Assembly: GCA_000004985.1 (NCBI GenBank)
Contig: GG738864.1
Source of the DNA: Naegleria gruberi
Lineage: Eukaryota
DNA length: 64,000 nucleotides
Reading direction: 5' to 3' (one strand)
Shown: positions 1 through 64,000 of the stretch, in pieces
How the letters are laid out: every line of letters begins with the position of its first letter
Numbering within the stretch: position 1 is the first letter of the stretch
Made by a program: the position numbers and the translations under genes
Notes under the pieces: model-generated
The model's database searches: none
What the model was told of the DNA's origin: nothing
What the model saw: only the letters and a program-made list of their open reading frames with translations

Positions 1-1688
1 TTCCAGATAAAGATGGAGTGTTCAACAGAGAGCAAAACGAATGAACAACCAATATAGTTGGTCATTGCTTGAGTGAAGAAGTATCCAAGAATATTGTAGA
101 TGGCAATGGTTGGGGTAATGTGCTTCATAGATTCAATTGGGTGATAAATATCAAAGTTGTAATCGGCTGGAATAATGTGCTTTCTGAATAAGCTTCTGAA
201 CACTGTTTTTCAAATGTGATTAATAATTTAGTTAATTGAAAACAACTTACTTCTACCGAATTCAACACCAACACCACAGAGAACAAAGAAAAGATAATAA
301 CCAGGATAGAAACCGTGCCAAAAAGCAATGACGAGGAAAGTTTCGAACAATTCCTTAGTACCTGGTCTAGCGCCCTTTTTCTTATTTCTGAGATAGACAT
401 CTAGATGAAACAATAATTAATAAATGTTAAAATAATGATTACTTACACTTCTTGACCCACTTGTGAACACCAATATTCCAGTGAATTGACAAGAGATATG
501 GTGAAGAGGCAAGTTCAAATCTCCAGAAATCAATTTGAGAAACAGCAGACCAATCTTTCTTTACAGGATCATAACCAAAACCAGCCAACCAAGCAGAACC
601 TTGAGCCATGTGCCAGACAAGATAATAACGGAATCTGAAAAATTCGACAACCAAAACAATAAAGAAGAATTTAGAGATCAAAGACATGGCAGCGAATTCT
701 TCTCTATTATACATGATGAATTCTCTATCGAATTTATCAATTTGGGAGAAACCAATAAAGCTGATAACAATCATACCCAAATTATAGAAGAATCCACTAA
801 GGGAGAATGGAATATGATCCAAATCGTACTATTAATTGTCACATCCAATCTATTCAATCACGAAAACTTACATTTCTCAAATAATGTCTAAAGTACTTCA
901 AATCAAATGGTGGACCAGCCAACAATGCAGGATAGTAAAAGCAATAGGAAACATATTCCATGAATGAAGGAAGTTCAGACACACTAGCCTTAACCAATTC
1001 TTCATCGAGTTCTTCCTTAGCATTTGGATTGAGACCATCAGCATAGTTGAAAGCACAAGAGTTAATTCTCAAAACCATCATCATTAACATTGCACTATAG
1101 TCAACTCTTTGACTGGTGAAATCAGTTTGCATACGAATAAAGTGGCTATAATTTAACATTAGCAATCTTGAAAATGTGTGAAAATACATACGCAACAGAC
1201 AAGTAGGTCCATACAAAGGCAAAAACAAGTTTTGGAGCAATATTCTTTGGAAGAACAGCCATCATAAAATAGGAAAGGAAACTACAAGCAACACCATGGA
1301 AACCTTCATATCCGAAAGTAAAGATGGCATAAAACAATCCGAGAGTGCACAAATAAACAGTTTTCAAAAACACATTGTTTTTCAACAAGTTATTGTTAAA
1401 AATAATTCTATAAACAAAGCTCCAGAAATAGGTAAGGAGCAACATCAAAATGAAAATAGTTTGGTCAGCCTTCAATCCGATAGAGCTTCCCTTCTCATCC
1501 AAAAATTGATAAATAGGCTCGAAAATTGGATAAATTGGTTCTCCGACAGGTTCCAATAAATATTGTTGGGCATACTTTGCTCCATAACAAACGAAATTTG
1601 TTGGCATCACCAACCCCTCACAAGGAGTCATAAAATTCGGATGACTACTCAACAACCTCGGGAACAGCGAGTAATTAATTTCAGCCAT
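1..1688 (-). CDS. MBOAT-family lysophospholipid acyltransferase (LPCAT3/ALE1-like). Multi-exon gene; the 3' end runs off the window.
   Basis: ATG at 1688 on the minus strand. I traced exons at 1688..1192, 1145..872, 828..447, 400..251 and 202..<1. Donors are GTATGT or GTAAGT and acceptors are ttatag, ttaatag, catctag and aaaacag, giving introns of 43-48 nt. The protein is multi-pass hydrophobic and carries the MBOAT signature FWHGFYPGYY in exon 4. Confidence 0.7.
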
Positions 1689-2070
1689 TTTTTTTTAAAA
1701 TTTTAAATAGTTCGCGCCACAGTTTTGCGATATCGTAATGCAAATCCGATAAGTCCTACAGAGTTTCAACTCTCTGCTCCGCATCATATTGTGGATGAAC
1801 AATTCATTGAAGTGAGAGAGGTGAGGAAGAAACAATATTGTTAAATTCTTGTTCTGAATGAAGATTGAAAGTAAGGTTTCGGAATATATATTATTATGGA
1901 AAGATGCTGAATTGTTAGAGTTTACAATGAGATATCTTGTTACCAAAATTGCACTCTTCACACTACAGTACATAATTATTTCACTATACCATCAATTGAG
2001 TATTATTGCATCAATGGTTACAATCTTTGTAATCATCATGAACCAATCATTAATTACTAATCAAAAAAAA

Positions 2071-3177
2071 ATGAGTGAACAACAATCTGTTTCATCCTCT
2101 TGCTGCTTTAAAGAAATTTCTCTCTCCGATATTGAAAATGCCTCGGAACGTATCAGAAAATATATTCATAAAACTCCTGTTCTTACCAATTCGACAATTT
2201 CACAAATGACCGGAATTCCTAATTGTACATTATATTTAAAATGTGAAAATTTGAACAAGGTCGGAGCTTTCAAGATTCGTGGAGCTTGTAATGCAGTATT
2301 GAATGCATTGAATAATTCTGATGAGGAAATTGTGAAAAAAATCAAGGAAGGAGGTGTGATTACACACTCTTCTGGTAATCATGCTGGAGCTTTGGCTAAA
2401 TCTGCTCAAATGTTGGGATTGACAGCTCATATCGTAATGCCAAGTAATTCTCCTGCAGTCAAGAAGAATGCAGTTGAATTGACTTATGGTGCCAGAGTAA
2501 TTTTGTGTGAACCAACTTTGAGATCAAGAGAGGAAACTTGTGAAAGAATTATTCAAGAAACTGGAGCTTTATTTATTCACCCATATGATAATGATGATGT
2601 AATTACTGGACAAGGAACTGCTGTTTTGGAAATGTTGGATCAAGTGAAGGAGGAAAGATTGACTGACGAGTTCCCACTCGATGCATTGATTGTCCCTGTA
2701 GGTGGGGGTGGACTTTCCTCTGGATCTAGTATTTGTTTCAAATCAAAGGCAGCTTTGGAAATTAAGGATTTGGAAAAATTGAAGAAAACCAAAGTTATTG
2801 GTGTTGAACCTCAAGTTGTCGATGATGCTAAGAGATCTATGGAGCAAGGAAAGCTTGTTGGAAACGATCCTAATGTCCCAGCCAATACAGTTTGTGATGG
2901 TTTAAAGACAAACTTGTCAGAGAGAACATTCCATCATATTTCTAAGAATATTGATAGAATTTTCACAGTGACAGATGAGCAAGTTATCAAAGCCATGAAA
3001 CTTGTTTGGGAGAGAATGAAAATTGTTATTGAACCAAGCTCTGCCACTGTCGTTGCTCTCACTCTATTCCATGATGAATTCAAACAAATGGCCACTGAAA
3101 ATCAATGGCAACATATTGGAATGGTAATTAGTGGAGGAAATTGTGATTTGGATGCTCTTCCTTGGACGAAGAAGTAA
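2071..3177 (+). CDS. PLP-dependent serine racemase / serine-threonine dehydratase-like enzyme
   Basis: A single ORF from ATG 2071 (MSEQQSV...) to TAA 3177. It has the PLP-binding lysine context NLNKVGAFKIRGA, the S-S-G-N-H-A motif and a glycine-rich GGGGL loop typical of fold-type II PLP enzymes. The ORF-track start at 1858 is upstream non-coding read-through. Confidence 0.75.
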   Translation: MSEQQSVSSSCCFKEISLSDIENASERIRKYIHKTPVLTNSTISQMTGIPNCTLYLKCENLNKVGAFKIRGACNAVLNALNNSDEEIVKKIKEGGVITHSSGNHAGALAKSAQMLGLTAHIVMPSNSPAVKKNAVELTYGARVILCEPTLRSREETCERIIQETGALFIHPYDNDDVITGQGTAVLEMLDQVKEERLTDEFPLDALIVPVGGGGLSSGSSICFKSKAALEIKDLEKLKKTKVIGVEPQVVDDAKRSMEQGKLVGNDPNVPANTVCDGLKTNLSERTFHHISKNIDRIFTVTDEQVIKAMKLVWERMKIVIEPSSATVVALTLFHDEFKQMATENQWQHIGMVISGGNCDLDALPWTKK

Positions 3178-3354
3178 ATATTAAATGAAGAAATTAAAAT
3201 TGTACTGCAACTATTTATCTGTACCAAATCCATTACTATTGTATACTTCAATGTTGGAGAGGTTTCATTCTCAATGGCTTTTTTCAAATACAGAATTGAA
3301 CCAATCCTTCTTGAAATCACCTTTCACAAACATGAACTTTAAGATCAAAAAAAA

Positions 3355-4407
3355 ATGCAAAGATCACAACAACAGCAAACCATCAAACTCGCCAAAGCAA
3401 AACAAAAGAAAACAATTTCTTCCGAAAGATTGCCAACAGAAACATTTACATCCATTGTAAGAGATTGTTTAAAATTAAAACTTGATATTCGACCTTTACA
3501 ATTCAAGAAGAAATTTTCTAACGGAACAGACTTTCTTTATGATAAGGTAAAGAATTTGAAGGCAGTTTGTCGAGAAATCAATAGAGGAGATAATGTCATG
3601 ATGAAAATAATTTTCACATGTCAAGATTCTCAACCAATAATTCCAAATTATATACAAGGAGCAGAGAGTAATATTGAAAAGCATAAAATTTCGTACCCAG
3701 ATAAGATCATGTCAATAGACACTTTACGAATTGATATTGAATTTCCATACCATAATTCAATAACAGAGGTTGCTAAGAAGATTAATTTACATGAGGAAGA
3801 ACTGATCAATTCTCTTATAACTATTATTGATATGGATGATCATCAAGTTTATTTCAAAATGAAAACTAATTATTTCAATGAGGATAAGGAGCATTTGTAT
3901 AGATATATTGTAATTGGAAAAATGGATCAAAGTGAACATGCTTTCATCTTTGATGTGAGCGATTTTTCAAATATTTGTGGTACCAATGGTGCTATTCCAA
4001 AAAATCTCAAAAAGATTTATGATTTGTGCATGCCACAGGATTTAGCCCAATATTTTGAAAAGACTGGATGCAGCTCAACAAATTCAGATACAAGTGTTAG
4101 AAGAGTTGGATTTGGAATGTTCTTCAGATCAGATACCAGACCAAGCAGAGAGCGTTGCAGAAGACACTACTATTCGGGTTGGGAATCAGATGGTTCAGTT
4201 GCAACCTTAGTGAACTCGTATTCAAGGAATGGAGATTATGGTATTCAAATATTGGCACAGGGTGCAAGAAAATTCTATCCAACTGAGTATTCTGGTGAGA
4301 TTGATGTAGGATATTACAAATTTAAAATGGGATGGTGTAGATTCACTTCATTCCATTCAGCCCAGCACTACACTTGCAAATTAATCCAGGAAGTTAAAAA
4401 TTCATAA
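3355..4407 (+). CDS. Hypothetical protein (350 aa). The 5' end is uncertain.
   Basis: A long open frame in the local coding composition. I recognised no domain. An upstream exon cannot be excluded. Confidence 0.3.
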   Translation: MQRSQQQQTIKLAKAKQKKTISSERLPTETFTSIVRDCLKLKLDIRPLQFKKKFSNGTDFLYDKVKNLKAVCREINRGDNVMMKIIFTCQDSQPIIPNYIQGAESNIEKHKISYPDKIMSIDTLRIDIEFPYHNSITEVAKKINLHEEELINSLITIIDMDDHQVYFKMKTNYFNEDKEHLYRYIVIGKMDQSEHAFIFDVSDFSNICGTNGAIPKNLKKIYDLCMPQDLAQYFEKTGCSSTNSDTSVRRVGFGMFFRSDTRPSRERCRRHYYSGWESDGSVATLVNSYSRNGDYGIQILAQGARKFYPTEYSGEIDVGYYKFKMGWCRFTSFHSAQHYTCKLIQEVKNS

Positions 4408-4617
4408 ATATTGAATTGTATTCTGATATGCAGTTTCAACTTCGATATGATCAGAAAATTGGTAAGCAAAATTTTCATCATGTAGAACGTTCAATAAATA
4501 TAGAAGATTGAGCAACCGTTTCAAATTCTTCAACCAAACCTTACTGAACCAACAATCTAACGTTTCGGTCCAAGTGTATATTTTTATGTAAATACCAGAA
4601 ATTATAGACATAAATGA

Positions 4618-4691
4618 CTATGGCCATCATCCCGTCCGATTTGAGAAGTTAAATATTGTCGAGTACTGAGGTTGGAGACAACTTGGGAACC
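4618..4691 (+). pseudogene. Truncated 5S rRNA pseudogene, about 74 nt, with two internal deletions
   Basis: This segment aligns to the intact 5S copies at 50438-50555 and 35490-35607. It lacks the atcacgatgaatgcacctc and gccacatc segments and the 3' helix-I strand, and it has no T-run terminator. Confidence 0.55.
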
Positions 4692-4728
4692 TTTGCTAAT
4701 TGTAAAGTCAAAAAAAATACCCTCACTC

Positions 4729-6768
4729 ATGCCACAAGGGAATGCCATCATTTTTCTTGATTGTAAAATCTCATCCGACTTGCTATCGGGCATGTATCAA
4801 CACTCGAAACGAATACAACTCTACAAGCAGATAATTTTACAATTTTACATGTATAAAATGGATGTGCCACTCTCCGATACTTTGAAAAACGATCGTCAGT
4901 TTATTCTACAAGCACTCCAATACGATTTTATATTCCATAAATATGGAAAGAAATTTGTAGAAGAGTTTTTAAGGAAAGATGAAGAATTTATTATGGAAAT
5001 GATAAGAGTCAATCCAAGGATTATTAGATATTGTCCAAAAAGACCTAAATATTGTTTACAAGCTGTAAAGTATGATCCTCAAATGTTGTTGTATGCGCCA
5101 AAGGAGGTTAAAAGATCAGAATCAATTGTTTGGGAATTATTCAAGAGGGATGCTTCCTGTTTGAGATATGCAAGTCAACGATTGACAAGTGGACCATTTG
5201 CTTTTAAAGTTTTTGAGTACAATGAGAGTGCATTTAGAACATTTTGTAAACATCCATTTACAATTAATTCAATATCTAAAAGGGAGGATTTGTTAAAACT
5301 TGTGTCTATGGGCTCATACTATTCGAAAATTAGTCCTACATTGAGAGAGGATGAGGAGGTTCAATTGGCAGCTCTCAACCATGACGCATATGTTTGGCAA
5401 TTATTGAGAGATGATTTAAAAAATGATAGGAACTTGGCAATGGAATGGGTTAAGAAAAATAGAGAAATTCTTGGATATACGAAATTTATTCACGATTATG
5501 AATTTATGGTGGAGCTGATTGAGGAGAATACTATTTATTTTTGGGATTTCAAAGGAGAAATGAAAGAACAACTTTTCAGAAAGAACAAAAAACTCCTTAT
5601 GACTGCTTTGGAGGATTACAAAATATTGGACTATCATTGGATACCTATTATTTCTACAAGTTGGTATTCCCTTCCTTCATCAATAAGTCAAGATAGAGAA
5701 GTAATCATGTTGTTTTTGAGAAAATTATGTAAAAATGAAAATGGATATAGATACTTTACATTTACCGTTTCTGGAGGAAATATTACAATCAATTGTGACC
5801 AATATTTTAAGGTATGCCTTGAAAATTTCCAAACTGACAGAGATTTCTTCCATTTAAATTTATCTAAAATTGGGTTGAATAGAGTATACGCATATGCTGA
5901 TCAATCAATGAAGAGAGATCCCAAATTCATTGCTTTTGTATTCAATTCATATCCTAACAATAATATCACTTTTGAATATGACAAGAATATAGTGAGAGAA
6001 CTTATTCCGCTTCTCAAGACAAATCCGTCTCAATTATTCACGGATATCAGATCATTGATTTCGGATGACAAGGAGCTATTACTGTTATGCATCAAGAATA
6101 TTAGCCCTTATTGCTTTAATTATGCATCTGAACACTTGAAAACTAATGTGGATTTTATAGAGGAGTGCATGCGAGTTAATAATTCAGTCATAGCAACTGT
6201 TTCCTTGAAATTGGTTAGAATGAATAAGGAATTGGCAATCCTAGCATTCAAAAAGGCAGTAGAAATAGATATAATACTCCCTATTTTAAAAGAATATTTG
6301 GCTGATGATGAATTATTTCAACTGCTATTCCAACCTTATTCAAATATTACTAGCGATCGATTGCTGAAAATATGTGAGGAATTAAGAATTTCTGATAATT
6401 TGAAAAATGATTATGAGCTTGCAAGAAGGATAATGAATAGATCTATCAAGTTCAGTATCATATTCAAAGACGCACCATTCATCAAAGAATTGATAATTGA
6501 AAAACTCATTCAGGGTCCAATCTGCTATTTAGAATTGAACGATTGTTTTAAATTTGATTGGGATTTGTTTAGTACTGTATACAGAAAGGCAGATTACATG
6601 GGTAGAACTAATTTGGTGTATAATAATCAGCACCTCAAGAAAAAAGATGTTTTAGTTAAATTATTAGGGAAAGGAGTGTATATTAGTGATAATGATAATG
6701 GTTTTATTGATAAGAAAATTACAAATGTGGATTTCATGTTGGAAAACTGTTCTCAAATGTTGATTTGA
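4729..6768 (+). CDS. DUF4116-type repeat protein, about 680 aa
   Basis: The frame is continuous to TAA 6768. A roughly 40-aa motif recurs many times (LKNDRQFILQALQYD..., LKNDRNLAMEWVKKN..., LKTNVDFIEECMRVN..., LKNDYELARRIMNRS). The ORF-track start at 4672 is a TTG inside 5S-derived sequence. The first ATG is at 4729 and an alternative ATG lies near 4848. Confidence 0.5.
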   Translation: MPQGNAIIFLDCKISSDLLSGMYQHSKRIQLYKQIILQFYMYKMDVPLSDTLKNDRQFILQALQYDFIFHKYGKKFVEEFLRKDEEFIMEMIRVNPRIIRYCPKRPKYCLQAVKYDPQMLLYAPKEVKRSESIVWELFKRDASCLRYASQRLTSGPFAFKVFEYNESAFRTFCKHPFTINSISKREDLLKLVSMGSYYSKISPTLREDEEVQLAALNHDAYVWQLLRDDLKNDRNLAMEWVKKNREILGYTKFIHDYEFMVELIEENTIYFWDFKGEMKEQLFRKNKKLLMTALEDYKILDYHWIPIISTSWYSLPSSISQDREVIMLFLRKLCKNENGYRYFTFTVSGGNITINCDQYFKVCLENFQTDRDFFHLNLSKIGLNRVYAYADQSMKRDPKFIAFVFNSYPNNNITFEYDKNIVRELIPLLKTNPSQLFTDIRSLISDDKELLLLCIKNISPYCFNYASEHLKTNVDFIEECMRVNNSVIATVSLKLVRMNKELAILAFKKAVEIDIILPILKEYLADDELFQLLFQPYSNITSDRLLKICEELRISDNLKNDYELARRIMNRSIKFSIIFKDAPFIKELIIEKLIQGPICYLELNDCFKFDWDLFSTVYRKADYMGRTNLVYNNQHLKKKDVLVKLLGKGVYISDNDNGFIDKKITNVDFMLENCSQMLI

Positions 6769-6842
6769 TTTTTTCAATACTATTTATTTAATGGATAGTG
6801 CTTTGGTACTGTTGGTGTTAATCCATTGAGATCCACTGAATA

Positions 6843-9257
6843 TTAATTCCCTTCATTACATGTGCTTATCATGTGATCTGCTGGAATATCTCTATTTCCA
6901 TGTTTTCCAATCCAAACAGATTGAAATTCTTCAAAGAGATTTCTTGCTTGGTCAACTAAACCTTGTTCTAATAATTGAATGGCTTGATTGTAGGTTTTCC
7001 ACTTGTCTCCCGATTCTTTCTGTTCCAATTCATACATCCTTAAAAAATATATTGTTAAATCTTGTTAGAATGTAAAACAAAACTTACCATTCATCCATAG
7101 CTACCTGCTTTGAAGCCCCCACTTCATATATTGGAATTTTAGTAACCGATTGACTATAATTATCCATCAACAAATTATTCCATGAAACAATTCTCGTGTG
7201 GAACATTTGGTCAATCCCCTTTTCCTGAACTGCTTTTGTAACTGCCAAATCAACCTTCAAATGTTTCATAATATTAATCATATGTTCCAAATTTTGTTGA
7301 TAACTGCCAATAATTGTAAAGGTCTTGACTGCGTTTGTTCCAATATTACCTGCCTTACACAATTGACTCACAACGGCAATGCAAGGTTTGATATTCTTGT
7401 CAACAAGTTTCAGAGCTGTTAACATTTGTGAAAGAGTTGACAAGGCCTTTTCTTCTGGTTTCTGTACACTTGTATACGAATTCCAACTCACAATTATTGA
7501 ACTCTTCTCCAAAGTTCCAACCATTGCATTTGAAGTATTTGCAAACTTTTGAATAACTCCAAAAATATTCGTAAACAAGTTGACCAATTCATTTTCTTTC
7601 AAATTTGTACTAATTTCTTCCATTCCCTCAAAATAAATCATGGCACTTACAACCTGTCTCTGTTCAACTCCCAATTTGAAAAGAAACTTATTCTTTGGGT
7701 TGTGAACTGATGAGGAATGAGCATGATCTGAATCCATCTTTTTGCTGCTGAATTTACTGCTGATTGATGGCTCTGTCATGGATTCGTTATTGTCCAATTT
7801 GGCTAACAAGTGTTGTGGAATGAAAGCTCTGTAAGATTTCATCTTCCTAATCATGGTTGAGATGTGTTGTTGGAATTCTTCAATTTCGGTTAGGTTCGAA
7901 GAGATTTTCATAGCTTCTGCAACATCCAATTGCATTTCTGAAATAAATTCAAACTGATTCAACAGCTGCTTGAATGGCTTTACAATTCTTGAACTAAATC
8001 CCAAACTAATCAATGTTGCACACACAGTAATCACCACACTGACAACTGACGCAACAATGACAGCAATAATAATTGAGGAAATATAATTCCATTGAGGAAC
8101 TGAAAATATAATCAACCAATTCAATCCAGTTGCAGTACATAATCTATAAACACCAACATAATAATCTTCAACACTGGTATACATAAAGGTTGAGCATTTC
8201 ATTGATTTCAAATCATTTCCTAATTGGGAATAAACGGCTTTTCCAACAATTTGAACATTTTCGTCCTCGAATGTGAAGACTGTTTTTCTGTGGGATGTTC
8301 CATTTTTGTAAAATATGGTAGGTGGAATGTCAGGAAAACTATCTAAGTCAAATGTCATTTTTGTCATGTCTAAAATCAATACTTACTAGCAATCAATGCA
8401 TTACTCTCAATCTCTATCACAATTGCCATCGAATTTTGAATCTTACTCGTAAAATCTGATAAGAAAACCGAAAGTGAATGCGCAGTAATATCTATAGCAA
8501 AATACCAATCAAAATTATTTGCACCAGGTTTCGTATAAGCACTCACACAAGTAAACCAAACCCATAATGGAAAACTTGAATGGACATAGGAAGTTGAAAA
8601 GATTGTCGTATTCTTTGCCTTACTGGCATAGTTGACCACATAACTCATATCAAAAGCTCCATAATCAAAATCATATTCTGCATCACCATCTGGAACACAA
8701 TTAGTCACAGATTTGTAATAATCACATCTTTTAAAAAAACCGTTCGTGTCATTTCCAAGCATTTTATATCTGTAGAGTAGTGGCAGGTTTAATTGTCTGG
8801 CGACACTTGTGGTGATTCCAATATATCCACCTAAACCTATTCGATTCCCAAAATAGGCATTGATGGTGAGACCATTGACAAAGTTTTCTTGAGATTTGTA
8901 AACCATGAATGTTGTATCAAATATCCATTGATTTCTATTGTAATCAAATTCGTTTAGTACTGCGTTTCGTGTAGTTTCGGCTGACATGGCAATTTTCTTC
9001 ATTGAATTATCGACAAAGTCAATAATTTGCCCAAAGTTAGATTCTAATAACTTTTGACTCATGGTTACAACTGATCCTGTAAAGCTTGATGCCCAAACTA
9101 TAGTCAAGAATAGGACACATGCAATGACTAAACCTAATAGCAAGAGAATTAAACTCAATTTAATGGAAATAGTCTTGTTTCCACCATTTAAATCAGCACT
9201 AGTTGTAGATTCTGAGCTGACTGAATCAGCTTCTTGAGAGATGGGTTGTATTTTCAT
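6843..9257 (-). CDS. Two-TM receptor-type protein with an extracellular sensor region and a degenerate class III nucleotidyl-cyclase-like domain
   Basis: ATG at 9257. There are at least three exons: 9257..about 8387-8405, 8369..7088 and 7038..6843. The last intron is 7087..7039, with a GTAAGT donor and ttttttaag acceptor. The protein has a cytoplasmic N-terminus, a first TM (ISIKLSLILLLLGLVIACVLF), a roughly 300-aa ectodomain, a second TM, a HAMP-like linker and then a cyclase-homology region (MVGTLEKSSIIVSWN ... IAVVSQLCKAGNIGTNAVKTFTIIGSYQQNLEHMINIMKH). That region lacks the metal-binding Asp pair. Confidence 0.5.
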
Positions 9258-9657
9258 TGCACTATTCGAAAGTTAGTTTTTTTTTGGTTTTTGAACTAAA
9301 TGATTTTGTAGTTGGCAAGTGGGAGAACGGTAAATATTTGATATCAAATGATGGAGATATTTATTGGCAAGCTAAATGCATCAAAATTCAATAGAAAAAG
9401 AATTATACAAAACGTCAGCAATCATCAAGGTCTTTTTGAGTTTCAGTGTTGTTTCAAGAAAGCAAATTTCCCATAGCACTGAAAGTTCTGTTTCAAAAAC
9501 TCTACAGATTCAACAAATTGCTGATTCATTCAAAATTCTACAGAAAACCTCAAAATTCATTTTGATCTTTTTTCTTCACCTAAAATTAGAATTTTCTTGA
9601 TCAGCAAAATTTCAAACAATAAAAAAACAAACAAAATTCAAAATCACTCAATTTACA

Positions 9658-10308
9658 ATGCAAAATTACACCACTAAGCAACAATTCACAGCTGAAAAGT
9701 CCATTGATGAAGCAATATCTTGTATTTCAATCAGTCAACCTTCAATGTCATCTGTTACAAAAAAGAACAGAAGAGGTGGAAGAGGATTGAGAAGAAATAG
9801 GACAATTCATCATGGACAGTCATCATTCACTGATCGTTTCTCATTCAAAACTCGTGCTAATCAAGTTTTATTAAGAAATGATCAAATGATTGCTGACAAT
9901 CAAACAAGACCGTCATGGGGAAGTTTGTTCACAACTTCTCAAAACATGTCAAATGCAGAGAAAGAATCTGCAGAAAGAATTGGATTGAATGATAATTTTA
10001 TCATGTCACCAATTTCTGGTTGCTTTTTGAAGTGGTTTGCTGGTGATGATTTGACAATTGACAGGCAAGCAATTTCAATTGTTAATAAGGTGTACATTCA
10101 AGAGGGTGTTTCAGTTAGTGTTGAAACAATGAAAGAATTGGAGGGAAAGGCTAATGTGGAAATAGTTGACTTTCGTAACATTTCGTTTATGCAATTATTA
10201 AACGAAACTAGAGATAAAAATTGTGTGTTGAGTATTCTTCCAATTTCAAACACCACTAACATGGAAACAGTCATGTTTCTCATTAGTGAATTCAAATTTA
10301 AAATGTGA
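9658..10308 (+). CDS. Hypothetical protein (216 aa)
   Basis: ATG at 9658 and a clean ORF to TGA 10308. It starts with a basic RRGGRGLRRNR patch. I recognised no domain. Confidence 0.35.
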   Translation: MQNYTTKQQFTAEKSIDEAISCISISQPSMSSVTKKNRRGGRGLRRNRTIHHGQSSFTDRFSFKTRANQVLLRNDQMIADNQTRPSWGSLFTTSQNMSNAEKESAERIGLNDNFIMSPISGCFLKWFAGDDLTIDRQAISIVNKVYIQEGVSVSVETMKELEGKANVEIVDFRNISFMQLLNETRDKNCVLSILPISNTTNMETVMFLISEFKFKM

Positions 10309-10795
10309 GATTCTATCAACTTGGGATTAGAATTGAACAAATGTTTTAGATCCCCATATATTATAAAGAAACTGAAAACTTTACCACTGGTACAATCAAT
10401 TGACATATCTATTTAAATATTCTAATTGAATCATCTTGTTGATCTGTATATCAACAATTCTTAATGTCATAATCTGAAAGAAATATTTTCCCTCCTGTTC
10501 TATCAATTGCCATTCCATACAAAAATCTTTCAATTTTCCAAATACAATCAGCACTTGATCCTAATCTCATTAAATTCTTCACTCTATATTTGAAAGTATA
10601 CTTATTCTCTCCAAAATAAATAGCATCATTTTATTGATCATCAAAATTCTCTTCAATTAACAAACCAGGCACTCCTCCTTCGACAAGAAAGGCTCCTAAA
10701 TATTCATGAGTAATCAAATCAAAAAATTTCACTTCAGAATTTGAAACATCAGAGATGCACAAACAATTGTGTGAGAAATATTGGCATGGTTCTTT

Positions 10796-13700
10796 TCAAT
10801 AGTCAAATAAATCATTCAAAGTTTCAAGTATTGACATGATTGGTGGTCGTTTCTCTTCCTCAGCTTTCCAACACTCCTGAATTAATCCACATAGACTGTA
10901 TACTTTGCTAGCTTCCAATGAATCAAAAGTTTGTGGATTATTTCTCTTACACCACTGAAAACATTCTTCCTTAGAATGGAAAGGGATGAGAGGTCTGAGA
11001 TTATCTTGACAAATCTTACTGGTGAGGAAGGGAGTACTTGGGAATTTTCTTTCCTTATCAAGATTTAATCGTTGTAAAGTTCTTGGTTCAGTGTAAGTGT
11101 AGGCATCTTGACATTCGAATAATAATTGCCACATGATAATGCCAAATGCATAAACATCACATGATTTGGCATCTTGAATAGTTCCATTAATCAATTGAGG
11201 GCTCATGAAATTATGTGTACCAATCAAGTGTGTCATTATTGAATTATTCTTATCTGACATTTTGCGTGACAATCCAAAATCACATAATTTACAAATTCCA
11301 TCTTTGGTTAATAAAACATTTCCTGGTTTGAGATCTCTGTGGACAATTGGAGTTGGTAAAGTGTGTAAATACTCAATACCTCTTGCAATACCTAAAAACA
11401 TTTGAATTTTACGATCAAATGTCATTATGACAGTTCCCTTTTCTAACTCATGAATTACATCAACTAGAGATTTGTCCAATCGTTCCATTACTATAAATCC
11501 CTTGTTAGGCATTATTGAAACTCCATAGAAAGATGTAATATTAGGATGTCTCAATTTGACCAGTATTTTGACCTCATTGATAAATTCCTGATCTTGAATG
11601 TCAGAATCCATTTCGAATACTTTTACAGCAACACTAATTCCTTTCCACATACTTTCTATAACCATTCCTTGTCCTCCTTTTCCAAGTCTCTTTCTATTTC
11701 TCAAGTCCAAATCACCAATAGGAATGATAAAATCATTTTGTGGACTAGATTCTGGATCTTGCAGCTCTATTGGTTTGTAATCATCACCAAATAACAATTG
11801 CTTTGATAGAGAATCTGCATCTCCAATAATTTTCTTCTGTTTTCCATATTTTCTGCACAGGAATACCAATAAAGACACCAATAATATCAAAAGTGCTAAA
11901 AAGACAATACTCAAAACGATTGGAACAATTGCTGAAATAACGGAATCATTCTTTTCACAATAATCTCCAGAAGATCCACTTAAACATTTGCAATCATCCA
12001 CGGAATTACACATTCCACGACCACTACATACGTTTGGATCATTCTGTGCTAAGCCATAACACATGGTAAATTGGCATTGGTTTCCTGTATATCTATTCTT
12101 ACTGCATGTACACTTATCAATATCGGTGCAATTTCCTCGACTTTTGGCACCTCCACACGCATCCGGGTTGACCTTTCCATAGCAGGTTGCAGTTTCACAA
12201 TTACTTCCCAAATATTGATCACTATTGCATTTGCAAGAGTTGGATGATTGGCATGTTCCTCTTCCATTACACACGTCCTTATTTGCATTGGTCAATCCAA
12301 AACACACAGGTATATCACATTCCTTTCCAGTAAATCCAGATTGACATTCACATTGATTATATCCTATGCATTTTCCTTTTCCACAAGCATCCCCCTCTGT
12401 TTTTCCATAACAAACAGGCAAACACAATGTGAAATTATCATTCAAAATGTAGCCATTAATTTCACAGTGTGGTGTCAATGTATAAATTGCTGTTCGAGTG
12501 CAATAAATGATTGAGCCAGTAAGTGGGTCGAATTCAATATCTAAGGCATTCTCATTCAGATTTGAAATAGTTTCCACTTCTCTTTCTGATTTGATTAAAC
12601 TAATTTTCCTTCCATATTTGTGAAGGACAATTATTTTGTTATCTAAATTGAATACAGGTGAAAATGGACCCTCCAATCCTGATTCAGCAATTGTTGTAAT
12701 TATTCCATTCTTATTAATTCTTCTAATTCTGTCATTTAACATGTCGCAAAATACTAGATCTCCGAAATCATTAATCAATAGTCCAGTAGGTTTGTTGAGA
12801 GAGGATTTCGTTGCTTGGATGTAGTTCGATCCTCTACCAACATCTCCGTCTCCTGCAAGAGTTGTCAGCATGCCATTTCTGTCAAGTTTTCTAATATTTG
12901 AAAATAAGTCATCTGTGAAATAAACAACATTGAAACTATCCACAACAACAGAATATGGATAAGCAATGCTCAATCTTTCAGTAATATTATCTCTTCCGTA
13001 TCCACCTAAAAATCATTTGATTAGAATCTTTGAGATTCTATGAAAATTTCAACATACCAGAAATGAATGTAATTTCTTTAGTTCTAATTGAATCTTCACC
13101 AGTCATGTTCAATCCTAAAACTCGGTGATTTCTCGAATCTAGAAAATAAAGCATGTCGCCATCCACAAATAAACCTTTAGGGCTGTTCAATTTAATCTTT
13201 GCTGGACTAGTGTCTCTGTTAAATCCAGAAACTCCAACTCCAATTGCTGTTGAAATAAAATGTGAATTCACATTAATTAGTCTAATACGATTATTGAAAG
13301 TATCTGAAACGAAAATTAATTCATTTCCATCGTGATCTGTATAATATTCAGCAAATGTTGGATAGAGAAAGCTGATAAAATTATTAGAAAGACTATGAAA
13401 GAAGCACATGTACTCACCTTGCACTCAGGGAGGAGCCACCATCACCTCCATAACCATCGCTTCTTCCTGCTATTGTTTGAGTATTGGAATTGGCATTGCC
13501 ATTTTGTAAAATTATCTTTCTAATTCTATGATTTGCTAATATAATTAGAATAGTTTGGAAAATTTGAAAACTTACCAGAATCTACAATATACAAATGGGT
13601 AATCTTCTCTGGTTTTTCAACACATAATAAACCATACGGTTGATTGAATGCTGATGCAAGAGGAGCCCCATCAATATATCCTTGATATCCAACACCTGCT

Positions 13701-15577
13701 AATAAGTATCCTCTAGTTTCTTTTAAAGGAAATTCCAAAATACGATGATTGAATGTATCTGAAACATATAGAGTATCTGAATTTGCAGAATATTTAATGT
13801 CAGTAGGAGCATTCATTTGGATTGCACGTCTTGGCTTACCACTATATGGAATAGCTGACCCATCATTGGGAATGGTGAATGTTGGAATTCCAGCAAATGT
13901 ATCAATTATTCCAGTAAGTAACGAAACGTTTCTGATCAATCCATTTCTTGAATCCACAATATACATGACATTTTTCACTATGCATAATCCTTTAGGAGTG
14001 GATAACTGAGCATTAATAGCTAATCCTCCATCACCACTAAATCCAGATTGTCCAGTACCGGCTACAACATAGATTTTCCCCTCTTTGGTAATTTTTCTCA
14101 CCATATTATTTCCTGATTCAGTGAAATAAATATTTCCATCATCTGCTTTGTAAATCGATAAAGGGGTGTCCAGAACTGCATTACTGGCATCCATTCCATC
14201 TTTCTGCTTATTTTTTTTCGAAGAATCAATTAGTACTGTTTTAACTTTCTTCTTGATAACAGCTAAGGATGTGACAGAGGTTTCTGGATCAATAGATGTC
14301 ACGTAAACGCTCTCATCTTCTCCTAAATCGAGCTCTGTATAAATTACACTTTGAGATGAGGAAATTTCAGTACTACTACCCTCCAAAGAGGATACTCTTC
14401 CTGTTGTGAGCGAAATATTTCGAATAATATTACCATCAGTCACGTACAAATTCCTCAATAGTGGAGATAAGGTAATTTTCTCCATTCCCGAAAATCCATA
14501 TTTTAACATGGGTATTCCGTCTAAACTCAATCCATCCTCTGAGAAGATTTTCATCAGATTTCCATTAATAATTGTTAAAATTGCATCGTGATAGGCAATG
14601 AATACATTACTTCCAATATACATATCAGTTACTTCTCCTAGTTCAACTTTGAGGGCAGGTCCATAACTGTACTCTGTTGAATCCTTTCCAGAACCAACAA
14701 TTGCCTTACTTGTTCCATTTCTATTAATTTCGAATATTCTCTGGTAGCAAAAGGCAAATAATTGATCTTGATAAATAGTGGAGGTTCTTAAAATTGTTTT
14801 TGAATTGATAAATTCTTCTTGGTTATTACCAGCTATGGTTACATTCATTGAAAATAGATATTTTGGTTGATTGCCAATTTCATCAAGAATAATGTAGAGA
14901 GAATCATCCTTCAACACGACGAATATTTCATTAGAATCCAAATTAATCGACATGGTAGCTATTGTCATATTAAAAGCAGCAACAGGTTCCGTCCTCAACT
15001 CATTCGTTGTAACATTAAAAGCCATAATCCTATTCGAATCGGCAAAATACAGCATTCCTCTATTAATGACTGCTCTGAGTGGTGGATTGGTCAATTGAGT
15101 TGGTTTCACAAGTGTAGTTGCCTTCCCTGACTTGGTATCAAATTTCCTAATGGCAGGTATTCCTTTATCAATGAAATACACTTGATCATAGGCAATTCCA
15201 TCATCATGAATACTTTTCGAAATGAAAATCGATGAAGGATTTGAAATTAAAGTACCATTCCAACCACCCTGTTTGCTATTAAATGGTTTTCCATACTCTC
15301 CAATCACAGTTTCCACATCACCACTCGACATGTTCACTCGCATGATGCTATTTTTCGAATGTGAAAAGTAGAAACAATTTGGATGAGAAACGGATGGAAA
15401 TACAGAGAGAATATTTCCGAGTTGAATATCTTGGGATTGAGCCAAGATGTTTTCTGCATAATTTACAGGAAGGGACAATTGGGATTGAACGTGATGATGA
15501 TGATAGAAACAAAGAAGAAGAAATGAAACTAAACAAAACGTGAATGATGTGAATAGTTGCATTTTTTTAAATATCAT
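10796..15577 (-). CDS. Receptor Ser/Thr (TKL-type) kinase, about 1525 aa: signal peptide, NHL beta-propeller repeats, four or more tenascin/teneurin-type EGF repeats, one TM helix and a cytoplasmic kinase (paralogue A)
   Basis: Exons are 15577..13576, 13470..13419, 13371..13058 and 13005..10796. Introns are 13575..13471 (GTAAGT...caatag), 13418..13372 (GTGAGT...ttatcag) and 13057..13006 (GTATGT...tttttag). The splice-restored junction reads ...IVDS|AGRSDGYGGDGGSSLSAS|FLYPTF.... NHL motifs recur (SDTFNNRIR, DSRNGLIRNV). The EGF repeats follow CxGxxxxDxxVCxGRGxCxxxxxCxCxxxxxGxxC. The TM helix is IVPIVLSIVFLALLILLVSLLVF. Kinase motifs are LGKGGQGMV, VAVK, HRDLKPGN and DFGLSR. Confidence 0.7.
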
Positions 15578-16422
15578 AGTGGAACCCGCTCATTGACAGC
15601 AGTTACTTACTCACCTTTCACTGCTGTTGAACTGACCATACCTGGAAGTTAAATAGTGATGGAATACGCTAAATAGTACGAACAAAAGATATTACACAAA
15701 TTACAATAACACAAAACCTCACAAGATGAAAGATTTATACAGCTCTTGCTATGAGAAGGGATTTTGGTTTTGTCAACACACGGTGTTGTTAACAATGTGC
15801 TGTTTACAGTGGTAATCATATCATCTTCGTGCTACTATCTTCTTCAACAACATGATGAGGTGTGGCTCCAAGTCTTTCTACTCACCAAACCAGAAGTTTT
15901 GCACGTAGATTTTGGTGAGTTAAAACAATATATTCTATTAATTCTAAAGAATATTCATCTTCTCTTGCGTTCGTCTTATCATACTTTTTGCAAATAAATA
16001 TTACCTGATGAGAGGGTTGGGTCATATTGCCAACAAGCGTTGCTGGTTTGTTGAGAGTGTTCAAAGTAGCAATTACCACATGTTGTTCTAGAAACAACAG
16101 TACTTCTGGGTTCTTGTACATGAACCTTCATTACCAACAATTTCAAGTAAATGGGCAGGCACTTACTAGATGATGTTTTGGTGAATGTAGTAATGGCTGG
16201 TGTGGAAGGAAGCAAAGGGATAGTCTCAAGGTAGCATGCTGCAGATTGGTATAGCGATGATGAAATCGTGATGAGTTATTATTGTTTTTTTGTTGAATAT
16301 TTAACGGTCAAAACAAACAACTTTCAGCGCGAAATTACAACATAACTACAAAAAACAATAAATTCAAGGTATAGACAAGTGTAGTAACCCCATCAAGGAA
16401 AAATACTTGTTGTGAATGTAAT

Positions 16423-16494
16423 CCCGTGTAGTCCAATGGCTAGGATACCTGGCTTTCACCCAGGAGGTCCGGGTTCAATTCCCGGCATGGGAGG
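16423..16494 (+). tRNA. tRNA-Glu (anticodon UUC)
   Basis: The sequence is tcccgtgtagtccaatggctaggatacctggctTTCacccaggaggtccgggttcaattcccggcatggga. It folds as a cloverleaf with a 7-bp acceptor stem (one G-U pair), anticodon loop cuUUCac and T-loop GGTTCAATTCC. The 3' flank is AT-rich. Confidence 0.9.
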
Positions 16495-16566
16495 ATAATT
16501 TTCCATTTACGATTTAATGTTTATTTCTCACGTTTTTTTAAAAGAAAGTCAATTATATATTCCCAA

Positions 16567-17511
16567 TCATGGCTTCTTACTTGTTTTTTTCTTAATGCAA
16601 ATCTTCTTCTTAATTGACTTGCAACACTTCTTCTTTCCACCAACTAATTTGAATTTCTTACAAATCTTCTTTCCCTTTGAACGTTTCAAGCATTTCTTAT
16701 AATACTTCTTCTTGATACATCTTGGTGGAATGACAATTGACTTTGCACAATACTTCTTCTTTTGATATTTGACACATTTGGAAATAGTCTTCTTGTGCTT
16801 ACAGAACTTGATTGTCTTATGCTTGGCACAGAAGAATTTCTTCTTAATGAGACAACATTTCTTGATGGATTTTCTCTCCTTACAATATTTAACCTTCTTA
16901 TACTTGGCACATTTCTTTGCCCATGCAACAATCTTGCACTTTTTAACATATCTACATTTGGCGACCTTCTTTTTGTAGGAATCAATAGTGTACTTGTCGC
17001 AAATCTTCCTCTTTTCACACTTCTTGATTGGAACCTTCTTGAATTTCTTACAGACCTTCTTAACTCCCTTCTTGAAACACTTGTTGATAATCTTGTGTTT
17101 GGCACAGAATTTCTTGAAACTCTTCTTGATGCAAATCTTTCTAGTTCCATAAGAATCACAAACTTTCCAATACTTCTTCTTGGCACATCCAACAATCTTG
17201 TACGCGTGCAAGACACACTTCTTTGTTGGCTTGCTGTACTTGTCACATTTGGAATATTTCTTATGTTTGAGACATTTGCCAGCACCGACGATGGCATATT
17301 TATCACAGACTTTCTTTTGACCGACGAGTTTGTGTTTCAAACACTTCTTAATCCACTTGTGCTTTAAGCATTTTCTCTTACAATGCTTTGGTTTGTGATA
17401 CTTGTCAACTATGGCGACTGGAGGTTTAGTTCGATAGGTGTCACTTGCTTGAACTGAGAGGATTGCAAGTAAGAGAAGAATTGCAAATGAAAAGATTAGA
17501 TTTGCTTTCAT
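16567..17511 (-). CDS. Secreted, extremely Lys/Cys-rich low-complexity protein (314 aa)
   Basis: ATG at 17511. The N-terminal signal peptide is MKANLIFSFAILLLLAILSVQA. The mature region is roughly 35-40% Lys with a Cys every 6-10 residues, in patterns such as KKC-x-KHK, CxKxK and KKCCK. Overlapping ORFs on both strands are mirror artefacts of the AAG/AAA/TGC repetition. Confidence 0.5.
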   Translation of the reverse strand: MKANLIFSFAILLLLAILSVQASDTYRTKPPVAIVDKYHKPKHCKRKCLKHKWIKKCLKHKLVGQKKVCDKYAIVGAGKCLKHKKYSKCDKYSKPTKKCVLHAYKIVGCAKKKYWKVCDSYGTRKICIKKSFKKFCAKHKIINKCFKKGVKKVCKKFKKVPIKKCEKRKICDKYTIDSYKKKVAKCRYVKKCKIVAWAKKCAKYKKVKYCKERKSIKKCCLIKKKFFCAKHKTIKFCKHKKTISKCVKYQKKKYCAKSIVIPPRCIKKKYYKKCLKRSKGKKICKKFKLVGGKKKCCKSIKKKICIKKKTSKKP

Positions 17512-17736
17512 TTTTTTTTGTTATTGGATGGAATAGTTCAACAAGTGGGTGATAATTTAAACCCTTTCGAATAGTTTTGCATTAGGAACAAACTAAAACA
17601 AGTTGCATGTAAGGTTCCAATTTTGGATAGAAAGCTGATCTCCATTCGAAATCTTTAACTAATTCAATTTGCAATTCATCTTTCAAAAGAATTCATAATC
17701 TTAAGGTATTGTTTCTCAGAAAATCATTAGATTAAG

Positions 17737-19119
17737 ATGAATCTTGAGTTGCATCGTTTGAAACGCGAACTCATTTCTAATGAACTTTCCAATAAAAAAT
17801 CATCAAAAAAAATGTCAAAAGAACTGCTCATTCAAGACACTTACGAATTTGTGGATATTTTCTCTCAAGTTTTCCAATTCATGGAAATTAAAGATATCTA
17901 TCCACTACAAAGAGTTTCTGGTTTCTTCTATCGGATGATTGAAAACTTGAAGGAAACTTACATTCGTCCAGTTTACGAAATCGGAGTTGTGGCCACAAAC
18001 GAAGAGCAGTTAGAAAATTTTATTCGAATCTATTTAAATTCATCACAACCACCAAAGAAATATCCAACAATGGACGAATTTATTGCTTCGGATAATTTCA
18101 CAGACGAAATTGCTTCCATTAATAATGTTTTTACAGTTTATGAGAAATACGAAAGGCAGTTTATTTTCAAACAAGATAGATTTAGGGCAATTTTCTATCC
18201 GATTCTGTGTCATAGACATGGAAGTTTGGGAAGAGATGAGCTGAATAGATTGGAAGGGTTTATTTTCCTTTCGCCAGAATATTCGACAGGTTATGCACTC
18301 ATGCCTGAGGGTGTTGATATTTGTGCAACTGTTTTGGATGATCACTATTATTCCAGTAAGCATTTCGTTAAGGAGGAAGAAAAGGAAAAGCTTACAGATA
18401 GAGGATTAGGATTTGTTAAAAATCCAAATTCGAATCCACCAAATACGAATCCACCTTTTGTAAAATTGAAGAAAATTCGAATGCCAGTCATTGAATTTGG
18501 AACTGTTGAAGTGGATGAGAAAGTTTACAAGTACCAGGAGGAATCTCTTGTACAATGCTTAATGTATATTGTGAGTCATTCTAAGAGATGTCTAGATTTG
18601 GATCACTCACTTTCGAATAAGAAACAAAATATGGAAGAATTGAAAGGTTCTCAAAAATTATTTGAAAAAATTACAAAATTAATCAAATTGAAAGATGAAG
18701 AGTTGATGAAAACATTGAAAAGTCTTTTCAAAAATCGATTTGAATATTACAATTTGTTGACCACAGACAATTTGGTCTACATGACGAAACGTCTATGTTT
18801 CTTCCACATTCCTCTTGGAGTTCAAGTTGTTTTATTGAAGAAATTATACACTACACTTGTAAAGAATACTGCATCCCTTTCTGTTAATAATGGAAAAGCT
18901 TCTGTCAAAGTGGAAAGTGAATTTATCAGTGTCCAGTACAAGCAATTAGTTTCCACCGACGATTATGAGTATGTTTATGGATATCATACAAGGAAAAATA
19001 AGAAGGACATTCGGATGGTAACTATTCGATTCTATTATGGAGAGAAAATTGAATTTAAATATGAAAATATTGGAAAGGAAAATACCACACAAAAAGAAGA
19101 TAAATGTTCTTTACAATAG
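17737..19119 (+). CDS. Hypothetical protein (460 aa)
   Basis: ATG at 17737 (MNLELHRLKRELISNE) and an uninterrupted ORF to TAG 19119. It is Lys/Glu-rich. I recognised no domain. A short hydrophobic motif near the N-terminus weakly resembles an F-box. Confidence 0.45.
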   Translation: MNLELHRLKRELISNELSNKKSSKKMSKELLIQDTYEFVDIFSQVFQFMEIKDIYPLQRVSGFFYRMIENLKETYIRPVYEIGVVATNEEQLENFIRIYLNSSQPPKKYPTMDEFIASDNFTDEIASINNVFTVYEKYERQFIFKQDRFRAIFYPILCHRHGSLGRDELNRLEGFIFLSPEYSTGYALMPEGVDICATVLDDHYYSSKHFVKEEEKEKLTDRGLGFVKNPNSNPPNTNPPFVKLKKIRMPVIEFGTVEVDEKVYKYQEESLVQCLMYIVSHSKRCLDLDHSLSNKKQNMEELKGSQKLFEKITKLIKLKDEELMKTLKSLFKNRFEYYNLLTTDNLVYMTKRLCFFHIPLGVQVVLLKKLYTTLVKNTASLSVNNGKASVKVESEFISVQYKQLVSTDDYEYVYGYHTRKNKKDIRMVTIRFYYGEKIEFKYENIGKENTTQKEDKCSLQ

Positions 19120-19159
19120 AGTTGAAAAGAGCTGTCAAAAAAGGAAAATAATTGAAATT

Positions 19160-22100
19160 TTATTTGAAATAATTGAGGGAAAGAAGTTGAGATGCATTTG
19201 GTCTTTGTTTTGAATCTTTTTCTAACATTTGCAATACAATTTCAATTAAATCATTCGAATATTCATTATCATTGGATTGTTTCATTTGTTTTGTTAGAAT
19301 GTTGATTGCGTTTTGTGATTGAATTCCCATCAACAAGTTGCTGATTGATGTTTCCTTGTCTTTTGTCATGATTTGATAAATTGAAACACCCAAAGAGAAA
19401 ATATCAGTATTAAAGGAATAGGAACTGCCAAGGGCAATTTCTGGACTCATATCTGAATGGTTTAGTTTCGTCTAAATAAAAAAATAAACTTACATAAAGG
19501 AGTTCCAGCATAGGATTGACCTTTTGATTCTTGAAACTTTTTAGCCAATCCAAAATCTGCCAAAACAATTTCAATTTTTTCACTTTCCAACTTTTTTATA
19601 AATATATTTGTTGGCTTAATATCTCTATTTTTCCAAAATTGATTTTACAAATTCCTAATATATACTTACCTATGAATAATATGCATCTCCTCATGAACAA
19701 GTTTCAATGCACTCAACATTTGTTTCAATATTTGCTTCAATAATTTCTCACTCACTACTTCGTCGTGTTTCAATAAATTTGTCAAATCTCCACATTCATA
19801 ATAATCCATGTCAATAATCAATAAATTGTCGTTGGTGATGAAATAATCATTCACCTTGATGATATTTGGATGATTGATATGGCTCAATTGGGATGCCTCT
19901 TTCATGATGGTATTCAAATCAGTGAATGATTCAAATCTGATAAGTTTGATTGCTTTCAGTTTGTTTCCATGTTTAATATCTGAAACTTTGAAAACACTTC
20001 CAAATGCTCCTTGTCCAATTCTTACAATATTCGAATATCTTGAGAAGGGATTTTCTTCAGAACTACTGGACGAGCCATTTGATGAAGAAATAATCATTGA
20101 GCTGGTGGAAGGAAATTCATTATCCGAAAGTTCAATATTGTTAGTATTGACCTGAACAATTTCCAATTTCTTATTCTTTCTTTTTCTTGAATTGAAGCAC
20201 ATTACCATAATGACTACTATTACAATTATTGTAAACAAAATTAATAAAGATCCAACAATAGGAATAACAATTGCAACTATTAATACTGATGAGTTGGTCG
20301 ATAATTGTCTTGCAATCTTAGTTATTTCACAATACTTTCCTTCAAAATCATCTTTACATTGACACGTGTCAAAATCCGAACAAATTCCATTTCCATTGCA
20401 AACACTTGAATTAGTTGCCAAAGTTCCATTACAATTCAATAGCATATCACACGTATTATTCCAAGTATTGAAAACATAATTTTCCTCACATTGTGGAATA
20501 ATCTTTCGAATATAAGTTGTTGCATCAATGAAGAAAATTTCACCTGAACTTTCGTCAAATTCAACTTGTTTTGTGAAGGAAGTAAATATTGTATCGGAAC
20601 CCTTTCCATCTCCATTGAATGCAGGAGAGGATGACCTCTTTCCAGCCAAGTCAATCAATAATCCACTCTTTTTCTCGTACATTCGAATAAGATTAGGAGC
20701 GCCTTTACTAGTTACTGTTCCATCTAACAATATAATATCACCATTCTTCTTGACAAAGATAGCAGAGGGGTTATCAATCGAAGATTCTAGTGCTGGTAAT
20801 CTGTCTCCTGAATATCCTTGAGAGAAAGTTCCCACCAAAGTTCTCAAATAAAATTGATTATTCGAAATCTTTTCAATTCTTCTAATGGTTTCCATTGTAC
20901 TTAAATAAAGATTTCCATCAATATAAAAAAGTGAAGTAATTAATCCAGGATACGTTTGAAAATTAACAACTATTCCGTCAGTAGATATTGGATTTGAGGA
21001 ATTGAACGTAAATTCCAGATTTAGTAGTTGAGTTTCCAAGCTGTATCTGTAAATATGCAAGATGTCTGATATTACTAAATCACCATTTGATTCATCTATT
21101 GTAAACCCTGACATTGCATTTGGTGGACAAGGTGAAAGTGTTCCCTTGACATTTGGTACAAAAGCTCCACAAGCACTTCCAATCACTCTTTCATAATTCA
21201 TAGTTTCTGGATCAAGTCTGATAATTCTACATGTTTCCTTAATGTATATCTTGTTATCAAATTTGGAAAGTTTACCAAAAGTTTTTAAACCAAGTATTGA
21301 CATGGTGATTGTCAAATAAGGAAAATCAAAAACTGGAATAGAAGGCAATAAAAACCAGCTAAGTGAAATTGACTTGCCTGTTTTTTCGTCAAACTTTTTT
21401 AAAACTCGATAATTATCAATGAAATAGTTTATCTTTTTAGCCGAATCTCTCATCAACAAAACAGGACTCAATGTTTTAGCTAATGGATTGAGTCCAGCTA
21501 TGGTTTTGATTGTTCCATTTGAAATTTCACTGATATAATTGGAGCAGGAGATGTAAATTCTTGAATCTTCTCTGTTCACTTGAATTGCATAACTTTGTAT
21601 TTGATTGTAATCTAATTTCAGTTTACAAAAATTACTTACGTTGCTGAAGTTTCAATAGGAATGTCATCACCATTGAATCCAGATGTATAAATATTAGTAT
21701 TTGAAATGTTAACCGCATCAAGTCCAACAATTTTCTTTAATGAAAGTGAATCCCATGAATATTCATAAACTTGTGAATAAATATAGAAATAGAAAATTCT
21801 GCCAAATGTAGTAAATCCATTAAATGATATATCTGATATTTTTCTAATACTAGTTGTATAATTTCCATTCTTATAATCAATATATTCATAAATACTGTTA
21901 CCAGAATAATATAACAGAGAATTAGTTCCATTTATGGTTAAATCTGGAATAACACGTATCAAACCTAACCCAGGGATATCAATTTTCAGGATATACAATA
22001 GATTGGATTTGTGAAAAACTGAAAAGGTTTGAACGTAAGTTTGATAATAAATTGTTGAATTCTCATAGGAATCCCCTGTTGCAGTAATGGCACTCGAATA

Positions 22101-23547
22101 ATATTTTGGATCGTGAACAAGTGTCAAATTTTGAGTTTCCATATTGAATACGTATAATCCCAAATTTATACTACCAGTAATCAAAATTTCTCCATTTCCA
22201 AAATGATGTAAAAAGCCAATTGAGAAGAAAATTCGACTAGGTTTGTTGGAGGGGTATTTCAATTCTTTGGAAGAGCCAAATACTGTTGTCATTTTCCCAT
22301 TCGAAACCTTTCGAATTACTAAAGATTGTTCAACAAAATAGAGATCGTTCTTGTATCGAAATGGAAATGTAGTAGCTCCGTAAGTGTACATTTTGAGAGG
22401 TGAAATATTTTCACCATACGGATGATTGATTATTCCACCTGCAAGTGTAGAAACCATCTTGCTTTGTAAATCAATCTTTCGAATACAACTGTTCGATTTA
22501 TCCGCAACCAAAATTGAATTACGAGTCACAATCAAAGAAGAAGGTTCATAAAACTTGATACTAGAGGTATCATATAATTGATTATCACCTTCATATCCAC
22601 TTTCAGATACAGAACTTCCAATAAATAAAAGAGTAGAGGATGATTTTTCCTTTTTCATCTGAATGAAATGATTTGATTGTGAAGAGGTGTAAATTTCACC
22701 TTCATTCGAAACATAAATTCCATATCTGAAAGTAAATATTAAATTTCATCATTATTACTATTCGAAACTTACAAATTAGATTGAGATAATCCTCCATCCA
22801 CAATTCTATAAAATCCATTTTCATCAATTGACTTGACTCTTTCCTCATCTGTGAAATATACAATATCATTCTTTCCATTATTAGAATAAACATATATATT
22901 CTTTGGTGATTTTAAAAGTAATGACTTGGCATCAACTCCATCATAATCTCCATTTAGATAACCACCTCCTCCTAATATGGAAAGTGTTTGAGTGGCAATT
23001 TCATATTTCCAAATTAAGTTATTATTAGTATCTGCAATGTAGGCATTTCCATTCTTTGAAACACTGACACCTTTTGGTTTGTTAAAGGTATGCGAAATGG
23101 AAGAAACCAATTTGGTCGAATACGAAACTATTCGAATCATATCATTCAAAGTATCGGCAATAAACAAATCACCATTCAATGGATTCACTGCCACAGATGT
23201 TGGTGTATTCAGTAGAGTACCAACAGCACTCTGTCCATCTCCATTAAACCCACTCGTTGTAAATCCAGCATAAACTTCCAAAGTTGACCAATTTTGATCA
23301 TAAATTCTATAAATTAAATGTCTTTCAATATCAGAAATATAAATCTCACCATTCAATCCTTCACATAATCCACTCGGTGATAACATGTAAGCAAATTTCG
23401 CATCCACCACATCAAAATTAGTTGTACTTCCTTCAATTGTTTTGGTTGAGTAATATTTCACATTCTTCGATCTTTCCACAGCAGCACATGTGCTGGCCAA
23501 CAAGTTGCTGAGCAGGAGTAGTAGTAGTATTGAAGTGGTGACCTCCA
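19160..23547 (-). CDS. Receptor Ser/Thr (TKL-type) kinase, about 1400 aa: signal peptide, NHL repeats, EGF-like module, TM helix and kinase (paralogue B)
   Basis: Exons are 23547..22773, 22725..21640, 21592..19670, 19624..19494 and 19452..19160. Introns are 41-47 nt and all use GTAAGT donors: 22772..22726, 21639..21593, 19669..19625 and 19493..19453. Splicing restores ...HEEMHIIHR|DIKPTNIFIKK...DFGLAKKF...GTPLY|MSPEI.... The signal peptide is MEVTTSILLLLLLSNLLASTCAA. The TM helix is VLIVAIVIPIVGSLLILFTIIVIVVIMVM. Kinase motifs are GQGAFGSV, AIK, HRDIKPTN and DFGLAK. Confidence 0.7.
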
Positions 23548-24212
23548 TTGAAAGACACCTGCCAACTGTCGCATGTCTTGAGTAATGGTACAACATGTTT
23601 GCTTTATTTTTGTTTATTTTGAACAATACATCTTGTGCGTCTATTTCCGAATAATCAATGTGGGTTAAAGGATAATTGTTCCAACTCCATAACAGATGTT
23701 GTAAAGAAATTGATGTATGGTGATTGGATGAATATTCCTCTTTTTTGGCAAGTTTCGTCATCATCTCATGCGGGTAAATTAGTGTTACTGTACCGTTGTA
23801 GTAGCTCGAACATTCTATGTTCAAAGGATTAGTCTAAATTCGAATAAAAATTAAAGATCTAATTAAACTCCACATGATTCATTTCTTGTGTAATATGCAA
23901 ATTATCAGCAATAGATTCAGGAAATTGTAAACTCCATCTTCATGATCCAATTCATAATATTCATTGTTTTCCAAATTTACAATAACTGAACAAACAAACC
24001 TTGCTTCAAAAAATCAACCAAACTCTCGTAATACCTTGCTTGGTTTTCGTTCCAACAATTCATCTCTTGCTGTAAATTAAGATGAATTACTGTGTGATCA
24101 AGTTTTTTCCTTAGATTCTAGTTGTAAAAGAGAATTCTCCATTTCTAAAAGAGATCCAAAGGAGGATTGACTAAAGTGCATACATATAAGTGTTAAAGTG
24201 ATTGTTTATTAA

Positions 24213-27200
24213 TTAATTTTTGAGTGAATTTTTCAATAGAGAAAGAATTTCATTAAAGTGGTGAATAGAAGGTCTTTGAGAAGGATTAGTTTCCCATCCC
24301 TTCTTAATTAAATCAAGTAATTGGTAGATTACTGTACTTTCTTGGAGTGAATAGGCCTTTTTCATTTCACACCAAGATTGACAATCTTCCAAAGTTTCGA
24401 ATGGAATGAGTGGACGATGTCCAGATGCAATCTTTGGAAGCAGTTGGCTTAATAAATTTTGATATTGAACTGGTTGTTCAAGATTCAACTTGTTTAATAT
24501 CAATGGATTCGTATAATAATAAGGATCCATAATTTCAAATAGAATTTGCCACATGATTATTGACAAACTATAAATGTCAACAGCAGTTAACAATTGCCTT
24601 TCAATTTCACCAAATGATTCAGGACTATTAATCAAAATCATTAGAAAGATAATAAATAGTAATACTCTACCTCATATAATAAAAAGTTCCAATTTGATTT
24701 GTAATTTGCGTGTTGTTTTGCTTATTCAAGAGTCTGGACAAACCAAAATCACACAACTTGCTCACTCCATGAACATCTTGCAAAATATTGGCAGGTTTCA
24801 AATCTCTGTGCACGATCGTTGGTTTCAGATTGTGTAAATATTCGATTCCTTTGCAGATATCAAGCATAATATCCATCTTTTGACTCAATGACAATTTCAT
24901 TCTATTAGATTGGAGTTCAGCAATAATATTTTCAAGACTTCTCTCCATTTTCTCCATTACAATATATCTCTTGGTTGGAGTAGAAGAAACTCCAAAGAAG
25001 GAAATAATATTTGGATGTCTCAATCTGGAAAGAACTGTTGCTTCAGACCTAAAATCATTTTCATCAATATTCATATTATTCAAATCGAAAACCTTAATAG
25101 CTACTTCAGTTCCAATCCATTGAGATTGATAAACTGATCCATAGCCACCAGAACCAAGTTTCTTCATTTTACCCAAATCCAACTTGTTAATAGAAATGAA
25201 GAATGAATCTGCTTCATCCTTCTTCTTTCCATCATTGTCAATTTCCAGTTCAAGCATGTTATCAGTAACAAATTGATCAGTTTTAATGATCTTTCTCTGA
25301 ACATAATACTTTCTGAATAGACCAATAATAATGAAAAGTGAACCACCAATGCAAAAGACAAGAACTGCAACACCTATTAAAGCACCAATAAGAGCCCACA
25401 GTTCATCAGAATGTTGACATTGTTCACCTGAATAACCAAATTGACAGGTGCATTGATTTGGAAGTGAACAACTGCCTCTTCCATTACAAACGTCTGCCTC
25501 TTTTTCATTCCTTCCAAAACATGTCATTAATTCACATTCTAAACCAGTATATCCAGTATTACAAGAACATTGATTCTTGTCAAGGCAACTTCCTCTTACT
25601 GAACCACCACAAGCCCCGTCAAGAATCTTTCTGAAACAAATTGGCGTTTGACACATTGAGGAAGTATATCCTTCTTTACAAATGCAAGTATTTGGAGCTG
25701 TGCAGTTACCTCTTCCATTTGTGCAAACACTGGAACTATTAGAAGCTTCTCCATAACAAACTGGTATTTCACATTCGAAACCTGTATATCGAGACGAGTC
25801 ATAACATTGACACAAATCTGGTGAAAGACATTCTCCATTATTATTGCAAACATTTCCACTCAACAGTTTGATCTTTCCATAACAAATTGGAAGGCAAGTA
25901 TCATTCTTTGAATAGACATGACCATTCTCACAGAAAGCTTCCAATTTTCTAACATTATTCAATGAAGAATCGATAAAGAATAATACATTTCCTTCATTGT
26001 TAATTGTCATGGAGGTGGGTGAAATACTGAAAGGTTTTGATTTGGTTTGAGATGGAGCAGATCCATCCCCCGCAATTACATCAAATGGATGACTAGCAAT
26101 GGTTGAAATCTTTCTAATAAAATTGTTTTTGCTATCTGAAATAATTGTTTGTCCCTTATAAGAAACAACTGAGGAAGGTGAATTTAAGGAACTTGTTTTT
26201 GGATCAGAGGTTTGAGAGAAGCCAGTGAACCCATTACCTGCTACAGTTTCCAATAATCCTTTCTTGTTAATTTTTCTCACCTTACTAATTCCAGATTCGA
26301 CAAAGATTAATTCACCCTCTTCATTGACATACAATCCTTTAGGTGCTGCAATATCTGATGAAATGGCCAATCTTCCATCCTCGGAGATTCCAAACAATCC
26401 AGTTCCTGCAATAGTTGAAATTACTCCATTTGTGGAAATCTTTCTAATTCTATTCTGAGCTGTTTCACTAACGTACATTTCACCACTCGAGGAGAAGGCA
26501 ACATACGAAGCCTCAACTTGTGAATAAAGAGCCAAGTTATTGTCGCCAATTCCTCCAGCAAATTTCTTTACCCACTTTCCTTCAATTTGACTTTCCAATA
26601 TTCTATTGTTACCTTTTCAAATTTCTTAATAAAATAATTCTAAATACTTTTAACTTACCTGAATCAGCAATAAATAAAATAGATTTGGAATGGTCAAAGA
26701 AGGTACATTGTGGATTATTCAATTTGACATTAGAACCTGTAATGTTTCCTTCGAAATAATTATAACCTGCAAAACCATTACCAACAACTGAATAAGTGGA
26801 CGAAAGGACAGCAAATCTAATTCTATGAGATTGGGAATCAGTAATGTGGATATCAGTTAAAGCAGATCCAACTGAGTTTACACTCGAAACACAAGTTGGT
26901 GTATTGTAAATTGCATTTGGTAAATTAAAATCATCTGTGTAACCCTTAGCTCCACTACCACTATGCGTAGTTACAGTTACTGGATCATTAAAAAGTGGTT
27001 GTAGATCAACATATCTAATACGATTATTTCCAGAGTCTGCAAAATAGATAATCCAATCTGAATTGAGAGAGAATCCCATAGGTGTGTCCAAATGAGTGGA
27101 GAGAGCTGGCCCATCACCATTGAATCCCTTTACACCACTTCCAGCAATGGTTTGAATAATACCAGTACTAAGAGTAATTTGTCTTAATCTATTATTGAAA

Positions 27201-29022
27201 GTATCAGAAAAAAACAATTCATGATAATAATTGACTTGGAGATAGGTTGGAGAATTCAATTGAGCAGTAAGGGCATTAATATTGTCTCCATTGTAACCTT
27301 GTATTCCATTTCCTGCAATGGTTTGGATGATTCCAGATGTTATGTTGACAGCTCTAATTCTATGATTATTGGTATCGGCAACATAGAGCACATTATTATC
27401 CAAATAGATTCCAGTTGGAGAATTAAGCTTGGCCAATGTTGCTAAACCACCATCACCATCAAATCCAGAAGTTCCACATCCAGCAACACCAATTACCACA
27501 CCACTAGTTCTGTGAACCTTAATAATTCTATGATTTCCAGAATCAGAAATGTATACATAACTAGTTGTTGCAAAAATTCCCTTTGGAGAGTTTAGAACTA
27601 GTTGATCTTTGTGTTGCTGTAAAAGCCTGGATGCTGTTATTGGACCTGCAAACATTGTTGAAATGCTTCCATTATATTTGTGAATGAAACCCTTTGATGA
27701 GACAACATATAGATCACTGTTATTGGTTGAGACTGAAACTGGATTGAGAGCAAAAGGTTGATAGGTATCAATGAAATTCAACTCCTTCTCTGGGGCTATC
27801 ATTTCAAGTTTGTTGTTTGCTGAGATTTTTCGTACAGCTCCATAGTCAGAAACGTAAAGGTTTCCACTTTGCTGATCCAGAACTATTCCAGTTGGAGAAT
27901 GAAGTGTTGTCTCACTAGAATTGTATCCATCAATAAATGGACCAATAACAGCTCCATCATAATTAATAAACAAGATCAATGATATTGTTTCATCAATCAT
28001 TGAAATTTTTCTAATTGTTTTCAGTCCAAAATCGCTAACGTACATGAAACCATTATGAATACCAAAATACTGATTTATGGCAATGAATTCAGCATCACTT
28101 GCCTTTCCACCATCTCCAAAAGTGGTTGCTTCCAAACTAGCCTGTTTACCATTTCCAACAAATCTTGAAATATTTCCATTTCTCAAATCCATTTTCCTTA
28201 TTGTCGAAGAAAGCTCTTTAGTATCCACGTATAGCAAGTAATTATCCACTCTCAACAGTCCTGGATGAGTAAAATCTAAATTTTCTACCAACAGCTCTTC
28301 ACCATTATCAATGGTCCATCTACAAAGTGATTTCACATCAATATCTTTAAATTTGAAATAATAAACGACACCATCATCATCCACATAGACATCCAAAACA
28401 TTTGATGATGTTGAAATGTAGGTGCTGACAATACCATTCTCTACTTTTCTAATTGCATCATTATACCCATCTGCAATGTACATAATTCCATCTTTATCAA
28501 TGAACATTGAATAGATCCTAGTGTGTATGAAATGTGTTAGATAAAGAACAAATAATTGAACACATACCCATCAAAGAGAGCTTCTCTTGCATCTCCTCCA
28601 TCACCACTATATCCTGATTCATCTTTGATTCCGACAATTACTGTATAATTAGCCTCAACTTTTTCATTGATAATACTTATGGAAGTGGAATCGGAACAAT
28701 AAACAACACCACTTTTAACATTCACGTATAATGAACAAATGAATGGCTTCTTGAGGAGTGTCATCTTTTTTGATACTGCATCTATTTTAGCAATGAAACT
28801 ATCATCCACGGTATCACATTCAAAATAAATGTGTCCTTCATTAGTAACATGGACAGCTCCTAAACCACTGAATACATTCTGTTTGTGAGGTTTGGTTACA
28901 TCACTCAGTGAGTATTTTGGTGTTGTTTGACCAAAGGATTCCCTTAGTAGGAATTGTGTGAAAAAGCAACAAGCTAACAACACTAAGGCAATGACGGATT
29001 GGAAAGGAAGGTGTTGCTTCAT
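24213..29022 (-). CDS. Receptor Ser/Thr (TKL-type) kinase, about 1555 aa: signal peptide, very long NHL beta-propeller region (probably two propellers), EGF repeats, TM helix and kinase (paralogue C)
   Basis: Exons are 29022..28559, 28507..26659, 26612..24671 and 24624..24213. Introns are 28558..28508 (GTATGT), 26658..26613 (GTAAGT) and 24670..24625. The last intron has a weak GTAGAG donor. Splicing restores the NHL consensus ...FIADSG|NNRILESQIEGKW... and the kinase ...GTFYYM|SPESFG.... The TM helix is LIGALIGVAVLVFCIGGSLFIIIGLF. Kinase motifs are LGSGGYGSV, AIK, HRDLKPANIL and DFGLSR. Confidence 0.7.
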
Positions 29023-29840
29023 ATTTTTTCTTCTTGTTCAACAAGTCTAATGAATGTTTGGTCAGTGCTAATAATTGGTTTTGCCTTTTCCAAGATTGGA
29101 GAATATATATGGAAATACTGTATTTTCCTTTACTGATCCTCTATTTTATATACAGGTAAAGATTATTATTAAGCAAAGAAATGTTCATAATATTGAATCA
29201 TTTTCAATACAACCCTTCAACTCTGTTTTGTCTGATTCTTTATTCACTATTACTACTCACTATATCACAATGAAATATAATGACGATGCATAACATTTCT
29301 AAGGAAAGTTTAAAAAATTTAGGAAACAAAGTGGCTTCACTTCTTCTCATCATTGTTGCTACCCTCATCAAACCTCAAAAGAGAGGAGGAATATTTCATG
29401 ATGAATAGAGGTACTCTAAGAGAATTAAGCTCTGAAACATTTATCAACTCACAAATGTCATCTCTTTAGTAAAACTTAAATTCGGAGCACAACAATTAAT
29501 CATAATAAATTAATACTCGGAGAAGATACACCAACAACAGATGAACTTAATTAACACTAGTGGAAGTTGGATGTAAACATTAGTATTACGCTAATTTCCT
29601 ATTCAACAATGGGACAATAATTGTGTGTTCCTTTAAGCATTCCTTCTTTTGAAATGTACACTGTCGAAAGTTGATCAAGTATTATCCTCCTACTTGTTGT
29701 AAAGACACAGTTCCTTAAATGAATTTAAGAGAATTTCCTCCTGTGACTCCAAATGGAGTTGACTTAAGTGGCAAATGAAGCAACCTTTCACACAACTTGC
29801 TCACTCCATCGTAAATCAAAGTTTTTCTTCAACTTGGAAC

Positions 29841-30800
29841 ATGTCAAAAATTACGAAAAAAAATGCAAGACGATTGTCTCTCATTAATCACAATCCTTCC
29901 CTACAGCTGAACGATGCCTTGTTCGAAAAATTTAAAATTCATATGAGAAGTTATCGGAATTGTGTGCCATTTTCAATGAAGTTTGAAGAGATGAATAATA
30001 TCAAGTCGATCGAACATAAATTGCACTGTCCCTCCCAAGCCAAGATTTCTCACTCACACAATTGTTTGTGCATCTCTGATAATTTAGATTCTGAACTGAA
30101 ATTTTTTGATTTGATTACTCATGAATATTTAGGAGGCTTTCTTGTTGAAGGAGTGACTGGTTTGTTAATTGAAGAGAATTTTGATGATCAACAAAATGAT
30201 GCTATTTATTTTGGAAAGAATAAGTATACTTTCAAATATAGAGTGAAGGATTTAATGAGATTAGGATCAAGTGCTGATTGTATTTGGAAAATTGAAAGAA
30301 ATCATATGTATGGAATGGCAATTAGAACAATTGGAAATCAGAAACAATTATTCAGATATAGTGCTTCCCAAGGAGTTATGGATATTATAGATACTGTGAA
30401 TGGAAAGGTCATTAAAGAGTTGAAACTTGAAAAACTCGACAGAGTAATGGATATTATTTTCATCAATCCAAAAAGAATGCTTGTTGCTGAACTTTTTCAT
30501 AATGCATGTTTTATTTATGATGAAATGAACGAAAATGAATGGAAATTGATACAAACAATTGAAAAAGCAGAGAATATTTATTTTAGTCAACCATTAGGAT
30601 TGGCAATTGACAGAACAGGAGGGAAAATATTTCTTTCAGATTATGACATTAAGAGAATTGTTGTATTTAATGAGAGTTTAGATTTGATTGATTGTCATTA
30701 TCCAGAATCTCTGAATCCATTTCGTCTCGATTTTGATGAAACAACAGGATTACTCTATATTACTGATCAACAAGATGATTCCATTAGAATATTTAAATAG
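29841..30800 (+). CDS. NHL-repeat (six-bladed beta-propeller) protein with an N-terminal Cys/His-rich segment
   Basis: The first ATG is at 29841 (MSKITKKNARR). The ORF-track start at 29775 is not an ATG. The C-terminal half carries NHL-like blades (IYFSQPLGLAIDRTGGKIFLSDYDIKRIVVF ... LLYITDQQDDSIRIF). The upstream HKLHCPSQAKISHSHNCLCISD segment looks like a B-box-like zinc knuckle. Confidence 0.5.
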   Translation: MSKITKKNARRLSLINHNPSLQLNDALFEKFKIHMRSYRNCVPFSMKFEEMNNIKSIEHKLHCPSQAKISHSHNCLCISDNLDSELKFFDLITHEYLGGFLVEGVTGLLIEENFDDQQNDAIYFGKNKYTFKYRVKDLMRLGSSADCIWKIERNHMYGMAIRTIGNQKQLFRYSASQGVMDIIDTVNGKVIKELKLEKLDRVMDIIFINPKRMLVAELFHNACFIYDEMNENEWKLIQTIEKAENIYFSQPLGLAIDRTGGKIFLSDYDIKRIVVFNESLDLIDCHYPESLNPFRLDFDETTGLLYITDQQDDSIRIFK

Positions 30801-30875
30801 ATATGTCAATTTATTGTACCACTGGTAAAGTATCCACAGTTCCTTAAATGAAATTAAGAGAAGATTGAAATTTTA

Positions 30876-33800
30876 TTACAAGTTTCTTATTCCTAATGGA
30901 TCTGGATCTGGATTGACTAAACTTCCACATGAAGAAACACTTCCATAATTCTTGCATTGAGAAATGGTCATTGTTCTTTCGGTTGTTTCAGTCTTTCCTT
31001 CCATTCCAACAAATCTCATGTTATCCACCAAGAATTCGACATAATTAGTTTGATCTACCAAGTAGATGGTAATTCTTTGGATTAATTGAACAGGATCGAA
31101 ACTTAAAGACGAAACTGGAATTCTCACACGAGTTGCTCTGTTTCCATCGATTTTGTACAAGTGTTGGAAGTTGCTTGTGGTTGCAACGTATCTGCCAGCT
31201 TCTACCAATTTCGAATTATTGTAATAACTAAATACGAAACCAATACTTTGAATACTGTAAATTGGATTCGCAGTCTTGATGAATAATTCAAAGTATTTGT
31301 AAATGCTAGTGTCAACAAACAACTTTGGACCAATCTTGTTGAATGAAATATCGCCCTTTCTTAAACCAAAATGCAATGAAGTATTTCCACAAATTGCAGG
31401 ACTATAGGATACATTGAAGAATGAGTTTCTGACATCGGTTGGACTGTATGCAGTCAATGACCATTCTCCACTCAAAGCACTAGCTTCATTGTAAATGGAA
31501 ATAACGTGAGATGAATTTTTCACGTTAGGACTGTCACATGGTTTGACAGACGAAACCAAAGGAGGTAAATTACAACTTGTGGAAGTTCCATTACTTAAAT
31601 ATAATTGAGCCCTCAAATGACCATTTGGATTTTCACTAGTTGACAATTTTACAAACATTTTTCCCTGAAGCAAGTAATTCCACTCCTCGTAGGATAATTT
31701 ATATCCGAATCTACTTTGAGAATAGGGAACAGTCTTTGAAGTTGGAGTGGCAATGTAATCTTCCTTACCAGGTTGACCAAATCCAACATCCAAACTTGTT
31801 ACAATAGAACTCAAACTGTGTGGAACTGTAAAATCAAGTGAAGCTGCTTCTGTATCCAAGAAGGCAAACACTAATCCACCACCAACTGTTGATCCAGAGG
31901 CCAATGGTTGTATATTTGATTGCTGACAGGTTTCCAATCTACCAACAAATCGATCTTCTCTCATGAGTGCCTTGTAGGTAGCTCCAGGATTCTTTGGATT
32001 GGAAAATTGAGATGGAGCACAATTATCATTTGGACATGTGGCATTCAATGAAATTCCACCAGAAGATGAATAATCTACAAAGATATCATACAATTTGTAA
32101 GAAGTTCTGGAAGCTTGATTTTGTAACTTGACATATAAATGTTCAGTTGACCCATCATAATAGTAATAATTAGTTGGATCCTTAAACATTGTTGTAAAAT
32201 TAGAAGCAGCAACCATCTTATTCGAATTTGTAGAATACTTGATAGAAAAGTTGGAATTCCTTGGATATTGAATGGCCAAAACAAGCCAATCATTGGTAGC
32301 ACTTGAATCCAAGGCAATTGAGAAATTCTTCGGAGTTGGAATATCATACGGCCAACGGAGTCCATAAAAACCTCTATTGATGACATTATTTTGTAAATAG
32401 TAATCCATTGGACCGGTCAAGTAAGCTCCAGTTAAATCAGCTTGACGATTTCTTAACAAGTCAACCAAGTACATTCTTGTGCCAGGTTTAGTATAATCGG
32501 CAAGTTCAGGTCTCTTTACTCCGTCCTTTCCAGTTGTGTTAAGAGTTGGCCAATTCCAAGTTGTAATTCTCAAGTGAGAGTATGACTCGCCAAAGAATGG
32601 ACATTGATAGGCATTCCAATCATTTCTTAATTGACATTGAGGGAAGTTTCGAATAGTTTCATTTCCAACAATCCAACCACCAAACGAAGTAATATTTGTG
32701 GTTGTTCCGTCCATGTCCATCATTGCAATTCCTTTCATGTTATCATAGGAAGTTGGATAAGTATAAGGAAAGGCAAAATATCTATTCGAATTGATAAACT
32801 TTAAATTGGAAAACTTATTTTTGGTTTGAAGTTTAAAATTGGCAGCTCTCGAAGATAAAGCACCTGCATACTTATACGAATCTGTAACGAAATTAATAAA
32901 TGTGATATTGTTCAAATATTGTGGACCACCAATATCATAATGTTCATAACCCTTAATAATATCCAATAATGTGGAAGAATAGAGAGCTGGCCTAGTTCTC
33001 TTTCCCAAGTCAACTGTCGGTCTGTATGAATATTCACCGACATTTTCAGATTCTCCAATGAAAATACTATCTTCTGTAAGAGTAGCACCAACTGGAGCAT
33101 TCATGGCAATCTTATTATCAGTCAAGTAGAGATTGTCGAAACGAAGATAACCTCCTCTGCACCAAACTCCAAAGACTCTATTCTTATATGAAACAAAGTT
33201 GGAATAAACAGCATTATTGGTGTAGAATGCAACAATTTCAGAATTGCCATCTGCCTTTTCAAAATCATCAATGTGGAGACCATTTCCATTTGAACTGTGA
33301 GCTACATTATATTCGAAAGGTTTAGTTGGTGCAGTTCTTGGATTAACTGATCCAGCAGGATATCTTAAAGCACTCAAACCAGTTGGGAATGATGGAAGTG
33401 AAAACCAAAATGGAAAACGACCACCCACTGCATGATTACCAATAAAGGTATTATTTGGATTAGTAATCCAAAAAACAGAAACTGAAGTATCAGATGGAAT
33501 TAATCTTTTGGAATTTTCCTTTGATATTGGAATAGGGTCAATTCCTAAATTAGAAATAAACTGATTTCCATATTCAGATCCATCTTCTAAAAAGTACATG
33601 TGGCCATAAGCACGATAACAAACATTATTTTGGAGGAGAATATAGTGAGTGTCATGGACAACGTAACATCTCTGGTAACTGTGATGGACAGAGTTGTCCT
33701 TAACTGTAAAGTTTAAACCAGCTGGTTTACTTTGTAATAAATGGAAATGGAAACTATTAGAAATTAATGAATTATTAGAAAGTATTGAATTGAAACATAC

Positions 33801-34751
33801 CTGTATCTTCCCATTAAACCCTGTTGACCAAATCTAGTAATTTCAACTCCTTCCATATTAAACTTATCGACCAAACGAATAATAAAGTGACCACCAAAGA
33901 GTGAAGTTTCGGATGAATAATTCATAATAAGATCCTCTGAATACGATTCTTCTTGATAATAAACCAACCTCAGCACGAATTTTACCATTATCACTTGCAA
34001 AGTGAGTATAATTCAATGGAACATCCAAAACTATAGTCTTGTTTCCATTCAACAATTGAACAATCTTTCTTTCTTCATTCTGATTTGGAAATGGTTCACC
34101 AATTGCCCAATTCAATGAAGTTTCCTTTTGAGTTCTGTAATCATAAACTTCACCATAATCAGTTGAGGCAATCACAATAGAATCGCCAACTTTCCATGCG
34201 ACTGAATCCCTTAAAACAAGTTGATTACTTCCCTTAGTAGCATTCTTTACAATTTCTGTCCAACTTGGACCATCAATTTTACCAAAAATTTGGACAATGG
34301 AACCACTTAAAAAGGCAATACCTTTGGATCCCAAATTGGAGCCATCAAATGGATCAGAACCCATATCATTCACAGAACTATTGACACGATCTCCATAGAA
34401 TGTCATGACAATCTTGGAAGTGATTGGACATGAAGAACTTCCCATAATAAAACTTGCGTTTTGTTCAACTCTGATGAAATTCAAATCCAAATTGAGATTG
34501 ACATTATCAAAGATTAATGAACCACCAGATTTTATGGTGATGGAACGAAGCTTATTTGGAGGAGAATCATTTAACTTGACAGCCTTGGTTATGAGAATGT
34601 CAGAATTAGCTACATTCCATCCAACTAAGGATGAAAAGTTGACTAAACCAGTTTTTTGATGAGGACATTGTCCACTGACCATGCCAAGCATGAATAAACA
34701 CAATAAACATGTGCCTATACATGCCTGTAGAAGAAAAACTTTAGAAAGCAT
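30876..34751 (-). CDS. CEMIP/TMEM2-family protein (G8 domain + GG domain + parallel beta-helix; cell-surface hyaluronidase-like)
   Basis: ATG at 34751 with a signal/anchor sequence MLSKVFLLQACIGTCLLCLFMLGMVSG. The G8 domain ends at ...LLSRRIVFRG. There is a 48-nt intron 33801..33754 (GTATGT...ttctaatag). The spliced product joins GQQGLMGRY|SFHFH, the family GRYPIHFH motif, followed by HHSYQRCYVVHDTHYILLQNNVCYRAYGHMYFLEDGSEYGN and a long beta-helix exon 33753..30876. An unresolved frame discontinuity remains near 33880-33960. Confidence 0.65.
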
Positions 34752-35489
34752 GATTGTTGTGAGGTTTTTTTTCTTTGAAAGGTTCTCTGACTATGTTATT
34801 CGAATCATTTATGGTGATGAATTGGTACGAAACGTTCATTTAGCTATTTGATGGTTGAGTAGAGTTAGTCTTTTGGGTTTGAATCAGCAATGAATACTAT
34901 TGGATTGTTTGTTTTACAAAAAATGGGTGTTTCACTTGAACCTAATTGACTTCTATTTATGGAAACAAATTGTGTTCAAAATGCAAACCTTGACTGAATC
35001 AGAAAAGATGCAACTGCGTGTCTGTTTGAAATAATTTGGACAATTCAGCATAAAATACTATAACAGATCATACAACCTTACAATACTGCTAATTCGGTAT
35101 TTTAACGTGGTCAACTTGCACATTTTGCATTCTTGAAATTTACACTTGACATTTCGTAGAGTAACACTTCAATCAAAGAGTTGATAAGATGATAGATTAC
35201 ATTGTTACTTGTTAAAATATTTATGTTCTGAATATAGCTCTCAAGCCTCACTACACATTTTCTTCTCGTTGTATAAATTTTTATCTCTTTTATTGTACCC
35301 AAACTACATGTATTTGGAATGCTTATTTGATAGTTAATATTTTAGCAAGAGTTTATTTGCAACAAGTCATCTAATTGGATTAAATGAAAAGTGTGGACTA
35401 ACTTACTTATATCAATATTGACCATTGGATGACTAATATTTTATGCAATATACATTGTATTTGGTATTTGTTGCGGAGAAAAATCAAAA

Positions 35490-35607
35490 GACTACAGCAC
35501 CACAGGTTCCCAAGTTGTCTCCAACCTCAGTACTGATGTGGCTCGACGATACTTAACTTCTCAAATCGGACGGGATGAGGTGCATGAATCGTGATATGGC
35601 CGTAGCC
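35490..35607 (-). rRNA. 5S rRNA gene (118 nt)
   Basis: This is the reverse complement of the 50438-50555 copy. Helix I pairs ggctacggc with gctgtagtc. An oligo-T tract (ttttgattttt) follows the 3' end on the coding strand. The sequence matches canonical eukaryotic 5S, including GCCATA...CCCGTCCGATTTGAGAAGTTAAGC...GTACTGAGGTTGGAGACAACTTGGGAAC. Confidence 0.85.
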
Positions 35608-35799
35608 ATTCATTCTCTTAAATTGTTCAACCCTTGTTGTAAAATGGAACATTAGAAAGTTACAAAGTTGTCGACTTGTTGATTATCACATCATATTAAA
35701 TTGAACTCATTAGGGAAGTGATACAAGAATAGAAAATGTACACTATTCAATGAATAATTTATTTACAATAATTGAAAGAATCTATGATATTTTGCTAAC

Positions 35800-36169
35800 T
35801 TAACCACCCCTCAATCTCAAAACTAAATGCACAGTTGCATCCTTTTGAAGATTGTAATCACCAATAGTTCTTCCATCTTCCAATTGCTTACCGGCATAAA
35901 TCAATCGTTGTTGATCTGAAGGAATACCTTCCTTATCAAATATCTTTTGTTTCATATTCTTCAACAGTATCATTCGATTCCATTTCAATAGTGATTGTCT
36001 TTCCAGTTAAGGTTTTTACAAAAAGTTGCATTCCTCCTCTTAATCTTTGTTGATCTGGTGAAATTCCTTCCTTATCTTGTACTTTTCTTTTCACATTTTC
36101 AATTGAATCATTAGATTCAACCTCCAAAGTGATAGTTCTTCCAGTGAGTGTCTTGACAAATAATTGCAT
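35800..36169 (-). pseudogene. Degenerate polyubiquitin locus: two head-to-tail ubiquitin units, one internally deleted and one frameshifted
   Basis: Unit 1 reads [43 protein letters not shown] and then runs directly into RGG. Ub residues 43-73 are missing in frame. Unit 2 reads [26 protein letters not shown] single extra A in gaagaatatg then shifts the frame, so the remainder ([50 protein letters not shown]-stop) is only readable in the +1 frame. The locus also carries many substitutions relative to invariant ubiquitin. Confidence 0.55.
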
Positions 36170-36661
36170 TATGTTTGTTGTCTTGTTTTTCTTATTGTTT
36201 TTCTTGAATTCAAAACATATCCTTGCTTTTTATACTAAGTTTTGAGATGTATGTATTTTTAGAAGTAGTTCTTCTGCAAAGAAATTCTTTAAATGAACCG
36301 ATCGATTTTGTTTCTGGACACAAATTTGGTTCATGTTTTGTAATTATGTGCTATAGCTGTTCATACAATAATCAATTTTAACTTGTTGTTCGAATGAGTT
36401 TAATGCAATTTGACTCTTAATGATTTTGAATTTAAAAGGTGATTATTGGAAAAATACTAGCAAAATGGTTTGAGTTTAGCTGTTCATTACTAAAAACAAT
36501 GTTAACTTTTATGAAAAGATATTATATTAATATACCGTAGCCATTTATCCTTAATATAATGAATAATAATAAATTTGTTGAAAAATATCTTATTAATTTT
36601 ATTTTTATAAAAATAAAGGAATATAAGTAAAGATATTGTTGTTTGTCTTTCAATTGTTAAT

Positions 36662-36735
36662 TTAGACGGGAAGCCTGCCAGGAATATGGCGACCATCCCG
36701 CTACAGTCTTTGACTGAATGAACAGTGAAGGCAAG
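36662..36735 (+). repeat. Conserved 74-nt element X, copy 1. Candidate small ncRNA gene or SINE/MITE-like repeat core.
   Basis: The core is gacgggaagcctgccaggaatatggcgaccatcccgctacagtctttgactgaatgaacagtgaaggcaa. It matches the reverse complement of 50851-50925 with 4 mismatches in 74 nt. Weaker similarity extends about 40 nt into both flanks, including tttcaattRttaattt immediately upstream. A TATA-like tataaaaataaagg lies about 50 bp upstream. Confidence 0.45.
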
Positions 36736-38238
36736 AGTTCTGGACGAATCTTGTTGTGTTCAAATAACAGGTTGTTGAAGAATTTGATAAGGTTGACCAA
36801 CCTTCTATTTATTGAAAACCGACAAGTTAAAATTGCTTGATGCAAGTTTTGGTTTGATTTTTTCTGAATCAATTCTAAATTGAAACTTCATCTATTTCAA
36901 ACAAATTATTTTATTTACAATTTACTGAATTATTTACAAGTTAATTTACATCTTTTTCGATTTGGTAATCTTATTTGTGGTGGTTGATTGTTTAGCTCTC
37001 TTTTCAATTGAATTTTTCGAAGATCTTTTCACTGAAATTTGTTTACCATTTAAATTTGCGTGATGATAATCAATATTATGACGTCAATCTTTTAGATAAA
37101 TCAACTAGTTTAGATCTTGTTAGCTGGCATTTTGTTTTGTTGTAGATATATCATCATCCGATACCAGTTGATCTATTTATTTCCATGAAGATTTCCACTA
37201 ATTTTGTGATTCCGATTTTAGTGGATTTTCCACTCATCACAAGAAGTTTGAATTTTTCTATTAATATTTTGATGAAGGAAATTTAATGAAAATCAACAAA
37301 CAAAAGAAAATAACAACAATTAGAAAATGGTCTCAACAAGAAGAAATATGTATAATTCCTCCAATAACACTTCACAATTTAATTCCGAAATTTCTCTGGA
37401 TAACATTGTTGGTGGTACAAGAAGAAGAAATTTAATTGATTACAAAACATTGAATTCTATTGGAAGTGAATCAAGTAAAACTTCCAAATCTCAATCACAT
37501 AATACTTTAGAAATGAGAAACAAACAATTCAAACTGTGGTGAACTCCATTTAACTCAAAATTTTGTAAACCTAGGCAATCATTGTAAATAAACCCAAATG
37601 TAAATATTCAATAATGCACACAGTTGAGTTTTTTGACCCATTTTCTACGTTGAACTTCTGTTCAGTACACGTCCAACATAACTTTCAATGTTAATTATGT
37701 CAATGGTGTGTTTGCTCCATGTTCAACTATCTCAAAGAATTCAAATCATAAAAAAACAAACAACGACCATAATTCACTTTTCAAAAACCATGCATCTAGA
37801 AAGGTAAAAAAGGTTTGTTCGATTCATACTCTTTGCTTTCTTCATACTTACCTTGAAGGACATTTCAGTGATCATGCAGACTGAAATGTGAATCTGGAAA
37901 CTCTCCTCCTTGCACTCAGAGGATGAGAAGCCAGAATTTGGTCAATAATCAAAGTGGTTGTTGCCCTCCTTCTCAATTTTTTCCTGTGAGGATTCATCTG
38001 GTATGATTTCTCGCTCTGTTAAATAATAGAAATTTTGTGTGTGGGAATTTTGCTGCACCGAAGAATCTATTACCCTATAATTGTATCAAATTCCAAAAGC
38101 TCAAGATTTTCTAAATCAAATTGCAGCCATTCATTATCTTAAATTGTGAAACATGAATCAGTTCACCCTTGTTTCCCTCTCAATCTTATTAAAATATGAA
38201 ATATCAATGGTACAAGATTATTAAACCATAATATCCTC

Positions 38239-38320
38239 GTGCGGAGCGTGCAACATCAATTTATCCCAAGTCCGCTAAATGGCATATCAAAGCGTGCGCG
38301 GAAATTTGCTCTTCCAATCA
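38239..38320 (+). promoter_or_regulatory. GC-rich island with a duplicated AGCGTGC motif, 90-170 bp upstream of the NmrA-like gene
   Basis: The sequence is cctcgtgcggAGCGTGCaacatcaatttatcccaagtccgctaaatggcatatcaaAGCGTGCgcggaaatttgc. It stands out in an otherwise roughly 70% AT intergenic region. Confidence 0.2.
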
Positions 38321-38412
38321 TTAATTGATTAAATTTCACTTAAAATTCGAGTTCAGTTTATAAACTCAATTTTAAAAACAAAAAAATACAATCATACAAA
38401 ATCCTATCAACC

Positions 38413-39231
38413 ATGTCTGCCACTACCACTGTTTCATCTTACTATTCATCTGTTTTTGTTGCTGGAGCCACCGGAGTTACTGGAATGCATGTTGCTAAGG
38501 CGCTCCTTAATCATCAATCTGCAAAACAAGTTTCAATTTTGGTTAGAGAGGGAAGTGAGGAGAAGGCAACTGAATTGGTCAATTCTGGAGCAAAGGTTGT
38601 TAAGGGAGATGTTTTGAATATGAGCGAGGAAGAGTTGACCAAAGCTTTGGAATCTGTTGAGGTTGTTGTCAGTGTTATTCAAGGGCATGATGATAAAACA
38701 ATGTTTGATGGTCAATTGAAATTGTTGAATGCTGCCAAGAAGGCTGGAGTTAAAAAATTCCTTCCATCTAGCTTTGGTTTCAATTACAATTTAGTCAACT
38801 ATGGAGATTCATTGTTTATGGATACCAAGAAGAAGTTTGTAGTGGAATTGGAAAAGAGTGGGTTGGAATATGTTCAATTACATGTTGGTGCCTTTGCTCA
38901 TTATGCTTCTTCTCCATCATTTGTAATGAAGTATGATAAGGATTCGAATACTGTTTCTTTATCTGGTGATTTTGATGTGAAATTTGGTATTACTACTTCA
39001 CAAGATATTGGAAAGTTTGCTGCAGAAGCTGCTTTGAGAAGAGACATTACCAAACACAATGTCACTGTCAGAGATGATTATTTGAGCGTTAGAGAAATTG
39101 CTCAATTAGTTTATGGATCTGATGTTAAACTTAATTTGGTGCAAACAACTGAGGAGTTGAAGAAGAGCATTAATGAAAGATCAACAGCTCTTGACAAATA
39201 CTCCACAAGATTGGATGAGAATTGCTTTTGA
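38413..39231 (+). CDS. NmrA-like / isoflavone-reductase-like NAD(P)-binding protein (272 aa)
   Basis: ATG at 38413 and a single ORF to TGA 39231. The N-terminal Rossmann motif is VFVAGATGVTGMHVAKALL. The architecture is typical of the NmrA/PCBER short-chain reductase family. Confidence 0.7.
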   Translation: MSATTTVSSYYSSVFVAGATGVTGMHVAKALLNHQSAKQVSILVREGSEEKATELVNSGAKVVKGDVLNMSEEELTKALESVEVVVSVIQGHDDKTMFDGQLKLLNAAKKAGVKKFLPSSFGFNYNLVNYGDSLFMDTKKKFVVELEKSGLEYVQLHVGAFAHYASSPSFVMKYDKDSNTVSLSGDFDVKFGITTSQDIGKFAAEAALRRDITKHNVTVRDDYLSVREIAQLVYGSDVKLNLVQTTEELKKSINERSTALDKYSTRLDENCF

Positions 39232-39637
39232 TCAATTAGTTTGGGTTATCATGTCAAATGCCAACAGAGAAGAAAACGACAATGATTTATTCCCAACAAT
39301 TCAAACCACCTCCTTCAAGGAATATGCTAAATCCATTCAATAAAGTATTAAGCTGATAATATTCCTCTTGGACATCATGTTCACTAACAACAACTGGAAG
39401 ATTGCCAACTTTCTAGTATTAATATTTAGTTACCCAGATGGAACATATACAAATGATGATGATATCCCTAAGAATTTGTCCGATAGGATCTTACATCACT
39501 TCATCAACAAGTTCCTTAATATTTTTTATAATTAAAAATATTCGTGATGATGGGATGTAAGATCGGATCATAAATAGAGAGTTTTAAGGCACTCTATGAA
39601 AATCACATAATCAAAACAAATAACAACACATATAACA

Positions 39638-40710
39638 ATGAATAATATGCAAAATCAACAAGGTACTATGATTCCAATCAAGATTTGTACAGTTGGTGAT
39701 AAGAAAGTTGGAAAGACATCCATGATTCAATCCTACACTCAAACTCCTAGAGAATTGAATTTGGATCCTCATTACAAGAGACCATATAGACCAACAGTGT
39801 ATGATTTCAGCTTTTCTACTGTCAAGTTACCAGTTTCCATTCCACAAAGTTATACCAAATCGAAATATTCATCTGCCTCTTCTAATAATTCTCAAAGTTT
39901 GAAAGAAATTGTTTTCAATTTGAACTTTTCTGATTGTTCCTCTCTGAATTGTTATACACCAATGAGATTGTTGAGCTATGACCAATGTGATATCTTCTTT
40001 GTTTGTTTTAGATTAGATAAGGCACAATCATTTTACAATGCAATTGATCAATGGTGTCCAGAAGTGAAATTCTTTTGTTCTGGCAAGCAATCTTCCAAAT
40101 CAAGAATTGTCTTATTGGGATTAGGAAGACAAGATTTGATCAACTCATCAATTCTCCAACAAATAGTAACAATGAAGATGATATCTTCTTTGGTCAAACA
40201 TGCACTAGTCGCTCACTCTCTCCTGAAATTTTATGTGGAGAAATGATTGATATTGTTGAGAGCGAGCAATTTTCTCTAAAATCTAAAAGTAGAAAGAGTC
40301 TTACCAATGTCAATAGTAAACCAAGATCAAAGACCTACTCATACAGAAGAAATTATTCAAATCCATTCATGAAGAGAAAGAGAATTCCAGTACAATTCAA
40401 TGATAATAATCAAGAAGACGTAGAAATACCAGTACTTGGAGACTCAATGCTTGATAGTTGTTTGAGCTTTGTTGAATGTGGAGCTGAAAGAGAAGTAACA
40501 TGGGATATGATTGAATCTGGTAGAAGACAATTAGATGAGCTAGGAATTGATCATGTATACTATGAATGTCCATTCAATAATCAAAAGAGTGTTCAGTTTA
40601 TCATTGAAGAATGTGTAAGAGAATTTTACAAATGTAAATTATCTCAAAATTCCTCAGATGTCACTCAATCGGCTTCTCTTTTGGAAAAATTAAAGAGAGT
40701 TTCACTGTAA
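39638..40710 (+). CDS. Atypical Rho-like small GTPase (probable pseudo-GTPase) with a long C-terminal extension
   Basis: The P-loop is KICTVGDKKVGKTSMIQSY. The Rho-like YRPTVYDFSFSTVKL and LSYDQCDIFFVCFRLDKAQSFYNAIDQWCPEV segments are present. Switch II is degenerate (FSDCSS where DTAGQE is expected) and the G4 motif reads LGRQDL where TKxD is expected. The reading frame changes between 40080 and 40200, from frame 1 to frame 2, before the C-terminal region. That is either a small intron or an indel. Confidence 0.45.
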
Positions 40711-40727
40711 ATAAATATTAATTTCTG

Positions 40728-43541
40728 TTAAATCTTCTTATTCATCATTGCTGAAAGGCAAGACCAAATTGAGAGAGGTCTACAATATCCAAGGGCTCTA
40801 TATTCTCCCGTTTCTGTTACTGCCTCAGGAGTTTGGAACCAGAATGCCGAATTGGAGGACCAACATTTATCAAAAACACTCTTCATCAAATCTATTCCTT
40901 CTTCTCGTCTGCCAAGCAAGATTGTTAAAGCAGCTACGACATACGATGTTCCTGTCCACATCTCTCTAGACTGCAAGCTTGTCTTATCAACCTCTTGTGT
41001 TGGTCTCATACCATTAACACATCCTCCAAGTTTTGTAATCTGTTGATATTTTACAAAGTTATTCTCCAGTATTTTGTTAAGTGATTTGGAAACCCTTTCC
41101 ATGTTGAATGGAATCAAGTAGTGTGAATCCTCACATCTTCCACTATTTTTCACATAATTTCCAATAAGCAATAACATGAATGTGCCGTGTAAATGGTCTG
41201 ACATGATAGAGTCATGTTGTGGCTCAGTACTTGCATCATAGTGATAGTATTGATTAGTTTCATCCCATAATTTACTCTCGAATGTTTTCAGGCCACTTTC
41301 TATCAATGGTTCTACCTTTTGTCTGGTATTTTCATCGTCCAGTTCTTTGGCCATTTCTAAAATAGCTTTCAAAGATGCAATCCATAACATCCCAGAGTAT
41401 GCAGAAACACCTGTTACTTTCCAGGCGTCGTATGTCGTATCTGGGAATGATTCATTTTCAATCAATCCATCACCATCCTTATCGAAATTGGTCAAGCTGT
41501 AGTTGAGAGCAAGAATTATAGAGGGGAATGCTTCTTCCAGAAATTCTCTATTCTTTGTAATCATAAAATCTCTGAAAATAGTTAAAATAAATTGACTATT
41601 AAGATCTTTCCATTTGTTGACATCTTGGAAGTTATAGGCATTAACTAGTTTCCATGGTCTTTCGTATGGAGTACCGACATCATGTGGAACACTTCCCTTG
41701 ACCTTTCTCCTATTTTTCATGTTTGATAGATAAAAGGTAACCTCTTGATTGTTTTCCTCTCTGACAGCTCTAATGATATCTCGTTGAATAGAAAGCTGTA
41801 TTTCTGGCCAATTCATAATCATGGCATGAGAGGCATAGAAATGTACATCATATGTGTTACACATTAAATATTCATGTCCTTCCAAATAGAAAAAGTAGTC
41901 CTTTGAGTCTTGACTATTACCATTTTCATCCAGTTCTCCACCATTGGTCCATAAGGTTCCTCCATCAACAATATAGTATAACTCATTGAATAGAGCCGCA
42001 ACAGCTGTTGGATGGTCCTTCCCGACTTGGTCAATTACACCTTGGTGCCATTGTGAGATTTCATCTTTCCATTGTTTAGATGAATCCAAACTTCTCTTGC
42101 ACATTTCAAAGCATGCAGTATCCTTGTGTTGTGTGATGGAAGAAATGGCATCAGTACAGAACTGGGTATAATGTCTAAGATATCTGAATTCCATTGTTGG
42201 ACCAAACCTAACAAATGGCGCATTCCAATTCAAATTGAAACAAACTTGTTTGGAACTATTCGAAGGAATTTGTACTTTGCTACAAATTGCGTGACAAGAC
42301 AAATGTTTTGATTGGCTCTTAGTCCAATCGTGCCTTTTAGCAAAATTTTCACAAAACTCTGTTGAAAATTCTCCATTATTGTTAAATTCTTGCCACAAAT
42401 CATGTAAATGGGATTCATTCGTTCCATTAAATTCATCCAAAAATGTTATTGATCCCAAAGATGTGTTGGCTCCAATACAAAACTGTATTGTATCCTTATG
42501 TGAAAACGAATCTGTTACTGTAGTTTCTATTGTCAAACACTTTACCGAGTCAGTTTCGTTTCTAGCTATTATTGATTGTTCATTCTTTTTTCTAAACTTT
42601 TCTTCACTTTGAATTGTAAATAATAATGAAACATTTGCTTCCTCGTCTGTGTTATTGATAATAGTCCATTCAAAATTACATGTTGGAAAACTTGATTCTT
42701 GATAATTGTGAGCCCACACAGGTGAATATCTTTCGCATATTACTGTGAATTTTTCATCGCTTGTCTGATAGACAGTCCACGACTTTGGAAATAGAGAATA
42801 CACCTGTTGTGAAAATTGCATCTTGTTTTTTCTTCTTCTTTCATCATTAATAAACATCCAATTATGTTTCAACTTTTTAATTAAATCCTTATCCATAGTT
42901 CCATCTTTAAATTCACATATTGGATTCAACACAAACGACTCAATCTCACCATTTCTTTCCACTCTCAAACTGAACTGATTGACTGGCAAGACTGTATCCG
43001 AATAAATTCCACCTGTCTGATTAAAAATCAAATGGCTCCTCGTAAACCATCCATTCATTCCCAAAGTAAACATTCCTGCTCCAATTCCACCAATTGGTGG
43101 TCCCTTTCTTCTTGGATCAACAACTGCTCTTCTCATAATAAAATCAAACGGTGTTTCCCTCTTCTTAATAAGCTTCTCTGGAACATAGGACATGGTCAGG
43201 AATCTCAAAGCACCCGGAAGGAAGTGAAACATTTCTCCAATTGAATAGGTTTGTGCTCGGAGAGGAATTGTTGTTTTCTGCAGGGACGGAAATAAATGTT
43301 GTGATTTATCCATAATTTCCAAATGCCAACAATAGGACTGCATCGGAAGAATGATGCTAGATAGAGTTTCGGATTGGTCGGATGCTGCTGAAGATATTAA
43401 ATTATTTCCTGTTATTTGTATTGTTGCTTGATTTTCATCTTGTTCTTCTTCCTCGTCAATAAAAACGAGTTGATCCTGTTGTTGATTCTGTGATAGAGAA
43501 GATTCAGTGTCAAACTCCTCACTCCTTGGTTGTGCAAGCAT
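40728..43541 (-). CDS. GBA2: Non-lysosomal glucosylceramidase (GBA2, GH116 family), about 938 aa
   Basis: The first ATG is at 43541 (MLAQPRSEEF). The ORF-track start at 43586 is a TTG. The gene is a single exon to TAA 40728. Conserved GBA2 blocks are present: PIGGIGAGMFTLGMNGWF in the N-terminal beta-sandwich, and HDVGTPYERPW ... FPDTTYDAWKVTGVSAYSGMLWIASL in the C-terminal (alpha/alpha)6 catalytic domain. Confidence 0.8.
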   Translation of the reverse strand: MLAQPRSEEFDTESSLSQNQQQDQLVFIDEEEEQDENQATIQITGNNLISSAASDQSETLSSIILPMQSYCWHLEIMDKSQHLFPSLQKTTIPLRAQTYSIGEMFHFLPGALRFLTMSYVPEKLIKKRETPFDFIMRRAVVDPRRKGPPIGGIGAGMFTLGMNGWFTRSHLIFNQTGGIYSDTVLPVNQFSLRVERNGEIESFVLNPICEFKDGTMDKDLIKKLKHNWMFINDERRRKNKMQFSQQVYSLFPKSWTVYQTSDEKFTVICERYSPVWAHNYQESSFPTCNFEWTIINNTDEEANVSLLFTIQSEEKFRKKNEQSIIARNETDSVKCLTIETTVTDSFSHKDTIQFCIGANTSLGSITFLDEFNGTNESHLHDLWQEFNNNGEFSTEFCENFAKRHDWTKSQSKHLSCHAICSKVQIPSNSSKQVCFNLNWNAPFVRFGPTMEFRYLRHYTQFCTDAISSITQHKDTACFEMCKRSLDSSKQWKDEISQWHQGVIDQVGKDHPTAVAALFNELYYIVDGGTLWTNGGELDENGNSQDSKDYFFYLEGHEYLMCNTYDVHFYASHAMIMNWPEIQLSIQRDIIRAVREENNQEVTFYLSNMKNRRKVKGSVPHDVGTPYERPWKLVNAYNFQDVNKWKDLNSQFILTIFRDFMITKNREFLEEAFPSIILALNYSLTNFDKDGDGLIENESFPDTTYDAWKVTGVSAYSGMLWIASLKAILEMAKELDDENTRQKVEPLIESGLKTFESKLWDETNQYYHYDASTEPQHDSIMSDHLHGTFMLLLIGNYVKNSGRCEDSHYLIPFNMERVSKSLNKILENNFVKYQQITKLGGCVNGMRPTQEVDKTSLQSREMWTGTSYVVAALTILLGRREEGIDLMKSVFDKCWSSNSAFWFQTPEAVTETGEYRALGYCRPLSIWSCLSAMMNKKI

Positions 43542-43768
43542 TTTTTTTTGTAATGCTTTTTGTCTGTTTTTGTAAGATTCGCACAATTAAAGATTTTCGC
43601 TGGTGATGAGCACTTTATTGGACACAAAGCTTAGAGGATATAAAAGTTAAAATATATAAATGATAATCCTAAGTCATTTAAAATGGACCATTGTAAAGAC
43701 AAGAAACATTAAAACAATTGCTTTCACTGTACCTCTTTATTAAGGAAAATTAAGTAACCTTAAATGTA

Positions 43769-43841
43769 GCCCGTCTAGCTCAGTCGGTAGAGCGCAAGGC
43801 TCTTAACCTTGTGGTCGTGGGTTCGACCCCCACGGTGGGCG
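43769..43841 (+). tRNA. tRNA-Lys (anticodon CUU)
   Basis: The sequence is gcccgtctagctcagtcggtagagcgcaaggctCTTaaccttgtggtcgtgggttcgacccccacggtgggcg. It is near-identical to the canonical eukaryotic tRNA-Lys(CUU). A T-run (gtttcctttt) follows immediately. Confidence 0.9.
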
Positions 43842-44154
43842 TTTCCTTTTAGTTAAGGTTAATAGTAGATCTATTAGCAGGTTGGTCAAGTTTTTCATTT
43901 CTTCTATTCTAAACATCAGGCCTAATTTTTTCAAGATGTTATTATATAAACAGACAATCCTATTATCACCTTCCAAGTTTTGATTCAATCTAAGTGGTTG
44001 TTCATTACCGCCACATTATTATGATTGATGATTCGTGGTTTATTTTGAATAATTGTTCTTTAATTTCAAAACAATGGTTTAATGTGATCAAGGATCGTTC
44101 AAAACTTGTTATTCAATTTAAAAAAAATTAACAGAAAAAAGAGTTGAATTATTA

Positions 44155-44472
44155 ATGAAAAGTCAATTCGTGCATAGTATTGTAAATGTTAAGTTTTCTT
44201 TTGGGTTGCTTAACTCTTCAGATAAACTTAAATTCATAAGTGAAATGAAACAATTAACATCACTTGATATTTCTGACAATGAAATTGGTGTAGAAGGAGC
44301 CAAACTCATAAGTGGAATGAAATCATTAATATCACTTAGTATTGGTGATAATCAAATTGGTGTAGAAGGATCCAAATACATAAGTGAAATGAAACAATTA
44401 ACATCACTTAATATATATTACAATGAAATTGGTGTGGAAGGAGCCAAACTCATAAGTGAAATGAAACATTAA
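44155..44472 (+). CDS. Short RI-type leucine-rich-repeat protein or gene fragment (105 aa) built from three near-identical 72-bp DNA repeats
   Basis: ATG at 44155. The protein repeats ISEMKQLTSLDISDNEIGVEGAKL three times. The underlying DNA is a tandem repeat of about 72 bp spanning 44215-44470. Confidence 0.35.
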   Translation: MKSQFVHSIVNVKFSFGLLNSSDKLKFISEMKQLTSLDISDNEIGVEGAKLISGMKSLISLSIGDNQIGVEGSKYISEMKQLTSLNIYYNEIGVEGAKLISEMKH

Positions 44473-44703
44473 GAAATGTTGTTGTAATATCATCTGTCAT
44501 TTAACACCAAGAAAAACAGCCATTACTGCATCGAAACCAAATGAAGTTTTACGATTTTGATTCCATTTACTTGGGAATTCAAAGGCTTTCCTCAGAATAA
44601 AGCAAGATAATTTGGACACGTTTTTTTCAGATTGAACACGTTTTCAGAATTTAGTCGTTTATTCTCAAACAAACTGAATGTAGGACTAAATTAGATCAAA
44701 AAA

Positions 44704-45501
44704 ATGGCTAAACTGATAAAAGTGTTGCTACTCTCTCTTTCTATGATATTATTATTCGGATATATTGAAAGCTTTACAATAAAGAAATATCAACTAGCAG
44801 AAGCGCTTCATTTGGCCATTAAGGAAGGACAATTGAAAGAAATTGATAGATTACTCAAACAAGGAGCCGATCCATATTATAGAATTCAATATTTGGTATG
44901 TTGATATGTGAATATCATCATAGATTTCTTACTGTTTTATTAGATTTCAAGTTGGGATGCGTTTGAAATTGCCATGTTTTATCAGTCGATAGACTTTTTC
45001 AAACTATATACTGCTCACAGAGAACAACTTGTTACACGATCGTTATCTGAACAGAAAACTTATTATTTGTATCAGTTTGTTGTCTTTGTGGGAATTCTTG
45101 GCTTGAGTTGTTGTGGATTGATTTTATGGAAGAAAACTCTGACGGAAAATGAAGAAGGAGAATACATTCTGAATAAAACATTGGTGGAATTGGAATCGAG
45201 CAAAAAGAGATTGAAAGATTTGGAGCTCCAAATTGCTGTGTTAAGAGAAAATATTGGAAATGTTTCTGATACAGAAGAGACGGAAATTAAATTGACAGCA
45301 GTAGAAGAGTTGCAAGCCAAATTAGAAGATGAAACAGAGCAAAAGAGATGTATCATTTGTTTAGAGAATATGAAGAATGCTGCATTTAGTTGTGGACATG
45401 TTTTCTGTTCAGATTGTTGTGAGGAAATTCTTTCAGTTTCTTCAAAATGTCCTGTTTGTAAAAAAGAAGATCCAACAATTCTCAATCTCTATGGATTATA
45501 A
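44704..45501 (+). CDS. Membrane-anchored RING-finger E3 ubiquitin ligase (ankyrin-like N-terminus, one TM helix, coiled coil, C-terminal C3HC4 RING)
   Basis: Exons are 44704..44895 and 44944..45501, with an intron 44896..44943 (GTATGT...ttttattag, 48 nt). The TM helix is YLYQFVVFVGILGLSCCGLILW. The coiled coil is ELESSKKRLKDLELQIAVLRENIG. The RING is CIICLENMKNAAFSCGHVFCSDCCEEILSVSSKCPVC. Confidence 0.6.
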
Positions 45502-45921
45502 TTTGGTTCTGTGCCTCAATATTTTTCCAAACTGGGCGAAATGCGAATTCACTGTTTTCAAATTGTAACCAAGATGAAAACCTTCATGTACCTCTTGTGG
45601 ATTCCTTATTAAAAATGTCCAAAACATTAATATTGTTTATGTTGATGATGTTGCTTCACTGTTGCTTCATGTGAAGAAAGAGCAGCCAGATCTCCATTCT
45701 GCCATTAATAATGATTGAAACAAGATCAATCAATTAATTAAAAGAGGATTGAACAAAACTTGAGAGCAAAAAAACAAGAAAAGAAAGAAACTGAGTGAGT
45801 TGGGAGAGCAGAAGGAAATTGAATCCTCTAAAATGCCAATGAAACCTGAGCTAGAAAATGTAACCCATACGCTGTTAGATCTGAAGGAGAAATTAGAAGA
45901 AGAATCCAATATATTCTTGTA

Positions 45922-46848
45922 TTATTTACAGTGACATTTCAAATCATTTGAAAAAGAATATTCCACATGAGATACAATATGATTACACTCTCTTTGACAT
46001 TGACTCTGATTTGAATTCACTCTCATTCCATTATGAGTATCAGAGCGATTATTACATTTACAATACTTTGTATTAGAGCATGTTAATGATCTCTCTCCCA
46101 AAACTACAAGATAAGGTACAAGTTGCCCACCAATATCCTTTCCACATTGTTCATCACACTCATGTTCACTCATCTTCCTGATAGACTTTTCCAAAAACTT
46201 GCAATTATCCTCCATTGACCTAATATCCAATTTTAGCTTGATAAAATCATTACCAAAAGCAATATTCTTTGAACAGACACATCCACTTTGGCATCCATGT
46301 TGATTCCTCTCAATTTCCACAATAAATTTGTTATGACAAATCTCATGACAAGGATAAATTGGTTGATTCTCTGGTGTCATTTCATTCTTTCCACAATAGC
46401 ATTCACACTTTCCAACCGAATCAATTGAATCTTGCATCCTTCTACCACCATAGAGACATTCTTTCGAACAATCATTATCAATTTGCTTCATCTCTTCCGA
46501 TTCGAAAATTAAATTTCTGCTGTGATGCTGATCCTGTTGTTGTTGTATCTCTATAATTTCATTCAAACTCTTTGGTTCATGTGTTGTACGTGAGGCTTGT
46601 TCCTGATCAGGTGAAACAGCTTGAGGACACAATGGACATACACATTCCTTACCAATAACCATCGGTTTGCCACATTGACAATGAGAGAAGAGATGAGAAC
46701 AGTCAATAAATAGGCCTTCTTCTTCTTCCTCACTACAATATGTTGCTGAAACCAACATCATGATCATGATTACCAGCAAACATCCCAATAATGATAATAA
46801 TCGGAGATTCCTTCTTGTTGATATTTGCATTTTTATCTGTGATGACAT
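45922..46848 (-). CDS. Cysteine-rich membrane-anchored or secreted protein (308 aa), function unknown
   Basis: ATG at 46848. The N-terminal signal anchor is LRLLSLLGCLLVIMIMMLVSA. More than 40 Cys residues occur in CxC/CxxC patterns. One stretch is Gln/His-rich (QQQQDQHH). Confidence 0.45.
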   Translation of the reverse strand: MSSQIKMQISTRRNLRLLSLLGCLLVIMIMMLVSATYCSEEEEEGLFIDCSHLFSHCQCGKPMVIGKECVCPLCPQAVSPDQEQASRTTHEPKSLNEIIEIQQQQDQHHSRNLIFESEEMKQIDNDCSKECLYGGRRMQDSIDSVGKCECYCGKNEMTPENQPIYPCHEICHNKFIVEIERNQHGCQSGCVCSKNIAFGNDFIKLKLDIRSMEDNCKFLEKSIRKMSEHECDEQCGKDIGGQLVPYLVVLGERSLTCSNTKYCKCNNRSDTHNGMRVNSNQSQCQRECNHIVSHVEYSFSNDLKCHCK

Positions 46849-47334
46849 TTGTCAAACATTGCTGATTGTTTGGAATTACTGTATGTGATGGTTAAATCAT
46901 TGTGTTTGATGATGGTAATGTGTAATGTGTGGATGCCTCTTGTTGGTACTATGTTTTCCTTTGCATTCAATAATATTTGTGCGTATCTTGTGTGAATCGT
47001 AGTTGGAAGTGACGAGATTCATATTGCCATTGAAGAGGTGGTGAGGTTGTTTGTTACCTCTATCAATTTGAACGCACTTGTGATGGTTTTTGGTTGGTTG
47101 TTGATCATCGATATTAGACAATAGGCTCTATTATGTGTTCTCTCTTAATGGATTGGCCATGGCTCTAGTTTACAAAAATTCAATGTGGCTCGAAAAAACC
47201 GTTGCTCGTTAAAAAATTTTAAAAGTTAAAGTTTTGGAGCGTAACGGTTTGCTTTAAACTTTTTCAAAAACGTTACGAGTTGGTATTCAAAAAGTAAAAA
47301 AGACACCGTCCTACTACTCACCAACCACTCCAAA

Positions 47335-48024
47335 ATGTCTGCCGATTTGAAGAAGCCTTGCTCATCATACATTCTCTACTGTAATGGTATGTAATAAGAG
47401 TGAATATATAACATTTAAGGTTTTCTTACTCTCTGTAAAAATAATATCATGACCTTCTTCAACTTTCCATTGATGATGAATTTTAATAATAATAATAATA
47501 ATACTAATTGATGATCAACAATAATTACAGACAATAGAACTGCCGTAAAGACTCGTCTCGGTGATGATGTCTCCCAAAAGGAAGTCCAAAAGGAATTAGC
47601 CAAGATGTGGAAGGAAGTCTCTGACGAAACCAAGGAAAAGTACAAGAAGATCTACCAACAAAACAAGGCTGAATATGATAAGAAGATTGAAGCTATCAAG
47701 GCCGCTGAAAGTGATGACTCTGATGATACCAACAAGAGACAACTCAGAAAGAGAAAGGCTAAGAAGGAAGAATCCTCTGATGATGAATCAAGCAAGAAGA
47801 AGAAGAAATCTACTGAAAAGAAGGAAACTGCTCCAAGAAAGCCAAACGGTTATCAAGTCTACATGAAGGAAAACAAGGAAAAGCTCAAGACTGATACTTT
47901 GACTGGTAAGAAACTCACAGAAAAGGTTCAAAAGATGTGGAAGGAATTAGATGATGATGAAAAGAAGAAGTGGACTGAAAAGGCTAAGAATGCCAAGCCA
48001 GCTTCTGAAGATTCTGACGAGTAA
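47335..48024 (+). CDS. Chromatin protein with two HMG boxes (HMGB/NHP6-like) and an acidic/Ser-rich linker
   Basis: Exon 1 is 47335..47386 (MSADLKKPCSSYILYCN). The intron is 47387..47530 (GTATGT ... atactaat ... ttacag, 144 nt). Exon 2 is 47531..48024. HMG box 1 reads KKPCSSYILYCNDNRTAVK...KELAKMWKEVSDETKEKYKK. HMG box 2 reads PRKPNGYQVYMKENKEKLK...KVQKMWKELDDDEKKKW. A poly-Lys/Asp/Ser acidic tail follows. Confidence 0.8.
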
Positions 48025-48698
48025 ATTTACCACAGACAACACTCTCACAATTCTCCCATCACACAACAAATCTAAAACTTCACCAACAACCAACACACCA
48101 AATTGTTAATAACTTGTGTACAGTACACTTCTAGGCCCCATCACTACAATTGATGATCACCTCTAGTTTCCAAACAAATAAAACAAAAAACAATTATTTA
48201 AATATTAATTTAATTATCATTCTCTTGTTGATTCTAAATTCCATGAGTTACTAATGAAGAACAAGTAACACTTTGAATATCAGAAGTAGTACTTATTTCA
48301 TCCTAGCTAGTCAAATATTGAATATTCATTATATTCTAATGAAGAATTTGGCAAGTTGTTTTCAATTGCAAAGGAAGATGTTGCACCATGCAATATTTGG
48401 TGTTTTTCATCAACAATTTTAGGTCATGGTTTCAATTTGGAACTACCAAGCCGGTCAATGTCAGATGTCCTGAACAAAAAAAAACATCATCTCTGTAATT
48501 TCCTTCAGTCATCATCACCCTCCTTCAGTGGTCAATCATCACATTATTCTGCAGTCACTCCTATTGATACAACAATATTCAATATTAAAAAAACATCTCC
48601 ACAGCATCCTCGTTTGTCATTTCCTCAAACTAAACCAAACTATTCAATACAACTCCCAACACTTTGTCAATAAGAATAAAAATTTCTAGAATTTGGAA

Positions 48699-50282
48699 AT
48701 GGGTAACCAAGCAACTTCTGCCACTACAGGTTTCGACTTATCAACCTCAAACAGACGTTCAAGGAACTTTTCTGCAGAACAAAATTTGAAAAATGTACAA
48801 AATGAACAAATTCAATCAACTCTCATTAATTGTTTTGCATTAGGTGATGATATGATTTATTACTTGTGGAAGTTTTATGATTTGGATCATAATAATGAAT
48901 TGGATTTGACAGAAATGAGAACTTTTCTAACAGAATTGATTCATACACTTCATGATGTTTGTCTGAGGAGTGAGCTACTTGCATACGAAACTGGTAAAAA
49001 GAGAGACTTGAGTCAATCAGGACAGTCCACTCAGGCAACAACAACTACATCGACAGCAGCTAGTACTGGAGGAGCTACTTCAACTTCAACAACAAATAGT
49101 TCAACAATAACCAACGAAACAGATTCGAAACAGCTCGATAAGAAGAAATCTTCTCGTTTTGCAATTTTTAAAAAGAAGAATAGAATGTCAACAGATTTCA
49201 ACGAAAAGAAAGCATCAACACCTCTCTGGAGAAGATCTAGAAATCTCTCCGATGAAGATAGTATGAAACGAAGATCAGTAGCTGTCATTCCAGGTGCTGG
49301 GATAGGCAACCATCACAACTTTGAACAAATGATTACTGGAAATACAGAACAAGACGATATTAAAAGGAGGTGGAAAGCAATTAGAGAACATATGGAAGGT
49401 AATATTGGTGATATTATTAAGAAGGTTGATAAGGATCAAAATGGAACTATCAACTATCAGGAATTTCTTGAATTTATGAAAACATATGATATCAAGGATA
49501 TGCTCAATAATATTGAACCATCAATGGTTTCTCCAAATTTACTCGATGGAAAACTAATGGGACTATTCAGTGAAGGACTCGCTGATGATAATGTTTCGGA
49601 TGTTTCCTCTCCTAGATCCATAACTACGGAAAATCCAACTTCTCCTCAAACGAAGGAAGGAAGAAGAAAATCAGCAATTTTCCAAGTACTTTCTCATACT
49701 CCGAGCGAATCATCTCTTCCATCTCTTGACTTACCTTCCAATAAGAAACCATTGAATAAGGGTGATTTATTGAATACTGTAATTTTTTCTAATGGACAGG
49801 AGACTCTGGATTTCCTAGCTCAATACAAGGAATCTATTGATAGAGTGGAATTGAATGCAGCATTGAGAAGAGCAATTGTAGATAATAACCCATCTAAAAC
49901 TAGGGCAATTCTCAAATATGGAGCTGCCGTTTGTCAATCATTCAAGGATGAAAATCAAGAAGAAAATTCAGAAGGATTTGATATGCTTACCACTTCACTC
50001 TTGAAAGCACTTGCATCATATTCACCATGTATGGACGGAGGAGAAATTGAAAAGTTACAATTAATTATTCGATTACTAGTTTCTAAAGGATGGTTTGGAA
50101 ATCATAATACAGATGAAAATTCAAGTCAATTCAAACAATTGTCCCCTGACATTATCTATGAATCTATGGTTTCGCATAATGATTCAATGTCCATGTATGA
50201 AGACGAGTTAAGGGATGCTCTGGGCGAGACTAAATCTTTTGAAGAGATTGAATCAGAATATTCTAGTCAACTCGAGGACTAA
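48699..50282 (+). CDS. EF-hand calcium-binding protein (527 aa) with an N-myristoylation consensus
   Basis: The true ATG is at 48699 (MGNQATS; Gly2 and Thr6 fit the N-myristoyltransferase consensus). The ORF-track start at 48693 is a TTG. There are two canonical 12-residue EF loops, DLDHNNELDLTE and DKDQNGTINYQE. The linker is Ser/Thr-rich. Confidence 0.6.
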   Translation: MGNQATSATTGFDLSTSNRRSRNFSAEQNLKNVQNEQIQSTLINCFALGDDMIYYLWKFYDLDHNNELDLTEMRTFLTELIHTLHDVCLRSELLAYETGKKRDLSQSGQSTQATTTTSTAASTGGATSTSTTNSSTITNETDSKQLDKKKSSRFAIFKKKNRMSTDFNEKKASTPLWRRSRNLSDEDSMKRRSVAVIPGAGIGNHHNFEQMITGNTEQDDIKRRWKAIREHMEGNIGDIIKKVDKDQNGTINYQEFLEFMKTYDIKDMLNNIEPSMVSPNLLDGKLMGLFSEGLADDNVSDVSSPRSITTENPTSPQTKEGRRKSAIFQVLSHTPSESSLPSLDLPSNKKPLNKGDLLNTVIFSNGQETLDFLAQYKESIDRVELNAALRRAIVDNNPSKTRAILKYGAAVCQSFKDENQEENSEGFDMLTTSLLKALASYSPCMDGGEIEKLQLIIRLLVSKGWFGNHNTDENSSQFKQLSPDIIYESMVSHNDSMSMYEDELRDALGETKSFEEIESEYSSQLED

Positions 50283-50437
50283 CAATGTACAAAAATTAAC
50301 AAATATTTCAAACAAACTTTATTTCATTATTAAAAATCTTTCATTACAAAATTCAATTTTACTAGTATTGTCAAATTCGATATTTAAGAGCACGAATTTC
50401 TTGTTAGATTGATATTTCATATTTTAATACAACTGAT

Positions 50438-50555
50438 GGCTACGGCCATATCACGATGAATGCACCTCATCCCGTCCGATTTGAGAAGTTAAGCATCGTC
50501 GAGCCACATCAGTACTGAGGTTGGAGACAACTTGGGAACCTGTGGTGCTGTAGTC
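50438..50555 (+). rRNA. 5S rRNA gene (118 nt)
   Basis: The sequence runs ggctacggccatatcacgatgaatgcacctcatcccgtccgatttgagaagttaagcatcgtcgagccacatcagtactgaggttggagacaacttgggaacctgtggtgctgtagtc and is followed by a TTTTT Pol III terminator. Helix I is fully paired, including two G-U pairs. Confidence 0.9.
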
Positions 50556-50850
50556 TTTTTATCTGTTAGAGCATGATTCTTCTGGAATATGAAGAACAAT
50601 ATTAAAACATTGACTTGATATTTATCCTTATTATCTCTTCCTTTGTGAAAAATCATTTCTTGACTTACTGTCTAAAGATTTTGTTAATCGTAAACTATTT
50701 CAATGTTTGAAGACTCAAATTCGAAATTTTATCGTTTATTGATCAACCACAAGTTTCTCTTTCTAAATAGATTAAAATAAAAGGTGATAAATAGATGGTC
50801 AGGTAGCAAGCGTTTCTAAATAATAATTACTGAACCAACAATCAATAGAT

Positions 50851-50925
50851 TAGTTGCCTTCACTGTTCATACAGTCAAAGACTGTAGCGGGACTGTCGCT
50901 ATATTCCTGGCAGGCTTCCCGTCCA
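50851..50925 (-). repeat. Conserved 74-nt element X, copy 2, inverted relative to copy 1 and about 300 bp downstream of the 5S gene
   Basis: Reverse-complementing 50851-50925 gives gacgggaagcctgccaggaatatagcgacagtcccgctacagtctttgactgtatgaacagtgaaggcaa. The flanks show the same weak similarity seen around copy 1. The ttactgaaccaacaatc segment beside it recurs at 4541-4557, next to the 5S pseudogene. Confidence 0.45.
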
Positions 50926-51091
50926 AAATTAATAATTGAAATGGTAATGTGACAATAACAACCACCAAGATAACACACTTTCTGGTTAATCATGGATTGT
51001 CTGTTTATGCTTATTTCTTAAAATAAGTGAAACAAGTAAATATATCAATAATATGAACATTTATCTTTCCATTAACCTTTTCTTCCACTTG

Positions 51092-52313
51092 TATTGTAGT
51101 TTTCCAGAAACCATGACATAAATTTTTCAACACCAATCATTTTTCCATCCATGTTGATCGATTAAAATCCATCTAATCAATCTATTTTTTGATCAATCTA
51201 TCAAACAATCGATCATGATTCATTAACAATTTCAATCAGCTAATTATCAAAAGATTGTTGTTTGATTTCTTGTGATGTTTCAAAATAAAGCACTTCAAAA
51301 CACAAAAAGTTGTTTTTCCAAATTGCTTAAAGTCATGTGCCAAGCCAATCCTCCGATGTGGCATTTGAAAATAAATATGAATTTCTTATAATCCTTTCAG
51401 AGCTCAATGACTGAAAGTTGCCTCAACACTTTTCCAAGAATATGCCAAGTGCTCACTCTTGATTTTTGAAATTTGGGATATGGATATTGAAATATTACAT
51501 AAATGTTTGAGTAAATATTGAACTCCCCAAAGTCAGAGTGTTGGTTCTTGATTAAATAATTGCTTACACAAGTTTGGACGTTGTTGCTCCTGAACATGTG
51601 GTTTTGTTCAAAGAACACCTTATCAAGTTTGCTTTCATTCTCGCCCTTTATCATTAATTAAGGCACTCAATAATTCAAATCTTTTTTCAAGTGTTGTATT
51701 TTATCATGTCAAGTACTTGGGAAACTCGTTTGATGTAGTGGAAGATCCACTAGTAATTCAGTAAGTAACAAATCTATCTAATTTGTAACCCAGCATTTCT
51801 GAAAATGTCGAATTCATTGTAAAGAAATTAAACCACATTCAAACTTAATGAATTGTTCCTGATGTCATCCAGCTTGATATGGAATTAAGTAATACCAATA
51901 AGGTGATTTTCAAGGCACTCTATACTGACATCCAACCAAGGGTTGGTTCAAAATGAAAAAGGAGCAATTTGGAGAAGATTTTTCGAACCTTTGTGAAACA
52001 ATTCAAATAAGGGAGAAGGAAATCTGTGTCTCTAAAAAAATAATTGAAAAAACCAAAAAAAAGGCAAGAAGAAAATCAAACCTGAACTGGAAGAACAAAA
52101 GAAATCATCAAAATCAAAGTCTCAAGCTCAGTTCAATGAGGATTTTGAGATATAATGAAGAACATTGATAGATCGATCGATTGATCGATCAATTAATTGA
52201 TAAAATTCTATGTTTCATCCATTCAATCGATCATTTTCCATCTCGATCAATCATCGATCGGTAAAAAAATTCCATCGAACAATTTATGTCATGGTTTCTC
52301 GAAAACTACAATA
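51092..52313. mobile_element. Non-autonomous DNA-transposon-like element (about 1.22 kb) with 37-bp terminal inverted repeats, subterminal ATCGAT/TGATCA motif clusters and possible TA target-site duplication
   Basis: The left TIR is tattgtagttttccagaaaccatgacataaatttttc at 51092-51128. The right TIR is gaacaatttatgtcatggtttctcgaaaactacaata at 52278-52313, which is its reverse complement with 2 mismatches in 37. If the ends are set at ttgtag...ctacaa, both flanks are TA. Subterminal regions 51150-51240 and 52160-52290 are dense in the palindromes ATCGAT and TGATCA (gatcgatcgattgatcgatcaattaattga). The only internal ORF is 71 aa and Lys-rich, so no transposase is encoded. Confidence 0.5.
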
Positions 52314-52920
52314 TCTCTTTTTCATAGTTCTTCCACAAAAGTTCTGAAGGTCTGAATTAGTAGGAACCTATTTTACAGTTAATGAAGGAACCTGTAAAGT
52401 TGTTATTTCAACTTAGTTTCTTCAACAAGGTCTTCTGCTGTTATTACAAGAAAGGATTGTTAGTTAAGTAAAAAGGGGGAGAAACACAGAAGCTAAACAA
52501 AAAAGAGATGAACAGTTCCTGTTGTATTCACATAATGCAGTGATGGATCATTGTTAACATGATTAATTAACTCCGCTCTTTGTACTAATTCAATTCTAAC
52601 ATGCCTTATTTCATAATCAAGTCAATGACCTCTTTCAACAATTACAATACAGTGAAAAGGTTGTGAATGGCAATATATGAAAAATGAGATTGGCAGACCA
52701 TTTTTAACAGATCATATTTCAAAAAGGAAATACTGTAATAGATTGGAAAGGTCAACTCGAAACATGTCAGTGAGAAACATTGTAAAGTATACTATTCATC
52801 CATTAGTTTAATAAGCTAATTACCCGAACGTTTTCCAACAGACCAAAGGTGCTGCACTTGCAAACTAAAGCAATATTCAAAAACCTCATGTTGCAACCTT
52901 TCTTCTAAACACTCAAAAAA

Positions 52921-54573
52921 ATGAAATCAGCAACCGGCATTCTTTGCTTCATCTGCTTATTAACACTGCTCATTCTCAAAGCAGACTACACTCTCCAACA
53001 ATTCACATGTTTCGGCTTGGACCCAACTGACCTTAGCGTCTGTGGAGGAAACGGTTTTTGCACAGCTCAAGACACATGTGATTGTCAAGATCTTTCATAT
53101 GGTGGCTATATTCACTCTAACATCAATGGTACTCTCAATAGATTAGTCAAAATTGCAAATGCTCCAAGAAATGAACATCTCGTCCTCCAATTAGACGCCA
53201 ATCTCATCTTGTTTAGTGATACAGCAGGTTTACCTGATTGGGCATCCGGTACCTATTCTCCATTGAATTCAGATCGTTACATGAGGATTGATAATAGCAC
53301 TGGTGCTTTCACACTTCACAAACTTGATGGAACTGTCTATGCTACAGTCTCTTCTGGATGTAATGGTGGAATTGGTCCATTCAGATTGGTTGTGAGATCA
53401 GATAGAAATTTGGCAATATACGATTCTATTGGAAAGATCTGCTGGATTATTGACAAGTATCCACACATTGGTTCAGTCATGTATCATGGAGCCAAATGTG
53501 ATGTTCCAATTTGCTTTGATAAGAATGCAACTGAGGTATGCTCTGGAAGAGGTTATTGTAATGTTCCACATAATTGTACTTGTATGGAAGGTGCCTTTGG
53601 TTATGATTGTAGAAATTTCACATGCTTTGGACTTGCTATCAATGATACCTCTGTTTGTTCTGGACATGGTCAATGCAATAATTTGAATAATTGCACATGT
53701 AATGATGGTTATTTTGGATCAAAGTGTCAAGAATTCAACTGTAATGGAATTCATTATAAGGAATCAAGTGTTTGCAGTGGTAAAGGAGTTTGTTCTAGTC
53801 CTAATGTTTGTAATTGCACACAAGGTTATAGTGGAGCATATTGTCAAGAATATTATTGTGATGGAACTCTTTACAATGACCAAAATGTTTGTTCTGGACA
53901 TGGCAAATGTAATGCTCCAGATAGTTGCTCATGTTCTGCTGGTTATTCTGGTGCCACATGTCTAGATTATACATGTTATGGAATTCATTATGCAGATCAA
54001 ACAGTTTGTTCAGGAAGAGGTAAATGTATTGGTCCAGATGGTTGCACCTGTCCAACTGATTTCTCTGGAACATCATGTCAAGATTATTACTGTAATGGAA
54101 TTCATTACAAGGAATCAAATGTTTGTAATGGACGAGGTGTCTGCTCAGCACCAACTATTTGCAATTGCACACAAGGATACACTGGTACATATTGTCAAGA
54201 TTTCAACTGTAATGGAACTTATTACAGTGATGCAAAGGTTTGCTCTGGAAATGGTAAATGTAATGCTCCAGACAGTTGCTCATGTTCTGCTGGTTTCTCT
54301 GGAGCTACATGTCAAGATTTCTATTGTAATGGAATTCTTTCCAATGATGAAAAAGTTTGTTCAGGAAATGGAAAATGTGCATCTCCAAATAATTGTGTTT
54401 GCTCTCCTCAATTTAGAGGTGTCAGTTGTGAAACTAAAGTACCTTCTACTGTTGCTTCCTTGAGTGGAAATGTTATTGGAAAGGTCAATAGCTCAATTTC
54501 CATTAAGAAGGTTAGCACTCTTCAAATGATATTCATCTTGGCATGTGTAATGATTTGTGCCATCTTGTTTTAA
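52921..54573 (+). CDS. Secreted, probably GPI-anchored protein: signal peptide, bulb-type (B-) lectin domain and about ten tenascin/teneurin-type EGF repeats
   Basis: ATG at 52921 with signal peptide MKSATGILCFICLLTLLILKA. The B-lectin motifs are QLDANLILFSD and LVVRSDRNLAIYDSIGKICW. EGF repeats CxxGYxGxxCQxxxCNGxxYxxxxVCSGxGxCxxPxxCxC occur about ten times. The C-terminus has a Ser-rich omega region followed by a hydrophobic tail STLQMIFILACVMICAILF. Confidence 0.7.
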   Translation: MKSATGILCFICLLTLLILKADYTLQQFTCFGLDPTDLSVCGGNGFCTAQDTCDCQDLSYGGYIHSNINGTLNRLVKIANAPRNEHLVLQLDANLILFSDTAGLPDWASGTYSPLNSDRYMRIDNSTGAFTLHKLDGTVYATVSSGCNGGIGPFRLVVRSDRNLAIYDSIGKICWIIDKYPHIGSVMYHGAKCDVPICFDKNATEVCSGRGYCNVPHNCTCMEGAFGYDCRNFTCFGLAINDTSVCSGHGQCNNLNNCTCNDGYFGSKCQEFNCNGIHYKESSVCSGKGVCSSPNVCNCTQGYSGAYCQEYYCDGTLYNDQNVCSGHGKCNAPDSCSCSAGYSGATCLDYTCYGIHYADQTVCSGRGKCIGPDGCTCPTDFSGTSCQDYYCNGIHYKESNVCNGRGVCSAPTICNCTQGYTGTYCQDFNCNGTYYSDAKVCSGNGKCNAPDSCSCSAGFSGATCQDFYCNGILSNDEKVCSGNGKCASPNNCVCSPQFRGVSCETKVPSTVASLSGNVIGKVNSSISIKKVSTLQMIFILACVMICAILF

Positions 54574-54690
54574 CAAATTGAAAACCCTTTTCACATTCAA
54601 TATAAATTCAATTTTTTGTAAAATCAATAAATTGCAAGTTTAATTGAAAAAAGAATTTCTAATTTCCTCACTGTATGATACTAAATCTTA

Positions 54691-55064
54691 TTAAAAACTA
54701 GTCTTTTGTTGCTTGTATTTCAAACCTTCAGTTCCATCCAATAAAACATAAACTCCATCATCTGTCAAATTAAATGTAAAAACTTTTTCAAATCCAACTT
54801 CAGGTAAAACTAATTTCAATTCAATTTTATGAGCACGAGCAATGGAAGGGAGAGGAAGATCCAAAACAAGTTCCTTATCAACTTCTCCTGTGGAATCTTC
54901 AAAAACAAGCTCAAATTCACTTGAGGTTGAGTTGAGTGATTTGATGAAAATTTTCTAATAATTAGGATTTAAATTATTTGATGAATTTTGATGTGATTAC
55001 ATACTGCTGGATCTTCTTCACTGGCTGGGAGTTCCTTGACAAAGAGGTGGAGTTGTGTGGACAT
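54691..55064 (-). CDS. Small two-exon gene encoding a roughly 108-aa hypothetical protein
   Basis: Exon 1 is 55064..55005 (MSTQLHLFVKELPASEEDPA). The intron is 55004..54955 (GTATGT...aattattag, 50 nt). Exon 2 is 54954..54691 (KIFIKSLNSTSSEFELVFEDSTGEVDKELVLDLPLPSIARAHKIELKLVLPEVGFEKVFTFNLTDDGVYVLLDGTEGLKYKQQKTSF). I recognised no domain. Confidence 0.4.
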
Positions 55065-55381
55065 TTTTTTTTGTTTATTAATAAAAGATAATTAAGACAG
55101 TTGAAGGAATCTTTTTATGGATTGACATGTGTTAAAATTGGATGATCAATAAATATTTTAAATGTTTTGTAATGTTGGGCGCTCTGGTTATGTCATCTAC
55201 AGTTGCTTTACAATGAGGGTTTCATTACCATAGTACCTATCTGAAACTCCAATTCTAGTATGAATAATCAACAAGATTAAAGTACACTATATTATTCAAC
55301 AAGATTAGTGCACACTATTATTGGTATTTTACAATTTTATTTACATGATATTCGATTCGTTTACATTCGTTTATAATAAAT

Positions 55382-55648
55382 CTATTCTCTCTTAACCCAA
55401 TAGGTATGAGAAATTGGAGCAAAATCAACCTGAGTCACAATATCCTTATTTTCACCAGGTCTAGCACAATACTTTGATTCAAAAGCAAGAGTTTCAGGTG
55501 TGGCACGAGCTTCAACAAATGATTTACCTTGTTCAGCTTCTTGCCATTTCAAGTTGGCAACTGAACCAGCAGAGAGGATGGCCATTGCTGATAACCAAAC
55601 GTATGGCTTGTAGAAGAAGTATTGGAAACCAATTTTATGATAGGTCAT
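55382..55648 (-). CDS. Small hypothetical protein (88 aa) with one predicted TM helix
   Basis: ATG at 55648. The hydrophobic stretch is YVWLSAMAILSAGSV. The size and shape resemble small mitochondrial respiratory-chain or accessory subunits, but no specific match is supportable. Confidence 0.3.
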   Translation of the reverse strand: MTYHKIGFQYFFYKPYVWLSAMAILSAGSVANLKWQEAEQGKSFVEARATPETLAFESKYCARPGENKDIVTQVDFAPISHTYWVKRE

Positions 55649-56124
55649 TTTGGATTTTAATGATCAATTCGAAAGAGATCGAGATAATGTCGTTTTTTTT
55701 TAGAGTGGTGAAATAATGGAAAGTTGGCGAAACCAAAGAATTTAAAGTGATGGTTGGCAGGGAAACCGAAGCAAATTGAAGGAGAAAATATTTCCAAACG
55801 TCGACATATTTTAAAAACTACATGTAAGGAAGTCAGTTACAACAAATTGACATTTTCGACGTTGTAATGTCATTTTTCCAAATTAGCACCTGTCAGCGAA
55901 ATGTCATACAAAAACTGTAGATAACATTAATGTATGTGTTATTTTCAATTCTACAATCAATTGAAGATTTCATCCCTTGATCAAAAAAACAACTCAATTT
56001 CATTTTCAACAATCTCTATTGAGGATTTCAATATCCTAATGAAATATATTCTTCGATCTTTCCTCTTCTTCTTGAAAGATTGCATGAATAGTTCAATTAT
56101 TTACCATAGTTGACTTTACAATTC

Positions 56125-57408
56125 ATGAACAGAAATATTACTCCACTCAAAAAAATGAATCAAGATCAAAATGTACTGCTATATGATAATTTTCCCTTCC
56201 ACCGAAAAATATTAAACACCACCATCACAACATGCCATTCTCGGATCATGATTAACAATTCACTTTATATGTTCCAACTCATTAAAGGTGAAAATATGAT
56301 CAAGGTTTCTAGGGTGTCTTTTCTGGGTGAGGGTTTGGAGTATAGAATTTACGAATATCAGAATGTGAGAATATACAATGAGGATGATGCTGATGAAAAT
56401 TCACTTGTAGTTTTAACATTTATTGAAATTGGAGAATTGAATGGTTATTTCTACATGTTTTCCGAATCTGAAGGAAGTGGCAGGAATTTAGAACAGGTTC
56501 ATAGGTTGAAAATTATTGAAGAGAATAATGCTTCTTCGATTCAAGTTGAGAGAATTTATAAGAGTTTTGAAACTTCGTATGTGAGAATTCTGAGTCCATT
56601 ATTAGCAGATAGAGAGAGGAATTGTTTTTACTGGTTTGGTGGATATAGGATTAGAAAATCAACCAGTTTGAAGGATTGTATCAAGTTTAATGTGGAAACG
56701 TGTGAATTTGAATTTTTGACAAATTTTCAAATGGGATTTGTTTTACATTCTCAATCTTCATTGTTTTGGAAGAATAGATATGTCATTGTATTTGGAGGTT
56801 GGATCACTTCTTGTTTTACAACAGCCAATATTTATGCATTTGATGTTGAGAATAGAAATTGGTATTCAATTTATTGTATTGATGACACAGATGAGGAGGT
56901 AATACCAAAAATTTTGCCTAGATATAATTCTGGAATGGTATTGGTTTCTAATAGGTGGGCCAGTAAATTTAATGCAACTATTCCATCAAATGATGATATG
57001 GATACATTATTCATTTATGGAGGACATATTGATTATATGGATATAACACGAGATACACATGAGGTATTGTTATTTCACTTGGACGAGTCGCTATTCCAAC
57101 TTGGAGAAGTGATTACAGAAACTCATATACCATTTAGTTTGACCAATTATTGTAAAGATTATTGGGAAAAGAAATTGAGCGAAACTGAATTTAATTTATT
57201 TAAGGATAATTTCAAGATTCTTCCTACCACTAATGTAAGCACCATTTATAACTTTAAATGTCATACTGGGAAGGAGAGATTGTACATTCTCAATGGATAC
57301 GACAAAACTAGTATATCAAAATTAGATTTGTGTGATATGAGATCTTTGTTTAATTCGAATTTATTGAAATTTTCACATTATTGGGATGTTCAATTTTCAT
57401 TTTTATAA
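56125..57408 (+). CDS. Putative Kelch-type beta-propeller protein (about 427 aa)
   Basis: The first ATG is at 56125. The ORF-track start at 56110 is a TTG. There are repeated GG...W...Y-type blades, for example FWKNRYVIVFGGWITSCFTTANIYAFDVENRNWY, LFIYGGHIDYMD and RNCFYWFGGYRI. Confidence 0.4.
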   Translation: MNRNITPLKKMNQDQNVLLYDNFPFHRKILNTTITTCHSRIMINNSLYMFQLIKGENMIKVSRVSFLGEGLEYRIYEYQNVRIYNEDDADENSLVVLTFIEIGELNGYFYMFSESEGSGRNLEQVHRLKIIEENNASSIQVERIYKSFETSYVRILSPLLADRERNCFYWFGGYRIRKSTSLKDCIKFNVETCEFEFLTNFQMGFVLHSQSSLFWKNRYVIVFGGWITSCFTTANIYAFDVENRNWYSIYCIDDTDEEVIPKILPRYNSGMVLVSNRWASKFNATIPSNDDMDTLFIYGGHIDYMDITRDTHEVLLFHLDESLFQLGEVITETHIPFSLTNYCKDYWEKKLSETEFNLFKDNFKILPTTNVSTIYNFKCHTGKERLYILNGYDKTSISKLDLCDMRSLFNSNLLKFSHYWDVQFSFL

Positions 57409-57490
57409 TATTCTGGTATTTATTTCAATGAAATTACTAAATAAATTGGAATCTTAATTTAAATTCCACAAATTCCAATTCAACTTTAGA

Positions 57491-58303
57491 ATGGATTTCA
57501 AAAGCATCAAATTCATAATTGAAATTGTAAAAAAAATGAAAACAAATCAAAAGAAGAATTTATCATCAAAGAGTAATAATAATAATAATTCAAGGAATCC
57601 TTCATCGTCAACATCAGAAACCAGTAGTAGTGATAATTTTATAGTTACTAAACAATCATCACTTTGTATATTAATTCCGAATAATCATGATGATGATAAT
57701 TATGATGAAAGTAGTTCCGGATCAAACTCTTCACTTTTTGATCATGTACAACATATTAGACAGGAGAATGATAAGAGTTTCAACCGATGGGCTCCACATT
57801 TGAATTTAATGTATCCGTTTGTACATAAGAAGAGTTTTTTCAAGGCCAAACAATTAATTGAGCAAGTTATTATTGAGAAGGAACAAGTGAAGAGTTTTGA
57901 GATTGATTTTCCACCTCATCATGTCTATTGCAGACAATTTTCAAAGTTTGTGTTGGCAAGTCCAACAGATGAAAAGCAACTGGAAATATTGCAGAAAATT
58001 TATGCCATGCTGAAGGAGATTTTCCCACAATGTGCTGCAACTGGTGCTTTGGAGGAAGGTGAAGGAAAGAATGGGAATGTGGAAGAAAAGTTTCATCCCC
58101 ATTTAACACTTGGTCAATTATCAAATTCAAATTTAGCAAACGTGAAAAAAACAAGGAATAATAATTCAACCACTAATGAATTTGAGAAGATTAAGAATGA
58201 ATGGCAGGGAGGAAAGTTTAAAGTATGTGAATTGGTTTTCATGTGGAGAGAATCTCTTGAGGAACCATTTCATGTCACTGAAAGAATACCTTTAACCATT
58301 TAA
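57491..58303 (+). CDS. Hypothetical protein (270 aa), possibly a 2H-phosphoesterase-like fold
   Basis: ATG at 57491 with an Asn/Ser-rich N-terminus. Two His-x-(Thr/Asn)-x-like motifs (APHLNLMY and HPHLTLGQL) sit about 100 aa apart, as in LigT/2H phosphoesterases. The first motif is non-canonical. Confidence 0.35.
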   Translation: MDFKSIKFIIEIVKKMKTNQKKNLSSKSNNNNNSRNPSSSTSETSSSDNFIVTKQSSLCILIPNNHDDDNYDESSSGSNSSLFDHVQHIRQENDKSFNRWAPHLNLMYPFVHKKSFFKAKQLIEQVIIEKEQVKSFEIDFPPHHVYCRQFSKFVLASPTDEKQLEILQKIYAMLKEIFPQCAATGALEEGEGKNGNVEEKFHPHLTLGQLSNSNLANVKKTRNNNSTTNEFEKIKNEWQGGKFKVCELVFMWRESLEEPFHVTERIPLTI

Positions 58304-58444
58304 GCTATTGAAATTTGTGTTAACAATTATTCTAATATGAAGAAAATTCCACAAAACCTCTAATGATTTCAGAGTTAAACTATTTGATGAATTTGTTCAC
58401 CTCAAATTCAAACATTCCTTCTAGTTGTCGAACAGTAATTTATT

Positions 58445-59335
58445 CTAATCAATATTAATCACTTGAAGAGCATCAAATGAAGTATCAACATTTTCCTCTT
58501 CTTCCAATTCTTTCATTAACAATTGCATAAACAAGTCAGTCTTACCAAAAATTCTGACAGTTGCCAATCTATCATATTCAGTTTTCTGTAAATTTACAAT
58601 ACACATCATTCCCTTATTATCTAGAACTTCAAGTGGGAATTCACAACTAGGGGTAACTTTCATACTTGTTCCAAGAACCAATGCAAAATCACCCTTCTTT
58701 GAATGATCCATTGCTTGATCAAAATCCTTCTCAGGCAAATCTTCATCAAAGTGAATTATATTATCTTTAAGTCTGCCACCACATTCACACTTTCTTCCAG
58801 TAAAGTGCTTGGTCCAATCCTTTTCATTCTTACTAACATCAAATCCTCTCAAATATTCCTTTTCACACTTGTTACAATATTCAACATAACAATTTCCGTG
58901 TAATTCAGCAAGCTTATCTCTAGGTAATCCAGATCTTCTATGAAGACCATCCACATTGGTCGATACGACATACTTTACATAATCCTTCTTGACCAAATGT
59001 GTGATGGCATAGTGACAATAGGTAGGAACAGCTTGCTCAATTTCCACACCTTCATATTCCTCAACACCATATTCCATTGCAGTCCAAACTCCTTTCGGCC
59101 CACGATAATCACTCAATTGTGCACTTGTTGAAATACCAGCTCCAGTATAAATCACTACATGTTTGGCTTCTTTCAAATAATTGGCCAGTTTTTTGACTTT
59201 TCTCTTGATGGATGTTTCACTCTCTTCGTGTTCTTTCAATGAAGCTGGAAGTTCTTTTGGTTTGGCTGGTTCTGATGCTTTTTCGGAGGTTGTTTGGGAT
59301 GAGGATTTGCTCTTCTTTTTGGATTGCTTTGGCAT
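58445..59335 (-). CDS. Class IV sirtuin (SIRT6/SIRT7-like NAD-dependent deacylase), 296 aa
   Basis: ATG at 59335 and a single exon. The NAD-binding motif is GAGISTSAQLSDYRGPKGVWT. The catalytic His context is LHGNCYVEYC. The zinc ribbon is CNKCEKEY...CECGGRL. The N-terminus is Lys/Ser-rich. Confidence 0.8.
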   Translation of the reverse strand: MPKQSKKKSKSSSQTTSEKASEPAKPKELPASLKEHEESETSIKRKVKKLANYLKEAKHVVIYTGAGISTSAQLSDYRGPKGVWTAMEYGVEEYEGVEIEQAVPTYCHYAITHLVKKDYVKYVVSTNVDGLHRRSGLPRDKLAELHGNCYVEYCNKCEKEYLRGFDVSKNEKDWTKHFTGRKCECGGRLKDNIIHFDEDLPEKDFDQAMDHSKKGDFALVLGTSMKVTPSCEFPLEVLDNKGMMCIVNLQKTEYDRLATVRIFGKTDLFMQLLMKELEEEENVDTSFDALQVINID

Positions 59336-59557
59336 GTTGTGAGAGGATATTTAAGCTTAGTAGATAGTAGGTATTTTTTTGAATGAATGAATTAGATGTG
59401 AAAATTTGATGACGATTCTTAAAGAGGAAAAATCTGTAACGAAAATATTCGTCATTTTCAAAGTTCTTAATTTTCTCCTCTATTTTTATCAGCAAGGTTC
59501 ACCTTTTGTTTAAGGCTGATGTGTTTAAACAACTGGTTTTAAAGATTTAGGTCGTAA

Positions 59558-59629
59558 AGCAAATTGGCGCAGCGGAAGCGCGATGGGCTCATAACCCATA
59601 GGTCCTAGGATCGAAACCTAGATTTGCTA
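59558..59629 (+). tRNA. Initiator-type tRNA-Met (anticodon CAU)
   Basis: The sequence is agcaaattggcgcagcggaagcgcgatgggctCATaacccataggtcctaggatcgaaacctagatttgcta. It has an A1:U72 pair, an AUCGAAA T-loop and three G-C pairs in the anticodon stem. These are hallmarks of eukaryotic initiator tRNA. A TTTTTTT terminator follows. Confidence 0.85.
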
Positions 59630-59748
59630 ACTATTTTTTTATGAATGTTTATTTTGTTATTTACAATTCCAACTCAATTTTGTTGGAATTACTGTTTCTG
59701 AAAGATCGATAGATCTGTCATATATATTTGGGGTTTGAACTGTTCAAA

Positions 59749-60951
59749 TTAATAGACAGCTTCTCCAGCATAAACTTGATTCTCAATTCCACCCTCTCCT
59801 TGAGCAATTTTGAAATATCCAGACATTCCCCAATTTGGACCCCATGAATTGGCAGCTAACCAATAATTAGAACCTCCCTCAACTCCAAATCCAATTAAGG
59901 CAACAGCATGTCCACCAAGAACTGTGCTTACAACGTGTTTATAGACTCCTGACTTGTATCTAGAAAAACAAATTAGTATATATGAAACAAATTAAACTCA
60001 CCCTGTAAGATCCCTGTAGACTGTGAAACCAGCTTGTACGCTGCCATATGTCATGATTGCAGTCTTGATATTATTGATACCTGTAATGTAACGAGTATTT
60101 TTGGCCTTATACTTGCTCATGGACATGGAAGCAATCTTGCATTGAGTTGGACAAGTTCCAGAGGAGAAGGTTCCTCTTCCACTAGCATATGGAATACAAG
60201 TATCGAGAGGTGTTCCAGTATTTTCCAAAAATGTCCAAGAATATTTCAAATAACCTCCTTGACAGGCCTTATTCATTGTATCGCATTGTACTTGGTATTC
60301 TGGTGAGAGGACAACATTGGTTTGACCATTGGTGGCAATGCACAATCTATGAGCCAATACATAATTTGCAGAACTATCATAAATATTACCAAAAAAAGGA
60401 AAATTGTGTCGAATGAAATTATAAGTTGAAATTAATAAAATCAAATTGTAAAACTTACAAAGCCCAACAAGCACCACATGTTTGTTGATCTCTAATTGCT
60501 GGAACACACCCTCTCCATTGAGTTCTTGCATCAAAATTCATGGGTATATCCATTCTAGTTTCAATATTTTCCATTCTTGGAGTGTCTTCATCAGTGCTCA
60601 TCAATGAAAGACCAAATAGATTATCTCTAAGTTGTGAAATGGTCATGTTATCAAATCTAGAGTATTCAGTTGCCTTCCATCCATGAGTATGATTGGAATT
60701 AATTCTGTCAATCAAAGATTTGTCATTGACAGGAGTGTTGGCATGAGTGTGGTTGGCAATTGGATGAGTTGGATGAACAGGATGAGTGCTATTGTGCTTT
60801 GGTGGTAATGGTTTCTTTTTGTTTCCTTGGAAAGTTCAATTGGAGTGACCATTGTCAAAAAAACCAAACAGACAATACAACTGAGAATAAGGACAGTATT
60901 AGAAGAGTTTCTTCTAGTAGTAGCAAATGATTTGTTTGAATTGTTATTCAT
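59749..60951 (-). CDS. Cathepsin B-like papain-family cysteine protease with a His/Thr/Pro-rich propeptide insert
   Basis: Exons are 60951..60850 (signal peptide MNNNSNKSF...[15 protein letters not shown]), 60796..60459, 60373..60002 and 59959..59749. Introns are 60849..60797 (weak GTCACT donor), 60458..60374 (GTAAGT) and 60001..59960 (GTGAGT, tactaat branch). The propeptide and catalytic blocks are [10 protein letters not shown] ... [26 protein letters not shown], ...CQGGY..., ...[11 protein letters not shown]... and [15 protein letters not shown]. Confidence 0.75.
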
Positions 60952-61270
60952 TTTGTTTTTTTTGTTATTGATTCAAACATTCACAATTTGATTTCCACTA
61001 TTTATTCGAAACTTAAAAGACCGCAAGAGATAATGAAAATAACAATGAAAAACACACTCATCATCCACGAGAAGATATTATCGGACCAAATGGGAATGGT
61101 TTTCTCTTGTGGAAAGAGGTGGAAACTCTTCATTATGTGGAGAGATACTGTTTGGTCCCAAATTGTTCATCAGATAACATTCCAATAAAGAAAACCATTT
61201 TCCAAATAACAAGATTCAGATAACAAATCATTACATATCAACAATATTCAATTAAATGTTAAACATCAGC

Positions 61271-61777
61271 TTACAATGCATCTGTCAGTCTTCTACAGTG
61301 CAAAACTGTAAATCATTCAACACTTTTGACAAGTCAAAAAACTGTAAATTTCCAACTTTTTCAAAAATATCAAAATCTTTCTTAATATCTTTGTAAATTT
61401 TCAAATTGATAAAACCATGGTGTCAACATACCTGACTGGGAACTGAAAATCAACCAACAAGACAGTTGTACAAGTCTAAAAGGTTTGGCTGGAAATTGTT
61501 AGAGGATAATGTTCTTTCTCAAGTTGTTGTTGCACCAATAGTGAAATCCTGAGTCGGAAAACAACCAAAAGGTGAAGAGAGGTACATCATCTTTACAGTA
61601 ATTTGGTTTTTTGTTTGGTGGGGTTATTGATTGAAAAACATTTCAATAAATACCAAATTGTTAGTTTACAATGCTTCTGTCAATATTCAACTCTTTGAAA
61701 ACAACAAATCTTGAGCTTTCTCCAAAATATCAAAGTCGTTCCTTAATGTCTTTGTAAATTTTCAAATTGATCAACTC
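61271..61777. repeat. Two diverged direct copies (about 145 and 112 bp) of a segment, about 390 bp apart, upstream of the uL10-like gene
   Basis: Copy 1 is 61271-61416 (ttacaatgcatctgtcagtcttc ... ttcttaatatctttgtaaattttcaaattgataaaacc). Copy 2 is 61666-61777 (ttacaatgcttctgtcaatattc ... tccttaatgtctttgtaaattttcaaattgatcaactc). Confidence 0.4.
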
Positions 61778-61827
61778 ATCAAAATGAACTTCAATCTCGA
61801 AATTTAAAAAAGTTCCCCTAAAAAAAA

Positions 61828-62732
61828 ATGTCAAAACAAAACTTGTGCTCCCAACCAATCTGTTATCAATTCCACCACGAAAATTCAAACTTGATCGCCG
61901 TTCGGAATATTATACGGAAGATCGTGCTCTGATGAAACAATATCAAATGTTGAATTTTAAAGAGTTGTATGAGAGGTTTGAGAGGATTATTATTATTGGT
62001 ACGGAATTGGTTATAGGAGAAATATTATCAGATGTTAGATATTTGGTTAGTGAGGAATATGAATCAGAGTTGTTTATGGGAAAGAATTCGGTTGTGATCA
62101 AGATGATCAGGGAAATGGTGCCACAATTGGTTGATAAAGAGGAGAGAGAAAATTTGAAACAGTTGGAGAAATTATTGGTTGGACAAGTTACACTTCTCTT
62201 TACGAATAGAGATCCTTTGGAAATGATTAAAGTGGTAGAGTCAAAATCATGTAGTAGAGTATGTGCTGTAGGCGAATTGGTCCGTGAAGATGTAAACATG
62301 TATGAAGGAGATACTGGACTGGAGCCTCACAAGACTCAATACTTTCAAGCGTGTAATATTCCAACCAGAATTCAGAGAGGTCAAATACAAATAATGCGTA
62401 CAGTGTTATTTTTGAAAAAGGGTACAAGAGTCACCCCAAGTGATGTCGCGTTAATCAGGATAATGAATATGAGACCATTTAAGAATAGTTGCATTGCAAA
62501 GTATGTTTTCGAAAGAAAGGACCACTGTGTTTACAAAACTGATCTGTTGAGACATGATTTAAATCCATCCGTTTATGAAGCTATGAATGATTTAGGCTCT
62601 TTAAGTTTGGAATGTAATTTACTTAATCAATTGACAATAATTGCTGAACTCAAGAAGAGTATTCAAAATATCATGATAGTTGAAAACTATGTAGAAGAGG
62701 AAAGTGAAAATAATTTATTCGAATTGGATTAA
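61828..62732 (+). CDS. Divergent ribosomal protein uL10-family protein (P0/Mrt4-like). The 5' exon structure is uncertain.
   Basis: The body ORF runs 61845..62732 from a GTG start. It has MGKNSVVIKMI and GLEPHKTQYFQACNIPTRIQRGQIQIMRTVLFLKKGTRVTPSDVALIRIMNMRPF blocks that align with the uL10 / P0 / Mrt4 core. An ATG at 61828 (MSKQN) lies in another frame, so a short first exon plus an intron is likely. Confidence 0.5.
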
Positions 62733-62748
62733 ATTGGATTTGTATAAT

Positions 62749-64000
62749 TTATGGCTTTATGTTGTGATTTCTTTTTAGTAAATTACTGGGATCATACTTT
62801 CGTTTCAGTTGAACCAATTTCTCATAATTTTCCTTATAATATTCAATGGTATTACAATCTACAGCCCCACTTGTATTCACATATCCACTAACATTACATG
62901 AAAAATTGCAAAGTCCAGAATAAAATTGAGAATCGGCCCAATTTTTAAAGACTGATATGTCCGTATTGTTTTCCCAACTTCCAATACTGTGAATCTCATA
63001 AATAGCATCTCTTTGTACATAAGCTGTATCTTGTTTTGATTTTCTGGAGATTTCACCTCCCAAATGCATGACTTCAATGTTGGTGGTATATGGAGCTGTT
63101 TTGATACATTCCAACAAGTGGTTGATAGCTTGCTTTTGAATTGGCTCATTGAAGAATAGAGTTTTCCAATAATACTTTTTGCCGTGGCTATTTCCAATAT
63201 CAAACTTTTGTTGTAGCTCCACATAGTCATCACAAAAAGAAGTCAATAAGGGTTCCATTTCAAATAACTTTCCAATAATATTTTCGGTATAGAAATTATA
63301 TGAAACTTGATCCTTTTCATTTTCTGTGACATCTCCTTCATGAAATAAGGACATGATTATAATTTGATCCTTGGCAATAAACAAGTACAATGTAATATTG
63401 TCAGGAATTTTTGGTTGTGTCTCACTAAAAGGATTTGTCATGACGAAATAAGTTTCCACAACTTTTGTTGCATTCTCAAATGGATACACAAAAATTCCAT
63501 GATCCATTTTAGTTAATTTTCTTGTCTTGAATGTGAATTCAGTACAAATTCCAAAATTTCCTCCGCCTCCTCTGAGTCCAAACATGAGCTCATCTTTTTC
63601 ATTCACTTCCACAATTGTTTCCTCCTCCACTGATACCATTCGAACTGAAACTAAACTATCACATGTTAATCCATAAGCTCTACTCAGCCATCCTATTCCT
63701 CCACCTTTTTTTCATTTAATCATTATTGGTACAATTGGTTAATATGCAAGATCAGAACACTCACCTAATGTCAATCCAGCCACACCTGTATGACTCACCA
63801 TTCCACCAACAACATATCTATTCTCTTTAGAACATTCCCTATCAACATCTCCCCACAATGCTCCAGCTTGGACTCTTATCAATTTCTCATCATTGTTCAC
63901 AACAAATTTAGCATCATTCATCTTGGACATATCAATCATCATGCCATCATTACACGAAGCAAAGCCACACACATTATGTCCACCTCCTCTGATACTCAAC
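62749..64000 (-). CDS. FAD-linked oxidoreductase of the BBE / berberine-bridge-enzyme-like family. The 5' end is beyond the window.
   Basis: Exons are >64000..63765 and 63704..62749, with an intron 63764..63705 (GTGAGT...gaaaaaaag). The PCMH-type FAD-binding motifs are IRGGGHN and LRGGGGNFG. The C-terminal BBE signature is SGYVNTSGAVD...YDPSNLLKRNHNI. Confidence 0.7.

Follow-up and report, generated by a model that had tools for sequence, protein, structure and literature searches.

A 64,000-nucleotide stretch of contig GG738864.1 (GenBank assembly GCA_000004985.1) from Naegleria gruberi strain NEG-M, referred to here as the window, carries three large genes on the minus strand (g1, g2, and g3). 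They raise the question of whether NHL β-propellers and EGF modules are joined to a cytoplasmic Ser/Thr kinase within one polypeptide, and to which receptor family such proteins would belong. The gene models were assembled with minimal GT–AG introns of 40–52 nt each, and comprise:

15577..10796, minus strand: g1, putative TKL-type receptor kinase, 1547 aa; exons 15577-13576, 13535-13418, 13371-13058, and 13005-10796; three introns (minimal GT–AG model).
23548..19160, minus strand: g2, putative receptor kinase of a second subfamily, 1402 aa; exons 23548-22773, 22725-21640, 21592-19670, 19624-19494, and 19452-19160; four introns (minimal GT–AG model and Pfam).
29022..24213, minus strand: g3, putative TKL-type receptor kinase, 1555 aa; exons 29022-28568, 28517-26659, 26612-24671, and 24624-24213; three introns (equal to the deposited protein, and Pfam).

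The ends of g1 and g3 agree with those proposed in an earlier, sequence-only reading of this DNA, whereas g2 starts at 23548 and not at 23547. This start is provisional, as further in-frame ATGs lie upstream of it. The spliced g3 model is identical to GenBank EFC45236.1 (NAEGRDRAFT_66846, UniProt D2VDH5). For g1, GenBank holds a 157-aa partial protein (EFC45233.1), a fragment to be replaced by the 1547-aa model. Both the g1 and g2 models are absent from the public annotation, and no exact g2 model is present in the public protein collection. Other single-exon ORFs in the window exactly match the N. gruberi proteins EFC45143, EFC45148, EFC45141, and EFC45242.

The N-terminal part of each protein is composed of NHL-like blades, which were counted with a custom blade HMM; the numbers refer to blades, not to closed propellers. 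In all three full-length proteins the Pfam NHL score (PF01436) exceeds the cut-off of 20 bits.

12635..15394, minus strand: NHL-blade region of g1, aa 62-935, about 13 blades, the N-terminal ones degenerate (TEN_NHL 60 bits, NHL 35.6 bits, blade HMM).
20599..23389, minus strand: NHL-blade region of g2, aa 54-952, about 10-14 blades, many degenerate (NHL 63.2 bits, blade HMM).
25909..28755, minus strand: NHL-blade region of g3, aa 90-1006, about 16 blades (TEN_NHL 96.9 bits, NHL 55.7 bits, blade HMM, PDB phmmer, AF2/Foldseek).

The NHL region of g3 matches a bacterial teneurin-like protein in the PDB (phmmer, 2e-56). For g3 residues 440-1001 (562 residues, 38 sequences), AF2 gave a model with a pLDDT of 80, whose Foldseek matches include the NHL propellers of SOQ1, NHLRC2, and teneurin, with E values of 1e-15 to 1e-26. 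The model of the complete g3 ectodomain, built from nine sequences, had a pLDDT of 52 and was unusable.

The blades are followed by a Cys-rich segment and a single internal transmembrane (TM) helix, with hydropathy peaks of 2.9-3.4. TM helices and signal-like segments were called from hydropathy alone.

11957..12466, minus strand: Cys loop and four six-Cys EGF modules of g1, aa 992-1161 (regex and Cys map; EGF_2 29.1 bits, EGF_TEN).
20329..20490, minus strand: Cys loop and single EGF module of g2, aa 989-1042 (six-Cys pattern; EGF_2 19.7 bits).
25417..25932, minus strand: Cys loop and four EGF modules of g3, aa 999-1170 (Cys map; EGF_2 46.5 bits).
11858..11935, minus strand: TM helix of g1, aa 1169-1194 (Kyte-Doolittle window peak 3.35).
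20197..20286, minus strand: TM helix of g2, aa 1057-1086 (hydropathy peak 3.27).
25318..25395, minus strand: TM helix of g3, aa 1178-1203 (hydropathy peak 2.86).

A run of EGF modules had been proposed for each gene. This agrees with g1 and g3, but not with g2, in which the single six-Cys module scores slightly under the EGF_2 cut-off of 22.1 bits. Similarly, the signal peptide suggested for all three is matched by an N-terminal hydrophobic segment above the hydropathy threshold in g2 and g3, whereas that of g1 falls below the threshold and was read by eye. The 10-14 NxS/T sequons are located on the N-terminal side of the TM helix, together with every Cys-rich module. Two neighbouring genes had also been assigned related modules. 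The NHL score of the ORF at 29775-30800, proposed as an NHL protein at 29841-30800, is marginal (19.3 bits, under the Pfam cut-off of 20). The protein at 52921-54573 contains EGF modules as predicted (about nine), but its supposed B-lectin domain gave no Pfam match even at E≤1.

The C-terminal part of each protein is a protein kinase domain, recognized by Pfam in all three spliced proteins.

10817..11698, minus strand: kinase of g1, aa 1248-1541, with GKGGQG, VAVK, HRDLKPGN, DFG, and SPQ (Pkinase 145.6 bits; best PDB match CTR1, 3.7e-35).
19166..20037, minus strand: kinase of g2, aa 1140-1401, two introns, non-TKL, with HRDIKPTN, DFGLAK, and GTPLYMSPE (Pkinase 190 bits).
24249..25170, minus strand: kinase of g3, aa 1253-1544, one intron, with GSGGYG, VAIK, HRDLKPAN, DFG, and SPE (Pkinase 167.8 bits; best PDB match CTR1, 7e-36).

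All three kinases have the glycine loop, the VAIK lysine, HRD, and DFG, so the catalytic motifs appear essentially intact and the domains look active. At the APE position g2 and g3 have SPE and g1 has SPQ; the glutamine in place of the APE glutamate might weaken the g1 kinase. The catalytic loop motif given in the sequence-only reading is thus found in g1 and g3, while g2 deviates from it. The best PDB matches of the g1 and g3 kinases are CTR1, ZAK/MLT, TAK1, and TNNI3K, and their best named database matches are EDR1/CTR1/SIS8 and 'TKL-CTR1-DRK-2', which places both in the TKL group. The g2 kinase has its best PDB matches in STK25/24, CDPK, ULK3, and NEK.

Kinase relationships were analysed with a neighbour-joining (NJ) tree of 213 columns and 100 bootstraps, a crude method with limited sampling that included ten plant RLKs. 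These ten form a clade with 99% bootstrap, and all Naegleria kinases lie outside it, so that membership of RLK/Pelle is rejected within this sampling. Plant RLKs also score significantly in homology searches with the kinase domain. Membership of the animal RTKs is likewise rejected: the loops HRDLKPGN, HRDIKPTN, and HRDLKPAN are not of the Tyr type, and the Eph RTK, like the bacterial kinases, is placed apart from the Naegleria kinases. The proposal that these genes fit neither group is therefore borne out. Within the tree, the g2 kinase lies outside the TKL cluster and is sister to NAEGRDRAFT_70916 (100% bootstrap, 51% identity).

The three genes had been described as paralogs in a tandem cluster produced by a lineage-specific expansion, and this description needs revision. 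Proteins g1 and g3 are 32% identical end to end and 40% identical across the whole cytoplasmic part, whereas g2 shares with either of them repeat-level NHL similarity only (24-25%). From these alignments and the tree, g1 and g3 are assigned as true paralogs within a Naegleria TKL-type clade, and g2 belongs with NAEGRDRAFT_70916 to a second kinase class; the ectodomain of NAEGRDRAFT_70916 is more g3-like than that of g2. Only g2 and g3 are adjacent, as two unrelated ORFs, 16567-17511 (minus) and 17737-19119 (plus), separate g1 from g2. The introns have diverged as suggested, with no position in common between g1 and g3. A relic at 10412-10774 is unlikely to be debris of the g1/g3 duplication, as its identity is 79%, compared with 32% for g1/g3.

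Additional N. gruberi members are located on other scaffolds (NAEGRDRAFT_66049, 70916, and 63569). The same architecture is present in NAEGRDRAFT_66049, NAEGRDRAFT_70916, C9374_001816 and C9374_014037 of N. lovaniensis, and the metagenome proteins P0132 and P0392. The divergence among the copies is old, and a local tandem burst does not account for them. The conservation of the architecture across species argues for function. These relatives were collected by an exhaustive representative search, supplemented with a phmmer domain-query screen because giant EGF/NHL repeat proteins dominated the results. A word-indexed homology search missed g3, and a profile search with the family alignment returned mostly plant Raf-like kinases and missed the family's own members. 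The screen also recovered a bacterial-style kinase+NHL protein, P0391.

The architecture described above, from signal-like segment and NHL blades through EGF modules and TM helix to kinase, is present in each of the three genes, and probably represents type I single-pass receptor Ser/Thr kinases with a predicted role in ligand sensing. From this layout we infer a surface location, ligand binding, dimerization, kinase activity, and a downstream pathway. The sensor of several NHL propellers (10-16 blades) would bind an extracellular ligand, with bacterial-prey or cell-surface molecules as candidates, and a stiff EGF stalk rich in disulfides, with a single module in g2 and four in each of g1 and g3, would lift it off the membrane. 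Ligand-driven clustering would then bring the cytoplasmic RD-type kinases together, allowing them to phosphorylate one another's activation loops and subsequently downstream targets.

The possibility that the models fuse NHL/EGF genes to kinase genes in error, or that the genes are decaying pseudogenes, could draw on the partial g1 entry in GenBank, the predicted introns of the g1 and g2 models, and the SPQ motif of g1, yet it is very improbable. Pfam supports the architecture on single ORFs as well as on the full proteins. In g1 one ORF (10796-12973) runs from NHL blades across all four EGF modules and the TM helix through the complete kinase, and the ORFs 19666-21579 of g2 and 24667-26598 of g3 each span NHL, EGF, TM, and the kinase N-lobe. 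As the last NHL blades, EGF, TM helix, and kinase N-lobe share one uninterrupted exon in each gene, the fusion is no product of faulty gene prediction. Moreover, the g1 introns cut NHL blade motifs, which splicing restores exactly; the coding sequences of 4.2-4.7 kb are free of in-frame stops, remaining open over 1400-1555 codons despite a genome of 33% GC; the g3 model matches its GenBank entry exactly; and the same architecture recurs at other loci and in other species.

If the genes are genuine, the ectodomain may still serve another purpose. It could mediate teneurin-like adhesion of the amoeba to other amoebae, substrate, or prey, the kinase merely reporting or regulating adhesion instead of sensing a soluble ligand. 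This reading is unlikely. In its favour, teneurin-2 and bacterial teneurin-like proteins are the nearest sequence and structure matches of the NHL part, the EGF modules are picked up by teneurin-type EGF profiles, and NHL+EGF surface proteins that lack a kinase also occur in Naegleria (N. lovaniensis C9374_003885 is one). However, such profile similarity is generic to these folds, and Pfam detected neither a YD shell nor another teneurin interaction domain; the present data do not discriminate between adhesion and ligand sensing. An enzymatic ectodomain, in which a six-bladed propeller of the SGL/lactonase, arylesterase, or lyase type works on a substrate outside the cell and the kinase links this catalysis to signalling, has little to commend it. 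It is suggested by weak Pfam matches to Arylesterase, Vgb_lyase, and SGL, the last scoring 30.2 bits in g1 against a cut-off of 26.3 without any single stretch passing. These families are related propellers, however, and their matches coincide with the stronger NHL/TEN_NHL ones; no individual stretch is significant for any of them, and no catalytic-site evidence was found. Ligand-sensing receptor kinases thus remain our preferred interpretation.

In a broader and quite doubtful scenario, Heterolobosea would have assembled this type of receptor kinase independently, by linking an NHL multi-propeller sensor on an EGF stalk, on two or more occasions, to kinases of unrelated classes, namely TKL (g1, g3, NAEGRDRAFT_66049, and the N. 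lovaniensis genes) and non-TKL (g2 and NAEGRDRAFT_70916). With an NHL part nearest to bacterial teneurin-like proteins, they would act as pattern-recognition-type receptors for bacterial prey or in self-recognition; if true, Discoba would have invented surface receptors for immunity or feeding on their own.

The family is genuine, and the searched literature contains no description of it; it is a lineage-specific variation on receptor kinases. In that literature, which did not cover the N. gruberi genome paper, no paper was found linking Naegleria to NHL/EGF receptor kinases, and no paper contains the family's locus tags or accessions. Propeller-domain receptors like these may be among the proteins counted as 'SOQ1' and 'RCC1/UVR8' in the Naegleria pangenome paper (PMC9928731). 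Should the proteins work as surface receptors, Naegleria, which branches deeply and has a lethal relative in N. fowleri, would possess a receptor-kinase system assembled independently of animal RTKs and plant RLKs, and its members would be candidates for the amoeba's sensing of prey, surfaces, and other cells.

Among known systems, the transmembrane kinases (TMKs) of Entamoeba, other amoebozoans, and oomycetes are lineage-specific single-pass Ser/Thr/Tyr receptors with group-specific ectodomains (Yin et al. 2023, PMC10463195). Lineage-specific ectodomains on protist TMKs are therefore the expected pattern (PMC10463195), and the present family opens no long-standing question. The text of that survey does not mention Naegleria, NHL, or EGF, and the ectodomains of Entamoeba TMKs are Cys-rich repeats of another kind (PMC2880585). 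Plant WAKs and S-domain RLKs (RLK/Pelle) are likewise single-pass proteins with extracellular EGF-like modules and an intracellular, broadly TKL/IRAK-like Ser/Thr kinase, whereas the nearest named kinases of g1 and g3 are the Raf-like CTR1/EDR1. Plant RLKs are not known to carry NHL propellers. Six-bladed propellers combined with EGF modules in a type I receptor ectodomain, as predicted for g1-g3, also occur in LRP5/6, the LDLR family, and ROS1/Sevenless, and LRP6 and LRP2 are among the Foldseek matches of the g3 model (residues 440-1001). In ROS1/Sevenless several propellers are coupled to a kinase. However, the propellers of these proteins are YWTD and not NHL, the LRPs lack a kinase, and ROS1 is a tyrosine kinase, whereas the catalytic loop of g1 and g3 is of the Ser/Thr type (HRDLKxxN).

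Teneurins share the NHL propeller and, close to the membrane, a series of teneurin-type EGF modules. In the PDB the g3 NHL part is matched best, in sequence and fold, by 9pt5/9ifo (bacterial teneurin-like) and teneurin-2, and Pfam TEN_NHL, EGF_TEN, and EGF_Teneurin all match the full proteins. The claim that the ectodomain is built like a teneurin nevertheless extends to the domain types alone. The YD/RHS shell, FN-plug, and Tox-GHH gave no Pfam matches in g1-g3 at E≤0.01, the predicted topology is opposite (type I compared with type II in teneurins), and the cytoplasmic part is a C-terminal kinase, so teneurin membership is rejected.

Another close parallel is offered by PknD of Mycobacterium tuberculosis and other bacterial NHL-sensor kinases, in which a single TM helix likewise links an extracellular NHL propeller to a Hanks-type Ser/Thr kinase; the PDB matches of the g3 NHL region include the PknD sensor (1rwi). 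The architecture, regarded as non-textbook in the sequence-only reading, is therefore in part familiar from bacteria. PknD has an N-terminal kinase and a single six-bladed propeller, without an EGF stalk. In the Naegleria proteins this order is reversed, the blades number 10-16, EGF modules are added, and the kinases fall in the NJ tree among eukaryotic TKL or other ePKs, apart from the bacterial ones; these four differences rule out membership of the PknD type. As a functional analogy the comparison stands, and if g1-g3 are working receptors, the bacterial NHL-sensor kinases would gain a counterpart in eukaryotes.

Models of g1, g2 and g3, the three minus-strand genes encoding NHL/EGF/TM/kinase proteins, were built by joining long minus-strand ORFs via the shortest frame-preserving GT-AG introns, and all three were verified. 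The window has a GC content of 33%, short introns and no Ns.

15577..10796, minus strand: g1, introns of 40, 46 and 52 nt, 1547 aa
23548..19160, minus strand: g2, introns of 47, 47, 45 and 41 nt, 1402 aa
29022..24213, minus strand: g3, introns of 50, 46 and 46 nt, 1555 aa

Letter for letter, g3 as modeled equals the deposited 'predicted protein' EFC45236.1 (XP_002677980, NAEGRDRAFT_66846, D2VDH5). Public databases already annotate one of the three genes correctly. GenBank holds g1 only as the 157-aa partial EFC45233.1, 100% identical to part of the g1 kinase. The public annotation of this locus appears incomplete, as the gap-free sequence supports a clean 1547-aa model. An exact-sequence look-up found no copy of the g2 model in the public protein collection, and further in-frame ATGs ahead of the signal-like segment leave its start codon uncertain. 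Several single-exon ORFs of the window are identical to N. gruberi NEG-M proteins (EFC45143, EFC45148, EFC45141 and EFC45242; 441,990-bp scaffold).

In g1, one 725-codon ORF (10796-12973) runs from NHL blades through four EGF modules and the TM helix across the whole kinase. Single ORFs of g2 (19666-21579) and g3 (24667-26598) hold NHL blades, EGF, TM helix and the kinase N-lobe. Because single ORFs span the critical junction in g1-g3, separate NHL/EGF and kinase genes are excluded there, and the sequence-only reading that placed both parts in one gene is borne out at this point. The introns joining the upstream exons cut NHL blade motifs, which splicing rebuilds (for example, IVDS joined to ANHRIRKI). 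Judged from these reading frames, the NHL/EGF/TM/kinase architecture is genuine.

Pfam profiles run on the full-length proteins scored NHL at 35.6, 63.2 and 55.7 bits (cut-off 20) for g1, g2 and g3, TEN_NHL at 60, 42.5 and 96.9 bits, Pkinase at 146, 190 and 168 bits, and EGF_2 at 29.1, 19.7 and 46.5 bits (cut-off 22.1). The proposed NHL, EGF and kinase domains are all recovered in g1 and g3; in g2, NHL and Pkinase are found and EGF_2 stays under its cut-off. A conserved Cys loop is followed by four six-Cys EGF modules in g1 and g3 and by a single module in g2, so that the run of modules ascribed to all three holds for g1 and g3 only. By an HMM built from g3 blades, the NHL blades number about 16 (g3), about 13 (g1) and 10-14 (g2), with degenerate blades at the N-terminal end. 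Hydropathy gives one strong internal TM helix in each protein; an N-terminal hydrophobic segment exceeds the same threshold in g2 and g3, and that of g1 was read from sequence only. Solved structures that match the NHL region of g3 are those of a bacterial 'teneurin-like protein' (2e-56), SOQ1, NHLRC2, teneurin-2 and the PknD sensor. The AF2 model of the whole ectodomain was poor (pLDDT 52). A 562-residue segment modeled from a 38-sequence alignment reached pLDDT 80, and Foldseek related it to NHL propellers and LRP6-type propeller/EGF receptors.

The G-loop, VAIK lysine, HRD and DFG are present in all three kinases, in line with the earlier description of them as active-looking; g1 deviates in having SPQ at the position where APE/SPE is expected. 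By sequence, the g1 and g3 kinases are TKL-type. Their closest solved relatives are CTR1 (about 1e-35), ZAK/MLT, TAK1 and TNNI3K, and their closest named database relatives are the plant Raf-like EDR1/CTR1/SIS8 (38-42% identity). The g2 kinase carries HRDIKPTN and GTPLYMSPE, is closest to STK25/24, CDPK, ULK3 and NEK1/7, and on these motifs and matches differs from the TKL-type g1/g3 kinases. In the alignment of g1/g3-family kinases, a C-lobe insert of ~50 aa with the conserved signature 'RP.IPF ... C..WC' is common to the family, including its N. lovaniensis and metagenome relatives.

About 11100-10940, minus strand: C-lobe insert of g1, aa ~1445-1500
About 24540-24370, minus strand: C-lobe insert of g3, aa ~1450-1505

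End to end, g1 and g3 share 32% identity (ectodomains 29% over 970 aa, cytoplasmic parts 40% over 355 aa), and they have no intron position in common, as the suggested intron divergence implied. Compared with g1 and g3, g2 shows 25-32% identity in the kinase, and its NHL repeats show 24-25% along some 400 aa. The proposed paralogy thus stands for g1 and g3 but not for g2, which resembles them only in the NHL repeats and has another kinase type. In a crude NJ tree built from 213 columns of kinase-domain sequence with 100 bootstraps, g1 groups with g3 at 97%, and the pair joins NAEGRDRAFT_66049, two proteins of N. lovaniensis and one from a metagenome at 68%. The tree places g2 with NAEGRDRAFT_70916 at 100%, outside the TKL cluster. 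These two share 51% identity across the TM helix, juxtamembrane region and kinase, whereas the NAEGRDRAFT_70916 ectodomain is nearer g3 (32% over 1062 aa) than the g2 ectodomain is. This mismatch hints at either cassette exchange or fast divergence of g2.

The distribution of the architecture was obtained by an exhaustive representative search, whose matches were screened by querying for NHL, EGF and kinase separately and then named.

NHL+EGF+TM+kinase: NAEGRDRAFT_70916, 2807 aa
NHL+EGF+TM+kinase: NAEGRDRAFT_66049, 2331 aa
NHL+EGF+TM+kinase: N. lovaniensis C9374_001816, 1239 aa
NHL+EGF+TM+kinase: N. lovaniensis C9374_014037, 971 aa
NHL+EGF+TM+kinase: metagenome proteins P0392 and P0132
Variant EGF+TM+kinase: NAEGRDRAFT_63569 and metagenome protein P0006
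Variant RCC1 propeller+EGF+TM+kinase: metagenome protein P0131, on an intron-bearing eukaryotic contig

With members at other loci, in N. lovaniensis and in metagenomes, the family is at least genus-wide and dispersed, and expansion by a local tandem burst is not upheld. Of the supposed tandem cluster, g2 and g3 are adjacent, but g1 is parted from g2 by two ORFs. The propeller type ahead of the EGF stalk appears, from these sequences, interchangeable in the g1/g3-type family. Metagenome contig L002 (JGI metagenome 3300062347), from an uncultured eukaryote, carries a gene (10001-13063) for an RCC1 propeller, many EGF modules, a TM helix and a TKL kinase of the g1/g3 type; RCC1 fragments start from about 7900.

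The neighboring sequence contains the following features.

1858-3177, plus strand: PLP-dependent enzyme, an ordinary neighbor
4672-6768, plus strand: DUF4116-repeat protein, an ordinary neighbor
10412-10774, minus strand: broken copy, directly after the g1 stop, of the 29775-30800 gene that flanks g3
16567-17511, minus strand: ORF between g1 and g2
17737-19119, plus strand: ORF between g1 and g2
29775-30800, plus strand: 341-aa ORF, two or three weak NHL-like blades
30876-34751, minus strand: ORFs with CEMIP beta-helix, CEMIP domain X, a sub-threshold CHRD match and G8 domains
40728-43586, minus strand: GH116 beta-glucosidase, an ordinary neighbor
52921-54573, plus strand: NAEGRDRAFT_48621, ~nine teneurin-type EGF modules (Pfam) after an unassigned ~180-aa N-terminal region

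Pfam gave no significant match for the two ORFs between g1 and g2. The NHL protein proposed downstream of g3 is marginal (Pfam NHL 19.3 bits, cut-off 20; three weak blades in the blade HMM), and its exact sequence is absent from the public collection. For the supposed B-lectin/EGF protein NAEGRDRAFT_48621, the EGF part stands and Pfam found no B-lectin domain. In tblastn, the broken copy matches the gene flanking g3 at 79% over 103 aa and then, with the frame shifted, at 48% over 67 aa. Since 79% far exceeds the 32% between g1 and g3, this relic is probably a later partial duplication, separate from that of g1/g3. The ORFs at 30876-34751 probably represent exons of a single large protein, secreted or on the surface, encoded next to the receptor genes.

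A teneurin identity is rejected, as Pfam found no YD/RHS or toxin domains in the full g1, g2 and g3 proteins; the comparison of their ectodomain to that of a teneurin does not make them teneurins. Nor are they RTKs. An RLK/Pelle identity is likewise rejected, because ten plant RLKs form a 99% clade in the NJ tree without any Naegleria sequence; the Naegleria kinases are not nested there, and the earlier view that the proteins fit neither animal RTKs nor plant receptor kinases holds. The proteins are best explained as a family of putative type I receptor Ser/Thr kinases, in which an EGF stalk would bear an NHL-propeller sensor; any function past this domain logic is inferred.

Within the library that was searched, no paper cites the g1-g3 loci, and none reports on NHL/EGF receptor kinases of Naegleria. 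Counts of 'SOQ1' and 'RCC1/UVR8' homologs given in the Naegleria pangenome paper (PMC9928731) may include propeller proteins such as g1-g3. A cross-kingdom survey of transmembrane kinases, whose text does not mention Naegleria, found protist ectodomains to be typically lineage-specific (PMC10463195). The NHL/EGF kinase architecture varies a common theme in a lineage-specific way. Nearest to g1-g3 in presumed working would be the bacterial PknD-type NHL-sensor kinases, together with eukaryotic propeller/EGF receptors.

What the first reader, a model, noticed from the sequence alone, without database searches (positions are those of the whole stretch)
16567..17511. Secreted protein of extreme Lys/Cys composition with a regular Cys spacing
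After a canonical signal peptide the mature 290 aa are roughly one-third lysine. A cysteine recurs every 6-10 residues (KKC-x-KHK, CAKHK, KKCCK), and there are almost no acidic residues. That makes a strongly cationic, disulfide-rich and repetitive secreted polypeptide. It resembles antimicrobial, protamine-like, adhesive or biomineralisation proteins, but I know of no named family that matches. tRNA-Glu sits about 70 bp beyond its stop codon.
Basis: seen in the sequence. Interest (0 to 1): 0.55.

Follow-up and report, generated by a model that had tools for sequence, protein, structure and literature searches.

The report
Secreted lysine/cysteine ladder protein of Naegleria
This is a real, conserved gene of the amoeba Naegleria that encodes a secreted, extremely lysine-rich protein whose evenly spaced cysteines probably staple it into a long rigid hairpin; it belongs to an uncharacterised family found only in Naegleria and a few related soil and freshwater organisms, and its function is still inferred rather than shown.

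Summary
Window 16567-17511 (minus strand) is an intact 314-codon gene. It has a canonical signal peptide and a mature part with 36% Lys, 31 Cys (modal spacing 9) and only 9 acidic residues.

It is not a satellite. TRF finds no tandem repeat, dN/dS against an orthologue is 0.135, and 29 of 33 Cys columns are conserved in three orthologues.

Two new features emerged:
- The Cys spacing is mirror-symmetric about a central linker over 13-14 positions. Together with low-confidence AlphaFold hairpins, this suggests that the two halves pair antiparallel as a disulfide-laddered β-hairpin rod.
- Every Asp lies in a D-x-Y motif. This motif also forms tandem D-S-Y-K-P tails in the N. fowleri relative.

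Codon bias resembles that of a ribosomal protein gene, which suggests high expression.

My best reading, at about 0.4 confidence, is an extracellular, cross-linkable structural polycation of the cyst wall, matrix or adhesive. The main rival is an antimicrobial polycation. I could obtain no expression or localisation data.

The parts
16567..17511 (-). Complete single-exon CDS (314 codons plus a TGA stop at 16567-16569) of the Lys/Cys-rich secreted protein
   Evidence: ORF listing and translation. Homologues align from the start Met to the C-terminus. dN/dS against L004 is 0.135.
17446..17511 (-). Signal peptide, residues 1-22 (MKANLIFSFAILLLLAILSVQA), with predicted cleavage after VQA
   Evidence: Hydropathy profile and the -3/-1 rule. 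AF2 predicts a helix at model positions 2-23, which is protein 3-24. Equivalent segments occur in the homologues. SignalP was not run.
17383..17445 (-). Cys-free N-terminal tail, residues 23-43, with two D-x-Y motifs (SDTYRTKPP and VDKYHKP)
   Evidence: Motif mapping and enrichment test. D23/Y25 (alignment numbering, equal to protein D24/Y26) are invariant in alignment A1.
16999..17382 (-). N-terminal Cys arm ('L arm'), residues 44-171, with 15 Cys. Gaps counted outward from the linker are 6, 11, 9, 9, 9, 9, 9, 10, 10, 9, 11, 12, 9, 4. It contains four C-D-x-Y motifs.
   Evidence: Cys positions. The gap fingerprint is conserved family-wide. Mirror-symmetry tests. AF2 strands at model positions 46-62/65-83 and 138-170.
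16957..16998 (-). Central linker, residues 172-185 (DKYTIDSYKKKVAK). This is the largest Cys gap (15), carries two D-x-Y motifs, and is the predicted hairpin turn.
   Evidence: It is the turn region between AF2 strands 138-170 and 185-218.
16597..16956 (-). C-terminal Cys arm ('R arm'), residues 186-305, with 16 Cys including two CC doublets. Gaps counted outward are 6, 9, 9, 9, 9, 9, 9, 9, 10, 9, 10, 12, 9. It has one acidic residue and 51 Lys+Arg.
   Evidence: AF2 strands at model positions 185-218, 280-289 and 292-301.
16570..16596 (-). Basic C-terminal tail, residues 306-314 (IKKKTSKKP). Ser311 replaces the last ladder Cys, which is present in orthologues.
   Evidence: Orthologue comparison (alignment column 329: S/C/C). 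P0002 ends ...KRKTCKKP....

Best explanation
The locus is a genuine single-exon Naegleria gene for a secreted, probably unglycosylated, soluble protein of about 34.5 kDa. It belongs to a small orphan family restricted to Naegleria and a few environmental relatives.

Shown:
- An intact ORF under purifying selection.
- A canonical signal peptide.
- Net charge about +105.
- A conserved Cys-spacing fingerprint.
- A D-x-Y motif that contains every Asp.
- No membrane anchor.
- Codon bias like that of a ribosomal protein gene.

Inferred structure. After entry into the oxidising secretory pathway, the N-terminal Cys arm (residues 44-171) and the C-terminal Cys arm (186-305) pair antiparallel around the central DKYTIDSYKKKVAK turn. 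Cysteines about 9 residues apart form cross-strand disulfide rungs, about 14 in all. The result would be a long, core-less β-ribbon rod, up to about 40 nm if fully extended, covered with lysine side chains.

Inferred function. The rod acts as an extracellular structural polycation. It binds polyanionic partners electrostatically, such as acidic wall or matrix polysaccharides and negatively charged surfaces. It is then locked into a network in two ways: through the spare cysteines that fall outside the ladder (C44, C220 and C297 here), and through the tyrosines of the terminal and linker [V/I]-D-[S/T]-Y-x-P motifs.

The most likely site of action is the cyst wall or another secreted matrix or adhesive layer.
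For: A real gene:
- ORF and translation.
- No tandem DNA repeat; only short, diverged repeats at multiples of 27 nt.
- An intact 326-aa orthologue in L005, and an orthologue in L004 that is frame-intact apart from one in-frame TGA.
- NG86 dN/dS of 0.135 overall, and 0.10 downstream of the L004 TGA. 29 of 33 Cys columns are conserved.

A narrow family:
- 4 hits in the first search.
- 21 hits among 1.84e9 representatives.
- The named hits are N. gruberi NAEGRDRAFT_76199, 67458 and 66117, N. fowleri FDP41_004030 and N. lovaniensis C9374_009239.

Secreted and soluble:
- Signal peptide.
- The highest 19-residue hydropathy in the mature part is 0.3, and there is no N-glycosylation sequon.

Hairpin-ladder fold:
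- Both AF2 models are all-β, with a central hairpin at model positions 138-170/185-218 where pLDDT is 70-85.
- The Cys gaps are mirror-symmetric about the central linker. For the window protein the summed difference is 4 for the mirror register and 16 for a direct register. P is 2e-5 when all gaps are shuffled and 7.5e-4 when only the R arm is shuffled.
- For the N. fowleri protein the differences are 6 and 34, with P<1e-5, even though the gap values at its tip differ (9|41|9 and 17/18).
- Hydrophobicity shows no period-2 or period-3.6 amphipathicity, only period 4.5 (z=4). This fits a core-less ribbon held together by disulfides.

Cross-linking potential:
- The mature protein has an odd Cys count, and the CC doublets and extra Cys vary between orthologues.
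- D-x-Y accounts for 7 of 7 Asp (shuffle mean 0.41, P<5e-5) and is enriched in every Naegleria member. It forms tandem DSYKP/DTY tails in P0004, P0016, P0017 and P0024.

High expression:
- The gene has the highest AAG fraction (0.70) and GC3 (0.48) of the 27 long ORFs in the window. GC3 without Lys is 0.37, against 0.21-0.33 for the others.
- The N. fowleri homologue's codon usage resembles that of the adjacent RPS24 gene.

The Naegleria encystment machinery and its wall proteins are described as poorly known (PMC9928731), so an undiscovered wall protein is plausible.
Against: - I obtained no expression, localisation or biochemical data. The gene IDs are absent from all searched paper texts and supplements.
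- Overall AF2 confidence is low (mean pLDDT 49 and 57, pTM 0.20). AF2 also predicts local hairpins at the two 12-residue gaps rather than one global hairpin.
- The strictest symmetry test, which permutes only within the terminal irregular zone, gives just P=0.05, 0.014 and 0.007. The sequences tested are homologous, so these results are not independent.
- There is no recognisable carbohydrate-binding or known wall-protein domain.
- The cyst-wall assignment rests on analogy and composition only.
- A polycation of this kind could equally well be bactericidal.
- The non-Naegleria members P0011 and P0012 lack the D-x-Y motif and are much less basic. Those two features are therefore lineage-specific additions, not the core of the family.
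Confidence: 0.4

Rival explanations
1. Antimicrobial or bacteria-binding polycation. The protein is delivered to phagosomes or secreted. There its lysine-coated, disulfide-stabilised β-hairpins bind and permeabilise or agglutinate the anionic envelopes of prey bacteria. It would act like a giant version of the β-hairpin antimicrobial peptides or of protamine/polylysine.
For: - Net charge about +105 and pI 10.2.
- Predicted disulfide-braced β-hairpins.
- A signal peptide gives access to the endolysosomal or secretory route.
- Codon bias indicating abundance.
- Naegleria is a bacterivore that needs lytic effectors (PMC9928731, lists lysozymes and other degradative enzymes).
- The family is small, lineage-specific and diverges quickly in sequence, with 32-48% identity between Naegleria species and paralogues.
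Against: - The protein is 292 aa long with a single conserved global architecture. It is not a polyprotein of equivalent peptide units.
- There are no distinctive processing sites, because KK and KR occur everywhere.
- It lacks amphipathic periodicity at period 2 or 3.6, whereas membrane-active hairpin peptides are amphipathic.
- dN/dS of 0.135 shows purifying selection, not the diversifying selection common in host-defence peptides.
- The conserved Tyr motifs and spare Cys are not explained.
- Less basic family members exist (P0012 has a net charge of +30).
Confidence: 0.2
2. Substratum adhesive. The protein is a secreted 'natural polylysine' with Tyr-Lys-Pro motifs. It glues trophozoites or cysts to negatively charged mineral or organic surfaces, working like the Lys/Tyr(DOPA)/Cys-rich mussel foot proteins.
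For: - Extreme Lys content, with Tyr at 5-12% across the family.
- D-[S/T]-Y-K-P and D-T-Y-K-P-P motifs at the termini. From memory, their composition resembles the mussel mfp-1 decapeptide.
- Spare thiols.
- Homologues come from soil and freshwater metagenomes.
Against: - I have no evidence for tyrosine hydroxylation or for any tyrosinase partner.
- The motifs are few, 7 in the window protein.
- The bulk of the protein is a rigid Cys ladder, not a flexible coacervating sequence.
- This explanation overlaps with the best explanation and cannot be separated from it with the present data.
Confidence: 0.12
3. Luminal polyanion-packaging protein. The polycation condenses polyphosphate, nucleic acid or acidic glycans inside secretory granules, acidocalcisome-like organelles or the contractile-vacuole system, and is not itself a wall component.
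For: A signal peptide plus extreme positive charge with almost no acidic residues. High predicted expression.
Against: There is no retention or sorting signal and no supporting data. The elaborate conserved Cys architecture and the Tyr motifs are unnecessary for simple charge neutralisation.
Confidence: 0.08
4. Secreted thiol/metal-binding (metallothionein-like) protein, with the cysteines reduced and chelating Cu or Zn.
For: 10.7% Cys and 9 His, with recurrent C-x-K-H-K motifs.
Against: - Apart from two CC doublets, the protein has no C-x-C or C-x-x-C clusters.
- A strict 9-residue Cys spacing is unsuited to forming metal-thiolate clusters.
- The protein passes through the oxidising secretory pathway.
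- The gene IDs are absent from the Naegleria copper-response proteomic supplements. This is weak evidence, because the protein yields only 6 tryptic peptides of 7 or more residues.
Confidence: 0.04
5. Not a functional gene: a chance ORF in AAG/TGT-rich simple sequence, or a pseudogene.
For: - Low-complexity composition produces long alternative ORFs in other frames (206 aa and 201 aa).
- One orthologue (L004) carries an in-frame TGA.
- The L002 copy is split across three frames.
Against: - No tandem repeat.
- dN/dS of 0.135, and 0.10 downstream of the L004 stop.
- Cys positions are invariant across paralogues at 32-48% identity.
- The signal peptide is conserved.
- There is an intact 326-aa orthologue.
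- L002 has only 1.5x coverage.
Confidence: 0.02

Closest known systems
Cystine-ladder β-hairpin host-defence peptides (θ-defensins, protegrins, tachyplesins, arenicins); comparison from general knowledge
   Same: Cationic, with two antiparallel strands cross-braced by parallel disulfide 'rungs'. They have no hydrophobic core, and stability comes from the disulfides.
   Different: Those peptides are 17-25 residues long, with 1-3 rungs only 2-4 residues apart, and they are amphipathic. This protein has about 250 residues in the ladder and about 14 predicted rungs spaced 9 residues apart. It shows no period-2 amphipathicity and no sequence or fold match to them.
Cysteine-rich and tyrosine-rich wall proteins of protist cysts and oocysts (Cryptosporidium/Toxoplasma COWPs, Eimeria GAM56/82, Entamoeba Jacob/Jessie lectins, Acanthamoeba Luke/Leo/Jonah lectins; PMC6541295 for the last group)
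   Same: Signal-peptide proteins made in bulk and rich in regularly spaced Cys and/or cross-linkable Tyr. They are lineage-specific and build resistant extracellular walls.
   Different: There is no homology: Pfam gives 0 hits and there is no lectin or carbohydrate-binding domain. Those proteins are not polycationic. A cyst-wall location is unproven for this family.
Aquatic insect silk/cement proteins with regularly spaced Cys (Chironomus Balbiani-ring secretory proteins) and mussel foot proteins mfp-1 and mfp-6; comparison from general knowledge
   Same: Secreted, basic and rich in Lys, Cys and Tyr, with short Tyr/Lys/Pro motifs. Their function depends on electrostatic adhesion plus disulfide or Tyr-derived cross-links.
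   Different: Those proteins are built of long tandem sequence repeats. This one has no sequence-level tandem repeat but a fixed, mirror-symmetric Cys fingerprint instead. There is no evidence for DOPA.
Protamines (mammalian P1) and other Cys-containing polycations
   Same: Extreme positive charge, with cysteines that form stabilising disulfides and bind polyanions.
   Different: Protamines are nuclear, Arg-rich, about 50 aa long and lack a signal peptide. This protein is Lys-rich (106 K against 8 R), 292 aa long and enters the secretory pathway.
Uncharacterised Naegleria proteins NAEGRDRAFT_67458, NAEGRDRAFT_66117 and NAEGRDRAFT_76199 (C-terminal part), FDP41_004030, C9374_009239
   Same: True homologues, with the same signal peptide, the same Cys-gap fingerprint, D-x-Y motifs and a basic character.
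   Different: They are annotated only as predicted or hypothetical proteins. The window protein and its close orthologues (L004, L005, P0001) are the most Lys-rich at 28-34%, against 18-25% in the others. NAEGRDRAFT_76199 is fused in its gene model to an unrelated SAM/PB1 protein.

Membership tests
Naegleria Lys/Cys 'ladder' orphan family (defined here) | N-terminal signal peptide followed by a Cys-free tail that carries a D-x-Y motif | tested here: met
   D-T-Y at protein residues 24-26 aligns with invariant columns of A1.
Naegleria Lys/Cys 'ladder' orphan family (defined here) | Conserved Cys-gap fingerprint: N-terminal 4-(9/10)-12-11-9-10..., a central largest gap, and C-terminal ...10-9-10-12-9(-7) | tested here: met
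   One search gives the gap lists for 16 members. The window protein lacks only the final Cys.
Naegleria Lys/Cys 'ladder' orphan family (defined here) | Significant sequence similarity to other members | tested here: met
   E=1.7e-55 to NAEGRDRAFT_67458 and 6.7e-17 to FDP41_004030. The profile search gives 1e-125 and 3e-114.
Any curated Pfam-A family | hmmscan match at or near the gathering threshold | tested here: not met
   0 families at E<=1 for the window protein and for five homologues.
β-hairpin / cystine-ladder antimicrobial peptides | Small mature peptide (<40 aa) or a polyprotein of such units | tested here: not met
   The mature chain is 292 aa with one global, orthologously conserved architecture. 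There are no equivalent repeated peptide units.
β-hairpin / cystine-ladder antimicrobial peptides | Amphipathic alternation of hydrophobic and cationic residues along the strands | tested here: not met
   The hydrophobicity power at period 2 has z=-0.1. Only period 4.5 is significant.
β-hairpin / cystine-ladder antimicrobial peptides | Cross-strand disulfides between antiparallel strands | tested here: inconclusive
   Supported indirectly by mirror-symmetric Cys gaps and by low-confidence AF2 hairpins. There is no disulfide map.
β-hairpin / cystine-ladder antimicrobial peptides | Bactericidal activity | not testable with these tools
   Needs recombinant protein and MIC assays.
Protist cyst/oocyst wall proteins (COWP, Jacob/Jessie, Luke/Leo/Jonah, Giardia CWP) | Homology to their Cys-rich, lectin or LRR domains | tested here: inconclusive
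   No Pfam family of any kind matched. I did not verify which of these wall-protein domains are represented in Pfam, and I made no direct pairwise comparison.
Protist cyst/oocyst wall proteins (COWP, Jacob/Jessie, Luke/Leo/Jonah, Giardia CWP) | Encystation-specific expression and localisation in the wall | not testable with these tools
   No usable expression data: the IDs are absent from the paper texts and supplements searched.
Metallothioneins | Clusters of C-x-C, C-x-x-C or C-C motifs, and a cytosolic location | tested here: not met
   Apart from two CC doublets, the Cys gaps are 4-15 with a mode of 9, and a signal peptide is present.
Protamines | Arg-rich, about 50 aa, nuclear, no signal peptide | tested here: not met
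   106 Lys against 8 Arg, 292 aa, and a signal peptide is present.
Mussel foot protein / extensin-type tandem-repeat adhesives and wall proteins | Long arrays of tandem Tyr/Lys/Pro (or Ser-Pro4) repeats | tested here: not met
   There is no tandem repeat at the DNA level. The window protein has only 7 isolated D-x-Y motifs, and the N. fowleri homologue has up to 4 tandem DSYKP copies.
Classical secretory protein | Cleavable N-terminal signal peptide and no other membrane anchor | tested here: met
   Manual n/h/c analysis and the -3/-1 rule. The highest hydropathy in the mature part is 0.3. SignalP, DeepTMHMM and a GPI predictor were not available.

The most novel reading that the evidence does not exclude
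The family may define a previously undescribed protein architecture. It would be a single, very long two-stranded β-ribbon with arms of about 120-128 residues, up to about 40 nm long, and no hydrophobic core. Some 14 evenly spaced cross-strand disulfides (one every 9 residues) would hold it together, and a lysine brush would cover it. Naegleria would use this as a rigid polycationic building block of its hitherto molecularly undefined cyst wall or matrix, cross-linked through spare cysteines and D-x-Y-x-P tyrosine motifs.
Probability: 0.25. Interest if true: 0.7.

Novelty: new variant of a known kind. Interest (0 to 1): 0.45.

Why it matters
If the structural reading is right, this family would give the first molecular candidates for Naegleria cyst-wall or matrix proteins. 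This area is described as poorly understood, and it is relevant to the environmental persistence and disinfection resistance of N. fowleri cysts.

It would also be an unusual example of protein design: a long, core-less 'cystine ladder' rod with an extreme charge density. That would interest structural biologists and biomaterials researchers.

There is a practical point as well. Lys occurs about every third residue, so trypsin leaves only six peptides of 7 or more residues. Standard shotgun proteomics would therefore barely detect the protein, which may explain why it has not been reported.

If the protein is instead an antimicrobial polycation, it would be a new class of amoebal effector against prey bacteria.

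Either way, the present evidence establishes a real, conserved, lineage-restricted gene. Its function is still inferred.

Tried and rejected
**Satellite or chance ORF: rejected.**
- TRF finds nothing.
- Internal DNA repeats are short, only 65-94% identical to their reference copies, and spaced at multiples of 27 nt.
- dN/dS is 0.135.

**Paralogues within the window: none.** tblastn without composition correction finds only the self hit.

**Known-family searches: all empty.**
- Pfam for the protein and its homologues.
- PDB profile search.
- Foldseek against PDB, best E=2, to the β-hairpin stems of pore-forming toxins.
- The afdb50 library was unavailable.

**Guilt by fusion: no lead.**
- The extra N-terminal Cys-rich repeat domain of the metagenomic member P0011 has no Pfam or PDB match either.
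- The SAM/PB1 fusion in NAEGRDRAFT_76199 is most likely a gene-model artefact, because that part does not map anywhere in this window.

**Expression and proteomic evidence: nothing found.**
- The gene IDs are not in any searchable paper text.
- They are not in the supplements of the N. fowleri cyst/trophozoite transcriptome, a differentiation preprint (no supplements held), the axoneme-elimination paper or the copper proteomics paper.

**Old biochemical literature on the N. gruberi cyst wall:** I recalled a 1967 J. Bacteriol. paper by Werth and Kahn, but it is not held.

**Conserved synteny or tRNA linkage: none.**
- The N. fowleri locus has different neighbours and no tRNA.
- L002 has no tRNA. 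L004 and L005 are too short to tell.

**Direct-repeat (tandem duplication) explanation of the two halves: rejected.** A direct register of the Cys gaps fits much worse than the mirror register: 16 against 4, and 34 against 6. Protein-level similarity between the halves is marginal (E=0.017).

**α-helical amphipathic model: not supported.** There is no period-3.6 signal, Pro and Gly are frequent, and AF2 predicts an all-β structure.

**Exact-sequence contig look-ups** failed for the window protein, P0001, P0002 and P0003.
Full report
**1. The observation**

The window has 33% G+C. At 16567-17511 on the minus strand it carries an uninterrupted ATG-to-TGA ORF of 314 codons. The product starts MKANLIFSFAILLLLAILSVQA|SDTY. 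It has a basic n-region, a hydrophobic core of about 18 residues (9-residue Kyte-Doolittle mean up to 3.5) and V-x-A at positions -3/-1. This is a textbook signal peptide, although SignalP could not be run.

The remaining 292 residues contain 106 Lys (36%), 8 Arg, 9 His, 31 Cys, 7 Asp and 2 Glu. The net charge is about +105 and the calculated pI is 10.2. Cys-Cys gaps are 4, 9, 12, 11, 9, 10, 10, 9, 9, 9, 9, 9, 11, 6, 15, 6, 9, 9, 9, 1, 8, 9, 9, 9, 10, 9, 10, 12, 1, 8. Sixteen of these 30 gaps equal 9. The lag-9 autocorrelation is 16, against 3.1 +/- 1.6 in shuffles.

tRNA-Glu(TTC) lies 73 bp past the stop on the opposite strand. Every factual element of the finding is therefore confirmed.

**2. 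Is it a real gene?**

Neither holds.

- Tandem Repeats Finder reports nothing, even at score 30.
- The only direct repeats are 16-31 nt long and 65-94% identical to their reference copies. They are spaced at multiples of 27 nt, which reflects an old nonamer periodicity at the protein level rather than recent DNA amplification.
- A metagenomic contig (L005) carries an intact 326-aa orthologue with 60% identity.
- Another contig (L004, 75% identity) is co-linear. It has one in-frame TGA (GGA to TGA) but no frameshift.
- Nei-Gojobori dN/dS between the window and L004 is 0.135 (dS about 1.1). It is 0.10 for the 206 codons downstream of that TGA. The TGA is therefore a sequencing error or a very recent lesion.
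- 29 of 33 Cys columns are Cys in all three orthologues.
- Most Cys columns are invariant across proteins that share only 32-48% identity.

The long ORFs in the other frames are by-products of the AAG-rich composition.

**3. Organism and family**

The first protein search returned four hits, and every named one is from Naegleria. The C-terminal third of the protein is 95% identical to N. gruberi NEG-M. The window therefore comes from a close relative of that strain.

A profile search that reads all 1.84 billion cluster representatives found only 21 proteins at E<=1e-3. The named ones are listed below:

- N. gruberi NAEGRDRAFT_67458 (301 aa)
- N. gruberi NAEGRDRAFT_66117 (475 aa)
- N. gruberi NAEGRDRAFT_76199
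- N. fowleri FDP41_004030 (379 aa)
- N. lovaniensis C9374_009239 (430 aa)

All five are annotated as predicted or hypothetical proteins. The remaining hits are fragments from soil, freshwater and other metagenomes.

No known family or fold matches:

- No Pfam family matches the window protein or five relatives at E<=1.
- A family profile finds no PDB sequence at E<=1.
- Foldseek finds only insignificant (E>=2) matches to the long β-hairpin stems of pore-forming toxins.

This is an orphan family, apparently restricted to the heterolobosean lineage.

**4. What defines the family**

The extreme Lys content does not define it. Lys is 30-34% in the window protein, L004 and L005, and 28% in P0001. 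It is 18-25% in the other Naegleria members and 13-14% in the non-Naegleria members P0011 and P0012. All members are net basic, from +30 to +106.

What is conserved is a Cys-gap fingerprint. It has three parts:

- an N-terminal 4-(9/10)-12-11-9-10 segment followed by a run of 9s;
- a central largest gap;
- a C-terminal ...9-9-9-10-9-10-12-9-7 segment.

Conserved Gly-containing motifs (VGQKK, VGAGK, VGGKK) sit in the longer gaps. The nonamer consensus is C-[A/L/I/K]-K-[K/H/Y]-K-x-[I/Y/K]-K-[K/V/F/Y].

A second, unexpected feature is a D-x-Y motif. All 7 Asp of the window protein lie in D-x-Y (shuffle mean 0.41; 0 of 20,000 shuffles reach 7). The motif is similarly enriched in every Naegleria member but absent from P0011 and P0012. 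It occurs in two contexts:

- as C-D-x-Y at the start of inter-Cys segments;
- as [V/I/P]-D-[S/T/P]-Y-x-P in the Cys-free N-terminal tail, in the central linker, and as tandem C-terminal copies. Examples of the tandem copies are IDSYKP in FDP41_004030, VDTY in P0016 and P0024, and DVY in P0017.

**5. Predicted structure**

Two AlphaFold2 runs were made, with 4 and 9 aligned sequences. Their mean pLDDT values were 48.9 and 57.1, and pTM was 0.20. Both models are low in confidence and all-β. The model numbering is protein numbering minus 1, because my coordinate choice dropped the start Met.

The best-supported element (pLDDT 70-85) is a hairpin of two strands of about 33 residues, at model positions 138-170 and 185-218, around the linker DKYTIDSYKKKVAK.

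The Cys gap lists give a test that is independent of AF2. Read outward from the central gap, with CC doublets merged, they are mirror images:

| Protein | Left arm (outward) | Right arm (outward) |
|---|---|---|
| Window | 6, 11, 9, 9, 9, 9, 9, 10, 10, 9, 11, 12, 9, 4 | 6, 9, 9, 9, 9, 9, 9, 9, 10, 9, 10, 12, 9 |
| N. fowleri | 9, 17, 9, 9, 9, 9, 9, 9, 10, 9, 11, 12, 10, 4 | 9, 18, 9, 9, 9, 9, 9, 9, 10, 9, 10, 12, 9, 7 |

The statistics for these two proteins are:

| Test | Window | N. fowleri |
|---|---|---|
| Summed gap difference, mirror register | 4 | 6 |
| Summed gap difference, direct register | 16 | 34 |
| P, shuffling all gaps | 2e-5 | <2e-5 |
| P, shuffling the right arm only | 7.5e-4 | <1e-5 |

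The N. fowleri protein has different tip values but keeps the same symmetry. The harshest control permutes only within the irregular terminal zones. It still gives P=0.05 (window), 0.014 (L005) and 0.007 (N. fowleri).

Gene duplication cannot create mirror symmetry of spacing. The natural explanation is that the two halves run antiparallel and are bridged Cys to Cys. This would make a cystine ladder of about 14 rungs, with arms of 128 and 120 residues, about 40 nm long if fully extended.

Hydrophobicity shows no period-2 or period-3.6 signal, only period 4.5 (z=4). This fits a solvent-exposed ribbon stabilised by disulfides rather than by a hydrophobic core.

Several caveats apply:

- The sequences tested are homologous, so the tests are not independent.
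- AF2 prefers local hairpins at the two 12-residue gaps.
- I could not inspect the model coordinates.
- I therefore give the global-hairpin fold roughly 35-45% probability, and the weaker statement that these are disulfide-braced β-hairpins about 70%.

**6. Other properties**

- The mature chain has no second hydrophobic segment (highest 19-residue hydropathy 0.3), no N-glycosylation sequon and a hydrophilic C-terminus. The protein is therefore predicted to be soluble and secreted or luminal.
- Under the ladder model the window protein has three Cys left over: C44, C220 and C297. C44 has lost its partner, because Ser311 replaces a Cys that is present in L004, L005 and NEG-M.
- The CC doublets and extra Cys differ between orthologues. 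They are candidates for intermolecular disulfides.
- Codon usage is the most biased of the 27 long ORFs in the window. AAG makes up 70% of Lys codons, against 27-63% in the others. GC3 without Lys is 0.37, against 0.21-0.33. TTC, ATC, GTC, CAC, GAC, CTC and GCC are preferred, and GTA, GTG and ATA are avoided.
- The N. fowleri homologue uses codons like the adjacent ribosomal protein S24 gene rather than like the local background. I take this as indirect evidence for high expression.
- Trypsin would leave only six peptides of 7 or more residues. Standard shotgun proteomics would therefore barely detect the protein.

**7. Mechanism**

The following points are shown:

- The protein is a conserved, secreted, Cys-periodic polycation.
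- Its Tyr motifs are conserved.
- It has cysteines left over from the ladder.
- Its codon bias is that of an abundant protein.

The following points are inferred:

- The protein folds into one or more disulfide-laddered β-ribbon rods.
- The rods bind polyanions through their Lys brush.
- The rods are cross-linked through the spare thiols and through the D-x-Y-x-P tyrosines.
- Together they form an extracellular structural or adhesive matrix.

The cyst wall is the most plausible site. Wall proteins of other protists are likewise lineage-specific, Cys- and/or Tyr-rich, made in bulk and cross-linked. The molecular components of Naegleria encystment are acknowledged to be poorly known (PMC9928731).

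I give this reading about 0.4. The main rival, at about 0.2, is a phagosomal or secreted antimicrobial or bacteria-agglutinating polycation. It is weakened by four observations: the size of the protein, its single conserved global architecture, its lack of amphipathicity, and purifying rather than diversifying selection. Other readings are listed with lower weights: a substratum adhesive, a luminal polyanion packager, a metal binder and a non-gene.

I found no expression, localisation or biochemical data despite several attempts.

**8. Comparison with what is known, and novelty**

The sequences are already in public databases as hypothetical proteins, so the gene itself is not new. No publication, family model or structure covers it.

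It works most like known Cys-rich, cross-linked extracellular proteins and, structurally, like a greatly elongated cystine-ladder β-hairpin. It fails the membership tests for β-hairpin antimicrobial peptides, metallothioneins, protamines and tandem-repeat adhesives.

I rate it a new variant of a known kind: a new orphan family of secreted Cys-rich basic proteins. There is a 25% chance that it represents a truly new architecture, a long core-less cystine-ladder rod used as a wall building block.

The interest is moderate (0.45). The composition and the symmetry are striking and experimentally tractable, but the function is unproven and the phylogenetic range is narrow.

**9. Genomic context**

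The gene sits between tandem minus-strand genes for NHL-propeller/EGF/protein-kinase receptor-like proteins. It shares a 225-bp divergent intergenic region with an orphan 460-aa ORF.

Neither the neighbouring genes nor the tRNA are conserved at the N. fowleri locus, whose gene has two introns. Context therefore adds nothing to the functional inference.

Noticed in passing
window 10799-15577, 19160-23764 and 24670-28507 (all minus strand): Three tandem paralogous receptor-kinase-like genes. Each combines an NHL/teneurin-like β-propeller, EGF repeats and a protein kinase domain. Each is split over 2-3 ORFs, presumably by introns, and they flank the Lys/Cys gene.
   Followed up: partly
P0002 = N. 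gruberi NAEGRDRAFT_76199 (no locus held): The NEG-M gene model joins an N-terminal SAM/PB1 protein to the last ~130 residues of the orthologue of this gene. The SAM/PB1 part maps nowhere in this 64-kb window. The model is probably an annotation or assembly artefact, and the true NEG-M orthologue is probably unannotated at its 5' end.
   Followed up: partly
L004 628-630: A 75%-identical orthologue has a single in-frame TGA where the window has GGA (Gly108, just before Cys109). The reading frame and the purifying selection continue downstream, where dN/dS is 0.10. It is either a sequencing error or a very recent nonsense allele. Selenocysteine read-through was not examined.
   Followed up: partly
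window 16579-16581 (codon 311, AGT): The window protein has Ser where L004, L005 and NEG-M have the last conserved Cys (TGT). This is a single A/T difference. It leaves an odd Cys count (31) and, under the ladder model, an unpaired C44.
   Followed up: partly
L003 3836-5977 (P0011; also P0022): A non-Naegleria metagenomic member carries the Cys-ladder module at its C-terminus. In front of it lie about seven ~40-residue, 4-Cys 'C-P...C-x-x-G...C-x4-C' repeats, which have no Pfam or PDB match. This looks like a second orphan Cys-rich module.
   Followed up: partly
P0018 (539 aa, metagenomic; no locus): The N-terminal half consists of about 25 tandem copies of an 11-residue unit, CDRHKLIGAGH. This resembles the family's CDKYAIVGAGKC segment. 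It is followed by an unrelated globular domain. It may be a spurious translation or an independent expansion of one ladder unit.
   Followed up: no
L001 6001-7343: The N. fowleri homologue FDP41_004030 has two GTAAGT...CAG introns, at about 6239-6349 and about 7132-7223. The window gene, L004 and L005 have no introns.
   Followed up: partly
L002 3397-3989: A shorter, degenerate-looking copy in a 1.5x-coverage metagenomic contig is split over three reading frames and lacks several conserved Cys. It is either a pseudogene or the product of assembly errors.
   Followed up: partly
window 16520-16525 (minus strand): An AATAAA hexamer lies 41-46 nt downstream of the stop codon, in the 73-bp spacer before the convergent tRNA-Glu gene. 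It may be a poly(A) signal. The 3' UTR must be very short, or it must overlap the tRNA gene.
   Followed up: no
window 17737-19119 (plus strand): A divergently oriented 460-aa ORF lies 225 bp upstream of the Lys/Cys gene. It has no significant Pfam match (F-box-like, E=0.24). It appears to be an orphan gene that shares the promoter region.
   Followed up: no
window 43769-43841 and 59558-59629: Two further dispersed tRNA genes, Lys(CTT) and Met(CAT), both on the plus strand.
   Followed up: no

Follow-up and report, generated by a model that had tools for sequence, protein, structure and literature searches.

Small-RNA genes can be physically linked to 5S rRNA genes. SL RNA-5S repeats occur in Euglenozoa and nematodes, and snRNA-5S linkage is present in some animals. 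Euglenozoa are the sister lineage of Heterolobosea. Among the free-living Discoba, a key representative is Naegleria, the genus that includes the brain-eating N. fowleri. The minimal U1 snRNA of trypanosomatids measures about 75 nt and has a single stem-loop. Small RNAs of the SRP Alu-domain kind give rise to SINEs. To our knowledge, the non-coding RNA repertoire of Naegleria is almost uncharted. The N. gruberi genome contains 279 putative 5S genes and no TFIIIA (PMC3369914), and its U1 RNA was not among the two RNAs that were rescued by an unfiltered Infernal search in a 2008 screen (PMC2396436).

We examined a window of 64,000 nucleotides of N. gruberi nuclear DNA (assembly GCA_000004985.1, contig GG738864.1), which is gene-dense and has a G+C content of 33%. 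It contains two copies of a short conserved block, here called X. We consider it fairly probable that these belong to a small, multi-copy, 5S-linked gene family specifying a previously undescribed structured non-coding RNA of the Naegleria lineage, one whose sequence by itself points to no function. X would then be an RNA family that is supported by covariation, is recognized by no Rfam model and lies beside 5S genes in two organisms. The coordinates, strand, fold and invariant single-stranded segments are given below, so that probes and knock-downs can be designed directly.

Conservation of X and its 5S-rich surroundings

X is strongly and locally conserved in the window. Self-blastn aligned positions 50854-50941 with 36734-36648 in inverted orientation (92% over 88 nt, E 2e-28) and, 5S genes aside, revealed no other strongly conserved short intergenic repeat. 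Copy 1 (36648-36735, minus strand) and copy 2 (50854-50941, plus strand) thereby form an inverted pair of 88-nt blocks that are 91-92% identical, with 81 of 89 aligned positions the same. The 74-nt shared core described in the initial annotation is real, inverted and carries four mismatches, but the conserved block is actually 88 nt long; for copy 2 its extent was established by self-blastn, the core mismatch count and a flank identity test. The same annotation described similarity fading over about 40 nt on each side. Identity is 0.91 within the block, whereas the two loci beyond it are 0.48-0.55 identical, compared with 0.50-0.54 for shuffled partners. Because flanking identity equals the shuffled level, such a gradual decay is unsupported.

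When all non-ORF 70-nt windows were ranked by G+C content, copy 1 came 4th and copy 2 came 6th. The top eight consisted of three tRNAs, copy 1, 5S gene 2, copy 2, an island at 38232-38301 and 5S gene 1. Since X ranks among tRNA and 5S genes, it has the composition of a structured-RNA gene in an AT-rich genome. The island at 38232-38301 (G+C 0.51, ranked 7th) is unexplained; it lies about 110 nt upstream of an NmrA-like ORF (38413-39231), adjoins a 5S remnant, and gave noise alone in an Rfam search at E<=10.

Rfam at gathering thresholds found two 5S genes and three tRNAs in the window and nothing else. Each 5S gene shares the strand of its neighboring X copy: 5S gene 1 (35489-35607, minus strand, RF00001 98.6 bits) lies 1.05 kb downstream of copy 1, and 5S gene 2 (50438-50556, plus strand, 105.4 bits) lies 305 nt upstream of copy 2. 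The distances given originally, about 1.05 kb and about 0.3 kb, are therefore right. With placement restricted to non-ORF space, the linkage of X to intact 5S genes in the window has a p value of about 0.02-0.03. The bodies of the two 5S genes are 97.5% identical, and their flanks are unrelated past about 15 nt.

Directly upstream of copy 1 on its sense strand lies an AT-rich region, D (36740-36960, minus strand), which is paralogous to 4350-4573 on the plus strand (blastn 67% over 199 nt, E 6e-16; overall identity 65-67%; also found by nhmmer). The paralogue includes the final 57 nt of ORF 3355-4407, and a 5S pseudogene comes after it. The first 60 nt or so of D are recognizable beside copy 2 as well, including a 17-mer whose recurrence had been noticed earlier: positions 50827-50843 and 4541-4557 match exactly, as reported, and belong to the larger D homology. 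Because D precedes X at the first locus, X at the second and a 5S pseudogene at the third, these are three paralogous loci. The D pair suggests that DNA around 5S-type genes was duplicated segmentally or recombined long ago. D was also considered as a part of the RNA and rejected, as it has no conserved structure (RNAalifold about 0 kcal/mol).

Several further remnants and repeats accompany these genes. The 5S pseudogene (4620-4695) has internal deletions, is 81-82% identical to the intact genes and ends in an A8 run. A solo 5S upstream remnant occurs at 38125-38217 on the minus strand, with the 5S body absent after ATGGCTGCAA; it matches the 38 nt immediately upstream of 5S gene 2 at 38180-38217 (84% identity) and positions -20 to +8 of 5S gene 1 at 38125-38152 (89% identity). 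Between 5S gene 1 and copy 1 lies a degenerate di-ubiquitin sequence (35800-36169, minus strand), probably a pseudogene, with an internally truncated first unit and a second unit split by a frameshift. At 150 nt from copy 2, an inverted repeat (51092-51161 and 52243-52313; 82% over about 70 nt) flanks about 1.1 kb without a long ORF and may represent the ends of a MITE or other DNA transposon. Elsewhere in the window, inverted repeats with 90-94% identity (30035-30329 with 10496-10789, and 30597-30831 with 10378-10516) are located in or beside ORFs 29775-30800 (plus) and 10796-12973 (minus), suggesting recently duplicated paralogous segments. The 5S-rich neighborhoods of this genome hold other conserved small genes together with paralogous debris, which bears on the spread of the approximately 279 dispersed 5S copies.

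Homologues, fold and strand of the proposed X RNA

Two reverse-strand frames are open through X. The reverse-strand translations of the two copies were aligned (A7), and the resulting profile was searched exhaustively against 1.84 billion predicted proteins. It matched two short ORFs, P0010 and P0012, carrying FTVHTTKGCSGL(I/F)(A/V)IFL.., with source contigs L005 (1.8 kb) and L006 (5.4 kb) from ENA metagenome ERZ27315067. A covariance model made from the two N. gruberi copies alone located X at 3350-3441 of L006 and at 1484-1577 of L005 (68-69 bits, E about 1e-15), and the refined model, R2, had exactly four matches in the DNA examined, i.e., the two N. gruberi copies, L005 and L006, at 92-95.5 bits. 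The cores of N. gruberi and of the second organism are 80-81% identical; the two N. gruberi cores agree at 91% and those of L005 and L006 at 88%, while the flanks of the latter two were 47-48% identical, which is the random level. L006 also carries an intact 5S gene (3691-3809, minus strand, 99 bits) at 262 nt from its X homologue, and the two are convergent. Because this 5S gene is 87-90% identical to the N. gruberi 5S genes, the organism represented by L005 and L006 is a relative of Naegleria. At 4075-5136 of L006, a putative Rho/Ras-like small GTPase was noted by eye across two ORFs, probably split by an intron, which would fit a Naegleria-like eukaryote.

Other collections yielded no additional copies. 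R2 had no match in 18 kb of N. lovaniensis. The GH116 ORF of the window (40728-43586, minus strand) is 99% identical to a protein cluster that includes XP_002677983.1 and has its best named relative in N. lovaniensis, where the region surrounding the orthologue shows no synteny and contains no X. Blastn of X against plasmids and phages and exact scans with three patterns in genome and viral contig collections gave no match, and an exact 20-mer scan of metagenomes gave two chance matches in bacterial coding DNA. A six-frame X peptide query of 5.8 billion predicted proteins by word-indexed search found no further copies, and a full-text literature search for the X sequence found no paper.

The four core sequences (two from N. 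gruberi, L005 and L006) were aligned (A9) and scored for covariation with a structure of two hairpins. This structure has 21 pairs, and 95.2% of the cells are standard-paired, as compared with 29-43% when the partners are slid by 1-3 columns. Both sides change in 4 of the 21 pairs (7 cells), namely 14-22 (GC/AU), 15-21 (UA/CG), 35-55 (GC/UA/AU) and 39-50 (CG/UA), corresponding to about five independent double substitutions. The covariation score of A9 was reached by 1 in 500 shuffles, a statistic resting on four sequences, two organisms with shared ancestry and about five events. Structure is thus kept across species through compensatory substitutions, as generally expected of a structured RNA.

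L005 and L006 differ from each other by two fully compensated pairs (35-55, UA/AU; 39-50, UA/CG), which argues that selection for the fold still acts on individual X copies. Given longer sequences, RNAalifold returned the same two hairpins unaided. Each of the four sequences, folded singly, had the two-hairpin structure as its minimum free energy fold, with ensemble frequencies of 0.32-0.61 and z-scores from -3.15 to -4.41 (copy 1, -3.26; copy 2, -3.58). A terminal closing stem suggested by the two N. gruberi copies was rejected, being unsupported in L005 and L006 and not predicted by RNAalifold. The original proposal of an undescribed small RNA gene under constraint is therefore strengthened, since the homologues from the second organism keep the two-hairpin fold by compensatory changes.

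The strand chosen initially did not hold. When the structure is mirrored onto that strand, 83.3% of the cells are paired instead of 95.2%, and for hairpin B the value is 76.8% instead of 94.6%. Pairing is weaker there because G.U pairs (27-62, 36-54, 38-51 and 40-49), which occur on the sense strand only, turn into A.C mismatches. By this pairing model, the sense strand of copy 1 is minus and that of copy 2 is plus.

The cross-species core covers 68 nt in copy 1 (36660-36727, minus strand; R2 95.5 bits, E 4e-26; alignment A9) and 69 nt in copy 2 (50861-50929, plus strand; R2 92 bits, E 4e-25). It starts with the decamer CACYGUUCAU, which is invariant and unpaired. In copy 1 the order is a 5' single strand CACUGUUCAU, hairpin A, hairpin B and a 3' CUAAAU. 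Hairpin A has the consensus UACA(GU/AC)C-AAA-G(AC/GU)UGUA with an AAA loop; it is found at 36702-36718 (minus strand) in copy 1 as U(U)CAGUC-AAA-GACUGUA. Its inner two pairs, GU/AC in copy 1, become AC/GU in L005 and L006, i.e., pairs 14-22 and 15-21 change on both sides in two of the four sequences.

Hairpin B directly abuts hairpin A and consists of 14 bp with a small internal loop and a middle part that is variable but compensated. In copy 1 (36666-36701, minus strand) it reads GCGGGA-U-GGUCGCCA-UAUUCC-UGGC-A-GGCU-UCCCGU, with compensated pairs 35-55 and 39-50. Its invariant parts are the GCGGG/CCCGU base and the apex AUAUUCCUG, which comprises the 6-nt loop UAUUCC and flanking stem bases. 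In copy 2, hairpins A (50870-50886) and B (50887-50922), both on the plus strand, are indicated by the A9 covariation and by single-sequence folding. A short tail, CCAAAU, follows hairpin B. The copy 1 block extends beyond the core by about 8 nt on the 5' side (UUGCCUU) and about 12 nt on the 3' side (UUAACAAUUGAAA). Because within-species conservation runs about 20 nt past the core, to AAU(U/A)GAAA, the mature RNA is probably 70-90 nt long.

Neither tRNA-type nor 5S-type internal promoter boxes were found in X. The earlier statement that the core has no A and B boxes is correct, and ARAGORN was negative on X. A TATA-like box reported about 50 bp upstream of copy 1 sits on the 3' side when the structure-supported strand is used. 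A candidate external promoter element is CAACAAG at 36750-36756 (minus strand), 23-29 nt upstream of the copy 1 core, and its counterpart at copy 2 is CAACAAT at 50836-50842 (plus strand), 19-25 nt upstream of the core and inside the 17-mer shared with 4541-4557. CAACAA occurs at -29 and -25 of the two N. gruberi copies, at -27 of the L006 homologue and at -32 of 5S gene 1; no CAACAA(G/T) box was found upstream of X in L005 or of the three tRNA genes in the window. The box is a candidate only, as the motif was picked post hoc. The 5S upstream regions differ, with CAACAAG at about -32 in 5S gene 1 and TTGATATTTCATATTTTAATA in 5S gene 2, and multiple alignment was uninformative as to upstream homology shared by X and 5S genes. 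No oligo-T terminator lies directly after the conserved block or is consistent among the copies. Three copies have T4-5 runs at 33-47 nt downstream, but these are uninformative given the AT-richness of the DNA. On the sense strand, three of the four 3' flanks are rich in A (A = 0.47-0.51).

The following mode of action is suggested by these features. Transcription of the RNA would run from about 36735 to 36648 for copy 1 (minus strand) and from about 50854 to 50941 for copy 2 (plus strand), possibly driven by an external promoter of its own with the CAACAAG box some 25-30 bp upstream, in the arrangement seen at 5S gene 1. The unpaired decamer and the apex of hairpin B may form contact surfaces for a target RNA or protein. 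The RNA probably acts through these two invariant segments as a guide or as a scaffold in a small RNP.

Alternative explanations for X

X might instead be a short non-autonomous SINE-like retroposon or other dispersed repeat, with a fold needed for mobilization and a tendency to land near Pol III genes such as 5S. This is the main rival; we regard it as unlikely, though it accounts for several observations. The copies are dispersed with unrelated flanks, the ends of X are sharp, copies are more alike within a species than between species, and the A-rich sense-strand 3' flank in three copies is as found in retroposons. The 5S debris nearby (the pseudogene at 4620-4695 and the solo remnant at 38125-38217) and the 279 putative 5S copies of N. 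gruberi (PMC3369914) also suit such an element. However, X has no detectable head derived from tRNA, 7SL or 5S (ARAGORN and Rfam negative; 5S alignment z about 1.2), and it lacks A and B boxes. By reading, no TIRs and no true poly(A) are present in the X sequences, and there is no target-site duplication at the ends of the 88-nt block in the N. gruberi copies. That a six-frame query of 5.8 billion predicted proteins found no more copies is a weak argument against a high copy number. The SINE/MITE alternative is weakened because the copies from one organism, L005 and L006, have diverged at two pairs with full compensation, which is unexpected of dead copies. The inverted X copies were also considered as the TIRs of a 14-kb transposon; this was rejected, since the interior holds ordinary host genes and no target-site duplication is present.

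It is very unlikely that X descends from a 5S gene or from the spacer of a 5S repeat unit, as a diverged relic whose copies are kept alike by gene conversion and not by any function of X. On the sense strand X sits downstream of D, where the paralogous third locus has the 5S pseudogene, and at the expected offset an ungapped stretch of 39 nt is 72% identical to this pseudogene. A position-anchored, band-limited shuffle test gave p values of about 0.007 for copy 1 and 0.05-0.09 for copy 2, which is suggestive, and X is on the same strand as the neighboring 5S gene in both window loci. In contrast, when X was aligned freely with 5S and pseudogene sequences, locally or semi-globally, the scores stayed at chance level (local alignment z <=1.2 against 2000 dinucleotide shuffles), and RF00001 had no match at E<=10. 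The covarying hairpins differ from 5S helices, X and 5S are convergent in L006, and gene conversion alone does not explain 80% cross-organism conservation with compensatory changes. On sequence comparison, a 5S derivation of X is unproven.

We give little credence to X being related to 7SL/SRP RNA or to another known class, such as U1, SL RNA, snoRNA or tRNA. In favor of an SRP relationship, 16 of 17 bases match what we take to be a segment of human 7SL, albeit on the antisense strand, and the UGUAG between the hairpins recalls what is presumably the Alu-domain U-turn. This 7SL/SRP resemblance, raised in the initial annotation, has not stood up, and fails by the criterion set there: neither an SRP model nor any other Rfam model matched at E<=10, and the 7SL-like string is antisense and pairs differently. 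The Rfam result holds for every copy in windows of 126-141 nt, and cmscan in E-value mode on 126-600 nt around three copies gave no SRP family at E<=10. The Rfam hits around X at this threshold were noise (miRNA and snoRNA fragments), without any SRP, snRNA, snoRNA, ribozyme or 5S model. SRP RNA was further rejected because conservation of X ends after about 90 nt, leaving no S domain.

The remaining classes were rejected on the features that define them. As regards tRNA or a tRNA-derived SINE, the only tRNAs that ARAGORN and Rfam detect in the window are its three tRNA genes, and the pairs of X make two hairpins and no cloverleaf. In favor of a U1 identity, N. gruberi U1 did not turn up in the 2008 screen (PMC2396436). 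However, introns in the window start with GUAUGU or GUAAGU, and X offers only the 5 nt CAUAC for pairing, with mismatches at the exon-side positions; by inspection of alignments A9 and A11 both a U1-70K loop and an Sm site are missing, and RF00003 did not match. As regards SL RNA, an invariant GUAGCG is present, but by inspection no RAU(3-6)GR Sm site follows it in any copy, and no Rfam SL model matched. Conserved C and D boxes are missing on either strand (CUGA in copy 1 corresponds to CUGU in copy 2), arguing against a box C/D snoRNA. As for an H/ACA snoRNA, hairpin B is followed by AAAU(U/C)A, yet neither a second hairpin nor an ACA is conserved, and the internal loop measures only 1-3 nt. 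Neither hammerhead nor HDV-like ribozyme topologies fit X by eye.

For X as a short coding exon of the reverse strand (..AFTVHSVKDCSGMVAIFLAGFPSK..), the chance is close to negligible: a frame is open through all four copies, the same frame recovered P0010 and P0012 and one N. gruberi difference is synonymous in it, but these two ORFs are unrelated outside the 25-residue match, which is C-terminal in one and N-terminal in the other, and have no Pfam domain, the peptide is in no annotated Naegleria protein, neither splice sites nor a start codon are conserved (copy 2 has ACT in place of the ATG of copy 1), and nucleotide changes follow base pairs rather than codons. On the strand initially assigned, a TGA in copy 1 corresponds to TGT in copy 2, and no frame is convincingly coding.

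Comparison with described small RNAs and their genes

The preferred reading, a 5S-linked family of structured RNA genes, can be compared with four known systems. The N. gruberi 5S genes resemble X in being dispersed and multi-copy, with unrelated flanks, similar G+C content and physical linkage to X, and possibly in having a CAACAAG box about 30 bp upstream (5S gene 1). They differ in fold and show no significant sequence similarity to X, and X has no oligo-T directly after the conserved block. X also evolves about twice as fast, being 80% identical between the organisms, as compared with 87-90% for 5S.

The SRP Alu domain likewise has two adjacent hairpins joined at UGUAG. X differs from it by the absence of helix 2 and of helix 5 closing stems, as a terminal stem is not conserved, and its loops lack the G-G/C-C tertiary pair motif. 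With the minimal U1 of trypanosomatids, X shares its small size, the Discoba lineage, the escape from Rfam models and a conserved single-stranded 5' segment that is followed by stem-loops. Unlike that RNA, it is without the U1-70K loop motif and the Sm site and offers splice-site pairing over 5 nt only.

A more specific version of the preferred reading would make X a lineage-specific, abundant small nuclear or cytoplasmic RNP RNA of Heterolobosea, with genes that travel with 5S like the SL-RNA genes of Euglenozoa, possibly a reduced spliceosomal, SL-like or stand-alone Alu-domain-like RNA. We give this only a slim chance. If true, it would bear on the evolution of the RNA-processing machinery in Discoba, and a reduced spliceosomal, SL-like or SRP-related RNA would bear on RNA processing in the sister group of Euglenozoa.

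The location of the family near 5S genes may correspond to that of other small-RNA genes in other protists. The described 5S-linked genes differ from X in several respects: X has no fixed repeat unit or orientation, being in tandem with 5S in both window loci but in different orders and convergent in L006; it lacks the splice donor and Sm site of SL RNA; and it matches no snRNA model. Like such genes, X is short, multi-copy and structured, lies about 0.3-1 kb from 5S in two organisms, and forms a G+C-rich island in AT-rich DNA whose copies evolve in concert within a species.

Follow-up and report, generated by a model that had tools for sequence, protein, structure and literature searches.

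Non-autonomous elements bounded by terminal inverted repeats (TIRs) are commonplace in eukaryotes. The ends of Tc1/mariner/pogo elements commonly start with a CAG-type sequence, Kolobok and piggyBac elements require TTAA duplications, the Kolobok termini being of the type 5'-RR...YY-3', and MITEs are usually under about 800 bp in size and fairly uniform, with a copy number that is moderate to high. Tc1/mariner elements less typically have many short subterminal repeats than do hAT, CACTA, Mutator and P elements. The transposon content of Naegleria gruberi is low according to published surveys: repeats have been put at 5.1% (PMC9928731) and classified transposons at 0.28% (bioRxiv 10.64898/2026.06.24.734286), and only a small fraction of the repeats has been reported as classifiable (PMC12344493). 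A MuDR-type element with 9-bp target-site duplications (TSDs) has been described in N. gruberi (PMC3164196), and Kolobok elements have been reported in Naegleria (PMC9587614). In the literature searched, the 2010 genome paper apart, we found no description of the element presented here, nor of any Naegleria Tc1/mariner element.

The element is located in a 64-kb stretch of DNA that was analysed as a whole and is called the window below. The EF-hand ORF just left of the element has a fully identical (100%) counterpart among the proteins of Naegleria gruberi, and the GH116 ORF of the window shows 53% identity to N. lovaniensis and 99% to a metagenome protein; these matches indicate that the window is N. 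gruberi nuclear DNA, and an origin from Trichomonas or a ciliate, which the base composition had suggested, was discarded on account of the EF-hand and N. lovaniensis matches. It has 29-36% GC, is densely filled with long ORFs and carries two 5S rRNA genes (50438-50556, plus strand; 35489-35607, minus strand) and three tRNA genes. The element itself measures 1218 bp between two flanking TAs, or 1222 bp with the TAs counted. Given its sharp-edged TIRs, the motif arrays at both ends, the non-coding interior and the TA on both sides, we consider it to be probably a cut-and-paste DNA transposon of the N. gruberi nuclear genome, TIR-bounded and non-autonomous, or else the remains of such an element. 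An initial annotation had interpreted the same segment as a candidate Tc1/mariner-type MITE. The anatomy on which it was based (TIR, TA, arrays and lack of coding) stands, but neither label is established, and in the case of MITE the length of 1218-1222 bp exceeds the usual size of such elements.

A 37-bp inverted repeat with 35 of 37 identical positions had been annotated at the ends, and direct recheck returned the same figures for 51092-51128 (TATTGTAGTTTTCCAGAAACCATGACATAAATTTTTC) against the reverse complement of 52277-52313 (TATTGTAGTTTTCGAGAAACCATGACATAAATTGTTC). Counted from inside the TAs, the left TIR (TTGTAGTTTTCCAGAAACCATGACATAAATTTTTC) occupies 51094-51128 on the plus strand, with weaker similarity on to about 51161, and pairs with the right TIR at 52277-52311 on the minus strand (reverse complement TTGTAGTTTTCGAGAAACCATGACATAAATTGTTC). 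The 31-nt TIR core is found at two sites in the 64-kb window, both of them ends of the element, with none expected from 100 dinucleotide-preserving shuffles. By blastn against the window the inverted repeat reaches a length of 72 nt, with 82% identity (E=4e-11), and an inverted-repeat search gave arms of 62 nt at 77% identity. Nowhere else in the window is there an inverted repeat of this length whose arms lie within 8 kb of each other, and in strength it surpasses all others by a wide margin. The same blastn comparison revealed neither an IR/DR-type internal copy of the TIR within the element nor a second copy of the element in the window. A 30-nt TIR-like piece at 48405-48434 resembles the right TIR only (GAAACCATGAC.TAAAATTGTT), and one of 100 shuffles matches its score; it may be a solo-TIR relic or a chance resemblance, and is marginal in either case.

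With the TA counted, the two arms agree at 32 of the 33 outermost positions (97%), and in the 29 nt that follow their identity drops abruptly to about 55%. Such a step would be expected of ends kept by transposase recognition, rather than of an evenly decaying inverted duplication. The latter is the origin to be assumed if there were no mobile element at all, the locus then being single-copy, without a history of transposition, and its two ends the product of such a duplication at the site, perhaps around a microsatellite of the (GATC)n type. The right subterminal block is indeed partly a degenerate tetranucleotide repeat, the likeness of the two subterminal regions is one of motif composition only (see below), and no second TIR-bearing copy was found in any collection searched. 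However, these collections exclude the host genome, so that the negative results carry little weight, and the combination of TIR, end arrays, non-coding interior and TA is how non-autonomous DNA transposons are normally built. Together with the sharp step in identity, this leads us to regard a local inverted duplication as rather unlikely.

When the ends are placed at TTGTAG...CTACAA, TA can be read in the sequence on both flanks, as the initial annotation had stated: at 51092-51093 on the left, where it is a candidate TSD or the outermost pair of the TIR, and at 52312-52313 on the right, outside the CTACAA end. At random positions, the two sides share a dinucleotide in 8% of cases, and in 0.4% TA is the dinucleotide shared. 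Because TA is its own reverse complement, the pair is ambiguous evidence and a weak sign of duplication, as it may be a mere 2-bp extension of the inverted repeat. Under a TA duplication, the pre-insertion site would read ...CCACTTGTATCTCTT... with a single TA. Direct repeats of 3, 4 or 8 bp touching the TIR were looked for in the sequence, and none was present at any plausible end. The flanking 8-mers differ (TCCACTTG vs TCTCTTTT, CACTTGTA vs TATCTCTT), which leaves no 8-bp duplication of the hAT type; the TTAA that piggyBac or Kolobok insertion would have left is absent from both boundaries; and in place of a 3-bp TWA duplication of the PIF/Harbinger type the flanks read GTA/TAT or TAT/ATA, depending on the boundary chosen, without a direct repeat. 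Within the transposon reading, a TA-targeting element of the Tc1/mariner/pogo type leads solely because TA is the only direct repeat touching the ends. We propose this assignment tentatively, as one that falls somewhat short of probable, with the remainder going to another or an unclassified superfamily.

The element could also be a TIR transposon from outside Tc1/mariner, in which case the TA would belong to the TIR and the true duplication would be different or eroded (e.g., Mutator-like, of 9 bp). Such an element would still fall under the transposon reading, but would contradict the family call of the initial annotation. The subterminal arrays fit the habit of hAT, CACTA, Mutator and P elements, and a 9-nt direct repeat, TTCTTCCAC, is present in both flanks (51080-51088 and 52328-52336), while a shared 9-mer is found in only 1.5% of comparable 40-bp flank pairs of the window. 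The 9-bp TSDs of the MuDR-type element reported in N. gruberi (PMC3164196) point in the same direction. However, neither copy of TTCTTCCAC is at a TIR tip: the two stand at unequal distances from the TA, 3 nt outside it on the left and 14 nt on the right, and ends drawn at these copies would no longer be mutual inverted repeats. A Mutator-like 9-bp duplication abutting the TIRs is thus not seen at this locus, nor is a repeat of the hAT (8-bp), PIF/Harbinger (TWA) or piggyBac/Kolobok (TTAA) type at any plausible TIR start. We consider another superfamily unlikely, with an appreciable chance left to it, and retain a TA-targeting element as the leading assignment.

Inside the TIRs, each end shows a strong enrichment of short palindromic motifs, which begins about equally far from the tip on the left and on the right. 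The left subterminal block (51154-51222) contains two ATCGAT, one TGATCA and three GATC, together with ATCAATCTAT-type short motifs, and the right one (52164-52262) five ATCGAT, seven GATC and a degenerate (GATC)n tract, which TRF reported with period 4 at 52167-52190. Of all sites in the window, 7/17 in the case of ATCGAT and 6/11 in the case of TCGATC fall in these two blocks, and the GATC density of the whole 64 kb, taken in 200-bp windows, peaks at the right end of the element. The palindrome clusters that had been annotated at the ends are therefore upheld for ATCGAT but not for TGATCA, which has a single site in the element (51190). In the same way, the mutual resemblance noted for the two blocks extends to shared motifs but not to collinear similarity. 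As block against block gives the same score whether or not one of them is inverted, and this score does not exceed the highest one from random genomic windows, their likeness reflects common motif content instead of collinear homology.

No Pfam domain was matched by any of the six frames of the element at E up to 1, in agreement with the annotated absence of transposase coding. The longest ORF has 85 aa (51397-51654, minus strand), so that the 71-aa ORF (51953-52168, plus strand) exists and is rich in Lys (18%), as had been described, but is not the only one. Pfam searches with both ORFs gave no match at E up to 10. The codon usage of the 71-aa ORF is compatible with coding, the ORF being short and unsupported, and the codon-usage score of the 85-aa ORF falls short of the coding-window mean by about 2.8 SD. 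This low score, the absence of a family match and an even distribution of mismatches over codon phases (see below) lead us to judge the 85-aa ORF as non-coding. With a longest ORF of this size and no Pfam match, the element shares with MITEs the lack of coding capacity.

When the 85-aa ORF was searched exhaustively with HMMER, one significant match emerged, P0011 (E=1.7e-11), a 126-codon open frame at positions 86-466 of a 580-bp ENA metagenome contig (ERZ4903137:k141_3179309; here L029). The homologous segment of the element is the minus strand of 51377-51712, and the alignment contains indels of 1, 3, 8, 11, 20 and 121 nt; identity to the contig is 76% by blastn counting gaps and 82% over 336 aligned columns. 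The mismatches are distributed over the three codon phases without bias (12/14/14) and the indels include non-triplet lengths, so that the interior is non-coding and has a diverged relative elsewhere. L029 could be a second member of the repeat family, but it could also be the orthologous intergenic region of a sibling species, which would count against the transposon reading; the contig lies entirely within the interior of the element, and hence neither ends nor flanks are visible in it. P0011 forms a singleton cluster, and no relative of any significance was found in Pfam or PDB. Its frame is long for AT-rich non-coding DNA, which may reflect a selection bias, only called ORFs being searchable. 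A second match, the 662-aa tandem-repeat ORF P0012 (E=7.6e-4), was judged spurious, as the sum of many weak repeated stretches.

Several other searches outside the window bear on the question of further copies. A scan of the JGI/ENA metagenomes with the TIR pattern returned nothing, and the 24 matches from a scan with a TIR 18-mer were all attributed to chance by flank comparison. In IMG/VR and GTDB the TIR had either no match or chance matches without extension into the TIR, and a conserved interior 35-mer had no match in either collection. No match was found between the element and phages by blastn. A concatenated six-frame query also gave no match against 5.8 billion proteins, a weak negative, the same search having missed P0011. 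At the related loci L003 and L001, the former showed neither the TIR pattern nor related inverted repeats, and the latter neither TIR fragments nor motif clusters. The chance-level TIR matches in metagenome, viral and prokaryotic collections count against the transposon reading, as do the single copy in the 64-kb window and the lack of a transposase domain in the scanned window ORFs of at least 150 aa, among which there is no autonomous partner. The low transposon content published for N. gruberi also counts against it; the DNA transposons described there, MuDR and Kolobok among them, and the many repeats left unclassified speak for it (PMC3164196, PMC9587614, PMC12344493).

The gap between ORFs of at least 120 aa in which the element is located (50283-52920) spans 2.64 kb. 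It had been taken for the longest gene-free interval of the window, a place that belongs to the gap at 34752-38412 (3.66 kb), which contains a 5S gene and ubiquitin-like ORF pieces. To the right, the start of an EGF-repeat gene (52921) follows 608 bp after the element; to the left, an 88-nt unit lies 150 nt and a 5S rRNA gene 535 nt away. The genes for the EF-hand protein and a 2',5'-RNA-ligase are separated by about 100-340 bp in N. lovaniensis (L030 11761-11864) and in L003 (11766-12105), a Logan contig from another relative, whereas the same two genes are 7.2 kb apart in the N. gruberi window (50283-57490). As the 7.2-kb block, which contains the TIR element along with the 88-nt unit and the genes for 5S rRNA, the EGF-repeat protein and a kelch protein, is missing between the same genes in both relatives, the element sits in lineage-specific DNA, a point in favour of the transposon reading. 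The genes neighbouring the element in this block are also missing from the relatives, and for this reason their locus does not represent a strict empty site.

A number of other features were observed in the window. The 88-nt unit is present twice, at 50854-50941 (plus strand) and 36648-36734 (minus strand), with 92% identity, sharp borders and unrelated flanks. Its fold is better than those of 200/200 shuffles (z=-3.2), and it matches no Rfam family; it could be a small RNA gene candidate or a mini-repeat. In addition to the two 5S rRNA genes, a degenerate 5S fragment with internal deletions was found at 4620-4695 (plus strand), 83% identical to the 5S gene at 50.4 kb and below the Rfam threshold. 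A 5S-linked repeat unit was ruled out by the unrelated flanks of the three 5S copies. A 31-nt match of 90% identity joins 50399-50429 (plus strand), just upstream of the 5S gene at 50.4 kb, to 38187-38217 (minus strand), the second copy falling in the other large ORF-free gap. Beside the second 5S gene, two overlapping ubiquitin-like ORF pieces in different frames (35800-36169, minus strand) could represent a polyubiquitin gene broken by a frameshift or an intron. Finally, in-frame tandem repeats were identified in the EGF-repeat gene (53653-54420, 117-nt period) and in an LRR-like stretch (44230-44466, 72-nt period).

The position of the element 608 bp upstream of the EGF-repeat gene and 150 nt from the conserved 88-nt candidate small RNA would also suit a functional host locus, either an inverted-repeat transcript feeding small RNAs or a cis-regulatory module of the EGF-repeat gene with arrays for an ATCGAT-binding factor. 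Partial conservation of the interior (82%) in another sample and weak, sub-threshold hairpin-type Rfam matches in the right block would be in line with such a function. However, these Rfam matches are far under the gathering scores (E 0.28-0.56), the conservation is rich in indels, as for neutral DNA, and the whole block is missing at the syntenic position in two relatives, all of which makes a host function highly improbable in our view. A more far-reaching form of the transposon reading would see in the element a TIR family of heteroloboseans that has not been described before and of which no other member has been recognised. Its transposase would recognise the internal ATCGAT/GATC palindrome arrays, and the family might prefer gene-poor pockets with Pol III-type genes, such as the one here with the 5S gene and the 88-nt unit. 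As a whole this combination is speculative, and we give it little credence.

If the element is a non-autonomous transposon, as we favour, a transposase encoded elsewhere in the genome would bind the TIRs of about 35 bp, and the same enzyme may also bind the ATCGAT/GATC-type arrays 60-150 bp inside each end. It would then pair the two ends, excise the 1.2-kb segment and reinsert it, most likely at a TA that is duplicated in the process, as expected for an IS630-Tc1-mariner (ITm)-like element. That the element is mobile, exists in multiple copies and has truly duplicated a TA is only inferred, as is the identity of its transposase. The finding is an ordinary one, unsurprising to a specialist, and touches no long-standing open question. 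If confirmed, it would enlarge by one family the repeat catalogue of N. gruberi, a key free-living discoban model in which this catalogue is small and for the most part unclassified, and the defined TIR and candidate binding-site arrays would offer a handle on the cognate transposase and possibly on genetic tools for Naegleria.

Compared with the described systems, the element shares with Kolobok and piggyBac the general form of a TIR-bounded cut-and-paste transposon, but both the TTAA duplication and the 5'-RR...YY-3' termini are missing here. Non-autonomous derivatives of hAT, Mutator and CACTA elements (Ds-like and Mu-like deletion derivatives) are closer in that they have TIRs with many short subterminal motifs at both ends and a non-coding interior, which in our case shows a 121-nt indel relative to L029; they differ in the 8-, 9- or 3-bp repeats abutting their TIRs, of which there is none here, the 9-nt one being asymmetrically offset. 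In comparison with non-autonomous ITm elements, such as pogo-like and Stowaway-like MITEs, the element is large (1.2 kb, above the typical MITE size), starts with TTGTAG and not with a CAG-type terminus, has arrays of short subterminal palindromes where those elements have a binding site or two at each end, and lacks an IR/DR-type internal TIR repeat, and its TA duplication is only a candidate. What it has in common with these ITm elements are TIRs of tens of bp with TA outside both ends, the absence of a transposase gene and an AT-rich intergenic location.
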